Assembly: GCA_019454875.1 (NCBI GenBank)
Contig: JACFNL010000001.1
Span: 7,511-71,510 of the forward strand
Direction of reading: 5' to 3'
DNA from: Candidatus Cloacimonadota bacterium
GTDB taxonomy: Bacteria; Muiribacteriota; UBA6191
DNA: 64,000 nucleotides
Positions within the stretch are counted from its first letter, which is position 1. Every line of letters begins with the position of its first letter. Shown here in pieces: positions 1 through 64,000 of this stretch. A program made the translations under genes and the position numbers. The notes below the pieces were generated by a model. The model had not been told where the DNA came from. It did not search any database and saw only the letters and a program-made list of their open reading frames with translations.

Positions 1-1249
1 GGGGGAATGCTCCAGCCAGACGATCATCAAGTGTAGAAATCAGGCTGAAGGACTTGGATTGAAAGTTGTCAAAATCCGTCTGGGATATAGGAAATGGAAC
101 CTTAAAACTATTGTTGGACCCAAGTCGCGCTACATCAACTGGCAAGGCACTTAGGGCTATTTTTCCGGATGTTACAATCTGGGCCAGCTTGGAATCAGAT
201 ATATTGGCCCCTACCAAAAACTTGTCACCCATAATCGTGCCATCCTGGATGCGGGCTGAATCAATCAGATTTAAAGGCAGGGATTTTACTTCGCGGTTAT
301 TAAATACATGGGTGTGTAGCTCATCGGCTAATCCACCACTTAACATCGTTGTCAGTGAGGATAAAAGGCTTGAGGCTCCTTCATTTAAATGCTGTTCCAG
401 GGTGTGACTCTGCCCAATAATCTGGTTTAGGTTCACACCAGTAACTACAGAGCCCAACTGCAAGGACATTAGACCCGTAACATTAAGATTCTGAAACACA
501 TTGCTGGCGTTATTTGTATTTACCATAGAACCACTGACTAAAAGGGATCGACCAATAGAAAGCTCTCCAGAGGGAGTCGTCGGAGTGGTCATATCCCCAA
601 GATTGTCCATAAAAAGCATTAGCTGAGTGCCATTTCTTATCTGAAATCCCTGGCGGGTAAAAATACCTGAACTTGCCACCATTCCACCGATGCTTCTTAA
701 CTCCCCATCCTCATTGACCCGAAAAATTGTATCGTTTGCAGTTCTAATACTATTTTTGATAATAAACTGATCAATATTTGATCTTGTTTCACGAGAACCA
801 TCAATCGTAAAACTCTGGATATTCATTCGGTCATGAGAGTGGGCTGTAATATAGGCCGATGGAGGTCTGCTACCCAGGCTTAAAGCATTGTCTGCCGTGA
901 ATGCATAGGGCTTACTGGCTAAAATCTGATCCCCTAACAATCCACCCACTGCCCTGGGGCCTACTGAAATCTGCAAGGTATAGGGTGTATCAAACAAAAG
1001 CTGTGGGCCTACACCAGTGCTTAAATCTAAAGGAAAGGAAAACTGTCCGTTTTCGACGGTTACATCATTGATGGTCTGGGTAAAGGTCGGAATAGTCTGG
1101 GAGGACTGGGAAACCGGAACAATTTTCACTAAAAAGTTGCGCTTCTCTGTACCGGTGAGACCAGACATCCCATCCGTAGAAAGCATACGGCCATGAACCT
1201 CGATAACTCGCGGTACTTCGGCAAAGAGGCTTGTGAAACCTGTCAGCAT
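1..1249 (-). CDS. Partial (5' part; continues past the window start) large secreted fibre-like repeat protein, paralog of the 1286..3937 gene
   Basis: Absent from the ORF track because no stop lies inside the window. A reverse-strand ATG at 1249..1247 (MLTGFTSLFAEVPRVIEVHG...) stays open down to position 1. The translation aligns with the N-terminal half of the downstream paralog: shared '...VPYAFTA(D/K)NAL', 'SFTIDGS' and an 'HTH' tripeptide (ADELHTHVFNN vs AGQHTHAVKDN). The plus-strand ORFs 66..407 and 1193..1723 are antisense to it. Confidence 0.6.
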   Translation of the reverse strand, partial: MLTGFTSLFAEVPRVIEVHGRMLSTDGMSGLTGTEKRNFLVKIVPVSQSSQTIPTFTQTINDVTVENGQFSFPLDLSTGVGPQLLFDTPYTLQISVGPRAVGGLLGDQILASKPYAFTADNALSLGSRPPSAYITAHSHDRMNIQSFTIDGSRETRSNIDQFIIKNSIRTANDTIFRVNEDGELRSIGGMVASSGIFTRQGFQIRNGTQLMLFMDNLGDMTTPTTPSGELSIGRSLLVSGSMVNTNNASNVFQNLNVTGLMSLQLGSVVTGVNLNQIIGQSHTLEQHLNEGASSLLSSLTTMLSGGLADELHTHVFNNREVKSLPLNLIDSARIQDGTIMGDKFLVGANISDSKLAQIVTSGKIALSALPVDVARLGSNNSFKVPFPISQTDFDNFQSKSFSLISTLDDRLAGAFP

Positions 1250-1285
1250 TGTTATGATATAAAATATCCTGAACATGGTTTTATC

Positions 1286-3937
1286 CTATGGCTGAAAGCA
1301 ACACACAAAACGGGTTGTGTCCACGGTATCAACATCACGGGTACTATAATTAAAATCTGTATTGGTACAGGGAAGAACGGTAGGGCTGACTACTATAGAA
1401 TGGACATCACCAGCCCCGTTGATATCCACCATGTCACGGGTCATGTACGCAGTTTGAATCAAAAAATTTGCTCGACAGATTCTGACAACCTGCTGGGCCG
1501 AGCAAATCTGGGCACCTTCATTGTTACATACCTGCAAGGCACTGTAATAATTAGCTGCCGGACTAGGAACTACTTCTCTGGCACAAAATCCCCCGCCCTG
1601 AGCCTCTTCATCTGCAGAAGCAACCAGTCTGTAACCGGTATCTGCAATGGAGGGACAATCGGCAGAAGCCACAGGAGTCTGTTTGGGAACACCAAACAAA
1701 ACGGACATATCATAGGCGTTTAAGGTCAGAACCGTGGTGTAGGCACTGGATTTTACACTGAGCCTTCCATCAAGGTGCATGGCTAGATACTCTTCATTGA
1801 CCCCGGACTGGGAATTGTCAACTTTCATGGCAATGGAGTTTCCGATAGTTCCGGGAAGATTTGGAATGGCATTGGGTGACATCTGAATTGCAGTCTGGTT
1901 GGTATTCTGATGATCAATGGTAACCACGGCTGTGGTTGGATTGTTCACCCGGATATTAATCGGCTCTGCCCTGACTGCAATCACATTGTCCCTTAAATGA
2001 TGATTAAGGATTGAGGCTGTAGTGAGCTTCGAGCCTGTCAGGGTAGAAACTGCGATGTATTCTTCTGTAAGGGTTAAAGAGACAATATGCTCAGGCCCAA
2101 TCGAATTTGTGGCAATGTTTTCTGCTCTTAAGGACTCACCCTGAATCTTGGTACCTGTGATTACCGCATCCTGAAAGCGGATATTGGTAAGTTTTCCTTC
2201 TTCCGGATCCGATTCCTGGTTTCCATAAATTTTTTCGATGGTTATTGCTCCATTGGCAATTTTTTCATTGGTGATGGCACCGACGGCAATCTTGTCCGCA
2301 GTAACTGCCCCTGTAGCTAATTTGCTTGAACCAATAGAAGCATTCTGCAGTTTAACATTGGTCACTGCCCCATCCTGAAGCTTAGCTCCCTGAATGGAGT
2401 TGTCAATCAATTGTGCGTTGCTGATTGCTCCTGTCTGTATATTGGCCCCGGTTATCATGGCTGTGTCCCCAAGGAAACGAAACTTGTTAAACTCCATACG
2501 GGCCCTGTTTCCTTGCGGTTTAATCAAAAGTCTGATTTCCTCAGAGCCCAACCCAAAGGCCCGGCGAAATGAAAGACCACCATCGTTTTCCAGTACCCAG
2601 CGAAACTCGGAAGCAAAGGATCTGGCCTCAAACAATACATTCCCCGTAATTCCATTGGTGGCAATGACTGTCATGCGTTTGGAGCGCAATTCATCAAAAT
2701 CATTTCTGGTATTGATCAAACCTGCCTGATTGCCTGAAAAACCTGCACCAAATACATTGTTCTGATTTTTAAAGGCCAGCTGGTCTGGTAATGCCGATTC
2801 CGCAATTTTACCCACGGAGGTGATATTTGCCAGGGCTGTATCTGGGATATTGGCATTGTCTGCTATGTCCTCATTGCGGATAGAACCATCTACAATGGTC
2901 TGACTGGTTACGATGTTTGATTCCAAGGAGTCGGCACCAAACATATTATCCTTGACCGCATGGGTATGCTGACCTGCTGTGACCACCTGGCCACTTGTTA
3001 AAGACAAAAGCCCCTGCATCAGAGGAGAGTTTGGATGATCTTCCAGACGATGAGTTAATCCAATCAGATTTGGTGTACCTTCTCCCCCTGGCCTGGCAAC
3101 CAGAGAAGAAACCCCAGTAAAACTCAACTGACCATCTACCCTAACACTTTCCAGCCTTGAAGTACCGGTAACATTCATACTCACAGCCGATGAAGCCCCT
3201 CTATACTGCAAATTTCTAAGACTCAAATCCCCATTGGAACTGACATTACTGACCAAAGAACGACCGTTGGAATCAAAGACAGCCAATCCGGACTCAGAAA
3301 TGATGTTTCCAGAGAGTGACATCAGTCCTACCTTGGTGATACTGCCTTCAAAATCCACAGTAAATATGGGAGCTCCAGGCAAACCGGGCTGGGAACCATT
3401 GATCACGGTAAAACGGTTACCCCCAATCGGAGTTCCCTGGCTGCTTCCATCAATAGTAAAACTCTTCACCGCAGAGTCATGCCCATGGCCAACCCTGGAA
3501 TAGGCCGAGGCCAGAAGACCCCCAAGTTTCAAGGCATTTTTTGCCGTAAAAGCATAGGGAACGGATACTAAAGGCACTGCACCAAGATTACCGCCTCCTG
3601 CCGTCAAAACCACTAACTCCAGAGCATACTGTTTATCAAAAGGCAGTGTCTCTGGCACAGGAATTTCAAGATCATATACCCCATCCTCCACAACCACATT
3701 GTTAAGAGTATGGGAAAACACAGTCTGGTCCAGAAGACCACCAGGAAGATAGGGACGAAAATTAACCGTAATCTGTTTTACGGTTTTTCCGTAAATCGGG
3801 CGGGATAAATCTGTTGGGGAAGCTGGCAGAGTCATGAATCTACCCTGAACCTGCAAGAACTGTGGAACACTTGCCCATAATCTGTACTGCAAACAGAACA
3901 GAAGCAATAGCCCAACAAATCCCCGACAAAAATTCAT
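1286..3937 (-). CDS. Large secreted fibre/adhesin-like repeat protein, about 883 aa, with a tail-fibre-like repeat tract and a Cys-rich C-terminal domain
   Basis: The ORF-track frame runs 1286..4003. The best start is the ATG at 3937, preceded by GGAGAA, which gives the signal-peptide-like N-terminus MNFCRGFVGLLLLFCLQYRLWA. There is a tandem degenerate ~10-12-aa repeat tract (DNSIQGAKLQDGAVTNVKLQNASIGSSKLATGAVTADKIAVGAITNEKIANGAITIEKI...). The C-terminal ~110 aa are Cys-rich (...VCNNEGAQICS...RICRAN...PCTNT...FVCCFQP). Confidence 0.75.
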   Translation of the reverse strand: MNFCRGFVGLLLLFCLQYRLWASVPQFLQVQGRFMTLPASPTDLSRPIYGKTVKQITVNFRPYLPGGLLDQTVFSHTLNNVVVEDGVYDLEIPVPETLPFDKQYALELVVLTAGGGNLGAVPLVSVPYAFTAKNALKLGGLLASAYSRVGHGHDSAVKSFTIDGSSQGTPIGGNRFTVINGSQPGLPGAPIFTVDFEGSITKVGLMSLSGNIISESGLAVFDSNGRSLVSNVSSNGDLSLRNLQYRGASSAVSMNVTGTSRLESVRVDGQLSFTGVSSLVARPGGEGTPNLIGLTHRLEDHPNSPLMQGLLSLTSGQVVTAGQHTHAVKDNMFGADSLESNIVTSQTIVDGSIRNEDIADNANIPDTALANITSVGKIAESALPDQLAFKNQNNVFGAGFSGNQAGLINTRNDFDELRSKRMTVIATNGITGNVLFEARSFASEFRWVLENDGGLSFRRAFGLGSEEIRLLIKPQGNRARMEFNKFRFLGDTAMITGANIQTGAISNAQLIDNSIQGAKLQDGAVTNVKLQNASIGSSKLATGAVTADKIAVGAITNEKIANGAITIEKIYGNQESDPEEGKLTNIRFQDAVITGTKIQGESLRAENIATNSIGPEHIVSLTLTEEYIAVSTLTGSKLTTASILNHHLRDNVIAVRAEPINIRVNNPTTAVVTIDHQNTNQTAIQMSPNAIPNLPGTIGNSIAMKVDNSQSGVNEEYLAMHLDGRLSVKSSAYTTVLTLNAYDMSVLFGVPKQTPVASADCPSIADTGYRLVASADEEAQGGGFCAREVVPSPAANYYSALQVCNNEGAQICSAQQVVRICRANFLIQTAYMTRDMVDINGAGDVHSIVVSPTVLPCTNTDFNYSTRDVDTVDTTRFVCCFQP

Positions 3938-3986
3938 GAAATTCTCCCCATTTTGGCCATATTTTTTGTCATTATACTGAAACCCC

Positions 3987-5492
3987 TCAGTTCGGGCAAT
4001 CAACTCCAGGTGTATTGCAGGGTTTACAGTTACCAGAAGCTGTCAAAACCATACTTGCACCCTGACTTGTAAAGCATGCAAAATCGGCTCCAGCCCCAGG
4101 AGAAAAGGTACCTGTCTGTAATAACACCCTCTTACCAAGATTATTGCAAACCACAGAATCTTTTAGTGCCGAGGACCCATCCGTATCACAAAACAAAACT
4201 CTTCCAGTAGTCAAAGCACTGGTTGCCGAACTGTCAAAACGGGCCACTACCTGACCACCTACTGAAAAATCAGTTAATACAACGGTTGTAGTCTTAGCCG
4301 TCAGCTCCTCAGCGGCAGCATTCACAATTGCTCTGAATTCAAATTGCAAATTGGGATTTGTCGGGACCCTTCCATCACCTAAGGTAATGTATGCCCTCTC
4401 CCGATCCCTTAGGGGATTTGTATTCACAATTGACTCCGTGGGACTGGGGCGATAGGCAATCACTGCGGTTTGAGATGGTAAAACATCCGCGGACACTCCG
4501 ATTTGTGCCCCCGTGAAAAACTTATAGGGTGACCCTGGATAATCCACACTGGACACAGGCGGATTCTGATTAAAATTTATAACAATCTGCTGCTGCCTTT
4601 CCGTTTCCCTGTTTCCCCGTAAATCTACGGAATAAAACTGAAACAGATAAACCCCTTCCTGATTCAGAGGCACTGTGGCCGTAGAAATGGATTGCACAAA
4701 AGTACTGGTCACAGCCGAAAGAGTCGAGTCTGGCTTATCCTTTTCCGAAACCTTATAAAACAGAGTGGCGTTTGCCTCATTGTTGGAAAGCACTACATTA
4801 ATAGGGCTTCGGTGTGGGCCGGCAATAGTATCTGCTCCAGTTGAAAAGATCACGGTTACCGGGGCAATGTTATCCACTAACTCAAAGGAAATGGGCACTA
4901 CATTGCTGCCCGTAACAGGCTGTCCCTTACCAACTAGTTCCGTACTTTCTGCCGGAGAAAGATTCACGGAAATTTCTGGAGTGGACAAAAGCGGGACACA
5001 GGAACTGTTTGCTGGATCGCAGGCACTGGAATAAGCATGAATCTGCACCAGCCTGCCAGCACCTGCTGGTACACGAAGCACAGCAAACTGCTGGGTGACG
5101 GGATAAACACCTTCTGCTAGTTTAACCCGGGCTGAATCTGTGACCACAACCCTGAATCTGGCAATCTGATTTTTGACGGACTGGGACAGGGAATAAAACT
5201 TCAGATACTCCTTTTGTCTGGTCAATTCACTCAAATTTTCAGCGGAGTCATATAAAAATGTTCCTCTTTGTCGGTATCCATCCATCTGAAGCAAATCAAA
5301 ATCCGATACTGCCGAAAGCGACAGGCTGGCCACAGAAGGAAAGACAATGCGTAAATTGGACTCCTGAATCGATGTATCGGACAGGCCGGAACCCAGGCCA
5401 GAACCCTTGGAATCACCACCTCCACCGCCGCCACCGCAGCCTGACAAGAGAAGCACCATAAATAGTATCAAGAGTAAGGTTTTGTATCCCAT
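3987..5492 (-). CDS. Lipoprotein with a poly-Gly linker and Ig/fn3-like β domains, about 501 aa
   Basis: The start is set at the internal ATG at 5492, giving MGYKTLLLILFMVLLLSGC followed by GGGGGGGDSKGSGLGSGL (lipobox LSGC). The ORF-track start at 5708 would overlap the upstream gene by 160 nt. The motif 'YLFQFYSVDLRGNRE' is typical of bacterial Ig-like/fn3-like domains. The C-terminus is Cys-rich with a 'VCNN' motif shared with the 1286..3937 protein. Confidence 0.65.
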   Translation of the reverse strand: MGYKTLLLILFMVLLLSGCGGGGGGGDSKGSGLGSGLSDTSIQESNLRIVFPSVASLSLSAVSDFDLLQMDGYRQRGTFLYDSAENLSELTRQKEYLKFYSLSQSVKNQIARFRVVVTDSARVKLAEGVYPVTQQFAVLRVPAGAGRLVQIHAYSSACDPANSSCVPLLSTPEISVNLSPAESTELVGKGQPVTGSNVVPISFELVDNIAPVTVIFSTGADTIAGPHRSPINVVLSNNEANATLFYKVSEKDKPDSTLSAVTSTFVQSISTATVPLNQEGVYLFQFYSVDLRGNRETERQQQIVINFNQNPPVSSVDYPGSPYKFFTGAQIGVSADVLPSQTAVIAYRPSPTESIVNTNPLRDRERAYITLGDGRVPTNPNLQFEFRAIVNAAAEELTAKTTTVVLTDFSVGGQVVARFDSSATSALTTGRVLFCDTDGSSALKDSVVCNNLGKRVLLQTGTFSPGAGADFACFTSQGASMVLTASGNCKPCNTPGVDCPN

Positions 5493-5547
5493 GGATCTGT
5501 TATCGTGAAAATAGGCAGGAGTACTGAGTTCTGGAGGCAAAATTGTT

Positions 5548-6906
5548 TTACCAGCTCGGTAAGGGCCAGAATCCAATCTGAGTTTCATCAGCGTCCGAAA
5601 TTGTAAGCCTTTCTCTTTTGAGGCTCGACAAATGAACACGATAAATTTCAAAATTGTTATCATAATTGCTGGTGAGGTAAATCCATTGATTCTCTGGATC
5701 AAGAACAAGATTGCGGTTTAAAAAGTTGTGTTTCCAAAGAACTCTTGTGTGTTTATTCTGAATGTCAAACTCACAAAGAACTGTATCCCACCCCTCCTTC
5801 AGAGAAACCCTGCTTGCTGAGTAGTAAAATCGTTCTGAATCAGAACTGAAAACACCAAAAATCTCATCTACAGGCTCCACCAGTACCGGGATTCTCTCCT
5901 GTTTTGTAGGATCTGCGAGAAGGAAGTTACTTCTGATGTTAGAATCCACGCGCTGCAAGGCCAGAAAATCCCCTTTAGGAGACAAAATAAATTCAGGGTA
6001 ACTATCAAAACCCTGAATAAAAGGGACTGGCTCTGCCCCATCGGATTGACGAAAAATCCGGAAGGGCTCACCACGCATCTTTCTGGCACTAAACCAGAGT
6101 GTGCCCCGATCTATTTCAAATCTTTGCACCGAGTCAAATCCTTCCAGAACCTTTTGTGCGTCTTCAAATCCTTCCTTTTTCAAATCAAAGGGAATATGAA
6201 ACAATTGTGAATTTTCCCCATCACGACGCAAAAACCAGATTTTACCATTTACATACCTTGGGTGATATTCATCTTCCCGGATTCGGGATAGAGCCTGAAA
6301 CAGTCCTGAATTTTGATCATAATAAAACAGATCCCGATCCACCCCCCCATCTGGATGTTCCCTGTCTTTGGCAAGTTCAGATAAAAAACCAAATCCCTTC
6401 TGAGGTACGGTAATAGCTCCAAAAACCACCTCTGAGAATTGCCGTAAATCCCTGCCATCCGTAAGCATGGTGTAAACCTGATTGTTTCTAAGCAGATAAA
6501 GTCGTCGCACCACTGTATCCTCAGGCTCTTTGACTGCCTCAGTACTAATTCCAATGGTTATGGAAGGAGTATCTGGTAAAACCTCAGTTTGGGTCTGGGC
6601 CTTTATCTTGATAAGAACCCGTTTTAAACCATCTTTAGCGTATTGGTTGGATGGATCATATTCCAGGGCCTGACTGTAATAACGGCTGGCAATTTCTGGA
6701 TATCCAAGCTCTTCAAAACAATAGGCCGCTCGGTTAGCCACTGCCGATGCCTGGGGCCTGAGCTTCAGGTATTCCCGATAGGCAGCCACTGCATGCACCA
6801 GACGATTGGCATTCTGATGCTCAACCCCTTCCCGAAACAGAGCATTTAAATCCCTTGAGTAGGAGCAGGAAATAAGAATCAGGCACAAACCATATCTACT
6901 GAGCAT
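5548..6906 (-). CDS. TPR-repeat lipoprotein with a C-terminal β-rich (propeller-like) domain
   Basis: N-terminus MLSRYGLCLILISCSY (lipobox-like). TPR-like helical repeats occupy the first ~100 aa (AYREYLKLRP..., YYSQALEYDPSNQYA). The remainder is a long β-rich region rich in aromatic residues. Confidence 0.65.
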   Translation of the reverse strand: MLSRYGLCLILISCSYSRDLNALFREGVEHQNANRLVHAVAAYREYLKLRPQASAVANRAAYCFEELGYPEIASRYYSQALEYDPSNQYAKDGLKRVLIKIKAQTQTEVLPDTPSITIGISTEAVKEPEDTVVRRLYLLRNNQVYTMLTDGRDLRQFSEVVFGAITVPQKGFGFLSELAKDREHPDGGVDRDLFYYDQNSGLFQALSRIREDEYHPRYVNGKIWFLRRDGENSQLFHIPFDLKKEGFEDAQKVLEGFDSVQRFEIDRGTLWFSARKMRGEPFRIFRQSDGAEPVPFIQGFDSYPEFILSPKGDFLALQRVDSNIRSNFLLADPTKQERIPVLVEPVDEIFGVFSSDSERFYYSASRVSLKEGWDTVLCEFDIQNKHTRVLWKHNFLNRNLVLDPENQWIYLTSNYDNNFEIYRVHLSSLKRERLTISDADETQIGFWPLPSW

Positions 6907-8260
6907 ACTTCTGTAAAACCTTATTCATTTTCTGATTGGCCTCAGCCAGAAGCTCTTTGGCGATTTTTCGGGCCTTGATGAGATCGGGCTCTTTTTCGGC
7001 TGCTGCAACAATTCGTTCCATGTGCTCCCGAAGAATAATACGGCAGCGGTACCAGGCACTGGAGCGAGGTTCCATATCTCCATAAGGAAGCTGCACAATC
7101 GCAGCATCGGCACCTTTGACATTTTTAACAAATTCTTGCATTCTATCTGTGGCCAGAGCCTGTTTACGGATTGGAACATAAAAGGTTCTTTCTGACCATT
7201 CTGCGGTGCGCTCGGCTTCCGAAAACCATTTCAAAAAGTCCCAGGCTGCCTTTGTTCTTTCCGGGGTCAGACCGCTAAAAATACAGACATTGGTGCCTGA
7301 CATGACGGAAACCTTGCGCTTTTCCTCAAGAGGTACAGGGGCCACAGTAAAGGGAAAATTAAGTTTTGGCTCCATAAACCGTCTTGAGACAACAGAGGTA
7401 ATTATGAAGGCCACCTTTCTGGCCCCAAAGTCATTTTGGAAGTTATAACCTTCGGAGCGGTAACCCCAGCCTTCTACAATGGCCCTGATCCAAAAATCCA
7501 TGGCATCCAAGGCTTCCTGGCTGTCATAATAAACTTCTTTTTCATCTTCGGAGATGTTTTTACCGCCTAATTGCAGATACGCTATCTGGTAAACCCAAGG
7601 ATCAATCGGAAACGCAAAACCATATACTCGGTTGGAGTTATTATCATTGTCTTCAGGGGTTCTTAGGCGCATTTGAGATGTGGCTTTATCTACAACTACC
7701 TTTTCATAACAATCTTTTGCCACGCGGCCCAACTCACTCCAGGTACCAGGAGATTGCTTTTCCCCCAGTAAGTCCAGGACATCCTGATTAAAATAAATCA
7801 CAGGAAAACTTTTGTTAAATGGAATGGAATAGACCTTTCCATCGTAGATGCTATTCCTTTTGAATACATCATAAAGATCCTCAAATCCATCCCATTCCTT
7901 AGTCAAGGGGGTCAAATCCAGAAGCGATTCTTCCCCCTTGTCTCGCGTCAGAAACAGGGTGACCGATTCATACATCTGGGCTAGATCAGGTGTCTTGCCT
8001 GCCATAACCGAGGCAATGATCTTCTGTTCTAAAATATCGTATCGCCCCATAAATTCAGGGTGCACAAATACCTTGTCCTGGGATTTGTTGTAATCAGCAA
8101 TCATGCTTTTTAAAACACTTCCAAGCTCTCCACCCATGGCATGCCAGAAGGTGATTTTGAGTCTGCCCTGTGCGTCATATTCATTTTGCGGCACTTTCTG
8201 ACAACCGGTTAAACCAAGAAGCAGAAGCAACAATAAGACAAATCTAACCTTTAAGACCAC
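6896..8260 (-). CDS. ABC transporter substrate-binding lipoprotein (family 1, carbohydrate type)
   Basis: The ORF frame runs to 8308. The likely start is the GTG at 8260, preceded by AAGGAGA, directly after the stop of the upstream permease. The N-terminus VVLKVRFVLLLLLLLGLTGCQK has a lipobox. The gene is last in a three-gene minus-strand ABC operon with two MalFG-type permeases. Confidence 0.7.
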   Translation of the reverse strand: MVLKVRFVLLLLLLLGLTGCQKVPQNEYDAQGRLKITFWHAMGGELGSVLKSMIADYNKSQDKVFVHPEFMGRYDILEQKIIASVMAGKTPDLAQMYESVTLFLTRDKGEESLLDLTPLTKEWDGFEDLYDVFKRNSIYDGKVYSIPFNKSFPVIYFNQDVLDLLGEKQSPGTWSELGRVAKDCYEKVVVDKATSQMRLRTPEDNDNNSNRVYGFAFPIDPWVYQIAYLQLGGKNISEDEKEVYYDSQEALDAMDFWIRAIVEGWGYRSEGYNFQNDFGARKVAFIITSVVSRRFMEPKLNFPFTVAPVPLEEKRKVSVMSGTNVCIFSGLTPERTKAAWDFLKWFSEAERTAEWSERTFYVPIRKQALATDRMQEFVKNVKGADAAIVQLPYGDMEPRSSAWYRCRIILREHMERIVAAAEKEPDLIKARKIAKELLAEANQKMNKVLQKYAQ

Positions 8261-9224
8261 TGGCTGTATCTCCTTCCACAAAAAATCTCTGGGCCATAAA
8301 ATAGGCAACTACCAGTGGTAAAATACAAAAGGAGGATGCTGCCATCAAAAGCTCCCACTCCGTCCCCTCAGACTGGGCGAAGTAGGAAAGACCCACCTGA
8401 ATGGTACGCATATGTTCTGAGTTGGTCACAATCAATGGCCAGAGCAGGGAATTCCAGCTTCCCAGAAAAGTGAAAATGGTAATAGTCACAATCGGTGGCA
8501 AAGACAATGGAATCAAAATGCGAAACAAAAAACCAAGTCGGGAACATCCGTCAATTACGGCTGCATCATAAAACTCCCTGGGAAGCTGCTGAAAAAACTG
8601 TCTTAGCATAAAAATCCCAAACACTCCGGCTAACCAGGGAACAATCATGGCCGCATAAGTATCAATCCAGCCAAGATTGGCCAAAACCAGATAGTTAGGA
8701 ATCAAAAGAATTTCCTGAGGGACCATCATGGTAGCCAAAAACAGGGTAAAAAGGGCATTTTTATAGGGAAACTCAAAATAGACAAAGGCATAGGCAGCCA
8801 GAATGGAGGTCAGAACCTGTCCCAGGGTAGTTAAAAGCGCGATTAAAAAACTGTTAAAAAAATAACGGCCAAACGATGGCTGAACCTTGTTCCATGCCTT
8901 GGGGTAATTGGAAAATAGCCAGGTTCTAGTGGCCAGATCAGATAGCTGAACCACTCGTAAAGGCTCCCGTTTGCGTAAAATTTCCACTTCAACCTGTTGT
9001 TCATCCAGGTGTCTGACAATACGCACCTGAACTTCTTCACCTGCATTTGTCTGCATGTAATATTTAGGTTGCGGCAACCAGGTATCCACTTCAAGGACTT
9101 CAGCCGGGCTTTTAAAGGAGGTCAGAAGCATCCAGAAAAATGGAAAGCACATCAAAAATGCCCCGCCCACCAGAAGTATATGAATCAGGAAACTTTTAAC
9201 ACCTCGTAACAGAGAGCGAGACAT
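8244..9224 (-). CDS. ABC transporter permease (MalG/UgpE-type)
   Basis: Six predicted TM segments. It carries the EAA-loop-like motif 'YDAAVIDGCSRLGFLFRILIPLSLP'. Confidence 0.85.
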   Translation of the reverse strand: MSRSLLRGVKSFLIHILLVGGAFLMCFPFFWMLLTSFKSPAEVLEVDTWLPQPKYYMQTNAGEEVQVRIVRHLDEQQVEVEILRKREPLRVVQLSDLATRTWLFSNYPKAWNKVQPSFGRYFFNSFLIALLTTLGQVLTSILAAYAFVYFEFPYKNALFTLFLATMMVPQEILLIPNYLVLANLGWIDTYAAMIVPWLAGVFGIFMLRQFFQQLPREFYDAAVIDGCSRLGFLFRILIPLSLPPIVTITIFTFLGSWNSLLWPLIVTNSEHMRTIQVGLSYFAQSEGTEWELLMAASSFCILPLVVAYFMAQRFFVEGDTASGLKG

Positions 9225-9226
9225 TT

Positions 9227-10183
9227 TTATCCTCCGTAATGTACGCGCTCACCAACAAACCGGCGCTGAATCAGTGTCAGAATAAAAATGATCAGAAACA
9301 CGACATAAGCCAGGGCAGAGGCATAACCAAATTCAAAGGTCTTAAAAGCTTTTTCATAAAGATAAAACACAGCAACGACTGTGGATCGTTCCGGGCCACC
9401 AAAGGGAGTCATCATAAAAATCTGTACAAAAACCTGAAAGGAATGAATGGTGGACATGATAAAGATAAAAAAAGTGGTTGGGCTTAACAGTGGCCAGGTA
9501 ATGTGGCGAAACTTCTGCCAGACAGATGCACCGTCCAAATCGGCAGCCTCATACAGGGAGGCCGGAATGTTCTGAAGCCCAGCCAGAAAAATAACTACAT
9601 TGTAGCCTAACCCCTTCCAGATACTCATAACAATTATGGAGCAGAGGGCCACCGAAGGTCCATGCAGTAAATCCGGCAGGCTAAAACCAAGAGCCTGGGC
9701 CATGGATTCAAAAATGCCTCTTGGCTCAAGAAGCCATTGAGACGGGGACATGCCAAAAGATTTTAATAGCTGGTTGAACAATCCAAACTTTACATCAAAC
9801 AACCAGTTCCAGACCAGGGCTACGGCCGCAATCGAAGTTATGACAGGCAAATAATACACTGTTCTGTATACCCCAAGTCCCTTGATTTTCTGATTAAGCA
9901 ACAGGGCAACAAGCAGGGCAAAAAACATGCCTAGGGGTACAGAACCCAAGGCAAAAAACACGGTATTTACCATGGCATCCCAGAATCCTGAATCTTCCAG
10001 AAGGTCAAGATAGTTCTGCGCTCCAATAAAATGCTGGATAGGATGTTTGAGTGTGCCCCGATGCACGGAGAGTAAAAAGGAATAGATTACTGGTAAAATG
10101 TGGAAAATCAGTAGAACCAGAGTTGCGGGTAGAAGGTACCACCAGGCACTGTAGTCCTTTTTCTGTAGTTTCATGGGCCGCAT
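9227..10183 (-). CDS. ABC transporter permease (MalF/UgpA-type)
   Basis: Multi-TM protein with the EAA motif 'YEAADLDGASVWQKFRHITWPLLSP'. It is separated by 3 nt from the downstream permease. Confidence 0.85.
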   Translation of the reverse strand: MRPMKLQKKDYSAWWYLLPATLVLLIFHILPVIYSFLLSVHRGTLKHPIQHFIGAQNYLDLLEDSGFWDAMVNTVFFALGSVPLGMFFALLVALLLNQKIKGLGVYRTVYYLPVITSIAAVALVWNWLFDVKFGLFNQLLKSFGMSPSQWLLEPRGIFESMAQALGFSLPDLLHGPSVALCSIIVMSIWKGLGYNVVIFLAGLQNIPASLYEAADLDGASVWQKFRHITWPLLSPTTFFIFIMSTIHSFQVFVQIFMMTPFGGPERSTVVAVFYLYEKAFKTFEFGYASALAYVVFLIIFILTLIQRRFVGERVHYGG

Positions 10184-10219
10184 TATAGATCAGATATTGG
10201 TTCACCCGGAAACATTTTC

Positions 10220-11869
10220 ATGGCATCCTGCGTATGCAATTCTGATATGCGCTTTATTACCTGGTCCCAGATATTCATCCAGCTGCTTCTCATTTGTCAT
10301 CCCATTTTTGCAATGGATGACAATCTGCAATCGGATCTTTTATCCCGCATGTCCCTCCGAGAGCACTTTGCTACCACCCTTTCCCTTCGGGAACAGGAAC
10401 GCTATGACCTTGAATCTCAACTAGATGTTCTTCGGGCCACCGAACCCAGAAACCAGTATGAGGCTCAACAGAGAGCCAGACAGGAAAGAGAACTTCTATC
10501 CCAGATTCAGGTTGTGGAACGCTCGGTTATCAGCACCCAAAGGCAGCTTCAGGATGCTGAAGTTCGTCTTAATGAAGCCAGAACCCAGGCTTTAGCCCAA
10601 AGAGACCAGAACACAACAAGAGATATCAGTGTGATCACGGCCGCCGCCAATGTTGCCCACACTCAGACGGCCTTACAGGCAGTAAGGGATATGCCCTTAG
10701 CCTTCAACCGGCCTCCAGTCCCAACAACCGGGGTAATCGCCCAGAACGGAAACATCACAACCACCATTGAGCAATGGAGAGATGGAAGCCATTACAGGGT
10801 AAACCGTTATACGGATGGTCCCAATCAGGGCCGATTTGCCGAGGGTGGACGACAAAAACTCACCGATGCAGAAGTTCGTCAGATGGGTGGACAGCTAAGA
10901 ACCCAGCATGTAGAAGGGCTTCGCACCAATATCACGGCATCCGAGACCCGTTTAGCCGGACTTCGTCAGGAGTTACAACAGGCCCCAAGCTCTCAAAGGG
11001 CAGAGATTCAGAATCGTATTGATCAGCAGACCAGAACCCAGCAGGAACTCAGACAGGAGCTGCGCAGTTTAGAGGCCCGCCCTGTACGAGACTTTATTGT
11101 GAGTGGTGTCTCTTTTGCCGCCATGTCCGTTGCCATTCAGGCAAGTTTTAACATTATCAGCCAGACTGTGCAGAATGACGGTGATTTGAGTAAGGTGGAT
11201 CTGGGACAGGCTACAGCTTTTGTTACCGAGGCCGCCTTCTGGAGAGATTTGTCCGGAACCTATTTTGGGGGAATGGCTGGCAGAGCCCTTACCGCCTTTT
11301 TACCTGGGCCATTTAGAATCCTGGGTACTATTGCTGGTGGCACAATTGGTACACAACTTGTTTCAGGTCGCTGGCGTGAAGCCGACTGGGCCATGCTTGG
11401 TGCACAAACCATTGGAAGCACTATAGGCTACCTTTTAGGTGCGTTTATTGGCTCCTTGATGGGACCATTGGCTCCCATTGCCATCATAGCGTTCAGTATT
11501 GCGGGAGCCTGGCTTGCCGAAAAAGCCCTGGAATGGATTCGTGGGGTCTTCTCTCCAAAAATCACTTCATATCGTCCTGATGACTCCGGTATGTCGGATT
11601 CCGCTGTAATTGATACCTTCCGTGAGGCATTGGATGATTCCAGTTTTCAGGAGCTGGAAAATCTGTCCACGGAACAGTTAAGGCAGCATTTATGGGACAC
11701 TCACAAGGAACTTGTGGCCCATCAGAGTTCAAGCAACCAGGTCTTAGGTGATGAACAGAGACTGAACTGGAATGCTGGTCTTAAAGAAAAACTGATTGCC
11801 CACGAAAAAGTGCGCCGTGCCTTAGACAGAAGACGCATGCAGCATGCTGACTTTAATCTGAACTCCTAA
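10220..11869 (+). CDS. Coiled-coil protein with a C-terminal glycine-zipper membrane domain
   Basis: A possible internal start MRFITWSQIFIQLLLICHPIFA gives a signal-like N-terminus. It is followed by ~270 aa of Gln/Arg/Glu-rich predicted coiled coil. Then come 2-3 hydrophobic helices full of GxxxG zippers (GTIAGGTIGTQL, GSTIGYLLGAFIGSLMGPLAPIAIIAFSIAGAWLA), and an acidic C-terminal tail. Confidence 0.65.
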   Translation: MASCVCNSDMRFITWSQIFIQLLLICHPIFAMDDNLQSDLLSRMSLREHFATTLSLREQERYDLESQLDVLRATEPRNQYEAQQRARQERELLSQIQVVERSVISTQRQLQDAEVRLNEARTQALAQRDQNTTRDISVITAAANVAHTQTALQAVRDMPLAFNRPPVPTTGVIAQNGNITTTIEQWRDGSHYRVNRYTDGPNQGRFAEGGRQKLTDAEVRQMGGQLRTQHVEGLRTNITASETRLAGLRQELQQAPSSQRAEIQNRIDQQTRTQQELRQELRSLEARPVRDFIVSGVSFAAMSVAIQASFNIISQTVQNDGDLSKVDLGQATAFVTEAAFWRDLSGTYFGGMAGRALTAFLPGPFRILGTIAGGTIGTQLVSGRWREADWAMLGAQTIGSTIGYLLGAFIGSLMGPLAPIAIIAFSIAGAWLAEKALEWIRGVFSPKITSYRPDDSGMSDSAVIDTFREALDDSSFQELENLSTEQLRQHLWDTHKELVAHQSSSNQVLGDEQRLNWNAGLKEKLIAHEKVRRALDRRRMQHADFNLNS

Positions 11870-11909
11870 ACTTAAAACTCTTTGATTCCGCTTATTACTA
11901 AGTCTGTAT

Positions 11910-13340
11910 ATGGAACAAAGCATGAAGTTTAAAAAGACTCTGGTTTCTGAGATCGGGGATGTCATCGTTGGCATTACCCCTGACGATATGTTTGCCTACC
12001 TGAGTCTGATACCCTTACAGGCCCAATCTGTGTTTGATGCCGATACTGTCTTTCAGCTACTTCAGGCTGAAGAAATTGTACACGGAATCCAGTCTGATTT
12101 AATCAGGGCCCTCATTCATCAGGTAAATACCACCCAATTCCCTATCAGTAACCATGAAATTGTTACGGGAACCCCGCCACAGCAGGGCAGTGATGCGGTT
12201 ATTCGTTATCATTTTAAAACCGACAGGGAAGTACAGCTGATTGAGGATAAGGAAGGCAATATTGATTACAAGGAACTTGGCTTAATCAACAATGTCCTGA
12301 CCGGAGATCTCTTAGCCGAAAAAATCCCCATGACTCAAACCATACCTGGCAAAGACATTTATGGCAGGGAAGTTCCGGGAACCCATCCCCGTGATGTGGA
12401 TTTTGTCGCCGGAAATAATGTACGCATGTCCCCAGACAGGCTCAGCTGTTATGCCGAAGTGGTTGGGCAGGTTTATTTAAAACGCATGACCATTCAGGTA
12501 TCTCCAATCTATGAGGTACCCCAGGATGTCGATTTGAATACTGGAAATATTACCTTTAACGGATCTGTAGTAGTCTACGGAAATGTGCTTTCAGGATTTA
12601 GTGTCAAAGCTAAAGAAAATATCACCATCCTCGGAGTCGTGGAATCGTCCAATCTTGTTGCTGGCGGAAATATTTTTATTAAAAAGGGTATCAAGGGTGG
12701 GGAAAAGGCCGTGATTCAAGCCAAAGGTGATCTGACCGTCAAATTTATTGAATCGGCGACCGTGGAGTGCCACGGCAAATTAATGGTGGAAACTTCCATT
12801 GTGAATTCTGACATAACCTGCTTTTCCAAGGTTTTGGTTGCCCGTGGCAAGGGGCTTATTGTTGGTGGTCATGTCAGAGCCATCAACGGTATCGAATGTC
12901 TGGAAATCGGTTCCAAATTAGGGGTACAGACCAGAGTTACCGTAGGCGACAAATTTGTAATCCGGGCCAGACTTGATGAAACTACCCCCAAAATCGAATC
13001 ACTGAGGGAATTTTTTCACAAGGTGAATGATGTTCTGTCCAATCTTGGTTCCCTAGACATTAACAATCTGCCCCCGGCTAAAAAAGAGCAGTTGCAAAAA
13101 CTACTGGATCAAAAGACCGAGGCTCAGAACCAGATTAAGGAAATCGAGGAAAAAAGAGAAAAGCTTGGCATGCTTTTTCAGGCTGAGTGTTTAGCAAGGC
13201 TTAAAGTACGCAATGTGGCCTACCCAAATGTCACCATTACCGTAGGGCATTCCAATCTGACCACCAAAAATGAATACAGATCTCCCAGTTTTTATGAGGA
13301 CAGTACTTCCAGAACCGTTAAAATCGGGACGGCCCTCTAG
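11910..13340 (+). CDS. FapA-like (DUF342) β-helix protein with a C-terminal coiled coil
   Basis: The central region is a left-handed β-helix-type repeat characteristic of FapA/DUF342: ...GNITFNGSVVVYGNVLSGFSVKAKENITILGVVESSNLVAGGNIFIKKGIKGGEKAVIQAKGDLTVKF...GGHVRAINGIECLEIG. The N-terminal domain is FapA-like and the C-terminus is a coiled coil (KKEQLQKLLDQKTEAQNQIKEIEEKREK). Confidence 0.65.
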   Translation: MEQSMKFKKTLVSEIGDVIVGITPDDMFAYLSLIPLQAQSVFDADTVFQLLQAEEIVHGIQSDLIRALIHQVNTTQFPISNHEIVTGTPPQQGSDAVIRYHFKTDREVQLIEDKEGNIDYKELGLINNVLTGDLLAEKIPMTQTIPGKDIYGREVPGTHPRDVDFVAGNNVRMSPDRLSCYAEVVGQVYLKRMTIQVSPIYEVPQDVDLNTGNITFNGSVVVYGNVLSGFSVKAKENITILGVVESSNLVAGGNIFIKKGIKGGEKAVIQAKGDLTVKFIESATVECHGKLMVETSIVNSDITCFSKVLVARGKGLIVGGHVRAINGIECLEIGSKLGVQTRVTVGDKFVIRARLDETTPKIESLREFFHKVNDVLSNLGSLDINNLPPAKKEQLQKLLDQKTEAQNQIKEIEEKREKLGMLFQAECLARLKVRNVAYPNVTITVGHSNLTTKNEYRSPSFYEDSTSRTVKIGTAL

Positions 13341-13347
13341 GAGTTTT

Positions 13348-15261
13348 TCATCTGCCTGGACGGGCTGAGGGACGAACTGTCTGCTGGTTCATCACCTCAG
13401 GCAGGGGCCAGGGATTTTCCGATGGGATTTTTAAGGCATCTACCTCACGGGCCTCCCAGGATTTTTGCTCAAGACGATCCTGAAGCCCCTGAATTTTCTG
13501 TCTTAGGCGCGAATATGCGTTTACGCTGTCATCCTCAACAACAGAGTCAACCTTTTCCATAGCCTTGTTAAGAAACTCATCTTTTCTCTGAATGGTCACA
13601 GGAATTACCTGGACTGTGGTTGTGAAATCCTGGTTGTAACGAACTCTAAGACGAGGATGATCTGTTCCAATACCCGTAGCTGTGAAGCGGAAGAACACAA
13701 AGGCCGTAGACTGCGGAGCAAGGCTTGGGATAGTTTGTACATTATCACCGCGAAAAAATAACAGTCTTCTCAGGTTTTGCTTTTCCATCAAGAGATGAAC
13801 ATTTTGTAAGGTCAGATACCGGGATGGATTAAATACTCTGGCTATCAATACGCCTGGATCACTGTGCAACAGAATTTCTCTATCCAGCTCAAATGTGATT
13901 TCTGGTGGAGAAAGCTGGAATATACCCAATGCTGTTTCCGACAATTCCACAAAAACACGACTATAATAGTCTTCGGCTGCCAATATAAAAAACAGGGTAA
14001 AATACATACCCCGCACTGCCTCAATCACCTGGGCTTCGATAAACTCCCGGCGACCATTGGTAAACACCGCATTGTTGGCCAGTTCAAAAATCGGAGATCT
14101 TTGTAAGGGTGTCCAGGTCTGATTTTTTTCGTCCCAGCCTAGAATTCGTTTCATATCCTTACCAATAGCGGCAAACTTCCTCTGTTTGTCTTCCTCATTT
14201 TTTTTGATTAAGGCAATCTGTCGCACAAACTCCTGCTGGTCCTTCAGATTCTGAAAGGAGTACAAAAGTTCGATCCCCTGACTGACTTCTTCCCTGGCCT
14301 CAGTAATCTTTCTAGCCAGATCGAGCTCCAGACCAATGATTCGAAACAGTGCAGTAAAATCCTTGTAGTTTTCCACATTCTTGGGGTAACCCTGAGTCAA
14401 ACCAATCGTTGCTGGCAGTAAAGAGCGCAAATCAAAATCCAGATCAGGAACATTCAAAAAGGAGTTAAACTCTACAGGAAACTCAATTTTTTCCTCGAGT
14501 CCACGAGCATAACTTGAAATAAACTCTGCCAGCCAGGGCTTAAAATTCAGCTCCCCAAAAAACCGGCCCAGATAATCCTGTACCTGCTTGCCAAACCTCA
14601 GACTGATTTGGGCCGGGGTTCGTCCTTCTTCTATCCGGTAAGTAGGATCCATCAAACCCCCAAATATTTTCATGGAGTTTTCCAGCATCCGTGATCGGGC
14701 ATAGGCCCAAAGGCTTAACCTGAGTACAGAAGCTGTTTCAATTTGCTGACTGCCAATTTTAGGGTAAGGAGCAACAAAAAAAGTCCGGACAATTTTATCC
14801 TTGGCCCCAATCCAGTTGGAACGAATTCCACTCTCTACAGAAAGCTCAAGTCTCACCCTGTGAATGGGACGAAATTTTTCATAAAGGTGTCCTGGAATCC
14901 GTACGGAACTCAGATCACGATCCCGATCCGAGATTGCTCTCTCAAATTTAAGCTGCCATTTTTCTGGAAAATAGGGGTAATTAACATCTTCATAATAACG
15001 AATCTGAATTTTGGAAGAAGCAGAATCCCTGCCTGAGCTATTATCAAGAGTAATTGCAATGCCTAAATCCTGGGCCGGATGCGTAATTACAAAGGCCTCC
15101 CCTTCTTCGGGAATTATCTCGGTCATGACACTAAGTGCATGAAAAGCCCGGTAAGCAATAGTTGCCCGGCCAACAATCTGCAACTCGGAAGCAAAAAAAA
15201 CCGGGGTCAGCAAAACTGCAAGTAACAAACAGTTATAATATGCTCTCAATTGTGGCATCAA
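13348..15261 (-). CDS. Secreted hypothetical protein (637 aa)
   Basis: Signal-peptide-like N-terminus MMPQLRAYYNCLLLAVLLTPVFFASE. No recognisable catalytic motifs. It overlaps the dnaX 3' end by 29 nt and is convergent with the FapA-like gene, with stops 7 nt apart. Confidence 0.6.
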   Translation of the reverse strand: MMPQLRAYYNCLLLAVLLTPVFFASELQIVGRATIAYRAFHALSVMTEIIPEEGEAFVITHPAQDLGIAITLDNSSGRDSASSKIQIRYYEDVNYPYFPEKWQLKFERAISDRDRDLSSVRIPGHLYEKFRPIHRVRLELSVESGIRSNWIGAKDKIVRTFFVAPYPKIGSQQIETASVLRLSLWAYARSRMLENSMKIFGGLMDPTYRIEEGRTPAQISLRFGKQVQDYLGRFFGELNFKPWLAEFISSYARGLEEKIEFPVEFNSFLNVPDLDFDLRSLLPATIGLTQGYPKNVENYKDFTALFRIIGLELDLARKITEAREEVSQGIELLYSFQNLKDQQEFVRQIALIKKNEEDKQRKFAAIGKDMKRILGWDEKNQTWTPLQRSPIFELANNAVFTNGRREFIEAQVIEAVRGMYFTLFFILAAEDYYSRVFVELSETALGIFQLSPPEITFELDREILLHSDPGVLIARVFNPSRYLTLQNVHLLMEKQNLRRLLFFRGDNVQTIPSLAPQSTAFVFFRFTATGIGTDHPRLRVRYNQDFTTTVQVIPVTIQRKDEFLNKAMEKVDSVVEDDSVNAYSRLRQKIQGLQDRLEQKSWEAREVDALKIPSENPWPLPEVMNQQTVRPSARPGR

Positions 15262-16897
15262 GTTCCTGAACCAGACGGGCCACCGAAGGATCTTTTAAGA
15301 TCTTGCGCTTCAATTCCTCGGATACCTGATTCTCTCCCTGCCTACTTTCGGATAAAATGCGACTCTGATTGACAGATGAAGAAGGATTCTCCTTATTTTG
15401 TGTACTAGCCGATGGTACAGGCGGATTCCCTAATACAAGTTCCAGACCATAATCCTTATTGAATTTCTGATCCAGAAGCTGCCGAATTTTACTGAAAGCC
15501 TTGGCCTCCTGAACCTTATTAAAATGAAACTGAAACTGGGGAGCAAAGTACAGTACAAGTTTATCAGACTCACTACCAGCCTGAGCTGGATCAATCAGTG
15601 CAAATGTAATCGGATCTCTAGTCTTTAACTCCCTTCTGATGACTTCCCAGTTTTTTACATTGTTAGGCAATTCATCAAGGGTAGTATCCCGAATGATGGG
15701 CTTTTTAATCTCGGACTCGACAGGCACAGTGTTTTGAGCAGGTATTGGGGCAGACTGAATCTTCTTTTCCAGTTCTCCTACCTTTTTTTTCAGACTTTCC
15801 ACGGAACGGGAATCAGTAGTTTCCTTCTGGGTAGAAAATGCTTCCGAAGCATTCAGAAGGCCTAACTGTAAGTGCATGGAAGGAAAAAGTGAATGTGCCA
15901 TGCTGTCCTGAACCAGAAGTAAATCCCTCATGAGCTGTGCCCATGCCACCGATTCCAGTTTTAGACAAATCTCCGGTAGCTTCTCAGCCTCTTTAGGAAC
16001 CTGTAGAGCCAGATACAAACCATCTTCCACTCTTTGCAATAGCTGCCTCATCAAATCCGCTGGCTGCTTACCCGATGAATACAGATTGTTGAGTTTTGTC
16101 ATAAGGCTTCTGGGTTCCTTCTGAATAATGCTCATAAGCAGTAGATCAATCTGCTCGAGAGCTGTTTCCCCACTCATCTCAAGATATTCGCTGGTATTCA
16201 GGCGGGAGCCACACAGGTGTACGGCCTGTTCTAAAAGGGTTAGTGAGTCCCGTAAACCACCACCACCCTTTTCAACAATTCTGTCAAGAACAGCTGGTTC
16301 TACCTCAAAACCTTCTGCTAAAGCCACAGCCTTTAAGCGATCCCTGACAGCCATTGGGGAAATCAGGCTAAAATCAAGGCGAATACAGCGGGAATGTATG
16401 GTAGGTAAAAGCTTTTCAGGTTCTGTGGTTGCCAGTATAAAAATACACCAGGCCGGTGGCTCCTCTAAAGTCTTTAAAAAGGCATTGGATGCCTCTTTGG
16501 TCAACATATGGGCCTCATCAATTACGAATACCTTAAAGTGACCCTTGCCAGCCATAGGGGCAACCAAAGCCTGTTCCCGAATCACCCGAAACTCATCAAT
16601 CCCGCGATTGCTGGCCGCATCCATTTCCAAATAGTCAGGATACACACCCTTCTGAAAGGAAAGACAGTGTGAACATTCATGGCAGGCCATACCATCCTGA
16701 GGGTTCAGACAATTGAGGGTTTTGGCAAAAATTTTAGCTGCGGAAGTCTTGCCCGTACCCCGTGGACCAGTAAACATCCAGGCATGTGAAATATCTCGTG
16801 ATTTCAGTACACTTTTTAAAACCCTGACTACTGCTGTCTGTCCACTGAATTCCTCAAAGCCTCTAGGCCTGTATTTGCGATACAAACTACCCTTCAT
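15233..16897 (-). CDS. dnaX: DNA polymerase III subunit tau/gamma
   Basis: AAA+ clamp-loader motifs: GPRGTGKTS (Walker A), VFVIDEAHML (Walker B), the Zn-module CHECSHC, and the SRC motif (TIHSRC). An in-frame A8 run (CTG AAA AAA AAG) lies at the domain III/IV boundary. Confidence 0.92.
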   Translation of the reverse strand: MKGSLYRKYRPRGFEEFSGQTAVVRVLKSVLKSRDISHAWMFTGPRGTGKTSAAKIFAKTLNCLNPQDGMACHECSHCLSFQKGVYPDYLEMDAASNRGIDEFRVIREQALVAPMAGKGHFKVFVIDEAHMLTKEASNAFLKTLEEPPAWCIFILATTEPEKLLPTIHSRCIRLDFSLISPMAVRDRLKAVALAEGFEVEPAVLDRIVEKGGGGLRDSLTLLEQAVHLCGSRLNTSEYLEMSGETALEQIDLLLMSIIQKEPRSLMTKLNNLYSSGKQPADLMRQLLQRVEDGLYLALQVPKEAEKLPEICLKLESVAWAQLMRDLLLVQDSMAHSLFPSMHLQLGLLNASEAFSTQKETTDSRSVESLKKKVGELEKKIQSAPIPAQNTVPVESEIKKPIIRDTTLDELPNNVKNWEVIRRELKTRDPITFALIDPAQAGSESDKLVLYFAPQFQFHFNKVQEAKAFSKIRQLLDQKFNKDYGLELVLGNPPVPSASTQNKENPSSSVNQSRILSESRQGENQVSEELKRKILKDPSVARLVQELDATIESIL

Positions 16898-18975
16898 TCC
16901 TGCCCCTTACGGTATTGAAGAATTCTCTTAAGGCTGTCGCGGTTTTCCCGGCATACTGAGGCAAAACGATTGTTTTCAGAATCCGACATGGACAGTACCT
17001 TGTCGTAGGCTTCAATGGCCTTTTCATATTCATAACTTCCCTGCCATGACAATGCATAGAGATACCAGACCTCTGCGGAGTCTCCAAATTGCTGCAAAGC
17101 CGATTTTAAAAGACTCAGATTCTTATCAAAGGCATCTGTAGCCTGATAGGAGTAACTTAACCAAAGGGTGCTCTCCAAATCCACAAGCTCATTATCATTG
17201 GCAGCAATAGCTTTTTGCATCTGCGAAATTACCAGAAAATAGCTGGCCTGGGCCCAGAAAGCCTGGGCATTGAGACGACAGGCCTGAATTAACATGATTC
17301 GAGCCTGTTTTTGGGATTCTTGATCGTCTTTGGCAATATCAAGCATCCGTTCCAGGATTTCAGCCGCCTGCATGGGATAGTCAAAATCAAGGTAGTTTTT
17401 AGCCATTTGTAACCGAGCCTTATGCAGGGACGGATTTGTGTCCAAGGCCCTCTTCAAGAAAGCCAGTTCCCTACTGTACTCACGATTTTTTCTAGGGCGC
17501 ATGGACAGGATTCGTCCGGCATATTCATACAGTTCCCCGACTTCTGAATGTGCTGTGATGGCATCCTGTTCCACCCAGTAGGCAAACCGTTCCGCAATCT
17601 CTATTGATTTTGGGGACAAAAGCTGTCTATTGTCTATCTCTTTAGCAAAAGTCCGGTTGAGCACTTCAAACAGCATGTGATACACCTCAAGCGAAGCTGG
17701 ATTCAACTCCCGGCATGTGTTGAGATAACGACGAACCAGATCATCATCTGTTCCAAGCCTCATCAATACTCGAGCACTATCCAAAAGATTTTCCATGGCA
17801 AAGGCGATCTGGGTACTCAGCCTACGATCCTTTTGGTACCAATCAGGAAACCTTTCTTTAAGGATCTGTAAAAAAGATGCCAGTTCGTTCTGTCTCAGAT
17901 TTTTAAGCAAAAGCTCTCCTGCCAGATAAGTGTTATCTTCCGGGGCTTTCACCAGTCTGGCATACTGCAACAGATATCTTGAGCCTTCATCCCAGGTATC
18001 CAGATCCTTAGGATACTCCATCAGCATTCTGCCCAGATTAAATAGTGTGCCGGGATTTTGGGTGGAAACAAGTAAAAGACTCTTTAACTTGTCTATACCT
18101 TTGCTCTTCTCACGGAAACGAAAAAACAAATCTGCTTCCTGTTGAATCTCATCCAGCCCATACTCATATCCCCAGGCACTGAGAAGATGCTGCAACTGTT
18201 TTAATTTTTCGGTCATTTTTTCTGATGTGGACAACTCCATAGCCACATTGATATAAACCTGACAAAGAGAAAACTGTTTTCTGTCATATAAAATTCTGGC
18301 ATAGGAATACAGAAAAATCCTGTCAAAGTCAGGCTTTTTTAACTCCTGATCAAAATAGAGCTTGGCCTTTTCAATATGCCCATGAAAAAGGTAATAATCC
18401 GCAACCTGCCCCCAGCGAAAGTCCCCGTAATGCTCCCGACTTACGAGGTATTCATAAATTCTGGCTAAAAATGGAACATGAACCCCATTTTCCAGTTCTT
18501 TTATCAGTTCATACTGCCTGCCCCGGCGGTGGGACAATCCCTCATAGAGCCTTAAAAAGCTGTTCCATGCCTTATTTGGATCCTTGTTGGAATTTAAAAT
18601 GACAGACATGGTCAGCATTTTTTCATAAAATGGATCTTCGCGGCCCTGAGGAAGAATGTAGGAAGATACGGACTCAGCCAGAGACAATAATTTTTCGGAC
18701 TGTTTTGTACTCTCGTATATCTCGGCTAACATCTGAAATACACTTAAATCGCGAGGCTTAAGATACAAAGCCATTTCCAGAACTTCCTGGGCCTGATCAT
18801 AGGATTTTTCCGCCATCAGAATTGTAGCAGCCTCCATAAGATCATCAAACTGGTATCGTCCCGATGAAGCCGGGTTTGCGCCTGTAAGAGACAAAGCATT
18901 TCCGCTAACTTCAGTACGAAGGGAATTGGCATCTGGCACATTCAAAAACAGAGCTAAAAGCAGTAGAAAAACCAC
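16894..18975 (-). CDS. Secreted TPR-repeat protein (693 aa)
   Basis: Signal peptide MVFLLLLALFLNVPDANS. TPR-like helical repeats run throughout. It overlaps dnaX by 4 nt. Confidence 0.7.
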   Translation of the reverse strand: MVFLLLLALFLNVPDANSLRTEVSGNALSLTGANPASSGRYQFDDLMEAATILMAEKSYDQAQEVLEMALYLKPRDLSVFQMLAEIYESTKQSEKLLSLAESVSSYILPQGREDPFYEKMLTMSVILNSNKDPNKAWNSFLRLYEGLSHRRGRQYELIKELENGVHVPFLARIYEYLVSREHYGDFRWGQVADYYLFHGHIEKAKLYFDQELKKPDFDRIFLYSYARILYDRKQFSLCQVYINVAMELSTSEKMTEKLKQLQHLLSAWGYEYGLDEIQQEADLFFRFREKSKGIDKLKSLLLVSTQNPGTLFNLGRMLMEYPKDLDTWDEGSRYLLQYARLVKAPEDNTYLAGELLLKNLRQNELASFLQILKERFPDWYQKDRRLSTQIAFAMENLLDSARVLMRLGTDDDLVRRYLNTCRELNPASLEVYHMLFEVLNRTFAKEIDNRQLLSPKSIEIAERFAYWVEQDAITAHSEVGELYEYAGRILSMRPRKNREYSRELAFLKRALDTNPSLHKARLQMAKNYLDFDYPMQAAEILERMLDIAKDDQESQKQARIMLIQACRLNAQAFWAQASYFLVISQMQKAIAANDNELVDLESTLWLSYSYQATDAFDKNLSLLKSALQQFGDSAEVWYLYALSWQGSYEYEKAIEAYDKVLSMSDSENNRFASVCRENRDSLKRILQYRKGQE

Positions 18976-18978
18976 TCC

Positions 18979-19971
18979 TCATAACCTCCTGGTACGGGCA
19001 ATCAGAAAAAAATCTGCCAGTACCACAGCTAACATGGATTCCACAATAACCGGGGCACGGTAGGCCACACATGGGTCATGCCGGCCTTTGAGTTTTAAGC
19101 ATACAGGATTTCCCCGATTGTCTACAGTTTTCTGAGGCAAAAATATTGAAGCTGTAGGTTTAAAACTGACCCGTACCACTAAAGGCTGTCCGGTACTTAC
19201 CCCTCCCAGAATTCCACCGGCATGATTGGATAAAAATCCATTATCATCCATTTCATCATTGTGTTGAGAACCTTGCATGCTGACACAGTTACGCCCCGAA
19301 CCAATCTCCACACATTTGGCTGCCGGAATGGACATCATGGCATAAGCAATCCTGGCATCAAGCTTTTCATAAACCGGTTCTCCCAATCCAGTGGGAACTC
19401 CAGTGGCCACAACCTCAACCAGACCTCCTAGAGAGTCTCCCCTCTGTTTTGCCTTTAGAATCGCTTCCTGTATTTCATCTGGATCCTGATACTCTCCTAC
19501 CTGAACCACTCTTGCCGAAATAACAACCGAGGGCGGTAGTATCTGCATGGCTACGGCTCCGGCAATTACTCGGGCCACGGTTTCTCTTGCACTAGCCCGC
19601 CCTCCCCCGTGAGGATCCCATATCCCGTATTTTTTATCCCAGGCATAATCAGCATGTCCTGGACGGTATACACCTAAAAACTCCTGGTAGGCATTGGACT
19701 TTACATCCTCATTTTTAACCAAAAAACTTAAGGGAGCCCCCGTTGTAATTCCATCAACAAGCCCAGATAAAAGCTCAAACTCATCGGACTCTTTACGGGA
19801 ACTTGTGTAAACACTCAGTCCGGGCCTGCGTCTATGAAGCAAATTTTGAATCATTTCAAGGCTCAGATGAATTCCTGCCGGAACCCCATCTAAAACCACC
19901 CCTATGGCTTTCCCATGCGATTCTCCCCAGGAGGAAAAACGATAGAGAATACCAAAGGAATTAAGCCCCAC
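18979..19971 (-). CDS. aroC: Chorismate synthase
   Basis: Full-length match to the AroC family: N-terminus MGLNSFGILYRFSSWGESHGKAIGVVLDGVPAG, plus ...RRRPG..., GGRASARETVARV and GGILGG motifs. Confidence 0.92.
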   Translation of the reverse strand: MGLNSFGILYRFSSWGESHGKAIGVVLDGVPAGIHLSLEMIQNLLHRRRPGLSVYTSSRKESDEFELLSGLVDGITTGAPLSFLVKNEDVKSNAYQEFLGVYRPGHADYAWDKKYGIWDPHGGGRASARETVARVIAGAVAMQILPPSVVISARVVQVGEYQDPDEIQEAILKAKQRGDSLGGLVEVVATGVPTGLGEPVYEKLDARIAYAMMSIPAAKCVEIGSGRNCVSMQGSQHNDEMDDNGFLSNHAGGILGGVSTGQPLVVRVSFKPTASIFLPQKTVDNRGNPVCLKLKGRHDPCVAYRAPVIVESMLAVVLADFFLIARTRRL

Positions 19972-22705
19972 GAAAACCGACCTTCACCGAATCCCCCCAA
20001 CCCAGGATCTCAAATTCACGGCCAGTTCTGCTTAAAAGCTCCCAGGCTCTACGGTAGGAGCTTCGAGCCAATGCATCTTTTTGTGCCAGTTCCCCAATAC
20101 AGGAGGGCAAAATCACATCGGGTTGTATCTCCTCAATAAGCTGATAAAACAAATCCAAATCTCTTGTTTCATCACTGATAGGCAAAGGGACAAACAAAAG
20201 ATGGGTTTTAAAGTCCTTTCCTGCCTGTCGAATCACTTGCAATGCAGAACGATTATCCACCTCGCCAAGCACCAGAAGGTTCAACTTTTCTGTAATACTG
20301 ATACGAAAAGAACGCATATCAATATCAGTCACCATCGGGTAGCGGTAGCGGCCTGGAAGAGCCTCGATCTGAATGGACATATCATAAGGTCCCAAAGAAT
20401 ACAGTTCCCTCTTCTCCCATGCCTCAAATCCAATGACTCCATTCAGACACAGATTTTCCATCCCTGAGGGTACAATCACCAGTTTGTCATCACTAATCAT
20501 GCGGTTCACAATATCCAGATCCAGGTGATCTGGCAGTCTGTGAGTGACAAATGCAATATCTAAAAGCCTGGTGATTTCTGGAAATACATCGGGACGGATT
20601 TTCCAGTACATATCCCATACATGCTGGCAGGAAACTACATCGATGCCTAAATTCAGGGTTGGGGTCTCAAGGATATACCCCCCGTTATACATCTGATGAA
20701 TCAAAAGGCCATCTTCCACATCGTGGACTTTTAACTGATTAAGAACCCTAAGCATCCTTCTCTCAAAAAAATCCTTGAGCTGAGGACTTTTGGAAATTGC
20801 CGGAAAAGCCAGGATTCTATCCATTTCAAAAAGAGCTTCCCTATGTTCTTCCGACTGAAAACGAATGCTTTTAATCTTGTCGAGTGCCGATTCTACCCTC
20901 TCCAGTGATTTGCGAATAGCTGGAGTTCCGTACACTACAAACTGGGAGTTAAACCCTCCAAATCCATCGTAAACCTTGCTGATGTTATCTGGATCATCCA
21001 TCCAGTGCTTTTTATCGACCAAAAACTTATAGGCATGGGTGCCCTGGTCTTCAAATTCCAGTTCCACGGACCAGACGCCCCCCTCCTCTTTTTGCATGGG
21101 GGTTCCGTCCTTCCATTGGTTAAATGACCCCAGAACTTCCACGGTTTGTGCATCTCCTCTATATCTGAGGGTAACTTTATTGTCGCGAATCTGTGGGTAA
21201 CTAAAACCTGGGCTTAATACCCGTTTTTTTGCGGACCGTACAGCTTCTTTAGCCTGAACAACTCCACAGCCCTGGCGTTCCACCGGAACATTTTCCAGTC
21301 TCTTGGCCGTCTGCATAAGAATTTCTTTTACATTTTCAGGGCTTAATGAGGCATTAGCCTCCAGCATCTGCGCAATAATTGAGCAGACAATAGGGGCAGA
21401 AAAAGAGGTCCCATCCACATGCTGGTAGTGTGGGCTAATCAATTTGAATTCCCGCACCTTCTGTTCCATAAAGTTTTTTTTGCCCTGAAAATCCAGACCC
21501 TGCAAGGCCATAAAAAAAGGAATGGGATAATTGTAGTTATCCAGAATTTCTTCAAAATGCTTGGCCGTTCTGGCATGGGCCAGTTCCCATACCAGTTCTG
21601 CCTCACGATAAAACTCAGTGCCGGGTAGTGTCGGGGCTGCCACCCATATACCGGGAGCAATAATTTCCGGCTTCAGGATTCCGTCAGCCGTCACCCCATA
21701 ACTGGAGTGATACATATTATGAGTCCTTGATTCCAGGGAATTTCTGTCATCAAGCCCCCCCACAGTGATCACACTAGGACTGTTTCCCGGTGGGGTTACC
21801 CTCATCCAGCTTTCATTTCCGGCCGCCACTACAACATTGATTCCCGCCTGAATGGCCTCCTCAGCAGCATGATTGATGGATGATTCCCTAAATGAAGCTG
21901 CTTCATCCCCCGCACCTAGTGAAATGTTTAGAATCCGCAGATTGTAGCGTTTCTGTTTACGAATAGCCCACTCAATACCTGAGATAATAGCCTCAGTTGT
22001 AAAACCTTCCTGTCCCATCACTTTTAGCAGGGCTACATTGGCTTCGGAGGCAATTCCCTTATAAAGTCCATTGCTCAAATATCCATTCCCTACAGCACTG
22101 ACACAGGTTTGCATCCCATGCCAGCTATGAATATCCGGTTTTTCAAAATTGGATTTTGCCGCATTCGGAGAGCCCAGATCCTTATATGCAACCACACGGC
22201 GATAGGGTTTCATAATGTCGGGATGAGGATAAAATCCCCCATCCAGAAAGCCGATGCAGATTCCCTTACCCGTGTAGGCTGGATCGGCATCAAGTCGCAA
22301 AGGTGTTGGTAGAATTGTATATTCTTCTTTTCTACAGATAACTCTGGTACTTTTTAACTCCCTGACAAACTCTGCTTCCAGATTCTTTTTCAACAGTTCT
22401 TCCAGACCTGCCTGATTCATTTTATGAATCCCGGATCCAAACAGAAGTGAACCTGCCTGACTCATTTGCTGCCGCAGACGAATCAAAGTTTCATGGGGTA
22501 ACTGTCCCATCCATTCATCCTGAATTTTGGCCCGGATAACTTCCGTGGAAATTTTTGCCAAATATCCAATATCAAGTCCGGTTGTATAATAAAGCTCAAT
22601 CAGCAATCGCTCTTCACGGGAAACTTGTTCCGAATCAATTTCTTTCCAGGTACGGGCCTTGAGGTTCTTATCGAGCTGCAAACTATAAAAAAAACTCTCT
22701 ATCAC
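19961..22705 (-). CDS. Multi-domain protein: an N-terminal region, a subtilase (S8) domain, an AMPK-β-type carbohydrate-binding module (CBM48-like), and an MBL-fold domain with a variant metal motif. No signal peptide.
   Basis: The ORF frame runs to 22741 (TTG). The likely start is the GTG at 22705, preceded by GGAGGT and overlapping the stop of the upstream small ORF (GTGA). S8 triad context: GICIGFLDGGFYPHPD (Asp), SWHGMQTCVS (His), NISLGAG (oxyanion Asn), GTSFSAPIV (Ser). The CBM region VTLRYRGDAQTVEVLGSFNQWKDGTPM...HAYKFLVDKKHWMDDPDN matches the AMPK β-subunit glycogen-binding domain (GSFNNW...YKFFVDGQW..DP). The C-terminal MBL fold (GGYILETPTLNLGIDVVS...DIAFVTHRLPDHLD) has HRLPDH in place of HxHxDH. 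Confidence 0.8.
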   Translation of the reverse strand: MIESFFYSLQLDKNLKARTWKEIDSEQVSREERLLIELYYTTGLDIGYLAKISTEVIRAKIQDEWMGQLPHETLIRLRQQMSQAGSLLFGSGIHKMNQAGLEELLKKNLEAEFVRELKSTRVICRKEEYTILPTPLRLDADPAYTGKGICIGFLDGGFYPHPDIMKPYRRVVAYKDLGSPNAAKSNFEKPDIHSWHGMQTCVSAVGNGYLSNGLYKGIASEANVALLKVMGQEGFTTEAIISGIEWAIRKQKRYNLRILNISLGAGDEAASFRESSINHAAEEAIQAGINVVVAAGNESWMRVTPPGNSPSVITVGGLDDRNSLESRTHNMYHSSYGVTADGILKPEIIAPGIWVAAPTLPGTEFYREAELVWELAHARTAKHFEEILDNYNYPIPFFMALQGLDFQGKKNFMEQKVREFKLISPHYQHVDGTSFSAPIVCSIIAQMLEANASLSPENVKEILMQTAKRLENVPVERQGCGVVQAKEAVRSAKKRVLSPGFSYPQIRDNKVTLRYRGDAQTVEVLGSFNQWKDGTPMQKEEGGVWSVELEFEDQGTHAYKFLVDKKHWMDDPDNISKVYDGFGGFNSQFVVYGTPAIRKSLERVESALDKIKSIRFQSEEHREALFEMDRILAFPAISKSPQLKDFFERRMLRVLNQLKVHDVEDGLLIHQMYNGGYILETPTLNLGIDVVSCQHVWDMYWKIRPDVFPEITRLLDIAFVTHRLPDHLDLDIVNRMISDDKLVIVPSGMENLCLNGVIGFEAWEKRELYSLGPYDMSIQIEALPGRYRYPMVTDIDMRSFRISITEKLNLLVLGEVDNRSALQVIRQAGKDFKTHLLFVPLPISDETRDLDLFYQLIEEIQPDVILPSCIGELAQKDALARSSYRRAWELLSRTGREFEILGWGDSVKVGFRGA

Positions 22706-22878
22706 TGGCTGACCTCCAGGACAAATCGACGGTAAAACCAAAGAACCTTCTGGGGAGATTCTACCCAGGCCGGATACCGTTCCCTAATCTTGTTAAGAAG
22801 ATGTTCCTCAGTCTGGAAATGATAGTCAAAAAGTTCCTTGTCGACATCGCGATTACAGATTGGGCAAAGTTGTTTCAT
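22702..22878 (-). CDS. Small C2H2-like zinc-finger protein (58 aa)
   Basis: The likely start is the ATG at 22878, 2 nt after the stop of the 22881..23300 ORF. The ORF-track version (85 aa, start 22959) overlaps that ORF. Sequence: MKQLCPICNRDVDKELFDYHFQTEEHLLNK..., a CxxC-x11-H-x5-H arrangement. Its TGA stop overlaps the GTG start of the subtilase gene. Confidence 0.45.
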   Translation of the reverse strand: MKQLCPICNRDVDKELFDYHFQTEEHLLNKIRERYPAWVESPQKVLWFYRRFVLEVSQ

Positions 22879-22880
22879 AT

Positions 22881-23300
22881 TTAATAAATCCCGTTTCGAA
22901 AGATCAGTTGACCTTGACTCCAGCCACCATACAAAGTGGGGCCAATATATATCTTGCAAGATAATCTTGACAATAAAGGTATCGATTCCATTTCCTCAAC
23001 AGAGTATCTATGTAAAAGATTCAGTGTAGAAGGCAAAATCTCTCTTAGATATGTGGCAACATCCTCTTTCCAGTCCCGATTATGATCAATGTATCCTGGA
23101 CTTAGACGAATCTGCATTTGTACAGGTTCATCCGTTGCACTGAGGCGAAACGAGACTCGGATCAGGGGACGGGAAACCTTTAATGCATGGGCATCCAGTC
23201 TGATTTTAAAATGTTTGCGATCCACTGGAAAAAACTTTTCTGAGTAGGCAAACACGGGGGAAAACCCAAACAGGAATATGACAAACAATATAAGCGGCAT
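22881..23300 (-). CDS. Small secreted hypothetical protein (139 aa)
   Basis: Signal peptide MPLILFVIFLFGFSPVFA. It lies between the coiled-coil protein gene and the zinc-finger miniprotein gene on the same strand. Confidence 0.5.
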   Translation of the reverse strand: MPLILFVIFLFGFSPVFAYSEKFFPVDRKHFKIRLDAHALKVSRPLIRVSFRLSATDEPVQMQIRLSPGYIDHNRDWKEDVATYLREILPSTLNLLHRYSVEEMESIPLLSRLSCKIYIGPTLYGGWSQGQLIFRNGIY

Positions 23301-23323
23301 ACGCAGGGCGTATCGGTTCAGAA

Positions 23324-24649
23324 TCAGAAGAAACTTAGGAAATCCATTTCACGAGACTCAAGAATCGTGGTAATAAAAAGCTCTCGAGGTGGATTTTTAA
23401 AGAGAGCTACAGGATCTTTGGCCTTAACACGGCTGTTATCCTTAACTAAAAACTGAAAGTCTCCCTCAAAAGTAATCTGGGTGGCATGACAGGTAAACGA
23501 AAGGCTTCGTTCCCCTATAGTCACCTGGGAATCACAGGGTGCCAAAACCCTTGGCCTTGACAGAGAAACAAGCTGTATAAAGGGGCGGTCTGGATGAAAA
23601 TTCTGCTTTACAACCCCTGGTTCTTCCAATGGCCACTTAAGGGTTTTGCCCTGCTTCATCTTGTTTTGAAACCAGGAAAAAAATGCCATATCCACAGCCT
23701 CGATATCCATGACATCAAGCTTCTGTAACTTAAGGCCATCCCTTTCCAGATTTTTTATCAAAAAACCCTTTTCCCATTCCAGTTTTTTAAGATTAAGCTC
23801 CAGCTCATTTCGTCCAACAGAAGCCTGTACTGCCTGCTCCAACTCTACAATTCTTTCAACATTGCGTCTGGCGGGAAGGGTGAGTAACAAAGAGTGATCT
23901 CGTACTGCCTGCACAAAAAACTCTGTTTTATCGGCCTCGGTCATTACAACCTTACTCTGCTTCTCAATCCTTTGGGAAAACTCGCTGGCATATTGTTCTA
24001 GCTGCACCTGAAACATGGCAGTCTGTGGGGAGTTTGTGCCATACATCTGCATGGAGCTAAGGGCCAGTGCAAACGAATCCCTTGCTCTTTCATCCACTAA
24101 AGAGGCCTTCCAGGAGTTCAAAAACGCCTTCTTTTCCTTATCTTCCTTGAGCTGGGGCAGCACCCTCAAGGCCGCATTTGTTACCGGGGTTTTTTCAGGC
24201 AACAAGGGAGAAGAGGACAGCAAGTCAGGGTTTTCATCCTTTTGATGAATCACAGCTTTCACAGAAGCACGGGCTACTTTGGCATCCACAAAACGACTGG
24301 CATATTCTCTTTTTAAAGACTCCAGTCTCTTTTGTTCTTCACGATATTTGGTCTGCATTCCCGAGGGAAGTAAAACAGCCTGATCCAGGGCCTGAAGCTG
24401 TCTATCCTTTACATCAATTTGCTGAACAACGGCCGAATCCACAGAATCCGTGATCCGATCATAAAAAACCTGTTCTTCAGTGCTACTTAAAACAATTGTA
24501 TTTCGCGTGGAAGCAAACTGGGCCTGGGCACGGGTTTCCTGCCTAAGTCCATCCAGAAAATCAATGCTTTGAGTCGAGTCCTCCGCCCTGATTTGACTGG
24601 CAAAAAAAACAAGACCCAAAAAACCAATTGGTCGAAACCAGCTCAACAT
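23324..24649 (-). CDS. Secreted coiled-coil protein with a C-terminal β-rich domain (about 441 aa)
   Basis: The start is set at the ATG at 24649, 1 nt after the stop of the upstream gene (TAAtATG); the ORF track extends to 24685. Signal peptide MLSWFRPIGFLGLVFFASQIRA. A long predicted coiled coil follows. The C-terminal ~100 aa are β-rich with 2 Cys. Confidence 0.65.
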   Translation of the reverse strand: MLSWFRPIGFLGLVFFASQIRAEDSTQSIDFLDGLRQETRAQAQFASTRNTIVLSSTEEQVFYDRITDSVDSAVVQQIDVKDRQLQALDQAVLLPSGMQTKYREEQKRLESLKREYASRFVDAKVARASVKAVIHQKDENPDLLSSSPLLPEKTPVTNAALRVLPQLKEDKEKKAFLNSWKASLVDERARDSFALALSSMQMYGTNSPQTAMFQVQLEQYASEFSQRIEKQSKVVMTEADKTEFFVQAVRDHSLLLTLPARRNVERIVELEQAVQASVGRNELELNLKKLEWEKGFLIKNLERDGLKLQKLDVMDIEAVDMAFFSWFQNKMKQGKTLKWPLEEPGVVKQNFHPDRPFIQLVSLSRPRVLAPCDSQVTIGERSLSFTCHATQITFEGDFQFLVKDNSRVKAKDPVALFKNPPRELFITTILESREMDFLSFF

Positions 24650-24650
24650 A

Positions 24651-26483
24651 TTAACGATCAGGATTCTCAGAAATCCGGAAAACATCTCGGGTTATCGATC
24701 CCGATGAGTTTCTGTATACAATGAGTTGATCCATAAAATTACCGGGTCCATCAGCCATACCATTGCGGCATTGTGTCGAACATTCCATATAATCTTCGTT
24801 GTAGTCATGAATATTACTTGGGGGAAAACTGCCAGTAGGCCTTTCCTCAAGCATATGTTTGGCCCTGGCCACTGCATCCATTGAGCCTTCACCCTCAGGA
24901 CGAACATCAGAACCCTGAGCTGGTGGCAGAACAGCACCTGATACTCTGGGTTCTACACCAGACGCGCCACTGTCACCATCGGCATCTGCATCACCGTCAA
25001 TCATGCGCCCCATCCCCCCCATAGGGCTTATGCCAGAATCACCCGAAGATGCCTGAGCATAATTCTGCACCTTTGGATTTGGGGTCCCCGTGCTTGCTGC
25101 TTCCCTGGCCAGGTTGGTGGCCTTGATCGGGGTTCCACCTGCATACAGAGTGGCTTGACGAAAAATGTCAGGATTGTTACGGGCCTCAATCAAGGACAAT
25201 TCACGAATGGCCGCAAAAGCACCGTGAGCTTCGGCTAGTTCTGCTAGCCCCATGTCTTCCCCACTAGTCAGTTTACGGCCTTCGCCTTGACCCACGACAG
25301 CAAAAAGCTTATCACGATCCAAGGAGTTGCTACCCTCTCCTGACAATTCGGAATCCGTGGTAGTGGTGCCATTTTTTGCCACATAAGCGGCATAATAAGC
25401 ATCTTTACATTCCGCACTGTCCGATGGTGGTTTTACCCCAAGTGTACCAGCTTCCTTACAAAACTTGAGTCTGGACTCATCATCTTTAATCTGCTCATGC
25501 AAGGTGGACAGTTTAGTTTCCTCAATCAGTCTTGGGATAATATCACCTGCAAAATTCTGATTCAATTTATCCACAAAGCTCTTGCGCCCACTTTCCTCGT
25601 CCAGATTATGTTTGCTGGATATACTTCCCACCGCATTCAAAAATGAGTCTGAGGGCACATAAATTGAGCCCTTGACACCATCCTTGAGTTTGTCTCCATC
25701 GGTCAGATTTTTCTGGGTGAACATATCAGCTTCCAGACGACATTCCGCCGCTGACTTTCCCTGTCCTGCGCACTGATTAAAGGCTGCAAGAATGGATTGG
25801 CTTAAATCAATATTATTTAAACCATCTTCGCCCAGACCAAAAAACTCCTGAGAAAAAAACTTGGTTGCATCCCCCTTGTATGGTTCGCCTTGGACATCAT
25901 CCACAGAAACCATGCGAGCACACTGACCCTCAAAAAACTCTGCCTGTTCTGCAGCACAGTCAATCTGTCGCTTAACAGCCGAATTCCGGTTCAAAAAATT
26001 TTCCTGAGCCGCTCTAGCCTCTGGTTTATCAATTTTACCCAGACCATACAAAATTGCGGCTGTGGAGGCAGATCGACTGATTCCAAAATTAGTGAAAAAT
26101 ACTTCCATGGTGGCACACTCTGCATCACCTGCACAGTTTGAACCTGATTTTGCCTTGGAGTTACCCTTTAGTCCAGCAATGGTGGAATCATTAACACCAT
26201 AACCAAACATCTGGGCACAATTTTTATCTGCCTGGGAGGCACAGGAACTGTCCTGGCATCGATCCACGCGGCAAGTTTCCATCATGCCCGCTCCGTAGTT
26301 CCCCACCTCATCACGCATGGACTCATCCAAGGCTCTGACATCCCTGCAAAAAATCTCCATGCTACGATCCAGTCCTGGTTTGGCACAATCCTGCTCCCAG
26401 CGATTTTGCGTTTCGGTTGTATTCGCCCAACACAAATTGGCAAGTCCCGCAATCAGTAAAACCGGAATTAATTTTTGCACCAT
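24651..26483 (-). CDS. Secreted Cys-rich protein (about 610 aa)
   Basis: The start is set at the ATG at 26483, with GAGGGAAG 8 nt upstream; the ORF track has a TTG at 26513. Signal peptide MVQKLIPVLLIAGLANLCWA. The N-terminal ~170 aa hold about 14 Cys. The central region is Gly/Asp-rich low complexity, and the C-terminus carries a further CxxxC. Confidence 0.65.
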   Translation of the reverse strand: MVQKLIPVLLIAGLANLCWANTTETQNRWEQDCAKPGLDRSMEIFCRDVRALDESMRDEVGNYGAGMMETCRVDRCQDSSCASQADKNCAQMFGYGVNDSTIAGLKGNSKAKSGSNCAGDAECATMEVFFTNFGISRSASTAAILYGLGKIDKPEARAAQENFLNRNSAVKRQIDCAAEQAEFFEGQCARMVSVDDVQGEPYKGDATKFFSQEFFGLGEDGLNNIDLSQSILAAFNQCAGQGKSAAECRLEADMFTQKNLTDGDKLKDGVKGSIYVPSDSFLNAVGSISSKHNLDEESGRKSFVDKLNQNFAGDIIPRLIEETKLSTLHEQIKDDESRLKFCKEAGTLGVKPPSDSAECKDAYYAAYVAKNGTTTTDSELSGEGSNSLDRDKLFAVVGQGEGRKLTSGEDMGLAELAEAHGAFAAIRELSLIEARNNPDIFRQATLYAGGTPIKATNLAREAASTGTPNPKVQNYAQASSGDSGISPMGGMGRMIDGDADADGDSGASGVEPRVSGAVLPPAQGSDVRPEGEGSMDAVARAKHMLEERPTGSFPPSNIHDYNEDYMECSTQCRNGMADGPGNFMDQLIVYRNSSGSITRDVFRISENPDR

Positions 26484-26520
26484 ACACTTCCCTCGCAACA
26501 CTACCTGATCCAATTATAAG

Positions 26521-26552
26521 AAAAAATAGCCCAAGCGCAATGCGTTGGGCTA
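26521..26552 (-). terminator. Rho-independent terminator (minus strand) between the Ser/Thr-rich protein gene and the Cys-rich protein gene
   Basis: A perfect 8-bp stem, TAGCCCAA/TTGGGCTA (26527-26534 / 26545-26552), with a 10-nt loop. On the minus-strand transcript it is followed by UUUUUU (26521-26526). It overlaps a TATAAT -10 element (revcomp of 26513-26518) for the downstream gene. Confidence 0.5.
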
Positions 26553-26570
26553 TTTAGTTAAATCCATTGC

Positions 26571-28484
26571 TTATGGACGATCCAAATTAGTTCTTACCAG
26601 GTCTTCATCAAAGTTTGCCATATTCTCGTAAACAAACTTCAAACAGTTGTCATAATCGTTGCCAAAATTCTCATCACAATACTTCAGTGTCTCTTCCGAA
26701 ATACCCTGTCTGAGCAGATCTGTCCGATTTTTGACAGCTTTATCGTCTCCGGGTACAACATTCAGTCCAGCACCCATCACAACTGCCCCATCACTTAAAG
26801 TATGGACTACCCGTTTATTTCCATCTTCATCCAGAACTGTCTCAGCCGAGACCGGAACTGCATTAAGACTCTGCCTGGCAACCAATACATCTCTCTCAAG
26901 CTCAGTAACTCTGAAACCACCAGCAGGCGCAACAGGCCGCTCATCCGGAGTGGTGGACTGGGGCCTTACACCACTATCAGGGGTGGTGCTAGCAGGAACA
27001 ATAACCACCTCGTTGTCAGTATCACTGTCTGACATTCTATCCACAGTGGTGGTTCCCGATGCCTCTGCTGAAAGCGTACGGTCAAATTCCTCAAACTCAG
27101 TGGTAGTGGGTTGAGAAGCCAGGCTTTGCTGCTCTCTATCATTGATGACATCATCTTCTGTAGTTCTTTGAGAAGCTGGACCACTGTAAAAACTAGACCC
27201 AGTCAAAGCCATATCATCAGGATTGGGATCTACCACCGGTTCATCGCCCCACACAATATCGGTAGGCAGGTAATCCGGTGTGGTTTCGACAGAACCTGCT
27301 GCCGCAACTGGCTCAGGGGAAGAACTTGTTACAGATGACTGTGCGGCAGATATAGCTTCTTCGGGGTCAACATCACCAGGAGTAACTACATTCTGGCCAG
27401 TCAAATCAGGAATAGGGCTTATTGCACCTGATTCAGGAGCTGTGCTGCCTTCTGATGAATTTCTTGGAGCTGTGACAATAATATCTTCCCCAATAACTTC
27501 AACAGAGGCCACATCTTCAGTCGCATCACCAGCGTCCGATGTTGTTGTACTAGCCGCTGTAGATGGTTGTGGACTTCTGGCGGCAGCCAGACCGGAATCA
27601 TTAGGACCACAAAAGGTATTGGGAGCCATTGGCCCAATAAAATCCGTACCACAGGCCGAATCAATCGGTCTGCCAGGTATTGGTAAATTGTCATTATAAA
27701 TTCGGATCTGTTCTACGGTAGCATCAGCAGGCAAACCACGGAAATTTTTGGCTGCATCAATAATGCTTTGATGTTCTGAGGGTTCGCTGGTACCCGCTAA
27801 AAGCTGAGTTAAGTCTGGAGTTGCTGCCGATGAGGTGGTTTGTGATGCCGGGGCTGGTGTTCCAGGCAATCCTGTTGTGGAAGGATCCTGAAAGTCAGCC
27901 AGCAGGCAGACCGCTCCGGGGCCTTCTCCCTTTTCAACTGAGGTAGCACGACCACTACCATCATAAGTAATTCTCATGCCCTCTTCATACTCAAGGGGTT
28001 TGCGATTACCCGCATAGCCTGTCATGACGATCTGCCCATCCCTGGTGTAAATATAACCTTCAGGGGATACGGTAAGGCCACTGTCTGGAGTGGGAACTAC
28101 AGGGGAGGAAGAGCTGGTTCGGGAAGCCGGCTGGCTCTGGGAGCCTGCAACAGGTTCAGACACCGGATCTACTCTTGGGGTTGTGCCAGCACTAGACACA
28201 GCCACAGCGGAATCCCGGGTGACCACGGCTGCTGGTGTGACAGCAACTGTTGGGACGGTGTTCACAGTGGCAGTAGGCTCTGGGGGACAGGGAACCCCTA
28301 CAACATCCCGAGTCCAGCAGGCTGCGGTTGCACCCACATTATATATTGCCGAACCCGCCCGGGAATACCAGGGTCTATCATCGGTCGTTTCGGTTGCAGC
28401 CATCAACATAGGTGTAACCGCAGTAAAACAGGTTACCATCAGCGATGAGCGAACAAAATTTCTGAAATTGTAATACTGCACCAT
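26571..28484 (-). CDS. Secreted Ser/Thr/Pro/Asp-rich acidic protein (637 aa)
   Basis: Hydrophobic N-terminus (…SSLMVTCFTAVTPMLMAA), with GGGAGG 8 nt upstream of the ATG. Low-complexity T/S/P/A/V/D/E-rich sequence dominates most of the length. There is a short YD-like segment (GYIYTRDGQIVMTGYAGN...MRITYDGSGRATSV). The C-terminal ~120 aa are more ordered, with 2 Cys. Confidence 0.6.
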   Translation of the reverse strand: MVQYYNFRNFVRSSLMVTCFTAVTPMLMAATETTDDRPWYSRAGSAIYNVGATAACWTRDVVGVPCPPEPTATVNTVPTVAVTPAAVVTRDSAVAVSSAGTTPRVDPVSEPVAGSQSQPASRTSSSSPVVPTPDSGLTVSPEGYIYTRDGQIVMTGYAGNRKPLEYEEGMRITYDGSGRATSVEKGEGPGAVCLLADFQDPSTTGLPGTPAPASQTTSSAATPDLTQLLAGTSEPSEHQSIIDAAKNFRGLPADATVEQIRIYNDNLPIPGRPIDSACGTDFIGPMAPNTFCGPNDSGLAAARSPQPSTAASTTTSDAGDATEDVASVEVIGEDIIVTAPRNSSEGSTAPESGAISPIPDLTGQNVVTPGDVDPEEAISAAQSSVTSSSPEPVAAAGSVETTPDYLPTDIVWGDEPVVDPNPDDMALTGSSFYSGPASQRTTEDDVINDREQQSLASQPTTTEFEEFDRTLSAEASGTTTVDRMSDSDTDNEVVIVPASTTPDSGVRPQSTTPDERPVAPAGGFRVTELERDVLVARQSLNAVPVSAETVLDEDGNKRVVHTLSDGAVVMGAGLNVVPGDDKAVKNRTDLLRQGISEETLKYCDENFGNDYDNCLKFVYENMANFDEDLVRTNLDRP

Positions 28485-28557
28485 GAAAAACCTCCCACAA
28501 ACCAGTGGTCCCTGACTGCACTACGCTTGGAAGGTAAAAAATGTTTCCAAAATCAGG

Positions 28558-29589
28558 CTAAACCTTGTAGCGCAAAGGCACATCGGATGCTTCCAGTTTT
28601 CCTGCCGTGACAAGAGACTCAAAAGCTCTGGAATATGGAATACAATCTTTTTTGCTACCGGCCTTGTGGAATGCCAGGACAGAGGCCAGATTCCCATCGC
28701 GCAAGTGTTTACGGGGCTGGGGGTGCATGGTTAGTGCTTCTTTTACAAGATGTGGCTCACCGATACTACTGGTAAAAAAAGACTGATGATAAATACCGTT
28801 CAGACAGGACACAAGCAATCCTCTGAGTTCCCGGCTCTGGGATAACATCTGGGTTATTTTATGAATGGTGTTTTCTATATCCAGAGACAAAAAGGTTCCA
28901 AAAACCAGGATACCCCTGCTGGCAAGCCGAACAGCAGCTTCCAGTCTCTGAAGGCTATTGATATCCCCAAGGGCAACCACATTTACATCCGCTTTCATCA
29001 GGGACTGTACCGCTAAAGAAAAATCCACAATATCACGGTCATAAGTGCGTCGCGATAGAAGACTTCTTTCAAACAGAGGGAACTCGCCTTCCAGTACATC
29101 GTCAAGCTGCACCATACTCCAGGAATGATTGGAGCCAAGATGCTGCAAAATGGCATTCTGGGTAGTACTGCGCCCTGAGTCAGGTGTTCCACAGATAAGA
29201 TACAAACCAGAACGCTTATTGAGCCAGGAATCGATCAGGGGTTCCAAAAACCCCAATTCTTTTAATTCAAACACCTTGGTTTCAATCAGCTTTCCAGAAA
29301 CTCCAAGAGTACCCCTTTGTCTGTACACACTAAGTCTTGCCGAATAACGCGGGCTGAAGGGATATCCAACAATAACATCCTGGCCTTCCAGAACCTTGCG
29401 CTTAGAGGACTCATCCACAAAAGAATCTACAATCTGATACACTTCATTGGACAAAAGCCTCTCGCAATCAAATCTCTTCACACCCTTTCTATCCTGCATT
29501 ACCGGGGTTGTTCCCGAAATAATGTGAAGCCAGCGACAGTTCGCATCAATAGCATCCCGCAAAAACTCGTCAATATGCCGTTTATCCAT
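28558..29589 (-). CDS. PilT-family (type IV pilus retraction ATPase-like) protein with degenerate catalytic motifs
   Basis: Aligns along its full length with PilT (N-domain, ...FSL.V..L.RFRV..Y...G core). Walker A is GTPDSGRSTT, with Lys replaced by Arg. The Asp box is DVNVVALGDINS, i.e. GD where GE is canonical. The His-box is ILVFGTFLSLD, with both His lost. Its start shares 1 nt with the stop of the upstream PilT-like gene (TAATG). Confidence 0.8.
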   Translation of the reverse strand: MDKRHIDEFLRDAIDANCRWLHIISGTTPVMQDRKGVKRFDCERLLSNEVYQIVDSFVDESSKRKVLEGQDVIVGYPFSPRYSARLSVYRQRGTLGVSGKLIETKVFELKELGFLEPLIDSWLNKRSGLYLICGTPDSGRSTTQNAILQHLGSNHSWSMVQLDDVLEGEFPLFERSLLSRRTYDRDIVDFSLAVQSLMKADVNVVALGDINSLQRLEAAVRLASRGILVFGTFLSLDIENTIHKITQMLSQSRELRGLLVSCLNGIYHQSFFTSSIGEPHLVKEALTMHPQPRKHLRDGNLASVLAFHKAGSKKDCIPYSRAFESLVTAGKLEASDVPLRYKV

Positions 29590-30932
29590 TAAAAATCATC
29601 CCCAACTTTACGCTTCAACTGCGGCCGGTAGCGAGATTCAAAATTGTCCCTTTCCTCAATCTCCTCCAAAAGTGCATCAAAATCCAAAATCTGGTTCTGC
29701 ACCATCTCAAAAGCCCGTTTGTGCAGGGAACGACAATTGGGTAAGGTCTCCAGCTGAGGAAGAATACCCTGCCACCTGCATTCGCGAATCAGGTTTCTAA
29801 GATTGGCATCCGGGATCATGTATTCCCGCACCGGAACCACGGCTTTGTCTAAATCATGATACAGATGCTGGCAAAGGCACAAACGCAGGCTATGGGAAAA
29901 TCGATCCAGAAGACTTTGATTCCCCTCTCTAGGAATCAGACTTGTAAGCGTTTCCAAAGCAGCTGTAACTGATACCCCAGGTACTGTCAAAATCACATTC
30001 ACTGAACTCTCGGCTGCAGTAATCAGAAATTCAAGAAGCTCCAAACTGTCTACAGAGGAAACAAAAAGCCAGTTCACTCCCCCCTTTAAGACATAGCGGA
30101 CTCCCGAAACTATACTTTGCATGTCCGATCCGACTTCTCTTTGGGTAATACTTGCCACTGCATCACGAAACAGAAATTCAATTGGATCTTCAAAGGTTTG
30201 AATTCTTAAAGGTTTTGTCTGGTTCAGATGGTTCAGAATGGCCGCCACAAGTGTACTTTTACCTGCAACCGCTGGACCACTGATTAAATAAAGTCCTCCC
30301 TGTCCCTCTTCCAAAGACTGAAGAATCGTAGATTCAAGGTTTAAGGACGATAGTTCAGGTATATCAAATGGAATCTGCTTTAAACTGATAGCCGGCCGAC
30401 CTGCCTCATGATAGGCACTTACCCGAAATCTGGATAATCCGGGAACAGAGAGAGAAAAATCCACAACCTTATACTGAGATAGAATTGCCGAATAGGCCGG
30501 AGAAATATATTCCCCGATGATAGCCTGTAAATCTCCCACACTAAATATAGGAACATCAGCTAATTCATGCAAAGAGCCACCAACCCTTACATGGGGCTTC
30601 AAATCCGGCTTTAGGTGAAGCACTTCTGCCTTCATTTCCTTGACAGTTTTAAGGATTCTTAAAAACTGCTCCCCTACTTCTTCGCCTTGAAGCTGCACCC
30701 TGCGAGGGCCTGTGCGTTTTTCCACAAGCTCCAGTTTTTGCAGGGCCTGTTTATATAGCTGGGGTTGAACCTGTTTGGTCTTCAACTTTTCCAAAACCCG
30801 CTTTAAAAAAACGATATCTTCATTAGGAAGGGAGGCAATAGCTTCGACAGGCTGCCGGATCAGTACTTCCAAGGGAGCATTAAATACTCCCTGACAATTT
30901 TTGAGTGCTTCCCTGAAGTCTTTCATGAACAT
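29589..30932 (-). CDS. PilT-family protein with a ~100-aa N-terminal extension and degenerate Walker B/His-box
   Basis: Walker A GPAVAGKST is intact and the PilT C-terminal signature LRNLIRE is present. The Asp box reads NWLFVSSVDSLE, with SS in place of GE. The His-box region ILTVPGVSV has no His. The motifs DFSLSVPGLSRFRVSAYHEAG and TFEDPIEF are conserved. Confidence 0.8.
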   Translation of the reverse strand: MFMKDFREALKNCQGVFNAPLEVLIRQPVEAIASLPNEDIVFLKRVLEKLKTKQVQPQLYKQALQKLELVEKRTGPRRVQLQGEEVGEQFLRILKTVKEMKAEVLHLKPDLKPHVRVGGSLHELADVPIFSVGDLQAIIGEYISPAYSAILSQYKVVDFSLSVPGLSRFRVSAYHEAGRPAISLKQIPFDIPELSSLNLESTILQSLEEGQGGLYLISGPAVAGKSTLVAAILNHLNQTKPLRIQTFEDPIEFLFRDAVASITQREVGSDMQSIVSGVRYVLKGGVNWLFVSSVDSLELLEFLITAAESSVNVILTVPGVSVTAALETLTSLIPREGNQSLLDRFSHSLRLCLCQHLYHDLDKAVVPVREYMIPDANLRNLIRECRWQGILPQLETLPNCRSLHKRAFEMVQNQILDFDALLEEIEERDNFESRYRPQLKRKVGDDF

Positions 30933-30978
30933 GTCTGAATCATATACAAATCAGGGGTTGTTTGGCTATCATGCTTCC

Positions 30979-31665
30979 ATGATTTTTCGTTTGATTTTAT
31001 TGATCTTTGCCCTCAATCCCTGCTACGGGGAGATGGTCGGCGGATTTTTTGAGCCAAAATCCAGTCTGTGGGCAGTTCTTAAAACCAGCCCGGACACAAA
31101 AACAATTCACCTTATCAACCAGTGGGTGGCCTCTGGTATCAGCGTTCGTATCATTTCCGACACAAGTCGCATAAATACCGAGGAACAACTCTGGGATCTT
31201 TTGGATGAATCCGTACAAATCCGCTTTTTGGATAGCCCAGATGTTATATCCCATGATATTTTTGTTGTGGATGAAGTTTTGGCTATCTGGGCTCCAACTC
31301 TGTTTTATAATCAAAGCTACCGTCTTTTTTATCCTCGGTTTGAAAAGGACCCGGAATCTGTTTCTGTTTTACAGGCCCAGGTATTGGATGTCTGGAAATC
31401 CCTTTCTTCAACCGCTTCCCAAATTATCTTAAAGGGCTTAAAACATAGAAGCGAGGATACAACCATAGTTACACCTTCTGTTTCAGTTCCCATTTCAGTA
31501 AGTACTAGCAGTGTTGACAGTCCAGGTTTTGTGGCTTCCAAAAATTCCAAGGTGTATCATCCAGCAAATAGTGGTGAAGCCCAGAGGATTCTTGAAGAAA
31601 ACAAAGTTTTTTTTGCCACTGAAGCCGATGCTTTGGCATCGGGACGAAGAAGGGCTAGAAAATAA
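30979..31665 (+). CDS. Secreted PLD-like-fold protein lacking the HKD motif, with a short Ada-like C-terminal tail
   Basis: Start set at the ATG at 30979, giving the signal peptide MIFRLILLIFALNPCYG; the ORF-track start at 30901 overlaps the divergent PilT-like gene. The central region resembles a PLD-like repeat (ISHDIFVVDEVLAIWAP) but has no H-x-K-x4-D. The C-terminus is KVFFATEADALASGRRRARK. Confidence 0.45.
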   Translation: MIFRLILLIFALNPCYGEMVGGFFEPKSSLWAVLKTSPDTKTIHLINQWVASGISVRIISDTSRINTEEQLWDLLDESVQIRFLDSPDVISHDIFVVDEVLAIWAPTLFYNQSYRLFYPRFEKDPESVSVLQAQVLDVWKSLSSTASQIILKGLKHRSEDTTIVTPSVSVPISVSTSSVDSPGFVASKNSKVYHPANSGEAQRILEENKVFFATEADALASGRRRARK

Positions 31666-31670
31666 GCACC

Positions 31671-32744
31671 ATGCTTTCAGTTACACCCAAATCCATTCTG
31701 ATGATTCGCCTCGGGGCACTTGGTGATGTTATTCAGACCCTGCCTGTAGCAACCCAGTTGCGTCTGAGATTTCCCGAGGCCCGGATTGTCTGGGCTATCG
31801 AAGACAAGGCACTTCCCCTAATCCAAAACCAGCCGGGGATAACTCCAATTCTATTTCCTAAACGCAAGGTTTTCTCAAAAAACCCGCTGACTGCTCTGTA
31901 TTATCAATGGAAATTTTCCCAGGAATTACAAACTCATCATTTCGATTTAGCCCTTGATTTACAGGGTCTGTTTAAATCGGGATGGATTGCCTGGGCCAGC
32001 AAGGCCAAAATCAGGGCTGGATTTCACAAAAACAATACCAGAGAAGGAAACCACCTTTTTTTAAGTCATACTATGCCCTGGCAGGACATCAAAGGCCTGC
32101 ACAAAATAGACTATTACCAAAGTATACTGCCCTGGTTAGGCATCCCCCTACAGTCTGTTGATGACCCATTTGGTTTTACATTTACCGAGCAGGAGATCAA
32201 AAATATTCGTATACTGATGCACAGGTTACGCATTCGGGCCAATTCCTATATTGTACTTAACATTGGTACGAGCCGTGTTACTAAGCGCTGGCGTACGGAA
32301 TATTATGTAGAACTGATCCGATTATTGCGCATAAGATATCCAAAACAACAATTGCTGTTATGTGGTGGTGGGGCCGAAGATGCATCCATTGAGATGGAAA
32401 TTCTTAAACAGGTTCAACCAGGAGAAGTGTTATCCAGCGTAAACAAAATCAACCTCAGGGAATTTGCCCAGGTTGTAGCCCATTGTTCTGCCCTAATCTC
32501 TCCTGACAGCCTGGGTCTTCATCTGGCTTCGGCACTGAACAAGCCCGCTGTAGGTCTGATTGGAGGATTTTCTTCTACTCCCCAACAGATTGGAAACTGG
32601 AAAAACCCAGGCAAGTCTTTAGCATCCGATATCAACTGCTTTCCCTGCCGCAGAAGAACCTGCTCCCATCACAGTTGCATGAAAGACTTGACCGCCTCGC
32701 TGATATTTCAGGAAATTGAAAAGATTTTGCCTGACAGAAATTAA
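31671..32744 (+). CDS. Glycosyltransferase family 9 (LPS heptosyltransferase-like)
   Basis: MIRLGALGDVIQTLPVATQLRLRFPEARIVWAIE matches the GT9 N-terminus. GLIGGFSSTP... and a C-terminal Cys cluster are also present. Confidence 0.8.
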   Translation: MLSVTPKSILMIRLGALGDVIQTLPVATQLRLRFPEARIVWAIEDKALPLIQNQPGITPILFPKRKVFSKNPLTALYYQWKFSQELQTHHFDLALDLQGLFKSGWIAWASKAKIRAGFHKNNTREGNHLFLSHTMPWQDIKGLHKIDYYQSILPWLGIPLQSVDDPFGFTFTEQEIKNIRILMHRLRIRANSYIVLNIGTSRVTKRWRTEYYVELIRLLRIRYPKQQLLLCGGGAEDASIEMEILKQVQPGEVLSSVNKINLREFAQVVAHCSALISPDSLGLHLASALNKPAVGLIGGFSSTPQQIGNWKNPGKSLASDINCFPCRRRTCSHHSCMKDLTASLIFQEIEKILPDRN

Positions 32745-33418
32745 AAAATCCGCTCCAGGGCCTTAATTTTTTTTGCAAAAGTAGAGTCCTGGTAACTGAA
32801 ATACGCCATATGCTCATCGATTCCGATCAGCTTAACCTGCCGTAAATCACGGGCACCCTTCAGCCTTTCATCAACCGCATAATAGCGGTTTCCGATAATA
32901 ATAAACTGATCCTGTTCTGTTCCGAATTTTCCAGAAATTTCAAATGCGGGCAACTCCACCTGTTTTACAGGTTTGTCCTTTTCGTCTTTTCGTCTCACAT
33001 CATTCTGTTGGGCGATAATAGCTGCAAAATCGGTTTTCACTTCGTTTTTGATAGCCAGACTCTGCATTTTACTAGCAGGTTTGCTTGGTTCCTGCCTTGT
33101 TGACACGGTAGTATTTCTAAATCCAGAGGCTCTTTCCACCACTGAGGGAATCAAATTTGCTGTCAGCATCGGTTCATGCTGAATTGCAAACGGATAAATA
33201 AACTCTTCTGCCTGAAGTTTGAGCTTCTGGTGTTTTTCCAGTAAATCCAGGGCATTGTCAAGCTGGTAGCGGACTGAGTCCTCTCCATACCCTTCTTCAT
33301 CCATGTAAGAGTCTTCTTCGCCTTCCAGGAAACTGTCAAGGAAGTCGTCCGAACGGATGCAACCGACAAGGGCCACAAACAAAAGGTACGATAAAATCAC
33401 AAAACGACTCATAATCAT
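32741..33418 (-). CDS. Lipoprotein, hypothetical
   Basis: Signal plus lipobox MIMSRFVILSYLLFVALVGC. Acidic N-terminal region. No other motifs. Confidence 0.6.
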   Translation of the reverse strand: MIMSRFVILSYLLFVALVGCIRSDDFLDSFLEGEEDSYMDEEGYGEDSVRYQLDNALDLLEKHQKLKLQAEEFIYPFAIQHEPMLTANLIPSVVERASGFRNTTVSTRQEPSKPASKMQSLAIKNEVKTDFAAIIAQQNDVRRKDEKDKPVKQVELPAFEISGKFGTEQDQFIIIGNRYYAVDERLKGARDLRQVKLIGIDEHMAYFSYQDSTFAKKIKALERIF

Positions 33419-33471
33419 ATTATATCAGATTGTATAAGAGTTCGGAGAATTGGTTACAAACTTTTACATGA

Positions 33472-34671
33472 TTGTCGCCAGTGGGTAAGATTGGTTACAA
33501 TGGGGTTGTGTCTCGACAAATCATTTTTCGCATCCACAATGAACAGCTCTCCTTTGAAAAACAACTTCTAGTGAGTGATGGTCAAACTATCCGTGTTGGA
33601 CGGGTAGAAGAAAACGAGATCTCCGTAAATGACCCCAAAATCTCAAGGCATCATGCCCAGATAGAGTTTCACAAGGATTCAGTGCTAGTACGGGATCTGA
33701 ATTCCAGGCACGGAACATTTTTAAATGGGGAGCGCATGAATCACTCCTTTCATCTAAGAAGTGGCGATGCCATAAAAATTGGAGACACCGAGATTCGTTA
33801 CCGCTTTGAGGATCAGACGAACAAATCTGTTCAGGAATCCAAATCAAATCTGCCTCAATCCCATTACCAGTGGTACCTTCAAAAAGATTTGAGTTCCTAC
33901 CTGAAAAATTCTCCCCAGGAACCATCAGAAGAACTCGACACCTTCTACCGTAAAATGCTTCTGTTTCCTTTTTTCCTGCTCTTTGTGTTTTTTGCCCTCT
34001 TTCCTTCAGCCACCACCTTTTTGGTCTCACTCACATACAGCGGAATCGCCCTGTATTTCTCAAAAAATCTGCTAACCGGCCCTGGAATCAGAAACCACGA
34101 ATCCTTTCAGCTTCCCATCACCAGACGCATCAATAAATTGCAGGCTCAGATTCAGAAAAAAGTAAATTCACTGCCCTCCTTTGACAGAAACCTGCTTGGG
34201 AAAATGCAGAAGGAAATGCTTCAGTTTGTGGAAGAAAAACTTCCCCAGATGGAAAAAGACATTTTTTCACTGAACCGTTCCCTGGTTTCTGGGACTCTGC
34301 AAAGGCTGGAACAAAGAAAAAACATGCTGGAATCCGAGTTAAAAAATGCCGGCGATGAATCGATCTCCCTTCAGATTCAAAACAATCTGTCCCGCCTCAA
34401 CCGTCAAATCAAAATGCAGAAGAATATCAAAAACATCCTGATGCATCTTATTCTTAAACTCGAAGACTATCAGATCCAGCTGGAAATCCTGGAAAGCACC
34501 CTGATAGCCCAGGAATTTCGTGACAACTACACTGACTTTTCTAACCGTTTTCTTGATCTTCAGGAAGACATTGACGAAGTCTACCGCGAATACAATGCCT
34601 TAAAAGTTGAGGAACCATTCCTGCTTACCGAGGAAAAACCTGCCGGGGAAATCGCGGCTCCCGAAACCTGA
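33472..34671 (+). CDS. FHA-domain protein with a TM segment and a C-terminal coiled coil
   Basis: FHA core: TIRVGRVEENEISVNDPKISRHHAQIEFHKDSVLVRDLNSRHGTFLNGERM. A hydrophobic segment follows (LLFPFFLLFVFFALFPSATTFLVSLTYSGIALYF), then a coiled coil. There is no in-frame ATG before the FHA domain, so the start is a non-ATG codon (TTG/GTG) and its exact position is uncertain. Confidence 0.75.
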   Translation: MSPVGKIGYNGVVSRQIIFRIHNEQLSFEKQLLVSDGQTIRVGRVEENEISVNDPKISRHHAQIEFHKDSVLVRDLNSRHGTFLNGERMNHSFHLRSGDAIKIGDTEIRYRFEDQTNKSVQESKSNLPQSHYQWYLQKDLSSYLKNSPQEPSEELDTFYRKMLLFPFFLLFVFFALFPSATTFLVSLTYSGIALYFSKNLLTGPGIRNHESFQLPITRRINKLQAQIQKKVNSLPSFDRNLLGKMQKEMLQFVEEKLPQMEKDIFSLNRSLVSGTLQRLEQRKNMLESELKNAGDESISLQIQNNLSRLNRQIKMQKNIKNILMHLILKLEDYQIQLEILESTLIAQEFRDNYTDFSNRFLDLQEDIDEVYREYNALKVEEPFLLTEEKPAGEIAAPET

Positions 34672-34715
34672 TATCATGTCTTCGTGTAAAGACATTAAAA
34701 AAAAGCAGGAAACCA

Positions 34716-37409
34716 ATGCCAAAACTGATGATTATCGATTCACATGCCATTTTGTTCAAGGCCCATTTTGCCTTTGGTTCCCGCCCCTTGAAAAACTCAA
34801 AAGGCATGACGACCTCGGCCCTGTTTGGCTTTTTGAAAGTGTTTTTCCAGCTCCTAAAAAAATACAATCCTGAATACCTTTGTTTTGCTTTTGACACAAG
34901 CAGACAAACATTCAGAAAGGAAATGTATTCGGAATACAAGGCACATCGCTTGGAAACCCCCCAGGAGTTGATTGAACAGTTTCCCTATGCCCATAAACTG
35001 GCTTCTGCCCTGAATGCCCAGATATTGGCCCTACCCGGCTTTGAGGCCGACGATATTTTAGGTTCTTTGTCCTTGCAGGCTGTTCAGGAAAATCCTGAAA
35101 TTGAAGTTCTTTTAATCACTGGGGATAGAGATTCTTTTCAGCTCATTCAGGATAGAATCAAGGTTGGCTACACTTCCTCCAAATCCCCATCGGGAATTGA
35201 AGAATATGATCTACAGAAGGTAAGCGAAAAATACGAAGGGCTTACCCCAGATGATTTAATAACCTTAAAAGGATTGATGGGTGATACCTCCGATAATATC
35301 CCGGGGATTTCTGGAGTAGGAGAAAAGACCGCCCTTAAACTGGTGCAGGAATTCAAAACCCTGGAAAACCTGTATGAAAATACCCATAACCTGAAAGGCA
35401 AACTCAAAGAGCGGGTGGAGTCCTCAAAAGATATGGCCTTTTTGAGCCGGGAACTTGCCCGTATCAAACGGGATCTGGATCTTGGGATTACTCTTGATGA
35501 TTTGAAGTTTGAACTGAGTTCAAGCCAGGAACTTGAAGATTTGCTCAACGAGCTTGAGTTTTCCTCCCTTAAAAAGGAAGTCCCAAACCTGAAACCTACT
35601 ATTGTTAACAGGGAAAAACACTACCGTCTGATCCTGACTGAAGAGGAACTGGATGAATTGCAGTTTATCCTCAAGGGACAAAAAACTATTGCCTTTGATA
35701 CGGAAACCACAGGACTTGACCCGATTCATTCACAACTCATAGGTATTTCTTTATCCTGGAAAGAGGATCATGCTGCCTATATCCCCATAGCTCATCGTTA
35801 CCTGCAATGTCCTAGGCAGTTAAGCATTGCGACCATCCAAAAATCTCTAAACCCGCTGTTTTCCAGTCAGGACATTCTTTGGGTGGCTCATAACCTCAAA
35901 TTTGATCTTTCCATTTTAAGTAACAACGGGTTTGTCATGCCCCCATCAGTGGCAGATACCCTTTTGATGGCCCATCTGATTCTGCCTTTGGAAAAACTGT
36001 CCTTAAAAGAACTGGCCGTGACCCAGCTTCAGGAGGAAAGGCCCCATTTTGAAGATGTAGTTGATAAAGGAGAGAATTTTTCTGTGGTGAGACTGGACAA
36101 GGCATTGGAATATGCCGCAGCTGATGCTGACAACACCTTTTGTCTTTATCAGAAACTAAGTCCAGAGCTAAATAAGGATACGGGCATTCAAAGCCTGCTT
36201 AACGATATTGAAATGCCACTGATGCCCATTCTTCTTGCCATGGAAAACCAGGGCATTCAAATTGATCCTGAACAGTTTTTTGAATTGAACAGGGAAATGG
36301 AAATGGAAGCCCAGACAGTTGCCAAAAAAATACTTCAGGAAGCTGGGGAAGATATTAATCTTAACTCGACTCAGCAGCTTGCCAAGGTTCTGTTTGAGAA
36401 ACTCAATATACCTCACGGAAAAAAAACTAAATCGGGATACTCCACTGCCAATGATGTGCTGGAGGAACTGGCACCACATTACCCAATCTGTGCCTGGATT
36501 CTGGAGCACAGACACCTACAAAAACTTTTATCCACCTACACTATCCCCCTGCCCAAACAGGCGGATAAAAATCATAGAATCCATACAACCTACTCCCAGA
36601 CCATTGCCATAACAGGAAGATTGTCCTCCAATCATCCCAATCTTCAGAACATACCCGTACGAACCAAATGGGGTAACCGAATCCGCCGCTGTTTTGTTGC
36701 GGCCCCAGGCTCAGTATTTGTCAGTATTGACTATTCCCAGATCGAGCTAAGGGTCATGGCTCATATGGCCCAGGATGAAGCCATGATTGAAGCCTTTCAA
36801 TCTGGCCGAGACATTCACCGCGAAACCGCCGCAAAGATCTTTCGCAAAACACTTGATGATGTCACTAAAGAAGAAAGAGAATCGGCCAAAGCGATTAACT
36901 TTGGCATCATTTACGGTATTAGTCCCTTTGGACTATCACGGCAGTTAGGCATCAATCCTAAAATGGCTGAAGGATTTATCCACACCTATTTCTCCATCTA
37001 CTCTGGAATTAAAAAGTTTATGGACGAAACCTCGGAGATGGTACTTAAAACCGGTGAAATCAGGACCATGTACGGTAGACTAAGACCCATCCCGGAAGCC
37101 TTATCCAAAAACAAAAACTTTCAGGAGGCCGGGAAGCGGGTGGCAATCAACACCAGAATCCAGGGGAGCGCAGCCGAGATCCTGAAACGGGCCATGATTC
37201 AGATCGATAAATTTATAAAAAAATCTGACTGCAAAATTCAAATGCTCTTGCAGGTTCATGACGAGCTGATTTTTGAAGTCGCTTCTGATGAAGTTCACCA
37301 TATGTCAGCAATCAAAAATTTGATGGAAGGTATTGAAAAACTTTCTGTTCCCCTGATTTGTGATATGGAAAAAGGCAAAAGCTGGGGTGAACTGGAGGCC
37401 TTTTTGTGA
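34716..37409 (+). CDS. polA: DNA polymerase I
   Basis: Full-length Pol I: 5'-3' exonuclease N-terminus, 3'-5' exonuclease (AFDTETTGLDP), and polymerase motifs (DYSQIELR, RRxAKxxNFGxxYG, QVHDEL). AGGAAA precedes the ATG. Confidence 0.95.
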   Translation: MPKLMIIDSHAILFKAHFAFGSRPLKNSKGMTTSALFGFLKVFFQLLKKYNPEYLCFAFDTSRQTFRKEMYSEYKAHRLETPQELIEQFPYAHKLASALNAQILALPGFEADDILGSLSLQAVQENPEIEVLLITGDRDSFQLIQDRIKVGYTSSKSPSGIEEYDLQKVSEKYEGLTPDDLITLKGLMGDTSDNIPGISGVGEKTALKLVQEFKTLENLYENTHNLKGKLKERVESSKDMAFLSRELARIKRDLDLGITLDDLKFELSSSQELEDLLNELEFSSLKKEVPNLKPTIVNREKHYRLILTEEELDELQFILKGQKTIAFDTETTGLDPIHSQLIGISLSWKEDHAAYIPIAHRYLQCPRQLSIATIQKSLNPLFSSQDILWVAHNLKFDLSILSNNGFVMPPSVADTLLMAHLILPLEKLSLKELAVTQLQEERPHFEDVVDKGENFSVVRLDKALEYAAADADNTFCLYQKLSPELNKDTGIQSLLNDIEMPLMPILLAMENQGIQIDPEQFFELNREMEMEAQTVAKKILQEAGEDINLNSTQQLAKVLFEKLNIPHGKKTKSGYSTANDVLEELAPHYPICAWILEHRHLQKLLSTYTIPLPKQADKNHRIHTTYSQTIAITGRLSSNHPNLQNIPVRTKWGNRIRRCFVAAPGSVFVSIDYSQIELRVMAHMAQDEAMIEAFQSGRDIHRETAAKIFRKTLDDVTKEERESAKAINFGIIYGISPFGLSRQLGINPKMAEGFIHTYFSIYSGIKKFMDETSEMVLKTGEIRTMYGRLRPIPEALSKNKNFQEAGKRVAINTRIQGSAAEILKRAMIQIDKFIKKSDCKIQMLLQVHDELIFEVASDEVHHMSAIKNLMEGIEKLSVPLICDMEKGKSWGELEAFL

Positions 37410-37870
37410 CATCGGTTTATTTAAACAGTGCAAAAGAAACTAAAGATCTTGGACAGAAAATCGGAGCCATTCTGCCTAAAGGCAGCCTGATTCTTTTATC
37501 TGGCGCAATGGGTGCGGGTAAATCCACCCTATGTCAGGGTATTGCCCAGGGACTTGGTCATACAATGCAAATTTCCTCCCCTTCTTTTACTCTTTTGAAC
37601 ACCTATGAACAAAAGGAGGCCAGAGCAGTCCTGAATCATCTTGACTTTTATAACATAGAAAACTTAGAACATTTGGAGAGAATTGGAATATACGATGTGC
37701 TTGAGGCCGAAGATACTGTGTGTCTGATAGAATGGTGGGAAAAATTCCCCGAGGTAACTCAGGGACTACCGGCCTTAAGACTGTTACTCAGTTTATGTGG
37801 TGAGGGTCGTCGTCTGGAATGGGTTGATGAGTTAAACCTGGGTCAGGATATTTTTGCGGAGAGGATTTGA
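37406..37870 (+). CDS. tsaE: tRNA threonylcarbamoyladenosine biosynthesis protein TsaE
   Basis: P-loop LSGAMGAGKSTL and the TsaE/YjeE family length. The GTG start overlaps the polA TGA stop (GTGA). Confidence 0.85.
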   Translation: MTSVYLNSAKETKDLGQKIGAILPKGSLILLSGAMGAGKSTLCQGIAQGLGHTMQISSPSFTLLNTYEQKEARAVLNHLDFYNIENLEHLERIGIYDVLEAEDTVCLIEWWEKFPEVTQGLPALRLLLSLCGEGRRLEWVDELNLGQDIFAERI

Positions 37871-37872
37871 GC

Positions 37873-39600
37873 ATGTCAGATAAACCTAAATTGGGTCAGA
37901 TTCTGGTGAAATCCGGGGCGATCAGCCTCAAGGATTTGGAATCATTTCTGAAAAATCAGGAAGAACTCAAGGACGAAAGAGGCTACCAGACCAAACTGGG
38001 GGATTTGTTATTAGAAAACAAGCTTGTCACTGAATCCACCCTTGCTATGGCGTTTGCCGAGCAGCAGGGAGTCAAATTCACCGATCTTAGTCGCTACAGC
38101 CCCGATCTGGGGGTTCTGGAAAAAATTCCGTTTTCAATATTGAGCCGCTTCAAGTTTGTACCCCTTTATCTGGATTCTCAGAAGTTAGTGGTTGCCTTGC
38201 ATGATCCTGTGGATACCTTTTTGCTGGATCTTCTCTACAAGGCATTAGGTGTAACCATAGAGCTTCAATCAGCCACCAGATCCCATGTGGAAAATGCCCA
38301 CCGTTCCTGTGTGGACTCCGTTAAAAAGGCCGGTAAGGAAAACCACAATTTTGATATCAATTTTGAGGAGTACCGTCTGATTCTGGAGCAGGAAAAAGAT
38401 GTAAAGCAGGAGATTGAAAAACCGGAAGTAAGCCTGAAAAACAGTCTTAACGAATACAGTCTGGAAATCATTCTCAAGCAGTTTATCAAGGATCAAAGAC
38501 ACTTCGGACTAAAGTTTTCCCCCAATCATCACGAGGTTGTGATAAGTGGCCGCATTCGTGGAGGCTGGGAGTATTATGGCTGTCTGAGCCTGGAAAAATT
38601 TCAGGCCTTCTGGATTAAGGTGAAAAACCTCTGTCAGGTATCAGAGGAAGATACGGCCTACATTTCTCAGGCCTGGTTTGAGTTGCCAATTCGTGAGGGA
38701 GAATCCCATACCTTTCAAGTCACATTCCTCCCTGGACGGAACGGACTGGAACTGTTGCTGGAACCCTATTCTCTGGATAGGCGAAGTTTGTCACTGGAGC
38801 GGGTCGGCCTTTTAGAAACCGATGTAATGCGAATTGCGAATTTTGGATCGGATCCACGAGGAGTTCTGGTTCTTGGTGGCCCACAGTCGGGAAAATCTAC
38901 CACACTTCTGGCATTGATGAATCAAAACCGCCATGCCTCACACCATCAGCTTCTGTTTGAAGAAAGAACCTCATTTACGGTTGCCAATCGTTCGCAAATT
39001 CATCTGGATGAACATCAGTCCCAGTTGGATGGAATCGGTTTTGCCTCACAAAGCAGCATTGAGGTATTTGGAATTGACAGCCTAAGTCCGGAAAGATTTC
39101 ATAGTGTGTTAAGACAGACCAGTGGCAAGATTCTGTACGCCACCCAGAATGCCCATCCCATACTTCCATTTTTGTCACAGATGGAAAAACAGGGAGTTTC
39201 CCTTGGACATCTGTTTTCGCAATTCCGGCTAATTATTCATCAGAAACTGGTGCCTTCAATTTGTACCTGGTGCTCAAGCCTGACTCCCTACCCTGCCGAA
39301 CATATTGCCAAAATGGGACTGAAACCGGAAACATTAAAAAAGCCCCTGTTTTATTTGCCAGCTGGCTGTGATTATTGTGAAAACAAGGGTTATTCTGACT
39401 TTACCCTGATCTATGAAATTCTGCATGCAACCCCGCCAACAGTCAAACTTTTGACGGAAAATCCAATTTCCAATGAACTGGCTATGCATCTGATGAAGGC
39501 TGGAGGACTCAGTTCTCCAAACAATGTGGCACGGGATAAACTCTACAGGGGGCAGATTACTCTGGATACCTACGCAGCAATCCTGCAAAGGAAGCTCTAG
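37873..39600 (+). CDS. GspE/PilB/MshE-family protein with an N-terminal MshE-N (T2SSE_N) c-di-GMP-binding domain and a degenerate ATPase core
   Basis: ATG at 37873, preceded by GGAGAGGA; the ORF-track TTG is at 37867. There are two tandem MshEN 24-residue motifs: KLGQILVKSGAISLKDLESFLKNQ and KLGDLLLENKLVTESTLAMAFAEQQ. Walker A GGPQSGKSTT is intact. The Asp box (FGIDSLSPE) lacks the catalytic Glu, and the His-box (ATQNAHP) is not canonical. The C-terminal tetracysteine CxxC...CxxC is present. Confidence 0.8.
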   Translation: MSDKPKLGQILVKSGAISLKDLESFLKNQEELKDERGYQTKLGDLLLENKLVTESTLAMAFAEQQGVKFTDLSRYSPDLGVLEKIPFSILSRFKFVPLYLDSQKLVVALHDPVDTFLLDLLYKALGVTIELQSATRSHVENAHRSCVDSVKKAGKENHNFDINFEEYRLILEQEKDVKQEIEKPEVSLKNSLNEYSLEIILKQFIKDQRHFGLKFSPNHHEVVISGRIRGGWEYYGCLSLEKFQAFWIKVKNLCQVSEEDTAYISQAWFELPIREGESHTFQVTFLPGRNGLELLLEPYSLDRRSLSLERVGLLETDVMRIANFGSDPRGVLVLGGPQSGKSTTLLALMNQNRHASHHQLLFEERTSFTVANRSQIHLDEHQSQLDGIGFASQSSIEVFGIDSLSPERFHSVLRQTSGKILYATQNAHPILPFLSQMEKQGVSLGHLFSQFRLIIHQKLVPSICTWCSSLTPYPAEHIAKMGLKPETLKKPLFYLPAGCDYCENKGYSDFTLIYEILHATPPTVKLLTENPISNELAMHLMKAGGLSSPNNVARDKLYRGQITLDTYAAILQRKL

Positions 39601-39601
39601 G

Positions 39602-41263
39602 TTACATCAAATCCATGAGCCGAAGCATCAGATCTGCCACAAAATGCGGGGCTGATTTAGGCTTTTTGGTGTCCACAGGAAAAAGGCGGCATTGAGATTC
39701 CTTGCGGGCATCGTGCTGTAGCCATTCCATAAACGCGGCTGACTGAGCTTCATCTATGTGCTTTTTCTCCACAATCGGGCTAAGAAAAGCCTTTTCATAC
39801 AAGGATTCCAGATTCTGAGTCAAATCCTCATCATAAATTGCTTGGGCACTATGTTTGGCCTGAATCAGTCCCGTACGGATGAAATAAAACTCAATACCCT
39901 GATTGGAGCCCATGGAAGGAACAACCACCATAAGATCGGTTTCATGGCTGGAAGGCCCCAACTGATTCAAAGATTCCTCAAAATCCCTGATTAAAAATAC
40001 ACTTCGGTAATTGAGTCTTGGAGAAAACTGTTCTCTTGTTACCAAAATTTCTTCACCCATCCCAGCTAACTTCTGTTTCAAGTCCAGCTCATTAAAAAAT
40101 GGGCCATAGTACAATGCCGGTGCCTTGGGCTGACGATTGACCACAGCTACCAGACCCTTGTCATCAATCACTCTGACAAAATACTGATGAATGCCTGATG
40201 ATGACTTAACGCCCTTGTGCGAGGCGGCAGCTAACACTGCATCAAAATAAGTACTGAATTCATGTACTGTAAAGCTCTCCGCCTTGCGCCACACCAGCTT
40301 TAAGCGGCTGCCACGCATATCCGAATAGACAAGGGAAGACACCTCCTGGCGAAGATTCTTAAATGCCTGACAATAAAACGGTCGTTTATGCCTATCATAA
40401 AAAGCTATATATCCCGGTCCATCAGGCAAATCTTCGATTTGATCCGGAGTCATCAGTACCTTGGGAAAATAATCAGCCCTTGGCTTAATCATAAACTTGC
40501 GAATATCGCCTAGATGGGTAATCCCTGCATCAGAAAGGAGGGAAACAAAACGGATCAGAATTTTGGCTGTAGCCAAAGCATCATCCCAGGCTCTGTGTCT
40601 GTCTGCAATCTCATACCCAAAGTGCTCAGCCAGTACATCCAGTTTATGGGCCTTGGATTCAGGCACAAGTTCTCTTGACATTTTTAATGTACAGATTCCA
40701 GGATTAGGCAGTGCCTGTCCAAAAATCCTCTGCACCTCATAGGCCAAAAAATTTATATCAAACAGAGCATTGTGAGCTACAAGTACGGTTCCCTCACAAA
40801 ATTTCAAAAAATCACCAAGCACAGATTCAATAGAGGGAGCATGCCTTAAATCACTGTCACGAATTCCAGTCAGACGCACAACAAATTCCGGGATCTGACG
40901 ATTTGGCTGAATCAGAGTCTTAAATGACTCGGTAATCTCACCATTTTCTACCAGAACTGCCCCAAGTTCAATGGCTCGGTGTACCGGAGGTGTGCCCCCT
41001 GTTGTTTCAAAATCAAAAACACAGTAGCGAAGCTGATTTAATGGAGTGTTATCAAAATCCTGGGGAGCTAAAAACCAATGTCCGGGCCGAGATTCTATAA
41101 AGCGGATATCATCAGACAACAAGCGGCGAATATAACGCTCACTCCCATCGCCTACCTTCTCAGGGAAAAAAAAGTTGCACAACTCATCGGCACTGAAATC
41201 TCGTCCGTGATGACGAATTACTTCCCATATTTCATCGAGTTTTGATAGACCTGGTGCTTGCAA
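39602..41263 (-). CDS. DnaQ-like 3'-5' exonuclease (DEDDh) fused to a UvrC/Cho-like GIY-YIG domain
   Basis: Exo motifs VFDFETTG, HNALFDINFL and HRAWDDALAT. A GIY-YIG-like segment follows downstream: PGYIAFYDRHKRPFYCQAFKNLRQ. Non-ATG (TTG) start, and the N-terminal ~75 aa are uncharacterised. Convergent with the MshE-like gene; the two stops are 1 nt apart. Confidence 0.7.
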   Translation of the reverse strand: MQAPGLSKLDEIWEVIRHHGRDFSADELCNFFFPEKVGDGSERYIRRLLSDDIRFIESRPGHWFLAPQDFDNTPLNQLRYCVFDFETTGGTPPVHRAIELGAVLVENGEITESFKTLIQPNRQIPEFVVRLTGIRDSDLRHAPSIESVLGDFLKFCEGTVLVAHNALFDINFLAYEVQRIFGQALPNPGICTLKMSRELVPESKAHKLDVLAEHFGYEIADRHRAWDDALATAKILIRFVSLLSDAGITHLGDIRKFMIKPRADYFPKVLMTPDQIEDLPDGPGYIAFYDRHKRPFYCQAFKNLRQEVSSLVYSDMRGSRLKLVWRKAESFTVHEFSTYFDAVLAAASHKGVKSSSGIHQYFVRVIDDKGLVAVVNRQPKAPALYYGPFFNELDLKQKLAGMGEEILVTREQFSPRLNYRSVFLIRDFEESLNQLGPSSHETDLMVVVPSMGSNQGIEFYFIRTGLIQAKHSAQAIYDEDLTQNLESLYEKAFLSPIVEKKHIDEAQSAAFMEWLQHDARKESQCRLFPVDTKKPKSAPHFVADLMLRLMDLM

Positions 41264-41303
41264 AATGAGCCGATTTTTTCATGATGTGAATTACCTTAGT
41301 GAC

Positions 41304-41389
41304 ACGGAGACTATGGGATTTGAACCCATGGTAGGTTGCCCCACACACGATTAGCAATCGTGCGCCTTAAGCCGCTCGGCCAAGTCTCC
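41304..41389 (-). tRNA. tRNA-Ser (anticodon GCT)
   Basis: The reverse complement folds as a type-II tRNA: acceptor GGAGACT/AGTCTCC, anticodon stem CACGA/TCGTG with loop TTGCTAA, a long variable arm, and T-arm GGGTTCAAATCCC. No CCA is encoded. Confidence 0.85.
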
Positions 41390-41402
41390 ATGTGACTAAG
41401 TA

Positions 41403-41489
41403 CGGAAGATGTAGGATTCGAACCCACGGCAGGCTTTCACCCGCAACGGTTTTCAAGACCGCCTCCATAAACCACTCGGACAATCTTCC
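41403..41489 (-). tRNA. tRNA-Ser (anticodon TGA)
   Basis: The reverse complement folds as a type-II tRNA: acceptor GGAAGAT/ATCTTCC, anticodon loop CTTGAAA, a long variable arm, and T-loop TTCGAAT. No CCA is encoded. Confidence 0.85.
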
Positions 41490-41526
41490 TTACTTGCTCG
41501 CAGTATAACCAATGGCATACAAAATA

Positions 41527-42786
41527 TCAACCCTGCATCCTCTGAATTTGCGCGCCTAAATGTATGAGCTTCTGCTCGAGCCTTTCATAACCCCTGTCTA
41601 TATGATACACCCTTTGAATCTCAGAATTTCCTTTAGCAGACAAAGCCGCCAGAACCAGAGCAGCTCCGGCCCTCAAATCCCCGGCCATGACTGGAGCTCC
41701 AAGAAGCCTGGGAACCCCTGTTATCTGAGCCTGATGTCCATCAAGTATAATTTTAGCTCCCATTCGACAAAGCTCGGGAATGTGTAAAAAACGGTTCTCA
41801 TAAACCCCTTCGGAGATCACAGAAACACCTTCAGCCGTGGCCAGATACGACATCATGGGGGCCTGTAAATCTGTTGGAAATCCTGGGTGAGGCCTGGTGG
41901 CAATCTGCACCCCTCTTGGCCTCTCTACAGGCTCAACCAGAATCAGATCCTTTTGATTACGAATCACATTGCCACATTCTCTGAGCTTTTCAAGCAATGC
42001 CCCCAAATGCTCCAGCGGGGCCTGCTGAATCATCAGTGGACTTCTGGTGATACAGGAAAGTAAAATCAGGGTTCCAGCCTCAATTCTGTCAGGCATAACC
42101 CGATACGGAGAAGGGCGAAGTGACAAGACTCCATGTATCTCTACCCTGGCCGTCCCTGCTCCAGTTACCCTGGCCCCACAGGCATTCATAAAATTGGCCA
42201 GATCCACAATCTCCGGCTCTCTGGCCGCATTTTCAATCACGGTCACAGCACCATCAATCAGGGAAGCTGCCATCATGATATTTTCTGTAGCCCCGACACT
42301 AGGAAAATCCAGATGTACAATCCCACCCTTAAGTTTTCCTTCAGCAATAATATTGCCATGACCTATATCTACGGTTGCACCCATTTCTGAAAAAGCCTTC
42401 AAATGATAGTCTACCGGTCTAGGGCCAATAGAACAGCCTCCTGGCAAAGAGACCTCAGCCCTGCCAAACCTTGCCAGAAGTGGCCCCATCACCAGAAAAG
42501 ATGCCCTCATGGTTTTTACTAGTTCATAGGGTGCAACAACAGAATTTACCGTGGATGCATCCACAGTCATTATGTTCTGTTCTCTTAAAAACTCAACCTT
42601 GGCTCCCAGGGTTTCCAGAACCCGTTTCATGGTCCGAACATCCATCAGGTCAGGTACATTTTCAAGCCGGATCTGCCCCTCAACCAGAAGGGTTGCTGCC
42701 AAAATAGGCAAACAGGAGTTTTTAGAACCTGATACAGTCACTACTCCATTTAACGGTCTTCCACCTTCAATCAGAAACTTATCCAT
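41527..42786 (-). CDS. murA: UDP-N-acetylglucosamine 1-carboxyvinyltransferase
   Basis: Full-length MurA: MDKFLIEGGRPLNGVVTVSGSKNSCLPILAA. An active-site Cys-containing loop is present (LPGGCSIGPRPVD). Confidence 0.93.
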   Translation of the reverse strand: MDKFLIEGGRPLNGVVTVSGSKNSCLPILAATLLVEGQIRLENVPDLMDVRTMKRVLETLGAKVEFLREQNIMTVDASTVNSVVAPYELVKTMRASFLVMGPLLARFGRAEVSLPGGCSIGPRPVDYHLKAFSEMGATVDIGHGNIIAEGKLKGGIVHLDFPSVGATENIMMAASLIDGAVTVIENAAREPEIVDLANFMNACGARVTGAGTARVEIHGVLSLRPSPYRVMPDRIEAGTLILLSCITRSPLMIQQAPLEHLGALLEKLRECGNVIRNQKDLILVEPVERPRGVQIATRPHPGFPTDLQAPMMSYLATAEGVSVISEGVYENRFLHIPELCRMGAKIILDGHQAQITGVPRLLGAPVMAGDLRAGAALVLAALSAKGNSEIQRVYHIDRGYERLEQKLIHLGAQIQRMQG

Positions 42787-42827
42787 ACAAATTCCTCTTT
42801 AATACCTCAAAGTAACCAATCAAATGC

Positions 42828-43931
42828 CTATCCCACCGTAATATCAGACTGTGGCTTAGGAGATTCTTCAAAAGGATTTTTTCTGCGTTCATGCAACCCG
42901 TTGGGCGGGCCGGCCTGGGCCGCACGACGATCATCAACTAAGTGGCATTTGGCCCAGTGATTGGAACTGACCCACTTCATGGCAGGATCCATTTCCCGGC
43001 AAATTGGCAGAGCGTGAGGACAACGGGTAGAAAAATAACAACCAGGAGGAGGGTTGATTGGGGTTGGTACATCCCCTTTTAACAAAATTCGTTCACTTTT
43101 CTTTTTTGGATCGGGGCTGGGCAAGGCCGATAAAAGAGCCTGAGTATAAGGATGTTTGGGGTTTCTAAACAGCTCTTTGGAGTCTGCAACTTCCACCATC
43201 TGTCCTAGATACATTACCCCGATTTTGTCCGATATATGGCGAACTACAGATAAATCATGGGCAATAAACACATAAGAGAGCTGAAACTCATCTTTTAAAT
43301 CCATAAGAAGATTTAATACCTGGGCCTGCACGGACACATCCAGAGCGGATACAGCCTCATCACAAACAATAATTTTAGGATTGAGGGCAATGGCCCGGGC
43401 AATACCAATTCTTTGCCTCTGTCCCCCGGAAAACTCGTGGGGGTAACGATTCAGATAGGAAGAAGCCAGTCCAACCTTGTTCAAAAGTTCTCGAACCCGA
43501 TGGTTTTTTTCATCCTCATTGGACACCATTCCATGTACCATGAGGGCTTCACCAATCAGATCAGACACTGTTTTTCGTGGGTTTAAGGAAGAATACGGAT
43601 CCTGAAAAATAATCTGCATACCACGGCGAACCTGACGCATTTCTTCAGAGCTCAGCTTCAGGATGTCCCGGCCTTCAAAATAGACCTCTCCCGAGGTAGG
43701 CTCGATGAGACGAAGAAGACAGCGACCAGTCGTAGTCTTTCCACAGCCTGATTCACCAACCAGGCCCAAGGTTTCTCCTTCATTCAAGACAAAGGACACA
43801 TTATCCACGGCTTTCACATCGGCCACATGTTTGGAAAAAAGCCCTTTGAAAATAGGGAAGAATTTTTTGAGGTTTTTTACCTCAAGAATGGGTTTTGCCT
43901 GTTTGTTCACTGGCTTTGATTGGTCTTGCAT
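42828..43931 (-). CDS. Peptide ABC transporter ATP-binding protein (OppF/DppF-like), locus 2
   Basis: Walker [10 protein letters not shown], the LSGGQRQR signature, Walker [13 protein letters not shown], and the Opp C-terminal Cys/His-rich extension. Confidence 0.88.
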
Positions 43932-43941
43932 GGATATTCCT

Positions 43942-44997
43942 TCAGATTCTTAAAAGATCATCTAGCTTTTCGTTGCCGGTTGCCGGATCCTCCACATGAT
44001 GACAGGCTACCTTATGTCCGGAAACAACTTCTCTGAGTTCCGGCTCCTCTACAGTACAGCGGTTATCAGCCCTTGGACAACGATTGTGAAACTTGCACCC
44101 ACTAGGAAAATAAAGAGGATTAGGTACAAAACCGGGGATAGGAGTCAGGCGGGGCTTGTCATCATCCACCCTTGGAATCGATTCAAACAAACCGATTGTA
44201 TAAGGGTGCAAGGGTCTTTCAAACAGATCAAGGACCGTGGCCGTCTCAACAATCCTGGAACCATACATGACCACAACCCGATCACAAACCTCTGCCACTA
44301 CGGACAGATCATGGGTAATCAGAAGAATGGACATATCGCTCTGTTTCTGCAAATCCTGCATCAGTTCAAGAATCTGGGCCTGTATGGTTACATCCAGAGC
44401 CGTTGTGGGTTCGTCAGCAATTAACAGGGAGGGGTTGCAGGACAAGGCCATGGCAATCATAACTCTTTGTTTCATACCACCAGATAGCTGATGCGGATAC
44501 TCATCCACCCTGACCTCTGGAGATGGAATGCCAACCTTGCGCAGCATCTCAATGGCCAGAACCTTGGCCTCTTCCCAAGACTTACTGGTATGTTGCAAAA
44601 TAGCCTCCATGATCTGATCCCCAACCGTATACACAGGGTTTAAGGAAGTCATAGGCTCCTGAAAAATCATGGCAATTTCCCCGCCACGAATCTCACGCAT
44701 TCGCTTTTCAGTAACTCTGGCTAAATCCTCGCCACGAAACATAATTCTTCCATGTGCAATCCGCCCGGCTGGCTTGGGAATCAACCCAATCAGGGAGTGG
44801 GCTGTTACCGATTTGCCACAGCCGGACTCTCCCACCAGTCCCAGGGTTTCGCCCGGGTAAATTTCGTAGCTGACCTTGTTTACCGAAGGTACAACACCCT
44901 TGTCCGTGTGGAAATGTACACTTAACTGGTCAATCTGAATCAGGGGATCTTTACGGGATGGTTTCACTTGTTTTGACATGCTACTCCATTCAATCAA
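43942..44997 (-). CDS. Peptide ABC transporter ATP-binding protein (OppD/DppD-like), locus 2
   Basis: [29 protein letters not shown], and the C-terminal CxxC motif. Confidence 0.88.
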
Positions 44998-46226
44998 CGA
45001 CGAAGTTTTGGATCCATGGCATCCTGTAAACCCTCGCCTACAAGATTAAACACAGACACAAGAAAAAAGATGGCCATACCGGGAGCCAGAATCAGCCAGA
45101 GTTTAAACTCCTGCCTTCCCTGAGATAAAATTTCTCCCCAGGAAGGAGCAGATAAATCCCCTAGACCCAGAAATGATAGAGAAGATTCAATCAGAATGGA
45201 GGAGGCAATTCCAAAAATGGCAGTCACAATCACCGGTCCTAAAGCATTAGGCAGAACATGATAAAAAATAACCCTGCCCCTGCTGAACCCCAAAGCAATC
45301 GCGGCCTGCACATAATCCATGTTTTTTAATTTCAGAAACTCGGCCCGTACAAGGCGGGCTACTTCTGGCCAGCGGGTAAACCCAATGATCAGCATGACAT
45401 GAAAGATGGATTTGTTTTCAATCAGGGCTGAAAGAGTCAGAATCAGAAAAAAGGTCGGAAAACACAGCATAATTTCAATGGCCCTGGAGATCACCAAATC
45501 CCAGGCCCCACCAAAAAATCCAGCCAGGGCACCAAGGACAATCCCAATAAAAATGTAAATAGATACGGCAATAATACCAATGGTTAAAGAAATTCTGGTT
45601 CCATACACCATTCTGGCAAAAATGTCCCGACCTTCTTTATCCGTGCCCAACATGTGTCTTTGACCAGGAGCTTGTGGGTGTCCCCCTTCCAGGTTTGTAT
45701 CACGATAGGAAAGATCACGCAAAGGCCAGTAGCTTTCGACGAACTCCCCCTGTTTTCTGGCCTCAACTACGGTACTGACCCAGTCCTTGTAGGTTTCCTG
45801 ATGTGGGTAGAACTGATGATAAAAAAAGAATCCCACCGAAACAATCCCGTAAGCCAGCATCAACCGGCCCCCAAATTCAAAAAAGTCATGGCCAAACAGC
45901 AGTACCCTGCCAAAGATCATGATTAGAAGAATCGGGAATAGAAACATCTGAAGGTTAAAAAATAAATCAACCCCGTTTTCGTAAAGATTACGGTCAAAAA
46001 GGCTGGAGAAAAACGGATAGTGGACCTGTGCGCCGATTCTTACATAAAACGGTTTGCTTGAGGCCAGAACAGGAGCATAAATGGCAATAGCCAATAAAAC
46101 CAGAATGCACCAGAGTCCAAATATTGCCAGCTTGTTTTTACTGAACTGCTGCCAGACCAGGGTCCAGTAGCTGATCTTCTGCTCATCTTCAAGCACTGTG
46201 GATTGTGGCATAACAACATCACTCAT
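44994..46226 (-). CDS. Peptide ABC permease (OppC/DppC-like), locus 2
   Basis: Start set at the ATG at 46226 (AAGGA 6 nt upstream, overlapping the upstream stop as ATGAGTGA); the ORF track starts at 46247. Extended N-terminal periplasmic region, then the BPD-type TM core. Confidence 0.8.
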   Translation of the reverse strand: MSDVVMPQSTVLEDEQKISYWTLVWQQFSKNKLAIFGLWCILVLLAIAIYAPVLASSKPFYVRIGAQVHYPFFSSLFDRNLYENGVDLFFNLQMFLFPILLIMIFGRVLLFGHDFFEFGGRLMLAYGIVSVGFFFYHQFYPHQETYKDWVSTVVEARKQGEFVESYWPLRDLSYRDTNLEGGHPQAPGQRHMLGTDKEGRDIFARMVYGTRISLTIGIIAVSIYIFIGIVLGALAGFFGGAWDLVISRAIEIMLCFPTFFLILTLSALIENKSIFHVMLIIGFTRWPEVARLVRAEFLKLKNMDYVQAAIALGFSRGRVIFYHVLPNALGPVIVTAIFGIASSILIESSLSFLGLGDLSAPSWGEILSQGRQEFKLWLILAPGMAIFFLVSVFNLVGEGLQDAMDPKLRR

Positions 46227-47700
46227 AAGAAATCCTTGGATCCACAATGCAGTAAAGAATATCAGAAATCAAAAGCCCAATCAGGGTCAAAACAGCAGAA
46301 ATCAACTGGATGGCCATTACCATATTGTAATCCCTCAGTTTGACTGCATTGTAGGATTCCAGGCCAATCCCTGGAATATTAAAAATCACCTCGATAATCA
46401 CAGAACCACTCACAACTGTAGGTAAAATTGTACCCAGAAGGGTGAGGATGGGGATCAGTCCATTTCTGACTGCATGTTTAAAAATCACCACAAACTCATG
46501 CAGGCCCTTGGCTCGAGCCGTTTTGACATAGTCGGCATGAATCACATCCATCAATCCTGCCCTGGCGTAACGGGAAATGGAGGCCAGTGAAACATAAGTC
46601 AGACAGATAAGTGGTAAAACCAGATGCCAGGCAATGTCAAAAAGCCTTTCTAGGGTTGTCAGATTGTAAGCCGTAATGGACTGGTAACCACCGGTTGGAA
46701 ACCATTTGAAATATTCGCCCCCTTCTGAAAAATAGAACAGAAGCAGGGTTCCCACAAAAAATGTAGGCAGAGAGTAAAGCATAAACAGAGTAACTGTTAA
46801 TCCCTGGTCCAGAAGGCTTTTGGGCCTGACGGCAGAATAAATCCCAATTGGAATGGCAATCAGATATGCCAGAAAAATGGATAGAGTGGACAGAACCACG
46901 GAATACCCCAACCTGTCCATAATCTTTGGCAAAACGGGGCGTTTATCCACATGCGATATGCCAAAGTCCAAGGTAATGAGGTTTTTCATGTAATAAGCAA
47001 AACGGGTTTCAAACAGCACCTGACGCATCTGGTTAAGAAAACTGTAATCCCATCGTTCCGATACGGAGTGGTAATAGGCCAAAACCTTGTCTCTTAACTC
47101 CTGCACCTCCTGATCCGTCATGCTTGCCTGATAGACCAGAAGAGCAATGCGGCGGTTTTCAGCCTCAATTTCTCGGTTTTCAAGCCTTTGATCCTCACTC
47201 AGCTGCTTGCCATATACATGGATTAACGGAAGCCTGGCATTTCTGGAGAATATGGACAGCGCCTCCCTTACTGTTTTTGGATTATCTGAATACTGAATCA
47301 AACGGGCCAGTTGGGGAATGATCGAATTACCGTAGTCCTCCAGTGCCTCAATTGCCCAGACCATTTCTTTGGTGGGATGTTTTCTTCCGGTATTGATTGC
47401 CTTATCCAGAAGTTCTTCCACATCCTGAGGGGAAATACCTATACGAAAACCGGTAAATGGTATGGAAATGGAATTCTCCATAAAAAACCGCAAATTCAGA
47501 ATGACTGGCTTGTCCAGATGAAACTGCTGTTTAAAAATCATAAAACCAGCCTGCTGGGTCTGATTTGCTGATTCTGAATCCACTACAGCCGGACCACCTG
47601 GTTTACCAGGGGCAAGCTGCAGAATGACAAAAACTACCAGAGTAATCAGAAACAAGGTCGGGATCATGACCAGAACCCGCTTGAATATATATTGTTTCAT
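46219..47700 (-). CDS. Peptide ABC permease (OppB/DppB-like) with a large ~150-aa periplasmic insertion, locus 2
   Basis: The N-terminus MKQYIFKRVLVMIPTLFLITLVVFVILQLAPGKPG is OppB-like. A long insertion precedes the conserved TM core. Total length 493 aa, against ~300-340 aa for typical OppB. Confidence 0.8.
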   Translation of the reverse strand: MKQYIFKRVLVMIPTLFLITLVVFVILQLAPGKPGGPAVVDSESANQTQQAGFMIFKQQFHLDKPVILNLRFFMENSISIPFTGFRIGISPQDVEELLDKAINTGRKHPTKEMVWAIEALEDYGNSIIPQLARLIQYSDNPKTVREALSIFSRNARLPLIHVYGKQLSEDQRLENREIEAENRRIALLVYQASMTDQEVQELRDKVLAYYHSVSERWDYSFLNQMRQVLFETRFAYYMKNLITLDFGISHVDKRPVLPKIMDRLGYSVVLSTLSIFLAYLIAIPIGIYSAVRPKSLLDQGLTVTLFMLYSLPTFFVGTLLLFYFSEGGEYFKWFPTGGYQSITAYNLTTLERLFDIAWHLVLPLICLTYVSLASISRYARAGLMDVIHADYVKTARAKGLHEFVVIFKHAVRNGLIPILTLLGTILPTVVSGSVIIEVIFNIPGIGLESYNAVKLRDYNMVMAIQLISAVLTLIGLLISDILYCIVDPRISYE

Positions 47701-49649
47701 GGCTGTAAATACCAGTTCAGAGTTTTTACATGGGGCCTGAAAGGCTGAAAATTAACATTTTTTAATCTTGGCTGATTCACATAAACAGACTTTTCCGAAT
47801 ACATAAACAAATAAGGTTGTTCCTCATGTAAAATTTTATGAAATTTGTGCTGCAAGCGGATTCTTTCCTCTGGATCAAAAGTCTCCCTCAACAACTCGAT
47901 AATCTGATCCGCCTCTTTGTTACGAAACCCAATCCTGTTAGAGCTTTTGGGTAAATCTGCCTGAGATGAATGCCATATCTGATAAGGATCCCCATCAAAG
48001 TCAAGCCCCCAGCCACCAGTAAAGGAAACAAATTCCCTCTCCTCCATCTTCTTTAGCATCACAGACCATTCTGTTGCCTGCAGGTTGCAGACCACCCCAA
48101 TCTTATAAAGGTCTTCCTTAAAGATAGTGGCCCAGGAACGAATTTCTGGCCTGTGTCCATAAACCAGCATTGGAAACTCGAACCGCTTAAGTTCTCCATT
48201 GATCATTTTGTCCCTGACCCCATCTCCGTCAGTATCCTTCCAGCCCGCCTCATCTAAAAGCCGGGCGGCCTTACCTAGATCATAATCATGGGCCACAATA
48301 GTATTGTCATAGGCAGGAGAAAATCGAAAAAAGTTGCCTGTAGTCAGTGTGGCCAGATCATGTAAAACATTTTTGATAATCTGCTTTCGGTTCATGGCAT
48401 GAGTCATAGCCGTTCGGACCCGCTTGTCCTCAAAAAGATAATGATCCATGTTCCAGCCAATGTAGCGGTAAACCATTTCATTGACAGAATTGACCTGATA
48501 GTCACCATTTCTATAAGGACTTGACTCCAGGGAATCAAGAATCTTTTCCCTGTACTGGGAAACAGGTAATTCATGAATGTCCAAAACCCCACTTTGAAAT
48601 CTTAAAAGCTGTTGATTTTTATCCTGAATCAGATGATAAGTGATGTTTTTGATGGGAGGCAATTCTCCAATCCATTCATCAAACCTCTGAAGAACAATCG
48701 CAACTCCTGGCTCCCAGCGCACAAAGGCATAAGGCCCACAGCCAATGGCCCGATTGTTGTACCAGTGCTCATTAAACTTAAGACCAGCGGTTTCTTTAGG
48801 AAATGCCCGCCCGTCCTCATCATTGGCATAAAGCCATTTTGGAGTCGGCCACAAACCAATCGTAAAGTTTACCGACTGATAGGTCTTTTTCTTCCAGCGA
48901 ATGATAAAAACCCTGTCATTCACCACCTTGACATACTCTATATCCTGATAATAATTGGCAAGATGAGAAGCTTGAACCATAGGGTCCATAATCAGATCAA
49001 TTGTGTATTTAAAATCATCCGCAGTAACAAACTGATCTTTTTTCAGCCATTCATACCGTGGGTTACTATAGTCAACTACAGGTTTATGCCATTTTAAGCC
49101 GTCTTTTAAATAGATCGTATATTCACGGAAATCATCAGTGATTTCGATGCGATCTGCCAGGACACCATAAAATCTGGATGGGTCTCTTGAAGAACGAAGC
49201 CCAAGAGATGGATTCACATACTCCCGAATGTCTTCACTGACATCGGCCGCATTTTCCAGTAAAAAATTCATCCCCTTGGGATCTGCTCCTACAAAACCAT
49301 ATACCTTATGATAGTGCCCTTCCATATTGGCATCAGCAGGAGCAGGCTCCGGTGGTAACCCATCAAGAAAATTAGGAGAGCCTGGATTTAGGGAAACAAT
49401 CGCGCCTCGGGCCGCAGTTTGAGTCCCATCCCTGGCTTCAACACCAGATGCCCGAATCCGATCCTCCATCTGTCTTAAACTCAATTGCAGCTTGGATAGA
49501 TTTCCCTGAATCTGATCATTTTGAATCCCTAGCTGAACCATTCTGGATTCCATGTTGTTGATCTGTAATGTCAACAAAGATAAAAACCCCAAACATCCCA
49601 AGGCCAGGACAACCCTCAAAGCCACTGTACTTAACGATTCTTTCTTCAT
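47697..49649 (-). CDS. Peptide ABC substrate-binding protein (SBP family 5), locus 2
   Basis: 650 aa, N-terminal signal anchor. Family-5 SBP fold; it overlaps the downstream permease by 4 nt. Confidence 0.8.
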   Translation of the reverse strand: MKKESLSTVALRVVLALGCLGFLSLLTLQINNMESRMVQLGIQNDQIQGNLSKLQLSLRQMEDRIRASGVEARDGTQTAARGAIVSLNPGSPNFLDGLPPEPAPADANMEGHYHKVYGFVGADPKGMNFLLENAADVSEDIREYVNPSLGLRSSRDPSRFYGVLADRIEITDDFREYTIYLKDGLKWHKPVVDYSNPRYEWLKKDQFVTADDFKYTIDLIMDPMVQASHLANYYQDIEYVKVVNDRVFIIRWKKKTYQSVNFTIGLWPTPKWLYANDEDGRAFPKETAGLKFNEHWYNNRAIGCGPYAFVRWEPGVAIVLQRFDEWIGELPPIKNITYHLIQDKNQQLLRFQSGVLDIHELPVSQYREKILDSLESSPYRNGDYQVNSVNEMVYRYIGWNMDHYLFEDKRVRTAMTHAMNRKQIIKNVLHDLATLTTGNFFRFSPAYDNTIVAHDYDLGKAARLLDEAGWKDTDGDGVRDKMINGELKRFEFPMLVYGHRPEIRSWATIFKEDLYKIGVVCNLQATEWSVMLKKMEEREFVSFTGGWGLDFDGDPYQIWHSSQADLPKSSNRIGFRNKEADQIIELLRETFDPEERIRLQHKFHKILHEEQPYLFMYSEKSVYVNQPRLKNVNFQPFRPHVKTLNWYLQP

Positions 49650-49655
49650 ATTTGC

Positions 49656-50657
49656 CTACTCAGCTTCCTCAACAAATGGACAGGCAACCTTACGACCTGA
49701 TGCTAACAAACGAAGTTCCGGTGCTGCCTCAGCACAACTGGCCTGAGCCAGTGGACAGCGGGTTCTGAATCCGCAGCCTGAGGGCTTATTGGTGGGCGAA
49801 GGTACATCCCCCTGAAGAATGATCCTCTGCTTCTTTTCAGCCCGGGGATCAGCCATTGGGGTTGCCGACAACAGGGCTTTGGTATAGGGATGCACAGGAT
49901 GATTGTAAACCTGCTCCGCATCTCCTAATTCCACCATGTTACCCAGATACATGACGGCAATTCTGGAAGAAATGTGTTTCACCACAGACAGACCATGAGC
50001 AATAAAAATGTAGGTAAGTCCAAACTCCTCCTGCAGATCCATCATCAGATTAATTACCTGGGCCTGAACGGATACATCCAATGCAGATACCGGCTCATCG
50101 GCTATAATGAGTTTGGGATTGGTTGACAAAGCCCTGGCAATACCAATCCTTTGCCTCTGCCCACCAGAAAACTCATGGGGATAACGCATTGCCTGATCTT
50201 TTCTTAAACCAACCTTGTCCAAAAGGTAATGCACTGCATCTTCCCTTGCCTTCTGGTTCATTTCGGGGCAATGAATCAAAAGTGGTTCAGATATAATGTC
50301 CATGACCGTCATTCTAGGATTCATACTGGAATAAGGGTCCTGAAAGATCATCTGAATTTCGGAACGGTAAGGTCGCATTGCATCCCTGTCCAGTTCCAGA
50401 AGATCCACTTTACCTCGTTCCGAGTGAAATATGACCTGACCAGCAGTCGGTTCATTCAGACGAATAATGCAGCGGCCCGTGGTGGACTTACCGCAGCCGG
50501 ATTCCCCAACCAGACCCAGGGTTTCACCTTTAATTACATCAAAGTTGATTCCATCCAGGGCCTTGACATGACCAACAACCCGACTGAACACTCCCCCAGT
50601 GATTGGAAAGTGCATTTTCAGACCTTTAACTTCAAGAACTTTTTCTTTTGTTTGCAT
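49656..50657 (-). CDS. Peptide ABC transporter ATP-binding protein (OppF/DppF-like), locus 1
   Basis: [29 protein letters not shown], and a C-terminal Cys-rich tail. Confidence 0.88.
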
Positions 50658-51649
50658 CAGGCCTTGGCCTCCTTGCCTGCCTCTAAGTGACAGCGCACCA
50701 TATGTCCTGGGGAAACCTCTATCAGTTCGGGCTCAACCGTCTCACAGATATCTATCTTTTTTTCACATCGGGTACAGAAACGGCATCCCCTGGGTAAGTC
50801 CAGCAAGTTGGGAACAATGCCGGGAATGGCATTTAACCTTTTCTTTTTCTGGGTCGGATTAGGAATGGATTCCAACAATCCCTGGGTGTAGGGATGGCGG
50901 GGATCATAAAAAATCTCATCGGTACTGCCAATTTCTTGAACCTTGCCACAATACATCACCACAATTCTATGGCAGGTTTCCGCCACAACAGCCAAATCAT
51001 GGGTAATCAAAATAATTGCTGAGTCTTTTCTTTCCTCTTTTAACTTAAGCATCAACTCAAGAATCTGGGCCTGAATCGTCACATCCAGAGCCGTTGTGGG
51101 TTCATCGGCGATCAGAAGTTTTGGATTGCAGGCCAGAGCCATAGCAATCATTACCCTCTGTCTCATACCCCCGGAAAACTGATGGGGATAATCCCAAAGT
51201 CTTTGCCTCGGTGACGGGATACCCACCAGTTCAAGCATCCGAACGGCTTTATCTGCGGCATCAACCTTATTCATGCCCTGATGCAGCATAATCGGTTCCA
51301 TAATCTGTTCCCCAATAGTAAACACTGGGTTTAAGGAAGTCATAGGTTCCTGAAAAATCATGGAAATGGAATTCCCACGAATTTTACGCATTTCCTCATA
51401 ACTAAGTTTTAGAAGATCCTTGCCTTCAAATATAAGCTCGCCGCCTACGATATCCCCAGGTGGATTGGGAATCAACCTGAGAATGGAAAGCGAGGTGACT
51501 GACTTTCCAGACCCAGACTCCCCAACCAGACCTAAAACCTCACCTTTTTTTACATCAAAATCCACCCCATCAATGGCTTTAGCAGTTTGACCGCCAACCT
51601 GAAAATGGGTTTGCAGGTTTTTAATCTCAAGAAGTACTTCTTTTTTCAT
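50657..51649 (-). CDS. Peptide ABC transporter ATP-binding protein (OppD/DppD-like), locus 1
   Basis: Start set at the ATG at 51649 (AAGGA 7 nt upstream, just after the permease stop); the ORF track starts at 51691. [17 protein letters not shown], and the C-terminal CRFCTRCE...C motif. Confidence 0.85.
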
Positions 51650-51659
51650 GGGCATTTCC

Positions 51660-52931
51660 TTAACGCAACCTTGAATACTGCTTGGGATCAAAGGCTTCTC
51701 TTACGGCCTCCCCAATAAACGATACAAGCATAAGAGTAGCAAACAGGCCACCAAGGGGGGCAAACACCAGCCAATAACACTTAAGATATTCCCGCCCCTG
51801 ATTCAGAAGTTCTCCCCAGGAAGGTGTTGGAACTGGTAATCCAAACCCGAGAAAGTCTAAAGACACTAGAGCACTGATATTTCCTACAATGGCAAATGGC
51901 ATAAATGAAATCACGGGAGTCAGTGCGTTTGGAAGGATGTGTCTGAAGATAATGGTTGTGTCTTTGACTCCTATAGATATTGCTGCTGCCACATAGTCCT
52001 TGGCCTTTTCCCGTAAAAACTCCCCCCGGATATAATAGGTCATTCCCATCCACCCAAAGGCTGCCAGCAAAAAAATCAAAAGAACCATCATATGGTTGGT
52101 TTTTACGATGGATACCACAATCATGACCGCAAACAAAAAGGGTATGGCCGACCAGATTTCTACAAATCTCTGCACCACAATATCAAAAAGCCCTCCATAA
52201 TACCCAAGATACCCCCCGACACTCACTCCAATCAGGTAGGACAAAAAGGTAACCACAAGTGCAAATGTCATACTGATCTGAAACCCGTATAACATTCTGG
52301 CAAAAACATCCCTGCCCCGATCATCAGTGCCAAACCAGTGTACCTTATCAGGAGCATGCGGGGGCCTTGCCTCATATTCTTCCAAATTGGACTCATTCGG
52401 AGAATAGGGATAAGGAGCAAGCACCACTTTGTTACCGGAGTTCTGTGCTTCAAAACTCTTTTTGAGACTTCTATACCTGACTGGAGCATCACCTAAAAGC
52501 CCAAAATCACTCTCAAAATAAGTCGATTTGAAGTTAATCAGGTTTCCCACATAATAACCAGCAAAGGAGCGGACTACAGGAAAATAGGACTGCCCCTCAT
52601 AACGGACATACCAGGCCACATCCGTAACCAGAAGAGGTAGAAAAAAGGAGAGGACATAAAGTCCGCTTATAAGAAGAAAAGAATAATAACCGCGCTTCAA
52701 GCTGCGGAATTTATCCGCTCTTCGCTTAATAATCGGAGACTGGAAATACCCTAAAACAGCCTTGTAAAAATCAGGCAAAAGCAAGGGAGAGCGCAGAATT
52801 AAAACCAGGCCATTCCACAAAATCCCAGGTCCATTTTGTACGGCACCGGTCAGTAGTCGCATTGCTCCAAGGCGTAACCCGTCATGCAGGGACAAGACCA
52901 CCAGAATAATTATCAGATCAGCATCAGTCAT
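51660..52931 (-). CDS. Peptide ABC permease (OppC/DppC-like) with an N-terminal extension, locus 1
   Basis: BPD-transporter TM core with an extended N-terminal region (423 aa). Confidence 0.8.
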   Translation of the reverse strand: MTDADLIIILVVLSLHDGLRLGAMRLLTGAVQNGPGILWNGLVLILRSPLLLPDFYKAVLGYFQSPIIKRRADKFRSLKRGYYSFLLISGLYVLSFFLPLLVTDVAWYVRYEGQSYFPVVRSFAGYYVGNLINFKSTYFESDFGLLGDAPVRYRSLKKSFEAQNSGNKVVLAPYPYSPNESNLEEYEARPPHAPDKVHWFGTDDRGRDVFARMLYGFQISMTFALVVTFLSYLIGVSVGGYLGYYGGLFDIVVQRFVEIWSAIPFLFAVMIVVSIVKTNHMMVLLIFLLAAFGWMGMTYYIRGEFLREKAKDYVAAAISIGVKDTTIIFRHILPNALTPVISFMPFAIVGNISALVSLDFLGFGLPVPTPSWGELLNQGREYLKCYWLVFAPLGGLFATLMLVSFIGEAVREAFDPKQYSRLR

Positions 52932-52961
52932 CAGAAGATTCCTTTCCTAGAATTGGTCCAT

Positions 52962-54002
52962 TTATTTAAAACGAATCCGTGGATCTACCAGAGCATAAAT
53001 CAAATCTGATAACAGGTTTCCAATCAAAGCCAGAATGGAAGATATCACCAGAATTCCTAATGTCACCGGATAATCACGACTGATCAGCGATTCAAAACTC
53101 AATAAACCCATACCGTGGATGTCAAAGACCTTCTCAATGAGGTAGGAACCTGCGAGAAGAAATGAAAAGAAGTGCCCCAGGCCAGTGGCCAAAGGTATCA
53201 AGGAGTTTCTGAGTGCGTGCTTAAAGATAGCCTTTTTTTCAGAAAGCCCTTTGGCAAATGCTGTTCTGACATAATCCTGACCGAGATTTTCCATCAGGGA
53301 ATTTTTCATCAGAACCGTGGTTGTGGCAAAAGACCCCATCATGTAACAAAAAACCGGTAACACGGCATGATGAAATTTATCTGCCACCCGACCCCAGAAG
53401 TCCAAATCATGATAGTTCATGGACTGCATTCCTCCTAAAGGGAATACATTGTAATAGGATCCGCCACCAAACAGAACCAGAAGTACTACCCCAGCAGCCC
53501 AGCCTGGAATGGAATACCCAACAAACACCAGAATTGAACTGGCCCAGTCAAAACCCTGTCCGTGTTTTGTGGCCTTCATCACTCCTAGAGGCACACAGAC
53601 CAGATAAGAAAGCACAAATCCAATACCTCCAAAAAACATGGAAACCGGAAAACGGGAACTGATTACATCCCATACTGGTTTCTGGTATGAATAGGATTCC
53701 CCCAAATCAAACTGCAAGACCTTAACAAACCAGTCAAGGTAGGCTATATGAAATGGCTTATCAAATCCGTAGATTCTTTTTAGTTCTTCCACCATCTCGG
53801 CTGAAACCTCACCAGTGGAATTACTGCTGCCTCCCGAGGCGACTTCACCTCCACCTCCACCCATCATGGCTGCTTTGTATTGCATGATGGCCTGCTCCAC
53901 GGGACCACCGGGAACAAAACGCATGACGGCAAAACAAATGAAGGTAATTCCAATAAAAGTCGGAATCATTAACAACATTCTGCGCAGGATATATGTAGCC
54001 AA
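52962..54002 (-). CDS. Peptide ABC permease (OppB/DppB-like) with a Gly-rich loop insertion, locus 1
   Basis: The N-terminus MATYILRRMLLMIPTFIGITFICFAV is OppB-like. It carries the insertion MMGGGGGEVASGGSSNSTGEV. Confidence 0.82.
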   Translation of the reverse strand: MATYILRRMLLMIPTFIGITFICFAVMRFVPGGPVEQAIMQYKAAMMGGGGGEVASGGSSNSTGEVSAEMVEELKRIYGFDKPFHIAYLDWFVKVLQFDLGESYSYQKPVWDVISSRFPVSMFFGGIGFVLSYLVCVPLGVMKATKHGQGFDWASSILVFVGYSIPGWAAGVVLLVLFGGGSYYNVFPLGGMQSMNYHDLDFWGRVADKFHHAVLPVFCYMMGSFATTTVLMKNSLMENLGQDYVRTAFAKGLSEKKAIFKHALRNSLIPLATGLGHFFSFLLAGSYLIEKVFDIHGMGLLSFESLISRDYPVTLGILVISSILALIGNLLSDLIYALVDPRIRFK

Positions 54003-54035
54003 AATTACTCCTTAAGTCAGAGGTTGTATGAATTT

Positions 54036-55976
54036 CTATTGAAATCCACGGATTTCAATTGGTTTTCGTGGCAGCTTGGAATTGTTGGCACGGGCCTGCT
54101 TTAAAGACTCAGCAAGCTCTGGTTCGTACCACCACAGACGCATTACATCCCTGTAGTCCCCGGTTCTGGTAAGCACTGTATCAGGCATACCAAACTTGTT
54201 CCAATACACCAGTCTTTCGGCTGGTGAGTACCAGGCAAAAGCCCAGATGTACTCATTGGTAATAATATTATCCATTTCCTTTAAAAGATGGACTCGCTTG
54301 GATGCGTCAAACTCAACCCTGTACTGTTCCAGAATTTCATCGACTCTGGAGTTCTTAAAGCCCCAGCGATTTCCCGAGTCATTCTGATCGGCAAACTTGG
54401 AATGGTAGGCAGACTCTGGATTTGGAAACAGCTGGCCCACAAAAGCACCATAATTTAATGAAAAATTGCGTTCTCCCACCTCTTTAATATTGGTGGCCCA
54501 GGTAACTTCCTTCAAACTAAGCTTGATGCCTACATTGCGTAAATCTTCCTGAAAAATGGTAAAAAATCGTTCGCCCCCGCCCTTTATGTAGGCAAGTTCC
54601 ACATCAATAATTTTTCCATCCTTCTCAAGATAACCCTGAGAATTCTTGTTTACCCAGCCAGAGGCAGCCAAAGCCTCACGGGCAAGCTCAGGATTATAAC
54701 GAATCTTGGGCACCTTATCGCCTTTATAGGGAGAGTTCTCAAAAATGGAATCAATGTGGGCGTACTCATTAAACATAAGCTTGTCCATCATCATGTCACG
54801 ATTCCAAAGATAGGCAAATGCCTTTCTGATATTAATATCGTCAAATGGGAATTTACGAATGTTAAAAGAAAAACCCTGAGATCCGGTTGCTTTAAAGTTA
54901 TATACCTTATGCCTTTGAACCCAGCCATTCTGTGAAGCCGGAAATTCCATTTCTTCAACCCAGCGACGGGCATAATTAATAGGCAGATAATCAAACTCTC
55001 CAGCCTTAAATTTTTCCCAGGTCAACTCCTCGTCCTTAACAAATACAAACTCCAGGCGATCAAAGTTATTCATGCCAGTGCTGAAGCGTTTTTTCTCAGC
55101 CCAGTAGTTTTTTCGCTTTCCAAAAATAATCCTTTGGGGCTGCTCAGCCTGCACTAGCTCATAAGGCCCGCTGCCTAAAATCATTTTGGAATTGTAACGA
55201 CTCAAAAACTCCTTACCGGTTAAATCACGCAGCACATGTTCCGGGAAAATAAAAAGAGCTGAGGCTGCATATAAAAAATTCTGCCACCCCATGCCCTTGG
55301 CTTTCATCATAACCACGGAATCATTTAAGGCCACTGGCCTCTCAAACCGTCTCCAGAAATCATTGTTAAACGGATCTTCAATGCCACTGTCGGTTAACAG
55401 ATCCCATGTGGCAACAACATCCTGAGCCCTTACAGGCTTGTTATCAGCCCAGCGGGCTTCCGAATCAATTGAAAAGTAGAAGGTCTGCTTGTCCTCACCA
55501 ACGGACCACTGGTTGGCAAGACCGGGATAATAATAAAACGGATCGGCGTTATAACCCAGAAGTGGCTCATAAACCAGTCCCTGAATCATGGTCAGATTGG
55601 CATCACTGGAGTTTCTGCCAATCGTTCTAAGAGTAGGGGGATAGGCCTGGCTAACCCAGCGAAAACTACCACCCTTTTTGGCCTTGGGATCTCCTGTTAT
55701 CTCGTAATCATCCTTGGTTTCCCACTTAATATTGGCAAGCATTTCATTGCGGGTTTCAGCACTGAGCCCACCAAAATAATCTTTGGAAGGGGCCGCTTGC
55801 ACAACAGCCACAGCAGCAGCCGATGCAGCCGATTCAGCAACAATCTTTACCTCTTCTCTTTGAACCGCAACATTGGTGCCTAATAGTCCAAAACGATTTG
55901 AAAACCACAAGAGTGCAAAGCCCAATACAATCGACTTCCAACCCACCCAACCTGGATCGTGCTGTGTTTGATTCAT
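54036..55976 (-). CDS. Peptide ABC substrate-binding protein (SBP family 5), locus 1
   Basis: 646 aa, N-terminal signal anchor, with GAAGGA 7 nt upstream of the ATG. Family-5 SBP fold. Confidence 0.8.
   Translation of the reverse strand: MNQTQHDPGWVGWKSIVLGFALLWFSNRFGLLGTNVAVQREEVKIVAESAASAAAVAVVQAAPSKDYFGGLSAETRNEMLANIKWETKDDYEITGDPKAKKGGSFRWVSQAYPPTLRTIGRNSSDANLTMIQGLVYEPLLGYNADPFYYYPGLANQWSVGEDKQTFYFSIDSEARWADNKPVRAQDVVATWDLLTDSGIEDPFNNDFWRRFERPVALNDSVVMMKAKGMGWQNFLYAASALFIFPEHVLRDLTGKEFLSRYNSKMILGSGPYELVQAEQPQRIIFGKRKNYWAEKKRFSTGMNNFDRLEFVFVKDEELTWEKFKAGEFDYLPINYARRWVEEMEFPASQNGWVQRHKVYNFKATGSQGFSFNIRKFPFDDINIRKAFAYLWNRDMMMDKLMFNEYAHIDSIFENSPYKGDKVPKIRYNPELAREALAASGWVNKNSQGYLEKDGKIIDVELAYIKGGGERFFTIFQEDLRNVGIKLSLKEVTWATNIKEVGERNFSLNYGAFVGQLFPNPESAYHSKFADQNDSGNRWGFKNSRVDEILEQYRVEFDASKRVHLLKEMDNIITNEYIWAFAWYSPAERLVYWNKFGMPDTVLTRTGDYRDVMRLWWYEPELAESLKQARANNSKLPRKPIEIRGFQ
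54038..54059 (-). other. Perfect 10-bp inverted repeat (mRNA hairpin) at the 3' end of the locus-1 SBP gene
   Basis: ATTGAAATCC-ac-GGATTTCAAT. It spans the last 7 codons and the stop of the SBP ORF, with no U-tract following. It lies between the SBP gene and the first permease gene. Confidence 0.45.
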
Positions 55977-56024
55977 GTCCGTCCTTCAGTGCCAAAACCT
56001 GTTCTACAACTATTCTGAAGGATC

Positions 56025-56053
56025 ATGTTATGCGAAGCCGGGGGTCCAGTCAA
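56025..56053 (-). promoter_or_regulatory. Candidate sigma70-type promoter for the locus-1 Opp operon
   Basis: On the minus strand: TTGACT (56053-56048), a 17-nt spacer, then TAACAT (56030-56025). This leaves a leader of about 45 nt carrying GAAGGA. Confidence 0.3.
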
Positions 56054-56102
56054 ATTTACAGAGACCAAATTTTTATACATTTTTTTAATGCGAAATCCCA
56101 AC

Positions 56103-56131
56103 TTTACAGACAAATTAAGCTATGATAATAT
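56103..56131 (+). promoter_or_regulatory. Candidate sigma70-type promoter for tRNA-Leu
   Basis: TTTACA (56103-08), a 17-nt spacer, then TAATAT (56126-31). The tRNA 5' end is 19 nt downstream. Confidence 0.35.
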
Positions 56132-56150
56132 GGGCACCCTCCAGATTTGA

Positions 56151-56234
56151 GCGGTGGTGGTGGAACTGGTAGACACGCAAGTTTGAGGGGCTTGTGGCCG
56201 CAAGGTCGTAGGGGTTCAAGTCCCCTCTACCGCA
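56151..56234 (+). tRNA. tRNA-Leu (anticodon GAG)
   Basis: Type-II tRNA: acceptor GCGGTGG/CTACCGC, anticodon stem CAAGT/GCTTG with loop TTGAGGG, a long variable arm, and T-loop TTCAAGT. No CCA is encoded. Its 3' end overlaps the stop codon region of the aldolase gene on the opposite strand by ~8 nt. Confidence 0.85.
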
Positions 56235-56967
56235 TTTTCTGTAGAATGGATTCTACAATACTTCTTTTGATTTCTTCCTTATCCAATTCTTCTAAGTTTT
56301 TAGCTGTTGCGCAGGGCTTACAATTGATAAATGGGCCCTTCATCCCATAACCCTCCCGTAAATCCTCAAGCATACGCACCGTCTTTTTATCAATCAGGCT
56401 AGGACTTCCACTCATTCTTGCAAGGTAGGAAATTCTGGCAAAATGCTCGACAGTTTCCAGGCGGTTGAATGCATCTTCCAGATTGCTACCCCCAACTACT
56501 AGCCCATGATTTGCCAATAACACGGCATTTGCTGATCGAATCAGAGGCCGGATTCCCTCAGAAAGACCGCTCGTGGAGGGAATGGCAATTTTGGCTTTTG
56601 GTACAGAACCCAACCCAACCACAGACTCAGTCATAAGACAGTCATCAAGCTCCCAGTCCGTACAGGCAAACACGGTGGCCCAGGTCGGATGACAATGCAA
56701 AACAGCATATATGTCAGCCCTTTCCTCATAAAACACTCTGTGCATCAGAAACTCAGAGGAAGGCTTCTGAGACGGATTCTTTGGCACATGCGATGCATCA
56801 AGCTCCACCAAATCGGATTCCACAAGCAAACCCTTGTTCCTGCCACTTGGAGTAACCAAAAATCCCCCCTGCAACCGTGCAGATACATTGCCATCAGTGG
56901 AAATCAGATAATGTCTGTCAAACATTAACCTGCAGAATTGAATCAAATCAGATCTTGTGGGATACAT
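56227..56967 (-). CDS. Class II aldolase/adducin-family protein (fuculose-phosphate aldolase / MtnB-like)
   Basis: Family-typical metal-binding His context (VLHCHPTWATVFA...HGLVVGG). 246 aa. Confidence 0.75.
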   Translation of the reverse strand: MYPTRSDLIQFCRLMFDRHYLISTDGNVSARLQGGFLVTPSGRNKGLLVESDLVELDASHVPKNPSQKPSSEFLMHRVFYEERADIYAVLHCHPTWATVFACTDWELDDCLMTESVVGLGSVPKAKIAIPSTSGLSEGIRPLIRSANAVLLANHGLVVGGSNLEDAFNRLETVEHFARISYLARMSGSPSLIDKKTVRMLEDLREGYGMKGPFINCKPCATAKNLEELDKEEIKRSIVESILQKMR

Positions 56968-57731
56968 GCCCGCCTACCAATCGCCACACGCCTGGCCTTA
57001 TCATCTTTTTGCCATCCGCAGAAAATATCATCCCCGGTAAATTCAAACAACCAATCGGATACATCATAGGGACTCCCTCTCATAACTACCCGTTGCCCCA
57101 AAAAACACAAAATTTCTTCACAGATAAGACTCATCTCAAAAATCTCATGTCCCGCATAAACAATTCCCATGCCCGACTTTTTAAGATTAACAAGGGTGGA
57201 AATCAGGATTCTAACTGTCACCGGATCCACTCCTGCAAACGGCTCATCCAACAATAAAACCTTGGGTCTCATACACAAAACAGATGCCAGAGCTACCCTT
57301 CTCTTCTCTCCACCGGACAACTGTAAGGGATCCCTTTCCAGAAAAGTAGCCCCATCGGAAAAACCACATTGTTTCAACACGGATACCAGATAGGCATCAT
57401 CTGGCTTCTCAAGATTAAAATTTTGGGGAGCAAAAAGAAGCTCTTCCCGCACCGAAGCACAAAACAGCTGATCTTCTGGCTGCTGAAACACGGAACCTAT
57501 AGACGGTGGTTGCGGATGTTTTCCATCCAGTGTCACACAAATCGGGCCTTCTTCGTGTTCACCGGCCAATATACTCAAAAAGGAACTTTTACCAGATCCG
57601 GTACTACCACATAACCCAATGATCCCTTTTGAAGTATCAAGCATAAACTCACTGTGCAACCTAAGACCAACACACTCAAATGGAGTGGATTCGCCATAGA
57701 TGAGACTGCCTTGACCAATCATAAACTGCAT
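56943..57731 (-). CDS. ABC transporter ATP-binding protein (small, EcfA/CbiO-like)
   Basis: GSTGSGKSS, LSGGEKRR, LLLDEPFAGVD. Confidence 0.8.
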   Translation of the reverse strand: MQFMIGQGSLIYGESTPFECVGLRLHSEFMLDTSKGIIGLCGSTGSGKSSFLSILAGEHEEGPICVTLDGKHPQPPSIGSVFQQPEDQLFCASVREELLFAPQNFNLEKPDDAYLVSVLKQCGFSDGATFLERDPLQLSGGEKRRVALASVLCMRPKVLLLDEPFAGVDPVTVRILISTLVNLKKSGMGIVYAGHEIFEMSLICEEILCFLGQRVVMRGSPYDVSDWLFEFTGDDIFCGWQKDDKARRVAIGRRACIPQDLI

Positions 57732-57740
57732 GCTCTACCT

Positions 57741-58481
57741 TTAAGGTTCACAAAACCCAAGCTCCTTGAATATGGATGATTCAAAAAGAGATCGTCCCGG
57801 ACTAAATTCCTTGAGCTTCTGTTTATGGATTACATAATTGCGATCCAGTAAAAACAACTCACGGGCATTATGACTAACAATTAAAACACCTAAATTCCTT
57901 GATTTGACAAGCTCCTGAAGCAGAGACCTTAACTGGCTGCGCCCCATTGGATCAAGCATTGCAAAAGGTTCATCCAGAATTAAAAATGAGGCTTGGGCCA
58001 CAATACTTCCGGCAATTGCCAATCTCTGCTTCTGGCCCCCGCTCAATGTAGCCGGTGAGCGCATTTCAAAACCGGCTAAACCCACCAGTTCCAAGGCCTC
58101 TTTGACCCTGTCTTTAAGAATTTCTCGTTGAACTCCCCGATTTTCACCAGCAAAAGCCACATCATCACGGATGAGTGAGCCCACAATCTGACAATCCGGG
58201 TTCTGGAATACAAAATAGATCTGATCTCTTAACAATCCCCGGTTTGGTTCAATCAGTACCTTTTCTTCTTTGTCATCCACACCTGCAAAAAATATGCACT
58301 GAGAATCTACTGGAATCAAGCCAAGCAGAGCATGACAAAATGAGGACTTACCAGAACCATTCAGTCCACCAAGCCCAACAATTTCCCCTCGGGAGAGGTG
58401 AAAGTTACCGCCTCTAAAGAGGACTTTATCCGAATTGGAAAGACTCAAATTTTTTACAACAATTTCGGAGATTTTATGCAT
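57741..58481 (-). CDS. ABC transporter ATP-binding protein (small, EcfA/CbiO-like)
   Basis: Start set at the ATG at 58481 (MHKISEIVVKN), directly after the terminator U-tract; the ORF-track GTG at 58499 lies inside the terminator loop. GLNGSGKSS, LSGGQKQR, LILDEPFAMLD. Confidence 0.8.
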   Translation of the reverse strand: MHKISEIVVKNLSLSNSDKVLFRGGNFHLSRGEIVGLGGLNGSGKSSFCHALLGLIPVDSQCIFFAGVDDKEEKVLIEPNRGLLRDQIYFVFQNPDCQIVGSLIRDDVAFAGENRGVQREILKDRVKEALELVGLAGFEMRSPATLSGGQKQRLAIAGSIVAQASFLILDEPFAMLDPMGRSQLRSLLQELVKSRNLGVLIVSHNARELFLLDRNYVIHKQKLKEFSPGRSLFESSIFKELGFCEP

Positions 58482-58488
58482 AAAAAAA

Positions 58489-58506
58489 CCCCCTGTCACC
58501 AGGGGG
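58489..58506 (-). terminator. Rho-independent terminator after rplQ
   Basis: The minus-strand RNA reads GG-CCCCCUG-GUGA-CAGGGGG-UUUUUUU: a 7-bp GC-rich stem, a 4-nt loop and a U7 tract (58488-58482). The U7 tract abuts the AUG of the next gene, so the 3' arm GGGGG serves as that gene's Shine-Dalgarno sequence. Confidence 0.7.
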
Positions 58507-58532
58507 CCTTCGATTCCAAAGAATCAGATACC

Positions 58533-59021
58533 TCAAACCAGACTTAAGATAGCCATCTGAGCATTATCACCCAGACGATGTCCCAACTTCATAATTCTTG
58601 TGTATCCTCCATCGCGACTTGCATAAGCAGGTGCGATTTCTTCTAACAGTTTCTCCACTGGACGAGGAGTTGCTAAAGAAGGAATAGATCGGGTTTCCCC
58701 TGTCTCTCTAGCTTTACGAACAGCTGTTTTGCGCTCTTTAGCCTGCGCTTTACCAAGCTCTTCAAAATTCCTCTGATTCTGACCACTGGTGAAGAAGGAT
58801 GTCAGATTGGAAACATATCTCTGCTTCTCGCTCTCAGGAGCAGCAGCACCTTTTTTTGCCATCGTAATCAGCTTTTCAACAACGGGCTGAACCAGCTTGG
58901 CTTTAGCCAGAGTTGTTGTAATTTTCCCATTACGAATCAGTGCAAAAGCCAGGTTGCGCCGCAAAGCAATCTGATGATTGTGGCTACGACCAAGTTTGGT
59001 CTTGCGCATTCCGTGTCTCAT
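58533..59021 (-). CDS. rplQ: 50S ribosomal protein L17 (with an internal ~35-40-aa insertion)
   Basis: N-terminus MRHGMRKTKLGRSHNHQIALRRNLAFALIRNGKITTTLAKAK and C-terminus ...EEIAPAYASRDGGYTRIMKLGHRLGDNAQMAILSLV match L17. 162 aa, against ~120-130 aa typically. Confidence 0.9.
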   Translation of the reverse strand: MRHGMRKTKLGRSHNHQIALRRNLAFALIRNGKITTTLAKAKLVQPVVEKLITMAKKGAAAPESEKQRYVSNLTSFFTSGQNQRNFEELGKAQAKERKTAVRKARETGETRSIPSLATPRPVEKLLEEIAPAYASRDGGYTRIMKLGHRLGDNAQMAILSLV

Positions 59022-59022
59022 G

Positions 59023-60009
59023 TTATACCCCTTCTCTATCGTCCTTCAACTTCAGGCCGTATTGAGCAAGTTTCTCACGGATCTCAGTCAAAGACTTCTT
59101 ACCAAAATTCTTAATCTGCATTAACTCATCAATGGAAACTTCAGCAAGTTGCCCTAATGTTTTAATGTTACCCATTTCCAGGCAGTTACGGGAGCGAACA
59201 GAGAATTCCAAATCCTTGATTGGAATATCATCGTTGGACTCTACATTCTCTTCCTTCTTGCCCACCAACTGGAAATCAATCATGGCATCCCGCTCTTTTT
59301 TGACCTCAATGCGGTGCATAAAAGAGTAATAGGAAACCAGAATCCGGGCGGCACACTTCAAAACCTCATCAGGCTCCATTGCACCATTGGTTTCAACAGT
59401 AATGGCCAGTTTGTCGTAATTGATATCTTGCCCAACACGAGCATCACTTACATTGTAACTGACTTTACGCACCGGAGTGAAATGCCCATCAATGAACATG
59501 GTGTTCAGGGTCTCATTTCCAGTGCCTTTATAATTCTGGTCATAACCACGGCCTGCTTTAACATCAAGCTCCATGGCCAGTTCCTTCTCACCCGAGGTAA
59601 TTTCGCAGAGCACCAGATCCTTGTTTACAACCTTGACAATATCCTTGTACTTTTCCGGTACACGGATATCACCAGCAGTAACAGGCCCAACACCCTTTTT
59701 AACCAGGGTCAACATAAATGCCTCTTGGATATCGACCTCGCGGCGCAATACGACCTGTTTTAGATTCAAAAGAATCTCTAAAACATCCTCACGGACACCC
59801 TCCACATAGGAGAATTCATGCAGTACGCCTTCGATGCGAACTCCACAAATTGCAATACCTGGAAGCGCAGACAACATCGCACGACGCAATGAGTTGCCTA
59901 GGGTCAGCCCAAATCCTTTTTCCAAAGGTTCGAACACAAAAGTACCACCAAAAGCCGTAGCACCAGAAGTAGCTTCGAATTTAAAATTCGGTTCCTGAAC
60001 AGTTATCAC
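59023..60009 (-). CDS. rpoA: DNA-directed RNA polymerase subunit alpha
   Basis: 328 aa. Position between rpsD and rplQ, with a C-terminal αCTD (…LEFSVRSRNCLEMGNIKTLGQL…). Confidence 0.93.
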   Translation of the reverse strand: MITVQEPNFKFEATSGATAFGGTFVFEPLEKGFGLTLGNSLRRAMLSALPGIAICGVRIEGVLHEFSYVEGVREDVLEILLNLKQVVLRREVDIQEAFMLTLVKKGVGPVTAGDIRVPEKYKDIVKVVNKDLVLCEITSGEKELAMELDVKAGRGYDQNYKGTGNETLNTMFIDGHFTPVRKVSYNVSDARVGQDINYDKLAITVETNGAMEPDEVLKCAARILVSYYSFMHRIEVKKERDAMIDFQLVGKKEENVESNDDIPIKDLEFSVRSRNCLEMGNIKTLGQLAEVSIDELMQIKNFGKKSLTEIREKLAQYGLKLKDDREGV

Positions 60010-60028
60010 CGGGACTCCTCCTCAATGC

Positions 60029-60652
60029 TTATCTAGAGTAAAACTCCACTACCAGATTTTCCTGGACATCCAAATCAATTTTATCCCTGGATGGAATATG
60101 GACGAAAGTTCCCTCCAGCTTGTCCCCATCTACTCTTACCCATTCAGGCAATGACCGCGCAGCAGCATTGGTGAAATTGGACTGTATATGCATTTTGGCC
60201 TTAGAATTCTCTTTAACCGAAATTACATCTCCAGGTTTCACAAGATATGACGGAATGTTGATCATCTTGCCGTTTACCAGAAAGTGCTTGTGAGTTACCC
60301 ACTGGCGCGCTTGTCGCCTGGAGGCCCCAAAACCCATACGGTAAACAACATTGTCCAGTCTGGTCTCAAGAATCTGCATCAGAGCTTCCCCTGTTACCGC
60401 AGACTTTCTAGCCATTTCGTAATACTTAACAAACTGCCGCTCCAAAACCCCATAGGTCTTGCGAAGCTTCTGCTTTTCATACAGCTGAATACCATAGTTA
60501 GACAATTTTTTCAAACGGCGATTGGGCATTGCCCCTGGTGGAACTTCCAATCTTTTGTCGAATTTGACTGAAAAAAACCTCTCGCCTTTAAAAGGAAGCT
60601 TGGTTTTCAGCCTTCGGCAAATTTTTAATGCAGGACCTGTATAGCGTGCCAT
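60029..60652 (-). CDS. rpsD: 30S ribosomal protein S4
   Basis: MARYTGPALKICRRL…, S4 domain, 207 aa. Confidence 0.93.
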   Translation of the reverse strand: MARYTGPALKICRRLKTKLPFKGERFFSVKFDKRLEVPPGAMPNRRLKKLSNYGIQLYEKQKLRKTYGVLERQFVKYYEMARKSAVTGEALMQILETRLDNVVYRMGFGASRRQARQWVTHKHFLVNGKMINIPSYLVKPGDVISVKENSKAKMHIQSNFTNAAARSLPEWVRVDGDKLEGTFVHIPSRDKIDLDVQENLVVEFYSR

Positions 60653-60664
60653 GATTACTCCTCT

Positions 60665-61054
60665 TTACACTCCGCGGCGTTTCTTGGCTTTACAACCGTT
60701 ATGGGGATGGGGGGTAATGTCCCTCAAGGCCGCTACTTTCACCTGAGGAGATACGTGGAATGTCTTTACTGCCGCATCTTTTCCCTGTCCCGGGCCGCTT
60801 ACATACATCTCAACAAAGCTCAGACCCATGTCCAAGCCTTCCTTCAAAACCTTATCCGCAGCTAAAGACGCTGCATAAGGAGTATTCTTACGAGAACCTT
60901 TAAAGCCAACATTACCAGCACTAGACCAAGCAACCACATTACCAGTCATATCTGTCAAAGAAATGATGGTGTTGTTAAAGGTTGCCTGAATATAGACACG
61001 GCCTTTAGTAAGATTCCGTTTGATTTTTTTTACTTTTGCATTTGGATTCGCCAT
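60665..61054 (-). CDS. rpsK: 30S ribosomal protein S11
   Basis: 129 aa; …GVVHIQATFNNTI-like core (GRVYIQATFNNTIISLTD). Confidence 0.93.
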   Translation of the reverse strand: MANPNAKVKKIKRNLTKGRVYIQATFNNTIISLTDMTGNVVAWSSAGNVGFKGSRKNTPYAASLAADKVLKEGLDMGLSFVEMYVSGPGQGKDAAVKTFHVSPQVKVAALRDITPHPHNGCKAKKRRGV

Positions 61055-61070
61055 GATTTACATCCCAGTC

Positions 61071-61448
61071 TTATTTAGTGGCTTTTTTCTTGCTACCAAC
61101 AGTTTTACGAGGTCCCTTACGAGTTCTGGAATTTGTCCTGGTCCTTTGACCACGACAAGGCAGACCACGACGGTGTCGCAAACCACGATAACAGCCAATG
61201 TCCATCAACCTTTTGATGTTCATCATTTTTTCTTTACGCAAATCCCCTTCAACCTTGTAACTTTCCTGAATTTCTTTGGCAATTCTGCCGATTTCCATTT
61301 CAGAAAGATCACGAACACGGGTATCAAAATTAACACCCAGTTTAGTCAGAATTTGCTGAGAAGTGGTCAAACCAATCCCATAAATGTAGGGAAGAGCATA
61401 CTCCACTCTTTTATTCTTAGGCAAATCAACGCCAGCAATACGAGCCAT
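61071..61448 (-). CDS. rpsM: 30S ribosomal protein S13
   Basis: [26 protein letters not shown]…, 125 aa. Confidence 0.93.
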
Positions 61449-61456
61449 GTCTCAAC

Positions 61457-61570
61457 CTACCCTTGTCTTTGCTTATGCTTAATTACATCGCAGATCACTC
61501 GGATGACTCCTTTGCGGCGAATGATCTTGCACTTGTCACAGATTTTCTTGACAGAAGATCTAACTTTCAT
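61457..61570 (-). CDS. rpmJ: 50S ribosomal protein L36
   Basis: Absent from the ORF track (too short). The reverse-strand translation is [37 protein letters not shown] (37 aa), matching the L36 consensus including the Cys/His zinc ribbon. Confidence 0.85.
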
Positions 61571-61595
61571 ACTTCACTCCCAAACTACCTGCAAA

Positions 61596-62252
61596 TCATT
61601 TCACTTGCAATGAATTCATAATTAACTCGGTTACCGTGTCCACGGGCAACAGTCCATCTACCGCCACGACACCACGAGCACCACGATAATGTTCCAGAAT
61701 CGGAAGCGTGTTCTCCCGATACACTTCAAGGCGACGACGAATCACATGTTCCTGATCATCATCCCTTAAAACCAGTGCGACTCCCGGAGCCGCATCACTA
61801 AAACCAGCAACTTTTGGAGGGTTGTCAGTAATATGAAACACCTGGTTTGAAACTGGACAAACCCGACGACCACTAAGCCTCTTAACAATCACTTCATCAT
61901 CACAATGAAGATGAATGACAGAGGACACCTCAATTCCTTCATCCAAAAACGCCTTGTCCAACGCTTTAGCCTGAGCCAAAGTTCTTGGAAACCCATCCAG
62001 AATAAACCCGGACTGAGCTACCGCCTGTCTTACGGGCTCCATGACCATATCAATCATCACAGAATCAGGAACCAGATCGCCTCTATCCATAAAGGACTTG
62101 GCCTTCATACCCAGCTCTGTCTTCTCTTTAATTGCATTTCTGAGTAAATCCCCAGTTGAAAGATGCACAAGCCCAAGGGCATTGGCAAGCCGCACAGCCT
62201 GCGTTCCTTTGCCCGCACCAGGAGGTCCCATAAAAATTAGGTTACCCATCAA
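61596..62252 (-). CDS. adk: Adenylate kinase
   Basis: MGNLIFMGPPGAGKGTQA…, with the lid-domain Cys replaced (…CPVSNQVFH…). 218 aa. Confidence 0.92.
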   Translation of the reverse strand: MMGNLIFMGPPGAGKGTQAVRLANALGLVHLSTGDLLRNAIKEKTELGMKAKSFMDRGDLVPDSVMIDMVMEPVRQAVAQSGFILDGFPRTLAQAKALDKAFLDEGIEVSSVIHLHCDDEVIVKRLSGRRVCPVSNQVFHITDNPPKVAGFSDAAPGVALVLRDDDQEHVIRRRLEVYRENTLPILEHYRGARGVVAVDGLLPVDTVTELIMNSLQVK

Positions 62253-63538
62253 TTGTTCCTCAGAAAACCGTCATACTGGCGAGTCACCATGTGTGATTCC
62301 ATCTGGCGGACAGTATCAAGCATTACACCTACTACAATCAGAAGGCTTGTCCCTCCAAAGTAAAAGGTCACATTCATAAACTTGGTCATTAATGGTGGTA
62401 CCATCGAGATTGCAGCCAGAAAGAGGGCTCCACACAATGTAATGCGGGTCACTAGTCTGTCAATGAAATCAGCAGTCTTCTTGCCAGCGCGAATTCCAGG
62501 TATAAACCCACCATGCTTTTTCAGATTTTCAGCCATTTCCACTGGATTCAACTGAATCGCAGTATAAAAATAGGTGAAGAAAATAACCAGAAGACAGTAG
62601 ATGGTCAAATGAACTGGATGAGTATAACCCATATAAATGTTCATTGTCTCAATCCAGGGTGTCTCTGGAAAACGATTCTGGGCATACTGCAAGGCCAAAG
62701 TCGGAAACATCATGACTGACGAGGCAAAAATCACAGGAATCACACCTGCCATATTAACCTTGAGTGGAATAAAGCTCTTTAATCCACCCTGACCCATGCC
62801 TGCATTGCGCCTTGTGTGCTGCACAGGGATCTTGCGAACCCCATCCTGCATAAAAACTACGGCAGCAACCACAGCTAAACAGACAATTCCAATAAGCACT
62901 AATCGCCCCAAATCACTGAATCTGGAGAAATCTGTTACAGCTACAGTCTCCAAAATAGCCTGAGGGAATGTGGCCAAAATACCAGCAGTGATCAATAAAG
63001 ACATGCCATTTCCTATACCTTTGGCAGTCATCTGTTCACCTAGCCACATGATAAAGGCAGTCCCAGCTGTCAGGGTAATCACAGCCATAAGCTTAAAGCC
63101 CATACCAGGATACAACACAATCTGCCCCATGCTTTCAAGCCATACAGCAATACCAAAAGCCTGGATGGCCCCCAATACTACTGTGCCATATTTGGTGTAC
63201 ATGTTGATCTTTTTTCGGCCTTCTGTCCCTTCTTCCTTGTGAAGCTTTTCCAGATAAGGCACCACATACACCAAAAGCTGCATGATTATGGAAGCGTTGA
63301 TATAGGGAGCAATCCCCAGGGAAAACACACTGAATCTCTCCAGAGCCCCCCCTGAAAACATATTTAAAAACCCTAGAACTCCAGCTTGATTAGCAAACAA
63401 TTCCTTCATCGCCAGAGGATCTACACCTGGTGTAGGAATCTGGCATCCGAGACGGAACACTGCAATCATAGCCATGGAGAACAAGAGCCGCGTACGCAGC
63501 TCATCAATCTTCCAAGCATTAGACAGAATACGAAACAC
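62249..63538 (-). CDS. secY: Preprotein translocase subunit SecY
   Basis: 429 aa, 10 TM segments, conserved SecY motifs (…GIQPYITASIIMQLL-like IAPYINASIIMQLL). Confidence 0.93.
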   Translation of the reverse strand: MFRILSNAWKIDELRTRLLFSMAMIAVFRLGCQIPTPGVDPLAMKELFANQAGVLGFLNMFSGGALERFSVFSLGIAPYINASIIMQLLVYVVPYLEKLHKEEGTEGRKKINMYTKYGTVVLGAIQAFGIAVWLESMGQIVLYPGMGFKLMAVITLTAGTAFIMWLGEQMTAKGIGNGMSLLITAGILATFPQAILETVAVTDFSRFSDLGRLVLIGIVCLAVVAAVVFMQDGVRKIPVQHTRRNAGMGQGGLKSFIPLKVNMAGVIPVIFASSVMMFPTLALQYAQNRFPETPWIETMNIYMGYTHPVHLTIYCLLVIFFTYFYTAIQLNPVEMAENLKKHGGFIPGIRAGKKTADFIDRLVTRITLCGALFLAAISMVPPLMTKFMNVTFYFGGTSLLIVVGVMLDTVRQMESHMVTRQYDGFLRNN

Positions 63539-63978
63539 TAAATCACCTCTGCGCTACCGCCGACACTTTTAATCTTAGCAATGGCTGACTGGGAAAACCC
63601 ATGAGCCTTGACAGACAATTTAATTGTCAGTTCACCATCACCCAGAATCTTGATGGGAAGGCTGGCATCACGAACGATACCTCTCTCCAACAGAAGTTCA
63701 GGAGTGACTTCAACACCAGCCTCAAACACACTCAAAGCACTGATGTTCACAGGAGCATATTCTACCCTTGCAAAATTTTTGAAGCCTCTTTTTGGAGTGC
63801 GTCGCTGCAATGGTGTTTGTCCACCTTCAAACCCAGCATAAGGCAGATGTGTGCCCGAACGGCTCTTCTGGCCTTTCTGACCTCTCCCGTTGGTTTTTGA
63901 ACCAGCGCCCTTACCCAAGCCGTATCTCTTGGACTTTTTGCGACCAGTTGTTTGCCACAAAGAATTCAGACTCAACAT
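63538..63978 (-). CDS. rplO: 50S ribosomal protein L15
   Basis: [42 protein letters not shown]…, 146 aa. Its stop overlaps the secY start. Confidence 0.92.
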
Positions 63979-64000
63979 GATTTCCTCACTCTATTTAAAC

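Follow-up and report, generated by a model that had tools for sequence, protein, structure and literature searches.

The window analysed here (64,000 nucleotides of DNA from a Candidatus Cloacimonadota bacterium) encodes a cytoplasmic protein of 914 amino acids that joins a subtilase with a complete catalytic set to an AMPK beta-type glycogen-binding module (CBM48) and to a degenerate domain of the MBL fold. Judging from sequence comparisons, we put the probability at roughly 0.55 that this is a protease held on intracellular alpha-glucan (glycogen) by its CBM48, with an MBL domain that is most likely non-catalytic and with a small CxxC protein as its partner. Each single domain is of a known kind, and the domain matches of the S8, CBM48 and MBL parts are far beyond chance; the functional claim is entirely inferred. 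A preliminary description of this DNA had recognized these three domains, all of which are confirmed, but had overlooked a fourth, tyrosine-recombinase-like domain at the N-terminus, as well as the conserved CxxC gene that is coupled to the protease gene (Table 1).

Table 1. Features of the protease gene and its upstream neighbour, in positions of the window
Feature	Position	Strand	Evidence
Whole gene, 914-aa four-domain protein	19961..22705	-	start, stop, ORF, database identity
Upstream 58-aa CxxC protein (MKQLCPICNRDVDKELFDYH...)	22702..22878	-	overlap, neighbour conservation, fusions
Helical N-terminal domain, residues 1-125	22331..22705	-	family profile match to XerA/XerD
S8 subtilase domain, residues 131-495	21221..22315	-	Pfam, Tk-SP alignment, homologues
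Catalytic D155 (FLDGG)	22241-22243	-	alignment to Tk-SP
Catalytic H196 (WHGMQT)	22118-22120	-	alignment to Tk-SP
Oxyanion-hole N297 (AAGNE)	21815-21817	-	alignment to Tk-SP
Catalytic S434 (GTSFSAP)	21404-21406	-	alignment to Tk-SP
CBM48/AMPK-beta-type glycogen-binding module, residues 505-591	20933..21193	-	Pfam, PDB matches, homologues
Three-helix segment, residues 592-662	20720..20932	-	N-terminal extension of MBL subfamily
MBL-fold domain (UPF0173/UlaG/Lactamase_B_3 group), residues 663-914	19964..20719	-	profiles, structure prediction
MBL motif II HRLPDH	20525-20542	-	canonical HxHxDH; second His replaced by Leu
MBL motifs III ALPGRY, IV LVLGEVD, V PSCIGELA	within 19964..20719	-	degenerate metal motifs

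The gene is a minus-strand open reading frame that starts with a GTG at 22705, preceded 7 nt upstream by GGAGG, and ends with a stop codon at 19961-19963. Its product is 100% identical to P0001, named 'MAG: S8 family serine peptidase [Candidatus Cloacimonetes bacterium]' by NCBI. A sequence scan of the 914-residue protein found no signal peptide, membrane segment or hydrophobic run at the N-terminus, in agreement with the earlier claim that a signal peptide is absent; the Kyte-Doolittle mean over 19 residues peaks at 1.37. Because the N-terminal domains are also of cytoplasmic types, the protein is placed in the cytoplasm. A secreted starch-binding protease was considered and rejected, as neither this protein nor eight homologues contain a signal peptide or membrane segment. 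The model of the full-length protein has a pTM of 0.80, which suggests a compact assembly. Promoter and terminator sites, scanned over 15-29 kb of the window, were no more frequent than in shuffled sequence.

The preliminary description had not recognized the domain combination as a described architecture. A literature search found no paper on S8+CBM48 or MBL+CBM48 proteins and no characterised member of the family, and homologues bear only generic names (S8 family serine peptidase, AprX). However, the arrangement is not unique to this genome: it is present in 42 of the best 120 homologue clusters, and its carriers are Cloacimonadota/UBP17-like metagenome-assembled genomes, Wallbacteria and other bacteria. 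The family is also recurrent in Sericytochromatia/Melainabacteria-type and further uncultivated lineages.

The subtilase domain is matched by Pfam Peptidase_S8 (PF00082) over residues 146-481 with an E-value of 2.4e-40 and 139.1 bits, against a gathering cut-off of 21.8. Aligned to Tk-SP of T. kodakarensis (3afg/9ues), D155, H196, N297 and S434 coincide with the catalytic residues, and all four are unchanged in 120 of the best 120 homologues; thus, the complete S8 catalytic set claimed beforehand is borne out. The domain is AprX/Tk-SP-like, has a complete catalytic apparatus and is predicted to be a protease. It shares with Tk-SP (phmmer E-value 1.6e-31) the S8 fold, the Asp-His-Ser order and the oxyanion Asn, but Tk-SP is secreted, carries an I9-type propeptide and has a C-terminal beta-jelly-roll domain. 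AprX of B. subtilis, an S8 protease that is intracellular and belongs to the SOS regulon (PMC8767453), likewise has no signal peptide; however, it is a single-domain protein of 442 amino acids. Compared with both, the 914-residue protein has a recombinase-like N-terminus and a helical insertion of about 55 residues (residues ~365-420) before the catalytic Ser, followed by the CBM48 and MBL domains.

Two Pfam models match the CBM48 module above their gathering scores, AMPK1_CBM (PF16561; residues 511-583, E-value 1.9e-12, 47.7 bits against 26.8) and CBM_48 (PF02922; E-value 1.1e-6, 29.3 bits against 22.4), and its top PDB sequence matches are the CBMs of AMPK beta1 and beta2. The identification as an AMPK beta-type module therefore stands. 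In addition to these Pfam matches, the module shares with the AMPK beta CBM (1z0m, 4y0g) the equivalents of AMPK beta1 W100, K126, W133 and N150, namely W531, K560, W568 and N586, which are unchanged in all of the best 120 homologues. N150 is a sugar-contacting residue in the 1z0m structure. Mutation of W100, K126 or W133 in AMPK beta1 abolishes or weakens glycogen binding (PMC6274970).

The earlier proposal of a tether to glycogen is plausible, given that none of the four sugar-contacting residues varies among 120 homologues. The CBM48 of AMPK also contacts protein and ligand, so the conservation of these residues is not proof of polysaccharide binding. Elsewhere, CBM48 is attached to a kinase scaffold, a phosphatase or a GH13 enzyme, whereas its fusion partner here is a protease. 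We take SEX4, a plant glucan phosphatase, to be a case in which CBM48 is joined to a hydrolytic catalytic domain, as in the 914-residue protein. The module would anchor the subtilase to intracellular alpha-glucan, and the tethered proteolysis may act on proteins of the glycogen particle or be controlled by them. We know of no bacterial protease targeted to glycogen; if CBM48 does anchor an active subtilase there, the family would provide a route for the turnover or control of enzymes associated with the granule.

The C-terminal domain was assigned to the MBL fold through homologue profiles and structure prediction because direct sequence searches were empty: the isolated domain has no Pfam match at E<=10 (PF13483, PF12706 and PF00753 included) and no PDB sequence match. 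Homologous C-terminal domains match PF13483 in 14 of 25 cases and PF12706 in 11 of 25, and the family profile matches TM1162, UlaG and 3kl7. The AlphaFold model of the domain (pLDDT 93) has the alpha-beta/beta-alpha sandwich fold. Domain searches thus uphold both accessory domains of the preliminary description, CBM48 through Pfam and the MBL fold through homologue profiles and the model, not through a Pfam match of the query itself. The preceding three-helix segment is integral to this MBL subfamily, and stand-alone members have one too.

The metal site of the MBL domain has been extensively altered, with three of the seven ligands kept in the 914-residue protein (HLDHYEC against the canonical HHDHHDH). 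The HRLPDH motif noticed earlier is present, but the loss is not limited to its second His: Tyr787, Glu815 and Cys869 replace the His of motif III (where the alignment is less certain), the Asp of motif IV and the His of motif V, so that four ligands are gone. Relative to the UPF0173/Lactamase_B_3 group, which includes Igni18 (6hrg), TM1162 (3x2z), UlaG (2wyl) and 3kl7, this copy has HRLPDH for HxHxDH, no His in motif III, GE for GD in motif IV, Cys for His in motif V and the three-helix extension. The wider MBL family has the canonical HxHxDH, which occurs in 13 of the 42 three-domain homologues, and all seven ligands are present in 11 of the 42 clusters with the same architecture. Classical two-metal hydrolase chemistry is probably absent from the degenerate domain. 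Because only three of seven ligand positions remain, a bifunctional protease/hydrolase, the other half of the earlier tethering proposal, is unlikely for the 914-residue protein. Some MBL catalysis may persist, since D726, H727, D729 and E872 are unchanged in all three-domain homologues and C869 and E815 could still hold one metal.

The UBP17 orthologue has identical degenerate ligand states. A dN/dS ratio against this closest orthologue is unusable because dS is saturated, and the comparison relies on dN and on amino-acid identity domain by domain. Identity is 97% in the S8 domain, 96% in the MBL domain, 86% in the CBM48 and 73% in the N-terminal domain. The MBL value, in the presence of saturated synonymous sites, argues that the domain is retained under strong purifying selection. 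With four of seven ligands lost, it is most likely non-catalytic or at most a single-metal domain, and the role so maintained may be structural, ligand-binding or regulatory.

The N-terminal domain resembles part of a tyrosine recombinase. Its family profile (A2) matches XerA (4a8e, E-value 5.7e-12) and XerD (1a0p, E-value 5.7e-8), with the match confined to the first half of the catalytic domain (4a8e residues 108-216); homologues of the domain match PF00589 near the gathering score, and the 914-residue protein itself has no Pfam match to PF00589. In the alignment, another residue stands in for Arg-I, and this clade has lost the beta-hairpin; in contrast to XerA, XerC and XerD, the domain has no C-terminal half bearing the His-x-x-Arg and the Tyr. 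On this comparison, what survives is the first half of a tyrosine-recombinase catalytic domain in degenerate form. An active recombinase is excluded, given that Arg-I has been substituted and only about half the domain remains, the C-terminal half being missing. The domain sits where secreted subtilases have their propeptide, and the N-terminus differs between homologue lineages, being absent, Zn-ribbon-like or recombinase-like.

Immediately upstream, the TGA stop of the CxxC gene overlaps the GTG start of the subtilase gene by 4 nt (GTGA), an arrangement that marks the two genes as translationally coupled. The CxxC gene also adjoins homologues in the Cloacimonadota-like clade, in Wallbacteria (L011), in L021 (the record carrying P0058, named Candidatus Blackallbacteria by NCBI) and in L016 (a 5-Mb genome), and is absent beside P0022. 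In homologues of ~550 amino acids, the CxxC protein is fused to the protease (BLASTP 1e-10). No relative of the 58-residue protein was found in Pfam, PADLOC or the PDB. The protein may be a functional partner of the protease, acting as a regulator or adaptor.

Gene context is not consistently glycogen-related. Neither the genes adjoining the protease gene nor the ten largest ORFs of the window include a glycogen gene, the synteny of the clade around the protease gene comprises shikimate genes, a TPR protein and dnaX, and only two of the distant loci have a gene for a debranching enzyme within 8 kb. A word-indexed homologue search returned two matches each from the C-domain alignment and from P0127 (CBM48+MBL), and the MBL family was assembled by an exhaustive representative search. 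Protease-free members of the same MBL subfamily are fused to CBM48 (once or twice), CBM20 or CBM9. The gene for P0127 adjoins those for a GH15 glucoamylase, a glucokinase, G6PD and a 6-phosphogluconolactonase; P0131, P0128, P0141 and P0135 (CBM48+MBL) lie on short or uninformative contigs, so that context is informative only for P0127. The MBL domain of the 914-residue protein would thus descend from a canonical metallohydrolase family that was repeatedly paired with alpha-glucan-binding modules.

It is unlikely, though by no means far-fetched, that the protein is an AprX-type cytoplasmic protease with general housekeeping or stress duties, in which CBM48 is no glycogen anchor but a regulatory module that binds other proteins or small ligands. 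Homologues bear the name 'serine protease AprX' at JGI, and B. subtilis AprX is intracellular (PMC8767453). The lack of a consistent glycogen-gene neighbourhood also fits, as does the pTM of the model, which suggests that the CBM is packed into the compact assembly, and the CBM of AMPK beta is likewise regulatory within the kinase complex. However, such a protease would leave unexplained the invariance of the four sugar-contacting residues over 120 diverse homologues, the independent pairing of the MBL family with the carbohydrate modules CBM48, CBM20 and CBM9, and the one gene context that forms a catabolic cluster from alpha-glucan to glucose-6-phosphate. Distinctly improbable is a latent protease kept inactive until a signal by the recombinase-like domain and/or the CxxC protein; control could then be propeptide-like or exerted by a trans-inhibitor, in a stress, toxin-like or anti-phage response module. 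The lineage-variable domain in the position of the I9 propeptide and the coupled, in some lineages fused, CxxC gene would suit such control, and there are weak generic PADLOC matches to 'subtilase' and IetS. These and the NCBIfam matches span only the generic S8 core far below family cut-offs, though; the adjacent genes include neither an IetA-like ATPase nor any other defence gene, and the gene lies among housekeeping genes with conserved synteny. An IetAS (IetS) anti-phage system was itself rejected (NCBIfam IteS 20.8 bits against a cut-off of 900, with no neighbouring ATPase family). Latency is in any case compatible with a protease tethered to glycogen and so does not exclude it.

The MBL domain could also be catalytic in a bifunctional enzyme, through a remodelled, probably single-metal site formed by D726, H727, E815 and C869, although we consider this rather unlikely. 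Equally doubtful is the substrate suggested by analogy with the CBM48-bearing SEX4, an ester on or near alpha-glucan such as a phosphoester. The invariance of D726, H727, D729 and E872 and the 96% identity to the orthologue are consistent with activity; structural neighbours of the domain include phosphodiesterases and promiscuous esterases (NAPE-PLD, Igni18, CPSF73 and RNase J), and canonical relatives are fused to alpha-glucan-binding modules. Against this, among the four replaced ligands are the two His of motif III and the second one of motif II, none of the Pfam MBL models reaches threshold on the query domain whereas relatives do match, and the family has no member with a known substrate.

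An extension of the glycogen-tethered protease is tentative and has a rather small chance of being correct: the CxxC protein and the S8-CBM48 unit may form a conserved module for glycogen-linked regulated proteolysis, with the MBL domain ancestrally a glucan esterase or phosphoesterase and later a pseudoenzyme. Such a module would read, or remodel, the proteins that coat the glycogen particle, as a prokaryotic counterpart of AMPK-beta CBM sensing. The ancestral MBL enzyme would be analogous to SEX4 and laforin, and would have become a pseudoenzyme in the Cloacimonadota/UBP17-like lineage. The MBL domains of the family span fully canonical sites to those with three of seven ligands, and offer a natural series for the origin and retention of pseudoenzymes.

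The likely start codon of the subtilase gene is the GTG at 22705, which has GGAGG 7 nt upstream and overlaps the TGA of the preceding ORF as GTGA. An NCBI MAG entry titled 'S8 family serine peptidase [Candidatus Cloacimonetes bacterium]' matches the product at 100% identity, and the nearest genome match is from 'bacterium UBP17_UBA6191' (92% identity). Neither a hydrophobic N-terminus nor a membrane segment was found in the 914-aa protein or in eight diverse homologues, in agreement with the preliminary description, which had reported no signal peptide.

Features of the subtilase gene and its neighbours (window coordinates)
Feature	Position	Strand	Remarks
Chorismate synthase, 330 aa	18979-19971	-	Directly after subtilase; 11-nt overlap with subtilase stop
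Subtilase gene	19961-22705	-	Single ORF, 914 aa; stop at 19961-19963
Helical insertion in S8 domain, ~55 residues (~365-420)	21446-21610	-	Directly precedes catalytic Ser
N-terminal domain, residues 1-125	22331-22705	-	Tyrosine-recombinase catalytic-domain remnant; not in preliminary description
58-aa CxxC ORF (MKQLCPICNRDVDKELFDYH...)	22702-22878	-	Immediately upstream of subtilase; not in preliminary description
139-aa ORF, ends ...GIY	22881-23300	-	Hydrophobic signal-peptide-like N-terminus
Three large ORFs, 453, 620, 637 aa	23324-28484	-	No Pfam match

Pfam Peptidase_S8 covers residues 146-481 (E 2.4e-40), and the best solved relative of this domain is the Thermococcus kodakarensis subtilisin-like protease Tk-SP (9ues/3afg, E 1.6e-31). 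D155, H196, N297 and S434 align with the catalytic Asp, His, oxyanion Asn and Ser of Tk-SP and are invariant across the best 120 homologue clusters, which upholds the complete S8 catalytic set originally proposed. The helical insertion, poorly conserved in sequence and present in all homologues, is missing from both Tk-SP and subtilisin BPN'. Several homologues are named 'serine protease AprX' by JGI; in B. subtilis, the AprX protease of family S8 is located inside the cell (PMC8767453).

Residues 511-583 match AMPK1_CBM (E 1.9e-12) and CBM_48 (E 1.1e-6), both above Pfam gathering scores, and the top PDB sequence matches of the segment are the carbohydrate-binding modules of AMPK beta2 and beta1, confirming the AMPK-β-type module recognised at the outset. 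In the alignment, W531, K560 and W568 are the counterparts of AMPK beta1 W100, K126 and W133, and N586 is that of N150, a sugar-contacting residue in the structure of beta1 with cyclodextrin. None of the four varies among the best 120 homologue clusters (120/120). Mutation of W100/K126/W133 in AMPK beta1 abolishes or weakens glycogen binding (PMC6274970).

The N-terminal domain, which occupies the usual position of a subtilase propeptide, is truncated and catalytically dead. A profile of the family N-terminus retrieves XerA (4a8e, E 5.7e-12) and XerD (E 5.7e-8), the matches being confined to the first half of the catalytic domain, and PF00589 reaches its gathering score in some homologues. Another residue stands in place of the catalytic Arg, and the remaining active site is missing.

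The C-terminal 323 residues alone match nothing in Pfam or among PDB sequences. Of 25 homologous C-terminal domains, PF13483 is matched by 14 and PF12706 by 11; their profile retrieves TM1162, 3kl7, UlaG and 3bv6, in alignments that bring motifs II, IV and V into register; and an AlphaFold2 model from the same homologue alignment has a mean pLDDT of 93 and a pTM of 0.92. Together, these three lines settle the MBL-fold assignment, already put forward from the sequence. The seven ligand positions (H116, H118, D120, H121, H196, D221 and H263 in standard MBL numbering) correspond to residues 722, 724, 726, 727, 787, 815 and 869 and read H-L-D-H-Y-E-C, with 3/7 kept, motif III being the least certainly aligned of the metal motifs. 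The variant HRLPDH motif is real, but its initial account as loss of the second His only understated the change.

Among 42 homologue clusters sharing the architecture, 11 are fully canonical (HHDHHDH) and 10 read QLDHHDH, and the ligand string of the Cloacimonadota-like clade is HLDH[FY]EH. Ligands are canonical in the wider family (1157 representative clusters at E<=1e-3, 119 at E<=1e-30); with the intermediate sets among the 42 clusters, this makes the degeneration derived and progressive. The UBP17 orthologue carries identical substitutions; amino-acid identity to it is 97% in the S8 domain, 96% in the MBL domain, 93% in the three-helix segment, 86% in CBM48 and 73% in the N-terminal domain, with synonymous sites saturated. 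The degenerate MBL domain, hardly a classical two-metal hydrolase, is maintained by purifying selection.

The invariant core of the family is S8+CBM48. Members of ~505 aa have no N-terminal domain, those of ~550 aa carry a CxxC domain and those of ~635 aa a recombinase-like one; at ~920 aa, a three-helix segment and the MBL domain are present in addition. As a unit, these last two also occur in proteins that lack the protease, behind a single or double CBM48 (~400-500 aa; P0122, P0126, P0127, P0130, P0132, P0135, P0139 and P0141), paired with CBM20 (P0201), and paired with CBM9 and Por secretion tails. Since this unit is found independently behind CBM48, the three-domain protein has the appearance of two fused CBM48-bearing units with one CBM48 in common. 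P0127 (locus L013 1-9224) is one of the stand-alone CBM48+MBL proteins and has the canonical HxHxDH; its gene closes a cluster for GH15 glucoamylase, glucokinase, G6PD and 6-phosphogluconolactonase.

The CxxC protein is homologous to an N-terminal stretch of ~60 residues in the S8-CBM48 proteins of ~550 aa (BLASTP 1e-10; alignment); the fused forms carry a second CxxC pair that the free-standing protein does not. Its ORF is directly upstream of the homologue in Cloacimonadota-like loci and Wallbacteria, and likewise in a 5-Mb genome (L016) and at the locus of P0058, a homologue named Candidatus Blackallbacteria by NCBI; it is missing beside the homologue P0022. No relatives were found in Pfam, PADLOC or PDB. 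By gene position and homology, the CxxC ORF is a partner of the subtilase gene conserved in several candidate phyla. The top sigma-70-like match in a 15-29 kb scan (22944-22973, minus strand; 10/12 positions) lies ~66 nt upstream of the CxxC ATG, and shuffled sequence gives at least as many such sites as that interval.

With protease and sugar-binding residues intact, we infer that CBM48 would tether a putatively active cytoplasmic protease to alpha-glucan. One of the main rivals makes CBM48 a regulatory or protein-binding module; the invariant counterparts of the AMPK glycogen-binding residues speak against it, and a glycogen debranching-enzyme gene within 8 kb at two distant loci lends slight support to a glycogen link. 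Alternatively, the protease may be latent, controlled by the N-terminal domain and the partner protein: the propeptide-like position of that domain favours this, and the CxxC protein is a putative regulator or adaptor of the protease under the tether reading as well. The MBL domain is probably non-catalytic or single-metal at most, given its ligand loss, the rival here being a remodelled catalytic site in a domain under purifying selection. A full-length model (pLDDT 88.3, pTM 0.80) suggests a compact assembly. Every domain is already known in kind. The architecture had been called unrecognised; we found no paper on the domain combination, but it recurs in public data under generic annotations only.

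The conserved gene order of the clade is unknown proteins lacking Pfam matches, 139-aa protein, CxxC protein, subtilase, shikimate genes, TPR protein and dnaX. The 139-aa ORF, without a Pfam family, keeps this place at every Cloacimonadota-like locus (L001-L005, L007, L009). Two of the three large ORFs beyond it are Ser-, Thr-, Pro- or Asp-rich with hydrophobic N-termini, and similar-sized ORFs precede the subtilase in the NORP72 relative (L009), where aroB, fused aroD-aroE, an unknown 508-aa gene and aroK separate it from chorismate synthase (12764-18468). Gene contexts of distant homologues are unrelated, and no defence-system signature was found. No Pfam family is matched at E<=1e-5 by four more large ORFs in the window (905, 573, 549 and 637 aa; 1286-5708 minus, 10220-11869 plus, 13348-15261 minus). 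The two-domain homologue P0099 is followed downstream by a 139-aa ORF and a YcaO-TPR protein (L016 9903-11880), an arrangement not seen at other loci that may represent a RiPP-type neighbourhood.

Follow-up and report, generated by a model that had tools for sequence, protein, structure and literature searches.

PilT-family hexamers are textbook force-generating motors. Two overlapping genes, here called A and B, in the 64-kb stretch of DNA that was analyzed (the window) raise the question of what PilT-like proteins do when the residues that canonical PilT needs for ATP hydrolysis are replaced.

Gene organization and fold

Gene A (29589..30932, minus strand) encodes a 447-aa protein with a PilT fold that is preceded by a helical N-terminal extension of ~90 aa, and gene B (28558..29589, minus strand) encodes a 343-aa PilT-like protein that is the more degenerate of the pair. 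Both ORFs of the preliminary description are present on the minus strand and overlap by 1 nt as it had stated: the junction reads GAT GAT TTT TAATG GAT AAA with 29589 as the shared base, and this stop/start overlap (29585..29592, minus strand) is consistent with translational coupling. The substitutions described below recur in independent assemblies of 98% and 89% identity (P0001, P0002), which excludes assembly error.

Against PF00437 (T2SSE), A scores 38.9 bits and B 38.1 bits, both above the gathering threshold of 24.9 bits. Their top NCBIfam match is TIGR01420 (PilT/PilU), with 177.2 bits for A and 128.5 bits for B, both far below its cut-off of 319.1 bits. A full-length alignment to PilT, claimed earlier, holds for both, as they match Aquifex PilT (2ewv) end to end with E-values of 3.5e-43 for A and 6.7e-29 for B (residues 6-313). 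The AF2 model of A (pLDDT 78.8) finds PilT4 (6ojy) as its best Foldseek match (E 5.7e-29, TM(target) 0.69). With the PilT fold defined as an N-terminal PAS-like N2D followed by a C-terminal RecA-like ATPase domain, the model of A takes on this fold, and the alignment of B predicts the same from its sequence. An anti-phage role was considered and rejected, since the PADLOC models gave no meaningful match (only a 16.5-bit, P-loop-level match of A to mad8, and none for B and the neighboring genes). An Rfam scan of the window returned three tRNAs only, none near the pair, and promoter and terminator scans did not rise above shuffled expectation.

Catalytic motifs of A and B

The motifs were assigned from PilT alignments and an HMM alignment; all coordinates in this section refer to the minus strand. 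A has a complete Walker A motif (GPAVAGKST, 30252..30278), an intact Asp box (FEDPIEF, 30174..30194) and the QREVGSD motif. Walker A with its lysine, the Asp box (as E-[D/S/N]-P-I-E) and QRE are invariant in 9/9 orthologs. The PilT signature AIRNLIRE is present as NLRNLIRE (29781..29804). The Walker B region NWLFVSSVDS (30045..30074) stands where canonical DVIFVGEMRD would, so that the GE of hhhhGE reads SS and the catalytic glutamate is gone. Among the orthologs this glutamate occurs in 4/9, with S, S, S, K or I in the others, and the preceding glycine in 0/9. The His-box region (29973..30011) reads ESSVNVILTVPGV in place of ETGHLVFGTLHTN, which removes both histidines; the first is found in 4/9 orthologs and the second in none of the nine.

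B carries an arginine in place of the Walker A lysine (GTPDSGRSTT, 29161..29190). The arginine is shared by 8/9 orthologs, and the lysine is found in 1/9 and in one further cluster (P0103). The Asp box is degenerate (LDDVLEG), GE is changed to GD in Walker B (NVVALGDINS, 28954..28983; Glu in 5/9 orthologs, D, D, D or S in the rest), and the His-box region SRGILVFGTFLSL (28882..28920) has lost both histidines, neither of which is present in any ortholog (0/9). The position of AIRNLIRE is taken by QPRKHLRD, a family-conserved variant of the form xRKH[LI]R[ED].

The earlier motif calls largely stand. LRNLIRE in one copy, the Walker A motif and missing histidines of the 447-aa protein, and the K-to-R exchange, GD and missing histidines of the 343-aa protein all agree with the alignments, as does the conclusion that both are PilT-family paralogs in which residues required for hydrolysis by canonical PilT are missing. 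Two calls require correction. The SS of A, which had been placed in a joint Walker-B/Asp-box motif, lies in Walker B and leaves the Asp box intact, and the FSxxVxGLxRFRV core ascribed to both proteins is present in A (...GLSRFRV) and reads YSARLSVY in B.

Residues 1-90 of A (30663..30932) form a family-specific domain that is conserved in 9/9 orthologs. It carries a conserved basic motif (FLKRVLEKLKTKxV...LELVEKR) and is predicted to be helical (pLDDT about 85; a 5-sequence alignment served as input for structure prediction). The domain has no Pfam match and, modeled alone, no fold match in the PDB (best E 0.8).

Conservation and selection

Orthologs of the pair were found in nine diverged lineages of uncultured MAGs that are labeled UBP17 or “Cloacimonetes”; a literature search on the biology of UBP17 yielded nothing useful. 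A and B are adjacent in all nine, including one (L016) in which all other neighbors differ, and their stop and start codons overlap by 1-8 nt in six lineages and are separated by 9-57 nt in the remaining three. An exhaustive search places the B family in 9 clusters at 50% identity, and of two metagenome scans the first was empty and the second recovered only one of the lineages (L003) again. In one locus (L008) the start of B is present before the contig context changes, so the apparent loss of B is probably an assembly join.

The A and B families are each monophyletic. They branch in a largely similar order, and their pairwise identities correlate (r = 0.95). Both evolve fast for PilT proteins, with 31-48% identity between lineages. 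Purifying selection is strong: A has a dN/dS of 0.032 and B one of 0.016, values that are approximate because dS is saturated (about 2-2.6) in the sole close pair, and dN (A 0.063, B 0.044) is as low as in the neighboring S8 protease and FHA genes. Ordinary relatives differ: the four catalytic positions read K/E/H/H in 203 of the 268 PilT-like domains among the matches. In 4/9 lineages neither subunit combines the Walker A lysine with the Walker B glutamate, and the second histidine is missing from all 18 proteins (9 A and 9 B). Free variation at catalytic positions together with strong purifying selection strengthens the earlier reading of A and B as pseudo-ATPases.

Proposed role of the pair

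Catalytic residues that are lost from a pair still kept under strong selection point to a probable role as nucleotide-binding regulator or scaffold. In the reading preferred here, to which we give a probability of about 55%, A and B are selected, noncanonical PilT-derived proteins that would be deficient in hydrolysis and cooperate as a regulator or scaffold, not as a motor. They would represent an ancient, co-inherited and co-translated pair that retains the PilT fold and no longer needs canonical ATP-hydrolysis chemistry. A, which keeps all nucleotide-binding parts (P-loop lysine, Asp box, QRE and the RFR arginines), is probably an ATP-binding switch subunit that hydrolyzes slowly or not at all, with the N-terminal helical domain as its likely docking module. 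B, with its arginine P-loop, degenerate Asp box and missing His box, would be a noncatalytic structural partner. The two most likely assemble into one hetero-oligomeric ring or a stack of two rings that would report nucleotide state or occupy a platform instead of generating retraction force.

Relation to pilus machinery

The sole other secretion-ATPase gene in the 64 kb lies 7 kb from the pair, in a polA-tsaE operon (37867..39600, plus strand). It encodes a 577-aa PilB-like protein with MshEN and T2SSE domains, the latter scoring only 53 bits (PilB 5zfr, E 6.8e-29). Throughout the lineage (about 20 ortholog clusters) this protein lacks the catalytic motifs and is as degenerate as A and B, while it retains tandem MshEN motifs of the c-di-GMP type and zinc cysteines. 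It may belong to the same functional set as A and B and could be their third partner. More speculatively, the candidate phylum may have turned a whole pilus motor set into a pilus-free, hydrolysis-independent module for sensing or scaffolding, in which the PilB-like protein would keep only its MshEN motifs and zinc site and A and B only nucleotide binding. Genes for pilC, pilM-Q, a secretin, prepilins and a prepilin peptidase are absent from the window, and none of them occurs around the pair or the PilB-like gene in about 20 related loci. Small ORFs near the PilB-like gene in one locus (L017) were considered as pilins and rejected, as they carry no prepilin motif.

Degenerate PilT-like proteins also form a distinct, uncharacterized clade in other lineages (P0118, P0129 and about 13 more clusters). 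These share with A and B the Lys-to-Arg exchange in Walker A (GxxxSGR[ST]), the loss of the His box and a variable Walker B residue, but fit a canonical PilT HMM better than either the A or the B HMM and are encoded by a single gene, not a pair, inside complete T4P operons. In two loci (L019/L020) a member occupies the pilT slot near canonical pilB, pilC, pilM/N/O and a prepilin gene. Its position in otherwise normal T4P operons shows that a PilT without intact motifs can serve as a working component of a machine. Fused PilT-PilT proteins also exist elsewhere, including a doubly degenerate one from Verrucomicrobiota (P0149). They were rejected as Rosetta-stone support for contact between A and B, because they fit the canonical PilT HMM better than those of A and B and are independent inventions, not orthologs. 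The preliminary description knew of no system built on a degenerate PilT pair. No paper was found on such a pair or, more broadly, on naturally occurring, degenerate pseudo-ATPases of the PilT or PilB type, but the degenerate clade and the fused double-domain versions in uncultured lineages make the claim of uniqueness too strong.

These observations bear on a rather unlikely alternative, in which A, B or both, much as PilT serves PilU, are noncatalytic adaptors that tune or gate a canonical PilT/PilB-type motor of a normal T4P or T2SS encoded elsewhere in the genome and do not form an autonomous signaling module. PilU-driven retraction persists with ATPase-dead PilT (PMC6821130), orphan tandems of the pilT-pilU type are common (PMC13584747), and the degenerate clade sits beside canonical pilus genes. 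The equally degenerate PilB-like protein and the lack of pilC, pilM-Q and prepilin genes in the window and in about 20 related loci argue against this alternative.

Possible residual hydrolysis

Three A orthologs (L003, L007 and L012) retain the lysine, the Asp box, the Walker B glutamate and the first histidine. Slow ATP hydrolysis is thus possible in these lineages, and the loss of activity may be lineage-specific instead of ancestral. As a separate observation, an arginine in Walker A or an aspartate in Walker B does not always abolish activity.

That A and B in general are working retraction-type ATPases with noncanonical catalytic residues is improbable. Such enzymes would use the P-loop arginine, an aspartate or other carboxylate for the Walker B glutamate, and Asp-box glutamates as base. 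The invariant motifs of A, the conservative change to GD in B of the window and the glutamates kept in part of both families are compatible with this. Residues doing chemistry would, however, not be expected to vary as the putative catalytic positions do (E/S/K/I in A, E/D/S in B), and no carboxylate occupies the Walker B position in A of the window. The second histidine, missing from all 18 proteins, has been reported as essential in PilT (work cited in PMC5065972), and the fast evolution of both families is likewise unusual for PilT proteins.

Neighboring genes

Three ORFs with signal peptides (637, 620 and 453 aa; 23324..28484, minus strand) lie downstream of B, outside the conserved module. 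The preliminary description had linked them to the pair, and the five genes are indeed co-oriented at short gaps (73 and 57 nt in the run from B into the secreted ORFs) both in the window and in the relative at 89% identity (L001/L002). An RBS (GGGAGG) precedes the 637-aa ORF, and no terminator-like site separates the genes. Synteny over the nine lineages contradicts the link: apart from the window and this relative, no locus has the secreted ORFs after the pair, and different genes lie downstream in the other 7/9 lineages. An operon headed by A and B and devoted to export or handling of these large proteins is therefore very unlikely. The secreted ORFs also evolve much faster than the pair (in the close-pair comparison 63-80% identity vs 90-95% for A and B; dN 0.15-0.29 vs 0.04-0.06), have no Pfam or NCBIfam match and no homology to pilins or T2SS substrates, and carry ordinary N-terminal signal peptides, which imply export by Sec.

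A divergently transcribed ORF (30901..31665, plus strand; about 235-254 aa, start codon uncertain) is a more constant neighbor and accompanies the pair in 8/9 lineages. It has a signal peptide, a PLD-like domain and a C terminus resembling Ada-Zn-binding domains. PLDc_2 reaches 28.8 bits in one ortholog (L014), against a cut-off of 27, and is weaker in four others; Ada_Zn_binding matches weakly in another (L006), and the window copy has no domain match.

It is scarcely credible that A and B are functionless, decaying remnants of a pilus system that has been lost, for although motif erosion affects all three secretion-ATPase homologs of the window, the ORFs are intact in nine deeply diverged lineages, dN/dS is about 0.02-0.03, and the family-specific motifs, the N-terminal domain and translational coupling are conserved.

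Significance

A conserved, selected and coupled degenerate pair, read as a regulator or scaffold, suggests a second, non-motor use of the PilT scaffold, for which nucleotide-state sensing, platform occupancy and partner recruitment are candidates. The degenerate PilB-like protein of the same lineage and the independent degenerate clade in normal pilus operons point in the same direction. A and B would be natural “ATPase-dead” variants for probing roles of PilT beyond ATP hydrolysis and could show how retraction or regulation proceeds without a canonical motor. If the PilB-like protein and the pair do constitute a sensing module, it would be a pseudo-enzyme signaling complex descended from a molecular motor.

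Comparison with known systems

The closest known arrangement is the PilT-PilU tandem of retraction ATPases in the type IVa pili of Pseudomonas, Vibrio, Neisseria and Myxococcus. As with A and B, the paralogs are adjacent, often orphaned and far from other pil genes (PMC13584747), and the first gene carries an AIRNLIRE-type motif of which the second lacks a canonical version. One subunit of these tandems can work without ATPase activity of its own (PMC6821130, PMC6762196, PMC13584747), as illustrated by PilT Walker A/B mutants that still allow PilU-dependent retraction (PMC6821130). Characterized PilT and PilU are separate homohexamers (PMC6821130) that possess all four motifs and hydrolyze ATP, whereas neither A nor B has a complete set. 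Both score higher against PilT than against PilU (A 151 vs 85 bits, B 104 vs 52 bits), and A differs from either by its additional N-terminal domain.

Multiple PilT paralogs also occur in Myxococcus xanthus and in Geobacter (PilT1-4). The conserved tandem MXAN_6705/MXAN_6706 of M. xanthus resembles A and B in the longer N terminus of its first member (PMC13584747). Unlike A and B, the paralogs of both organisms have retained all four motifs (Walker A, Walker B, Asp box and His box; PMC13584747, PMC5065972), so that the pair departs from all characterized PilT paralogs compared here.

A signaling role has precedent in PilB of M. xanthus and in MshE/PilF, in which the nucleotide or c-di-GMP state and not hydrolysis carries information; hydrolysis-deficient PilB still signals (PMC5544727). 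The PilB-like protein of the window resembles these receptors in its tandem MshEN motif. M. xanthus PilB and MshE/PilF are functional motors as well, and signaling is a putative role of A and B.

A functional parallel is offered by FlaH of the archaellum, a RecA/KaiC-like protein with an incomplete Walker B motif that binds ATP, barely hydrolyzes it and regulates FlaI, a motor of the T2SSE family. FlaH differs from A and B in that it belongs to the KaiC/RecA fold family, not to PilT, and its partner is an active motor.

Family and fold of A and B

Genes A (29589-30932, minus strand, 447 aa) and B (28558-29589, minus strand, 343 aa) encode PilT-like proteins; the genes overlap at base 29589, where TAATG combines the stop codon of A with the start codon of B. 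Both proteins match Pfam T2SSE, and their top NCBIfam family is TIGR01420 (PilT/PilU), although the scores of 177 bits (A) and 128 bits (B) stay below its cut-off of 319 bits. Solved PilT structures align with the whole PilT-like length of both proteins (Aquifex PilT 2ewv, E 3.5e-43 for A and 6.7e-29 for B), with scores much above those for PilU and DotB structures. The AlphaFold model of A (pLDDT 78.8) is matched by Foldseek to Geobacter PilT4 (E 5.7e-29). With an identity of only 25%, A and B stand about as far apart as either does from ordinary PilTs. Scores of housekeeping genes in the window are normal (SecY 371 bits, PolA 487, AroC 397), so the divergence is confined to the PilT-like genes and is not genome-wide. 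Proteins 100% identical to B and to the PilB-like protein of the window occur in a MAG labelled "Candidatus Cloacimonetes bacterium" at NCBI; at species level, bacterium UBP17_UBA6191 of an unclassified candidate phylum has the nearest genome.

A starts with a family-specific helical domain of ~90 aa (30663-30932, minus strand) that is kept in all A orthologues. Its helices are predicted well and carry a strongly conserved basic motif (FLKRVLEKLKTKxV...LELVEKR). Searches of Pfam and the PDB returned no family or fold match for this domain, which is plausibly a docking module.

Catalytic motifs and their conservation

The canonical PilT Walker A motif GPTGSGKST is kept in A (GPAVAGKST) and carries a Lys-to-Arg exchange in B (GTPDSGRSTT). 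The Asp box (EDPIE) is intact in A (FEDPIEF) and degenerate in B (LDDVLEG). Likewise, A keeps the QREVG (QREVGSD) and AIRNLIRE (NLRNLIRE) elements, which read SRRTYDRD and QPRKHLRD in B. In Walker B (canonical DVIFVGEMRD), the Glu of A is lost (NWLFVSSVDS) and the GE of B is replaced by GD (NVVALGDINS). The His box ETGHLVFGTLHTN is represented by ESSVNVILTVPGV in A and SRGILVFGTFLSL in B, neither of which contains a histidine. B has conserved signatures of its own (SGTxPV, YxQRGTL, DSGR[ST], SLxSRRxY, LASRG, YHQ, RKH[LI]R[ED], DCxxY). The substitutions recur in independently assembled sequences with 98% and 89% identity, which excludes a sequencing artefact. Structure alignments and the orthologue comparison bear out the motif calls of the preliminary description, and its observation of the A-B pair is confirmed. 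Two details need amending: the SS substitution of A is present but sits in Walker B instead of the Asp box, and the GLSRFRV core ascribed to both proteins is found in A and not in B.

Only five full-length relatives of A and three of B came up in word-indexed searches. A B-profile HMM run exhaustively against 1.84 billion representatives recovered nine B-family clusters, beyond which scores fall to ordinary PilTs. Genomic context was compared in nine diverged lineages, most of them 31-48% identical to each other. In all nine, a B-type gene (337-349 aa) comes directly after an A-type gene (442-455 aa), with a stop/start overlap in six and a gap of 9-57 nt in three; at locus L016 the pair is intact although every other neighbour differs. 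At 8100-8420 of L008, one contig of the P0004 lineage, B starts normally after A before the contig turns to an unrelated OPT and PGK context, which is probably an assembly join and not a real loss of B. The A and B families are each monophyletic with similar branching orders, and their pairwise identities correlate (r = 0.95), which fits vertical co-inheritance as a unit.

Across the nine lineages, the A family invariably keeps the Walker A Lys and the Asp box; the Lys is found in one B protein (Arg in the other eight), and the B Asp box is degenerate. The Walker B Gly, counted for the A family, occurs in none of the nine. The Walker B Glu is present in four A proteins (otherwise S, S, S, K, I) and five B proteins (otherwise D, D, D, S), the first His in four A and no B proteins, and the second His in neither family. 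In 4/9 lineages, including the window, neither partner combines the P-loop Lys with the Walker B Glu. Unlike A and B, 203 of all 268 PilT-like domains in the retrieved matches have K/E/H/H at these four positions. Both genes are even so under strong purifying selection: between the window and its closest relative L001, A has a dN/dS of 0.032 and B one of 0.016, approximate values because dS is saturated, and similar to those of the adjoining protease and FHA genes.

Proposed role of the pair

The nucleotide-binding elements of A do not vary, the catalytic positions of both proteins drift, and the pairing is maintained. Such a pattern is expected of a nucleotide-binding, hydrolysis-independent complex, and not of a working motor or of a dying gene. 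From this comparison over nine lineages we infer, as proposed earlier, that A and B are pseudo-ATPases. We give a probability slightly above one half (about 0.55) to a reading in which A and B are co-translated and join into a complex; the A subunit would bind nucleotide, B would be its noncatalytic partner, and the complex would work as a regulator or scaffold.

That A and B are instead adaptors for a canonical motor encoded elsewhere is the main alternative and appears rather unlikely. Degenerate PilT-like proteins are not peculiar to this lineage. Among the best 150 matches, a separate monophyletic clade of ~15 clusters has a GxxxSGR Walker A and no His box. Two of its loci, L019 (gene at 8001-9074) and L020 (5295-6383) from uncultured bacteria, encode PilT-like proteins with Lys-to-Arg in Walker A and no His box inside complete T4P operons (pilM-N-O, canonical pilB, degenerate pilT, pilC, prepilin); PilTs lacking the motifs can hence serve as functional parts of a pilus machine, which keeps an adaptor role of A and B plausible. 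The same matches include fused PilT-PilT proteins of ~660-710 aa with one or two degenerate halves (P0149, P0144/P0252, P0221). In P0149, from a Verrucomicrobiota MAG, the P-loop of the N-terminal half carries Arg, and the C-terminal half shows SS at Walker B and no His box. Canonical double-PilT fusions (~720-1020 aa) were found too. The canonical PilT HMM outscores the A and B HMMs on the separate clade and the fusions, so their origin is independent.

A tie between the pair and three secreted proteins, part of the original claim, is rejected, since the three signal-peptide ORFs downstream of B (637, 620, and 453 aa; 23324-28484, minus strand) are confined, among the nine lineages, to the window and its closest relative, and diverge several-fold faster (dN 0.15-0.29 versus 0.04-0.06; identity to that relative 63-80% versus 90-95% for A and B). 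None of the three has a family match; the 637-aa ORF is high in Ser/Thr/Pro.

Other neighbours and a third degenerate ATPase

A divergently transcribed ORF of ~230 aa and a family-9 glycosyltransferase gene occur with the pair in 8/9 lineages, which may be mere inherited synteny. This ORF, the neighbour of A (30901-31665, plus strand), encodes a protein with a signal peptide and a weakly matching PLD-like domain (PLDc_2). It has orthologues at L001, L003, L006, L007, L012, L014, and L015, that at L006 showing a weak Pfam match to an Ada-Zn-binding-like C terminus. The HKD-like motif of the window copy appears degenerate (HDIFVVD). Also conserved near the pair are a subtilase of 926 aa that carries a CBM48/AMPK-type glycogen-binding module (19961-22741, minus strand) and an FHA/YscD-cytoplasmic-like membrane protein (33472-34671, plus strand). 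In most lineages, synteny with the pair extends to the FHA gene.

The 577-aa PilB/GspE-like protein (37867-39600, plus strand) is encoded within a polA-tsaE operon, a conserved context that contains no pilus genes in the window and the related loci examined. It keeps the Walker A Lys, the zinc cysteines and the MshEN motif; Asp box, His box and Walker B Glu are missing. In its orthologues (~20 clusters), the Walker A Lys likewise persists, neither the Asp box nor the His box is left, and only 5/19 retain the Walker B Glu. A zinc-binding CxxC...CxxC occurs in 19/19, and a tandem MshEN (c-di-GMP-type) motif, with (K/R)LGxxL...Q occurring twice, hardly varies. Canonical catalytic residues are therefore lost from each of the three secretion-ATPase homologues seen in this lineage.

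Comparison with known systems

In a literature search of incomplete coverage, no description of a naturally degenerate PilT pair was found, an absence of evidence and nothing more. PilT and PilU assemble into separate homohexamers, and PilU-dependent retraction still proceeds with PilT Walker mutants (PMC6821130). Signalling to the EPS pathway persists with a PilB deficient in hydrolysis (PMC5544727). The four PilTs of Geobacter and the five PilT-family proteins of Myxococcus keep all four motifs (PMC5065972, PMC13584747), whereas A and B do not.

What the first reader, a model, noticed from the sequence alone, without database searches (positions are those of the whole stretch)
37406..39600. 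MshE-N (c-di-GMP-binding) domain fused to a catalytically degenerate GspE/PilB ATPase, co-operonic with polA and tsaE
The N-terminal domain contains two textbook MshEN motifs, KLGQILVKSGAISLKDLESFLKNQ and KLGDLLLENKLVTESTLAMAFAEQQ, matching RLGxxLxxxGxIxxxxLxxALxxQ. Walker A and the C-terminal CxxC...CxxC zinc motif are intact. The Asp-box Glu is missing (FGIDSL in place of VGEIRD) and the His-box is non-canonical (ATQNAHP in place of STLHTN). By established knowledge MshEN is a high-affinity c-di-GMP receptor module. This is likely a c-di-GMP sensor that has lost ATPase activity. It is the third degenerate secretion-ATPase-family protein in this window. Its placement with overlapping starts and stops (GTGA, then a TTGA/ATG junction) after polA and tsaE is odd for a pilus-type ATPase gene.
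Basis: partly seen in the sequence, partly recalled or inferred. Interest (0 to 1): 0.55.

Follow-up and report, generated by a model that had tools for sequence, protein, structure and literature searches.

The report
PilB-like c-di-GMP sensor without motor residues
This gene encodes a relative of the motor that builds bacterial type IV pili; it keeps a strongly conserved signal-sensing (c-di-GMP-type) front end and a zinc-binding tail but has lost nearly every residue needed to burn ATP, so it most likely acts as a sensor or adaptor in an uncultured bacterial phylum.

Summary
Window 37873-39600 (+) encodes a 575-aa full-length homologue of PilB/MshE/GspE. It lies 2 nt after tsaE, which overlaps polA.

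Of 101 columns that are at least 90% conserved in 24 canonical PilB/GspE proteins, the 19-member family keeps 17. Those kept include the P-loop and the four zinc cysteines. Lost are the ASP box, the Gly-Glu of the atypical Walker B, the HIS box and both arginine fingers.

Conservation is inverted relative to canonical PilB. The c-di-GMP motif region is 80% identical within the family; the N2 domain is 29% and the ATPase core 38%. The gene is under strong purifying selection, so it is not a pseudogene.

"Textbook" overstates the MshEN motifs: Lys replaces Arg, motif II lacks the Gly, and the spacer is 11 residues, not 5.

The family forms a single 50%-identity cluster among 1.84 billion representatives. 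It is confined to candidate phylum UBP17 and always follows polA-tsaE (11/11 loci).

Best reading: a nucleotide-binding but non-motor, c-di-GMP-responsive pseudo-ATPase. This is a new variant of a known kind. The output partner, c-di-GMP binding itself and the pilus gene content of the genome remain untested.

The parts
34716..37409 (+). polA (DNA polymerase I, 897 aa), first gene of the conserved polA-tsaE-pilB-like block
   Evidence: Pfam DNA_pol_A 487 bits, with both the 5'-3' and 3'-5' exonuclease domains. Lies upstream of the family gene in 11/11 loci.
37406..37870 (+). tsaE (t6A ATPase subunit, 154 aa). Its GTG start overlaps the polA stop (GTGA).
   Evidence: Pfam TsaE 113.5 bits. TIGR00150 scores 100.6 against a cut-off of 60.1. 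Sequence read.
37873..39600 (+). pilB/mshE-like pseudo-ATPase gene (575 aa plus stop). ATG start with a GGAGAGGA Shine-Dalgarno sequence upstream.
   Evidence: Identical to NCBI hypothetical protein H3C47_00150.
37888..37959 (+). MshEN motif I, residues 6-29: KLGQILVKSGAISLKDLESFLKNQ
   Evidence: Fits the published relaxed motif in 19/19 family members. Part of the 80%-identical segment.
37960..37992 (+). 11-residue spacer, residues 30-40 (EELKDERGYQT). E30, E35, R36, G37, Y38 and T40 are invariant. The spacer is 5 residues in V. cholerae MshE.
37993..38064 (+). MshEN motif II, residues 41-64: KLGDLLLENKLVTESTLAMAFAEQ. Position 10 is Lys instead of Gly.
   Evidence: The hydrophobic positions and the Gln are conserved in 19/19.
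38071..38322 (+). MshEN_C / T2SSE_N subdomain, residues 67-150. Includes invariant H110-D111-P112.
   Evidence: Pfam PF05157 covers residues 68-149 at 43 bits. Family identity 0.64.
38323..38457 (+). Linker, residues 151-195. Carries a family-specific conserved stretch (G154, N157, F160, D161, F164, R168, L169, E174) followed by a low-confidence loop.
   Evidence: pLDDT below 50 for residues 176-186.
38458..38808 (+). N2 domain, residues 196-312. Both arginine-finger positions are lost: Q282, and E297 (Glu in 18/19). The DIHIEP, RxRxDG and RLPQDGR motifs are also lost.
   Evidence: Family identity 0.29 against 0.51 in canonical proteins.
38809..39237 (+). Degenerate ATPase core, residues 313-455
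38875..38898 (+). Walker A / P-loop, G335-G-P-Q-S-G340-K341-S342
   Evidence: G335 and G340 are invariant. K341 is Lys in 17/19 and Arg in 2/19.
38959..38976 (+). ASP-box position, residues 363-368 (EERTSF where canonical proteins have EDPVEY)
   Evidence: First Glu kept in 13/19, Asp in 5/19, Pro in 0/19, second Glu in 0/19.
39058..39090 (+). Walker B region, residues 396-406 (IEVFGIDSLSP where canonical proteins have DIIMVGEIRD). Invariant D402 sits at the canonical Gly column. S403 sits at the catalytic-Glu column.
   Evidence: MAFFT and hmmalign give this register. hhalign puts D402 on the Glu column instead.
39124..39159 (+). HIS-box position, residues 418-429 (GKILYATQNAHP where canonical proteins have GHLVFSTLHTND)
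   Evidence: His kept in 0/19.
39238..39597 (+). Zinc-binding (C464xxC467 ... C499xxC502) and C-terminal subdomain, residues 456-575. More conserved here than in canonical PilB.
   Evidence: All four Cys invariant. Family identity 0.61 against 0.38 in canonical proteins.
39602..41263 (-). Convergent DEDD (RNase_T) exonuclease gene. Its stop lies 1 nt from the pilB-like stop.
   Evidence: Pfam RNase_T 132.6 bits. Present downstream in most related loci.

Best explanation
The gene encodes a lineage-specific descendant of the PilB/MshE pilus-assembly ATPase that has turned from a motor into a sensor or adaptor.

Shown:
- It has the full PilB architecture: an MshEN_N four-helix bundle, MshEN_C, N2, a RecA-like CTD and a tetracysteine zinc module.
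- The c-di-GMP-type motifs, the zinc module and the C-terminal tail are the most conserved parts. The catalytic core is the least conserved.
- The P-loop is kept, and an invariant Asp sits at the classical Walker B position.
- The catalytic Glu, the ASP-box Glu, the HIS box and both trans-acting arginine fingers are gone. One finger is replaced by a near-invariant Glu.
- The whole protein is under strong purifying selection.

Inferred:
- The N-terminal bundle binds c-di-GMP or a close cyclic dinucleotide. An extended, invariant ERGYQT loop may modify this binding.
- The core still binds ATP·Mg as a structural or allosteric ligand. It cannot run the cooperative hydrolysis cycle that turns PilC.
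- Ligand state is passed on by protein-protein contacts of the hyper-conserved zinc/C-terminal domain and the conserved N1-N2 linker. This is analogous to the motor-independent signalling role of Myxococcus PilB.

The partner and the regulated process are unknown. Adjacency to polA-tsaE reflects conserved lineage synteny and probable co-transcription, not a demonstrated functional link.
For: - Full-length homology: hhalign probability 100%, 546 columns. PDB phmmer best hit is Geobacter PilB at 8e-29. The AF2 model has pLDDT 81.9. Foldseek hits the PilF/PilB/GspE cores at E about 1e-26 with TM about 0.69.
- Motif census: 17 of 101 canonical columns are kept. Register confirmed by hmmalign. Residue roles taken from PMC5424180.
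- Inverted conservation, family against canonical: c-di-GMP motif region 0.80 vs 0.33; N2 0.29 vs 0.51; core 0.38 vs 0.61; C-terminus 0.61 vs 0.38.
- Purifying selection: against the 96%-identical orthologue in L001, 302 of about 390 synonymous sites differ (saturated) while dN is 0.028. dN is 0.055 in N2 and 0.036 in the core.
- c-di-GMP module: NF053729 scores 38.4 against a cut-off of 38. Motif I fits the relaxed motif in 19/19. All Leu and Gln contact positions are kept in both motifs. Lys at motif position 1 also occurs in nanomolar binders: PilF GSPII-B at 6 nM, CtPilB and DgPilB2 (PMC11731258).
- Family and synteny: 19 full-length members at 42-53% identity, then a drop to 23%. One 50% cluster in 1.84 billion representatives, with no intermediates. 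polA-tsaE-X order in 11/11 loci.
- Precedent for motor-independent PilB signalling.
Against:
- Motif II lacks the turn Gly in 18/19 and the spacer is 11 rather than 5 residues. Affinity or specificity for c-di-GMP could therefore be altered or lost, as in XpsE and PilF GSPII-A.
- The NF053729 score is only just at its cut-off.
- No GGDEF, EAL, HD-GYP or PilZ gene was seen in the sequence available. c-di-GMP signalling in this lineage is therefore unverified.
- Five of 19 members have a classical Walker B 'DE' pair and 17/19 keep the P-loop Lys. Slow or non-canonical hydrolysis cannot be excluded.
- No partner gene is identified. No T4P or T2SS platform, pilin or secretin gene lies within the window or within ±10 kb in related loci.
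Confidence: 0.55

Rival explanations
1. It is still a working, fast-diverged assembly ATPase. It would use a reinvented active site in which a classical Walker B Asp (D402) replaces the ASP-box Glu for Mg2+ coordination. It would power a highly divergent pilus or secretion machine in UBP17.
For: - The P-loop GxxxxGK[ST] is kept in 17/19. D402 is invariant at the Walker B position. Five of 19 members have a 'DE' pair.
- The core is under purifying selection.
- The fold is preserved.
Against: - Both arginine fingers are absent in 19/19. One is replaced by Glu in 18/19. The HIS-box His is absent in 19/19.
- The residue at the catalytic-Glu column is G, E, Q or S.
- N2 and the core are the least conserved parts. 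This is the opposite of canonical PilB.
- No platform or pilin genes were found nearby.
Confidence: 0.15
2. The N-terminal domain no longer binds c-di-GMP and is only a protein-docking domain, as in Xanthomonas XpsE/PilB or PilF GSPII-A. The protein would then be a structural pseudo-ATPase or scaffold with no second-messenger input.
For: - The strict motif is matched by 0/19. The motif II Gly is replaced in 18/19. The spacer is 11 residues.
- NF053729 is only marginally above its cut-off.
- No c-di-GMP enzymes were seen in the available sequence.
- MshEN-like domains that do not bind c-di-GMP are documented.
Against: - Every hydrophobic and Gln contact position is invariant or conservatively kept in both motifs. 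The segment is 80% identical across a family that is otherwise 42-53% identical.
- Lys at motif position 1 is found in the tightest known binders.
Confidence: 0.2
3. It is a regulatory, non-catalytic subunit that acts together with the two degenerate PilT-like proteins encoded about 7 kb away. It could form mixed rings with them or compete with them at one membrane platform.
For: - Three T2SSE-family genes with degenerate motifs lie within 11 kb.
- The PilT-like pair is itself a conserved lineage-specific unit: FHA/YscD-like, GT9, unknown, PilT-like 1, PilT-like 2.
Against: - In L012 and L013 the PilT-like cluster is not near polA-tsaE-pilB-like. In 9/9 genome loci no PilT-like homologue lies within 10 kb of the pilB-like gene.
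- The PilT-like family has only 5 clusters, against about 20 for the pilB-like family.
Confidence: 0.1

Closest known systems
Vibrio cholerae MshE and P. aeruginosa PA14_29490 (MshEN-T2SSE ATPases; PDB 5HTL for the N-terminal domain)
   Same: Same domain order: two tandem 24-residue motifs forming a four-helix bundle, then MshEN_C, N2, CTD and a tetracysteine module. There is sequence homology to 5HTL (E 2e-6 for residues 5-123). The Leu and Gln contact positions are kept.
   Different: - Lys replaces Arg at position 1 of both motifs.
- Motif II lacks the Gly.
- The spacer is 11 residues, not 5.
- The catalytic Glu, ASP box, HIS box and Arg fingers are lost.
- TIGR02538 scores 110.7 bits against a cut-off of 675.65.
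Geobacter PilB (PDB 5TSG/5TSH/5ZFR) and Thermus PilF (5OIU, 6F8L)
   Same: Best sequence and fold matches. PilF GSPII-B also has Lys at motif position 1 and binds c-di-GMP at 6 nM.
   Different: These are active hexameric motors. They have E357 (ASP box), E395 (catalytic Glu), R271 and R286 (fingers) and H413 and H420 (HIS box). The family lacks all of these.
Myxococcus xanthus PilB acting as a signalling protein for exopolysaccharide production
   Same: A functional analogy. The output depends on the nucleotide or c-di-GMP state of PilB rather than on pilus assembly.
   Different: M. xanthus PilB is also a competent motor. Here the motor chemistry appears to have been given up altogether.
Xanthomonas XpsE / PilB (degenerate MshEN with an intact ATPase) and FimX-type degenerate-enzyme receptors
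   Same: One module of a two-module c-di-GMP/ATPase protein has degenerated while the protein remains functional.
   Different: The polarity is opposite. In Xanthomonas the sensor module is degenerate and the ATPase is intact. Here the sensor is the best conserved part and the ATPase is degenerate.

Membership tests
PilB/GspE clade of PilT-like ASCE ATPases (Pfam T2SSE; TIGR02538/TIGR02533) | Full-length homology and the N1-N2-CTD fold | tested here: met
   hhalign probability 100% over 546 columns. Foldseek E about 1e-26 to the PilF/PilB/GspE cores. Pfam T2SSE 53.4 bits against a cut-off of 24.9.
PilB/GspE clade of PilT-like ASCE ATPases (Pfam T2SSE; TIGR02538/TIGR02533) | Walker A GxxxxGK[ST] | tested here: met
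   G335, G340 and K341-S342 are present. Lys in 17/19 and Arg in 2/19 family members.
PilB/GspE clade of PilT-like ASCE ATPases (Pfam T2SSE; TIGR02538/TIGR02533) | Atypical Walker B (Gly) followed at once by the catalytic Glu (GE[I/M]RD) | tested here: not met
   The Gly column holds invariant D402. The Glu column holds G in 9, E in 5, Q in 3 and S in 2 members. The Arg and Asp of RD are kept in 0/19. hhalign shifts the register by one, giving Glu to Asp.
PilB/GspE clade of PilT-like ASCE ATPases (Pfam T2SSE; TIGR02538/TIGR02533) | ASP box (EDPxE) with the Mg-coordinating Glu | tested here: not met
   The query has EERTS. First Glu in 13/19, Asp in 5/19, Pro in 0/19, last Glu in 0/19.
PilB/GspE clade of PilT-like ASCE ATPases (Pfam T2SSE; TIGR02538/TIGR02533) | HIS box (TGH...STLHTN) | tested here: not met
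   His kept in 0/19. The T415/G416 columns are kept in 0/19 and 2/19.
PilB/GspE clade of PilT-like ASCE ATPases (Pfam T2SSE; TIGR02538/TIGR02533) | Two trans-acting arginine fingers in N2 | tested here: not met
   The first finger column holds N, T, S, Q, G or A (Arg in 0/19). The second holds Glu in 18/19 and Ser in 1/19. Roles taken.
PilB/GspE clade of PilT-like ASCE ATPases (Pfam T2SSE; TIGR02538/TIGR02533) | Tetracysteine zinc motif | tested here: met
   C464, C467, C499 and C502 are invariant in all 43 aligned sequences.
PilB/GspE clade of PilT-like ASCE ATPases (Pfam T2SSE; TIGR02538/TIGR02533) | Score above the NCBIfam equivalog cut-off | tested here: not met
   TIGR02538 scores 110.7 against 675.65. 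TIGR02533 scores 70 against 630.25.
PilB/GspE clade of PilT-like ASCE ATPases (Pfam T2SSE; TIGR02538/TIGR02533) | Genomic association with platform (PilC/GspF), PilM/GspL, pilin or secretin genes | tested here: inconclusive
   None were found in the 64-kb window or within ±10 kb of 11 related loci. The rest of the genome could not be read.
MshEN c-di-GMP receptor domain (Wang et al. 2016; Pfam PF05157; NCBIfam NF053729) | Two tandem 24-residue motifs RLGxx(L/V/I)(L/V/I)xxG(L/V/I)(L/V/I)xxxxLxxxLxxQ | tested here: inconclusive
   The strict motif is matched by 0/19. Motif I fits the relaxed published motif in 19/19. Motif II fits it in 1/19 and otherwise fails only at position 10.
MshEN c-di-GMP receptor domain (Wang et al. 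2016; Pfam PF05157; NCBIfam NF053729) | 5-residue spacer giving a 53-residue domain | tested here: not met
   The spacer is 11 residues in 19/19, with E30, E35, R36, G37, Y38 and T40 invariant.
MshEN c-di-GMP receptor domain (Wang et al. 2016; Pfam PF05157; NCBIfam NF053729) | Profile score above the curated cut-offs | tested here: met
   PF05157 scores 43 against 23.1. NF053729 scores 38.4 against 38, which is marginal.
MshEN c-di-GMP receptor domain (Wang et al. 2016; Pfam PF05157; NCBIfam NF053729) | Four-helix bundle (alpha1-alpha4) followed by the alpha/beta MshEN_C subdomain | tested here: met
   The AF2 model has helices at 7-14, 19-36, 42-48 and 54-65, followed by beta/alpha elements from 79 to 153.
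MshEN c-di-GMP receptor domain (Wang et al. 2016; Pfam PF05157; NCBIfam NF053729) | Measured, specific c-di-GMP binding | not testable with these tools
   Requires ITC or DRaCALA on residues 1-150.

The most novel reading that the evidence does not exclude
A PilB-derived pseudo-ATPase has left pilus assembly entirely and become a housekeeping cyclic-dinucleotide switch of candidate phylum UBP17. In this reading it binds ATP·Mg through a re-evolved classical Walker B Asp but does not hydrolyse it. A 'glutamate finger' (E297) replaces the phosphate-contacting arginine. The invariant ERGYQT insertion retunes ligand affinity or specificity. The hyper-conserved zinc/C-terminal domain controls a non-pilus target, such as envelope polysaccharide synthesis or DNA transactions linked to the conserved polA / DEDD-exonuclease neighbourhood.
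Probability: 0.2. Interest if true: 0.65.

Novelty: new variant of a known kind. Interest (0 to 1): 0.45.

Why it matters
MshEN-ATPase fusions are among the most widespread high-affinity c-di-GMP receptors. In every studied case the output is thought to be control of a working motor. This family has an intact, hyper-conserved sensor and zinc domain and a gutted, fast-evolving but still selected catalytic core. That makes it a natural separation-of-function mutant. It would let one ask what PilB-type proteins signal independently of ATP turnover, a question raised by Myxococcus PilB. It would also show which surfaces carry that signal. In addition, it shows that automated annotation is misleading for this clade: the gene is called 'PilB' by JGI and 'hypothetical' by NCBI. 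The practical limit is that the lineage is uncultured, so tests must be done with recombinant protein.

Tried and rejected
- Paralogue search: phmmer with the ORF against all window ORFs found nothing. The two PilT-like ORFs were visible only to profile searches.
- Pseudogene or relic: rejected. The ORF is intact in at least 19 lineages, and dN is 0.028 with synonymous sites saturated.
- Intermediates to canonical PilB: the exhaustive profile search gave only one 50% cluster for the family. The next-best hits (P0123, P0125, P0126) are canonical multi-MshEN PilBs whose scores are inflated by repeated N-domains.
- Functional link to polA or tsaE: the order is conserved, but the whole polA-to-opp region is also syntenic. 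In L007 and L008 a gap of about 140-290 nt separates tsaE from the gene. I therefore treat this as synteny, not evidence of function.
- Genome-wide check for T4P or c-di-GMP genes: not possible. Contig walking with the look-up of encoding contigs failed for three window proteins because their exact products are not on record. Regex scans for GGDEF, HD-GYP, PilZ and prepilin motifs in the window and loci found nothing real.
- Promoter and terminator scan of 33300-41600: counts equal the shuffled expectation, so it is uninformative.
- Literature: no report of a degenerate-ATPase MshEN/PilB family in the held library.

Full report
**What is at the coordinates**

The interval 37406-39600 holds two plus-strand genes. 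The first is tsaE (37406-37870). It scores Pfam TsaE 113.5 bits, and TIGR00150 100.6 against a cut-off of 60.1. The second is a 575-aa ORF.

The mechanical ORF starts at TTG 37867. ATG 37873 is the better start. It is preceded by GGAGAGGA, and it gives the N-terminus M-[SA]-[DE]-x-K-x-KLG that is conserved in all 11 related loci.

tsaE starts with a GTG that overlaps the polA stop (GTGA). It ends 2 nt before the ATG. A convergent DEDD exonuclease gene ends 1 nt after the ORF's stop.

**Identity**

Pfam finds T2SSE (53.4 bits) and MshEN/T2SSE_N (43 bits). NCBIfam finds the 53-residue 'c-di-GMP_motif' domain over residues 8-66 at 38.4 bits, against a cut-off of 38. The PilB equivalog TIGR02538 reaches only 110.7 bits of the 675.65 required.

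The best solved relative is Geobacter PilB, at 8e-29 over residues 5-544. A profile-profile comparison of the family with 12 canonical PilB/GspE proteins gives probability 100% over 546 columns. An AlphaFold2 model (pLDDT 81.9) matches the PilF, PilB and GspE cores at E about 1e-26 and TM about 0.69.

This is a full-length PilB/MshE homologue, not a chance motif match. The relaxed MshEN pattern occurs only twice in the six-frame translation of the whole window. Both occurrences are in this protein.

**The family**

The protein is identical to NCBI 'hypothetical protein H3C47_00150' from a MAG labelled Candidatus Cloacimonetes. Eighteen further full-length relatives share 42-53% identity. After them, identity drops abruptly to 23% for canonical PilB/GspE.

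An exhaustive profile search of 1.84 billion cluster representatives found one full-length representative (979 bits) and three fragments. The next hits (206-281 bits) are canonical PilBs with several MshEN repeats and intact GPTGSGKS / EDPIEY / GEMRD / STLHTN motifs. There are no intermediates.

In GTDB species genomes the gene was found in nine MAGs. One is 'bacterium UBP17_UBA6191' at 96% identity. The order polA-tsaE-gene holds in 11/11 loci. The DEDD exonuclease, murA and opp genes usually follow. Because the whole region is syntenic, the placement is a lineage feature, not proof of a functional link.

**The ATPase motifs**

McCallum et al. (PMC5424180) describe the following as conserved across PilT-like ATPases:
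- Walker A;
- an atypical Walker B in which Gly replaces the usual Asp;
- the catalytic Glu that follows it directly;
- a Mg-coordinating Glu of the ASP box;
- two arginine fingers;
- a HIS-box histidine.

I aligned 19 family members with 24 canonical proteins. Of 101 columns that are at least 90% conserved in the canonical set, only 17 are kept in the family.

Kept:
- the P-loop (G335, G340, K341; Lys in 17/19 and Arg in 2/19);
- the four zinc cysteines;
- a few N- and C-terminal residues.

Lost:
- the ASP box (EERTS where canonical proteins have EDPVE; last Glu in 0/19);
- the Gly-Glu-x-Arg-Asp of Walker B;
- the HIS box (His in 0/19);
- both arginine fingers. The first is kept in 0/19. The second is Glu in 18/19, a charge reversal.
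- the N2 signatures DIHIEP, RxRxDG and RLPQDGR.

MAFFT and an independent hmmalign to a canonical HMM both place an invariant Asp (D402) in the column of the atypical Gly. That restores a classical hhhhD Walker B. The catalytic-Glu column then holds G, E, Q or S. hhalign shifts the register by one, which makes it a Glu-to-Asp change.

**Conservation pattern and selection**

Mean pairwise identity within the family, compared with canonical PilBs over the same columns:

| Region | Family | Canonical |
|---|---|---|
| c-di-GMP motif region | 0.80 | 0.33 |
| MshEN_C | 0.64 | 0.32 |
| N2 | 0.29 | 0.51 |
| ATPase core | 0.38 | 0.61 |
| Zinc/C-terminal part | 0.61 | 0.38 |

The pattern is inverted. 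Even so, the degenerate parts are not decaying. Against the UBA6191 orthologue, synonymous sites are saturated (302 of about 390 differ). dN is 0.028 overall, 0.055 in N2 and 0.036 in the core.

**The sensor module**

Wang et al. (PMC5013675) define two 24-residue motifs joined by a 5-residue spacer. They also give a relaxed search motif.
- No family member fits the strict motif. Lys replaces Arg at position 1, and Ala sits at position 11 of motif I.
- Motif I fits the relaxed motif in 19/19.
- Motif II fails only at position 10 (K/Q/E/N in place of G/A/S) in 18/19.
- The spacer is 11 residues, with E30, E35, R36, G37, Y38 and T40 invariant.

All Leu and Gln contact positions are conserved. 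The Asp-Pro of MshEN_C is also conserved (D111-P112). Lys at position 1 is not a defect. PilF GSPII-B (Kd 6 nM), CtPilB and DgPilB2 all have it (PMC11731258). The AF2 model shows the expected four helices.

c-di-GMP binding is therefore likely but not assured. The invariant insertion could change affinity or specificity.

**Context**

Two PilT-like ORFs lie at 29589-30932 and 28558-29589 (-). Both score below the TIGR01420 cut-off (177 and 128 bits against 319) and both have degenerate motifs. They belong to a small lineage-specific family. Their cluster (FHA/YscD-like, GT9, unknown, PilT-like 1, PilT-like 2) is conserved in two other contigs that lack polA nearby.

No platform, pilin, secretin or c-di-GMP-metabolising gene was found in the window or the fetched loci. 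The rest of the genome could not be read.

**Interpretation**

The best-supported reading has three parts:
- the protein senses a cyclic dinucleotide with its N-terminal bundle;
- it still binds, but does not cyclically hydrolyse, ATP;
- it transmits state through its constrained zinc/C-terminal domain and N1-N2 linker.

This is a sensor or adaptor derived from a motor. It is analogous to the motor-independent signalling role of Myxococcus PilB. I give this reading a confidence of about 0.55.

The rivals are:
- a still-active ATPase with a reinvented site (0.15);
- a scaffold whose N-domain no longer binds c-di-GMP (0.2);
- a regulatory partner of the PilT-like pair (0.1).

I found no report of such a family in the held literature. 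I rate it a new variant of a known kind, of moderate interest.

Noticed in passing
window 28558-30932 (-): There are two tandem PilT/PilU-like genes, of 447 and 343 aa.
- TIGR01420 scores 177 and 128 bits against a cut-off of 319.
- The first keeps Walker A, the ASP box (FEDPIEF) and an AIRNLIRE-like motif (LRNLIRE). It has VSSVDS where canonical proteins have VGEMRD, and it has no HIS box.
- The second has GTPDSGRST (P-loop Lys replaced by Arg), GD in place of GE, and no HIS box.
- In more distant relatives of the first, the catalytic Glu is still present (LSEIR). Degeneration therefore looks progressive.
   Followed up: partly
window 28558-34671; L012 6870-12370; L013 7888-12222: The PilT-like pair sits in a small conserved cluster with an unknown 217-254-aa gene and a family-9 glycosyltransferase. 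The window and L012 also have an FHA / YscD-cytoplasmic-domain membrane protein (window 33472-34671). No platform or pilin gene is present. This may be an uncharacterised envelope-related module.
   Followed up: partly
window 23324-28484 (-): Three large ORFs (637, 620 and 453 aa) lie directly downstream of the PilT-like pair. None has a Pfam or NCBIfam hit. They have N-terminal hydrophobic segments and long Ser/Thr/Pro/Ala- or Cys/Asp-rich low-complexity regions. They are not conserved next to the PilT-like pair in L012 or L013.
   Followed up: partly
window 11910-13340 (+): A FapA (flagellar assembly protein A / DUF342) homologue scores strongly: 241.6 bits for the beta-solenoid domain and 135.9 bits for the N-terminal domain. 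No other flagellar gene was recognised in the window.
   Followed up: no
window 38323-38400 (residues 151-175 of the pilB-like protein): The N1-N2 linker is variable in canonical PilB. Here it carries a family-specific conserved stretch, SGRxNxDFD(V/I)xF(E/D)xYRLI, with G154, N157, F160 and F164 invariant. It is a candidate partner-binding element.
   Followed up: no
window 1286-5708 (-), 10220-11869 (+), 13348-15261 (-): Several large ORFs (905, 573, 549 and 637 aa) have no Pfam family at E <= 1e-4. This fits the poorly characterised gene content of the candidate phylum.
   Followed up: no
window 39598-39604: The pilB-like gene and the DEDD exonuclease gene converge with only 1 nt between their stop codons. 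That leaves no intergenic room for a terminator. The consensus terminator scan found nothing above the shuffled expectation.
   Followed up: partly
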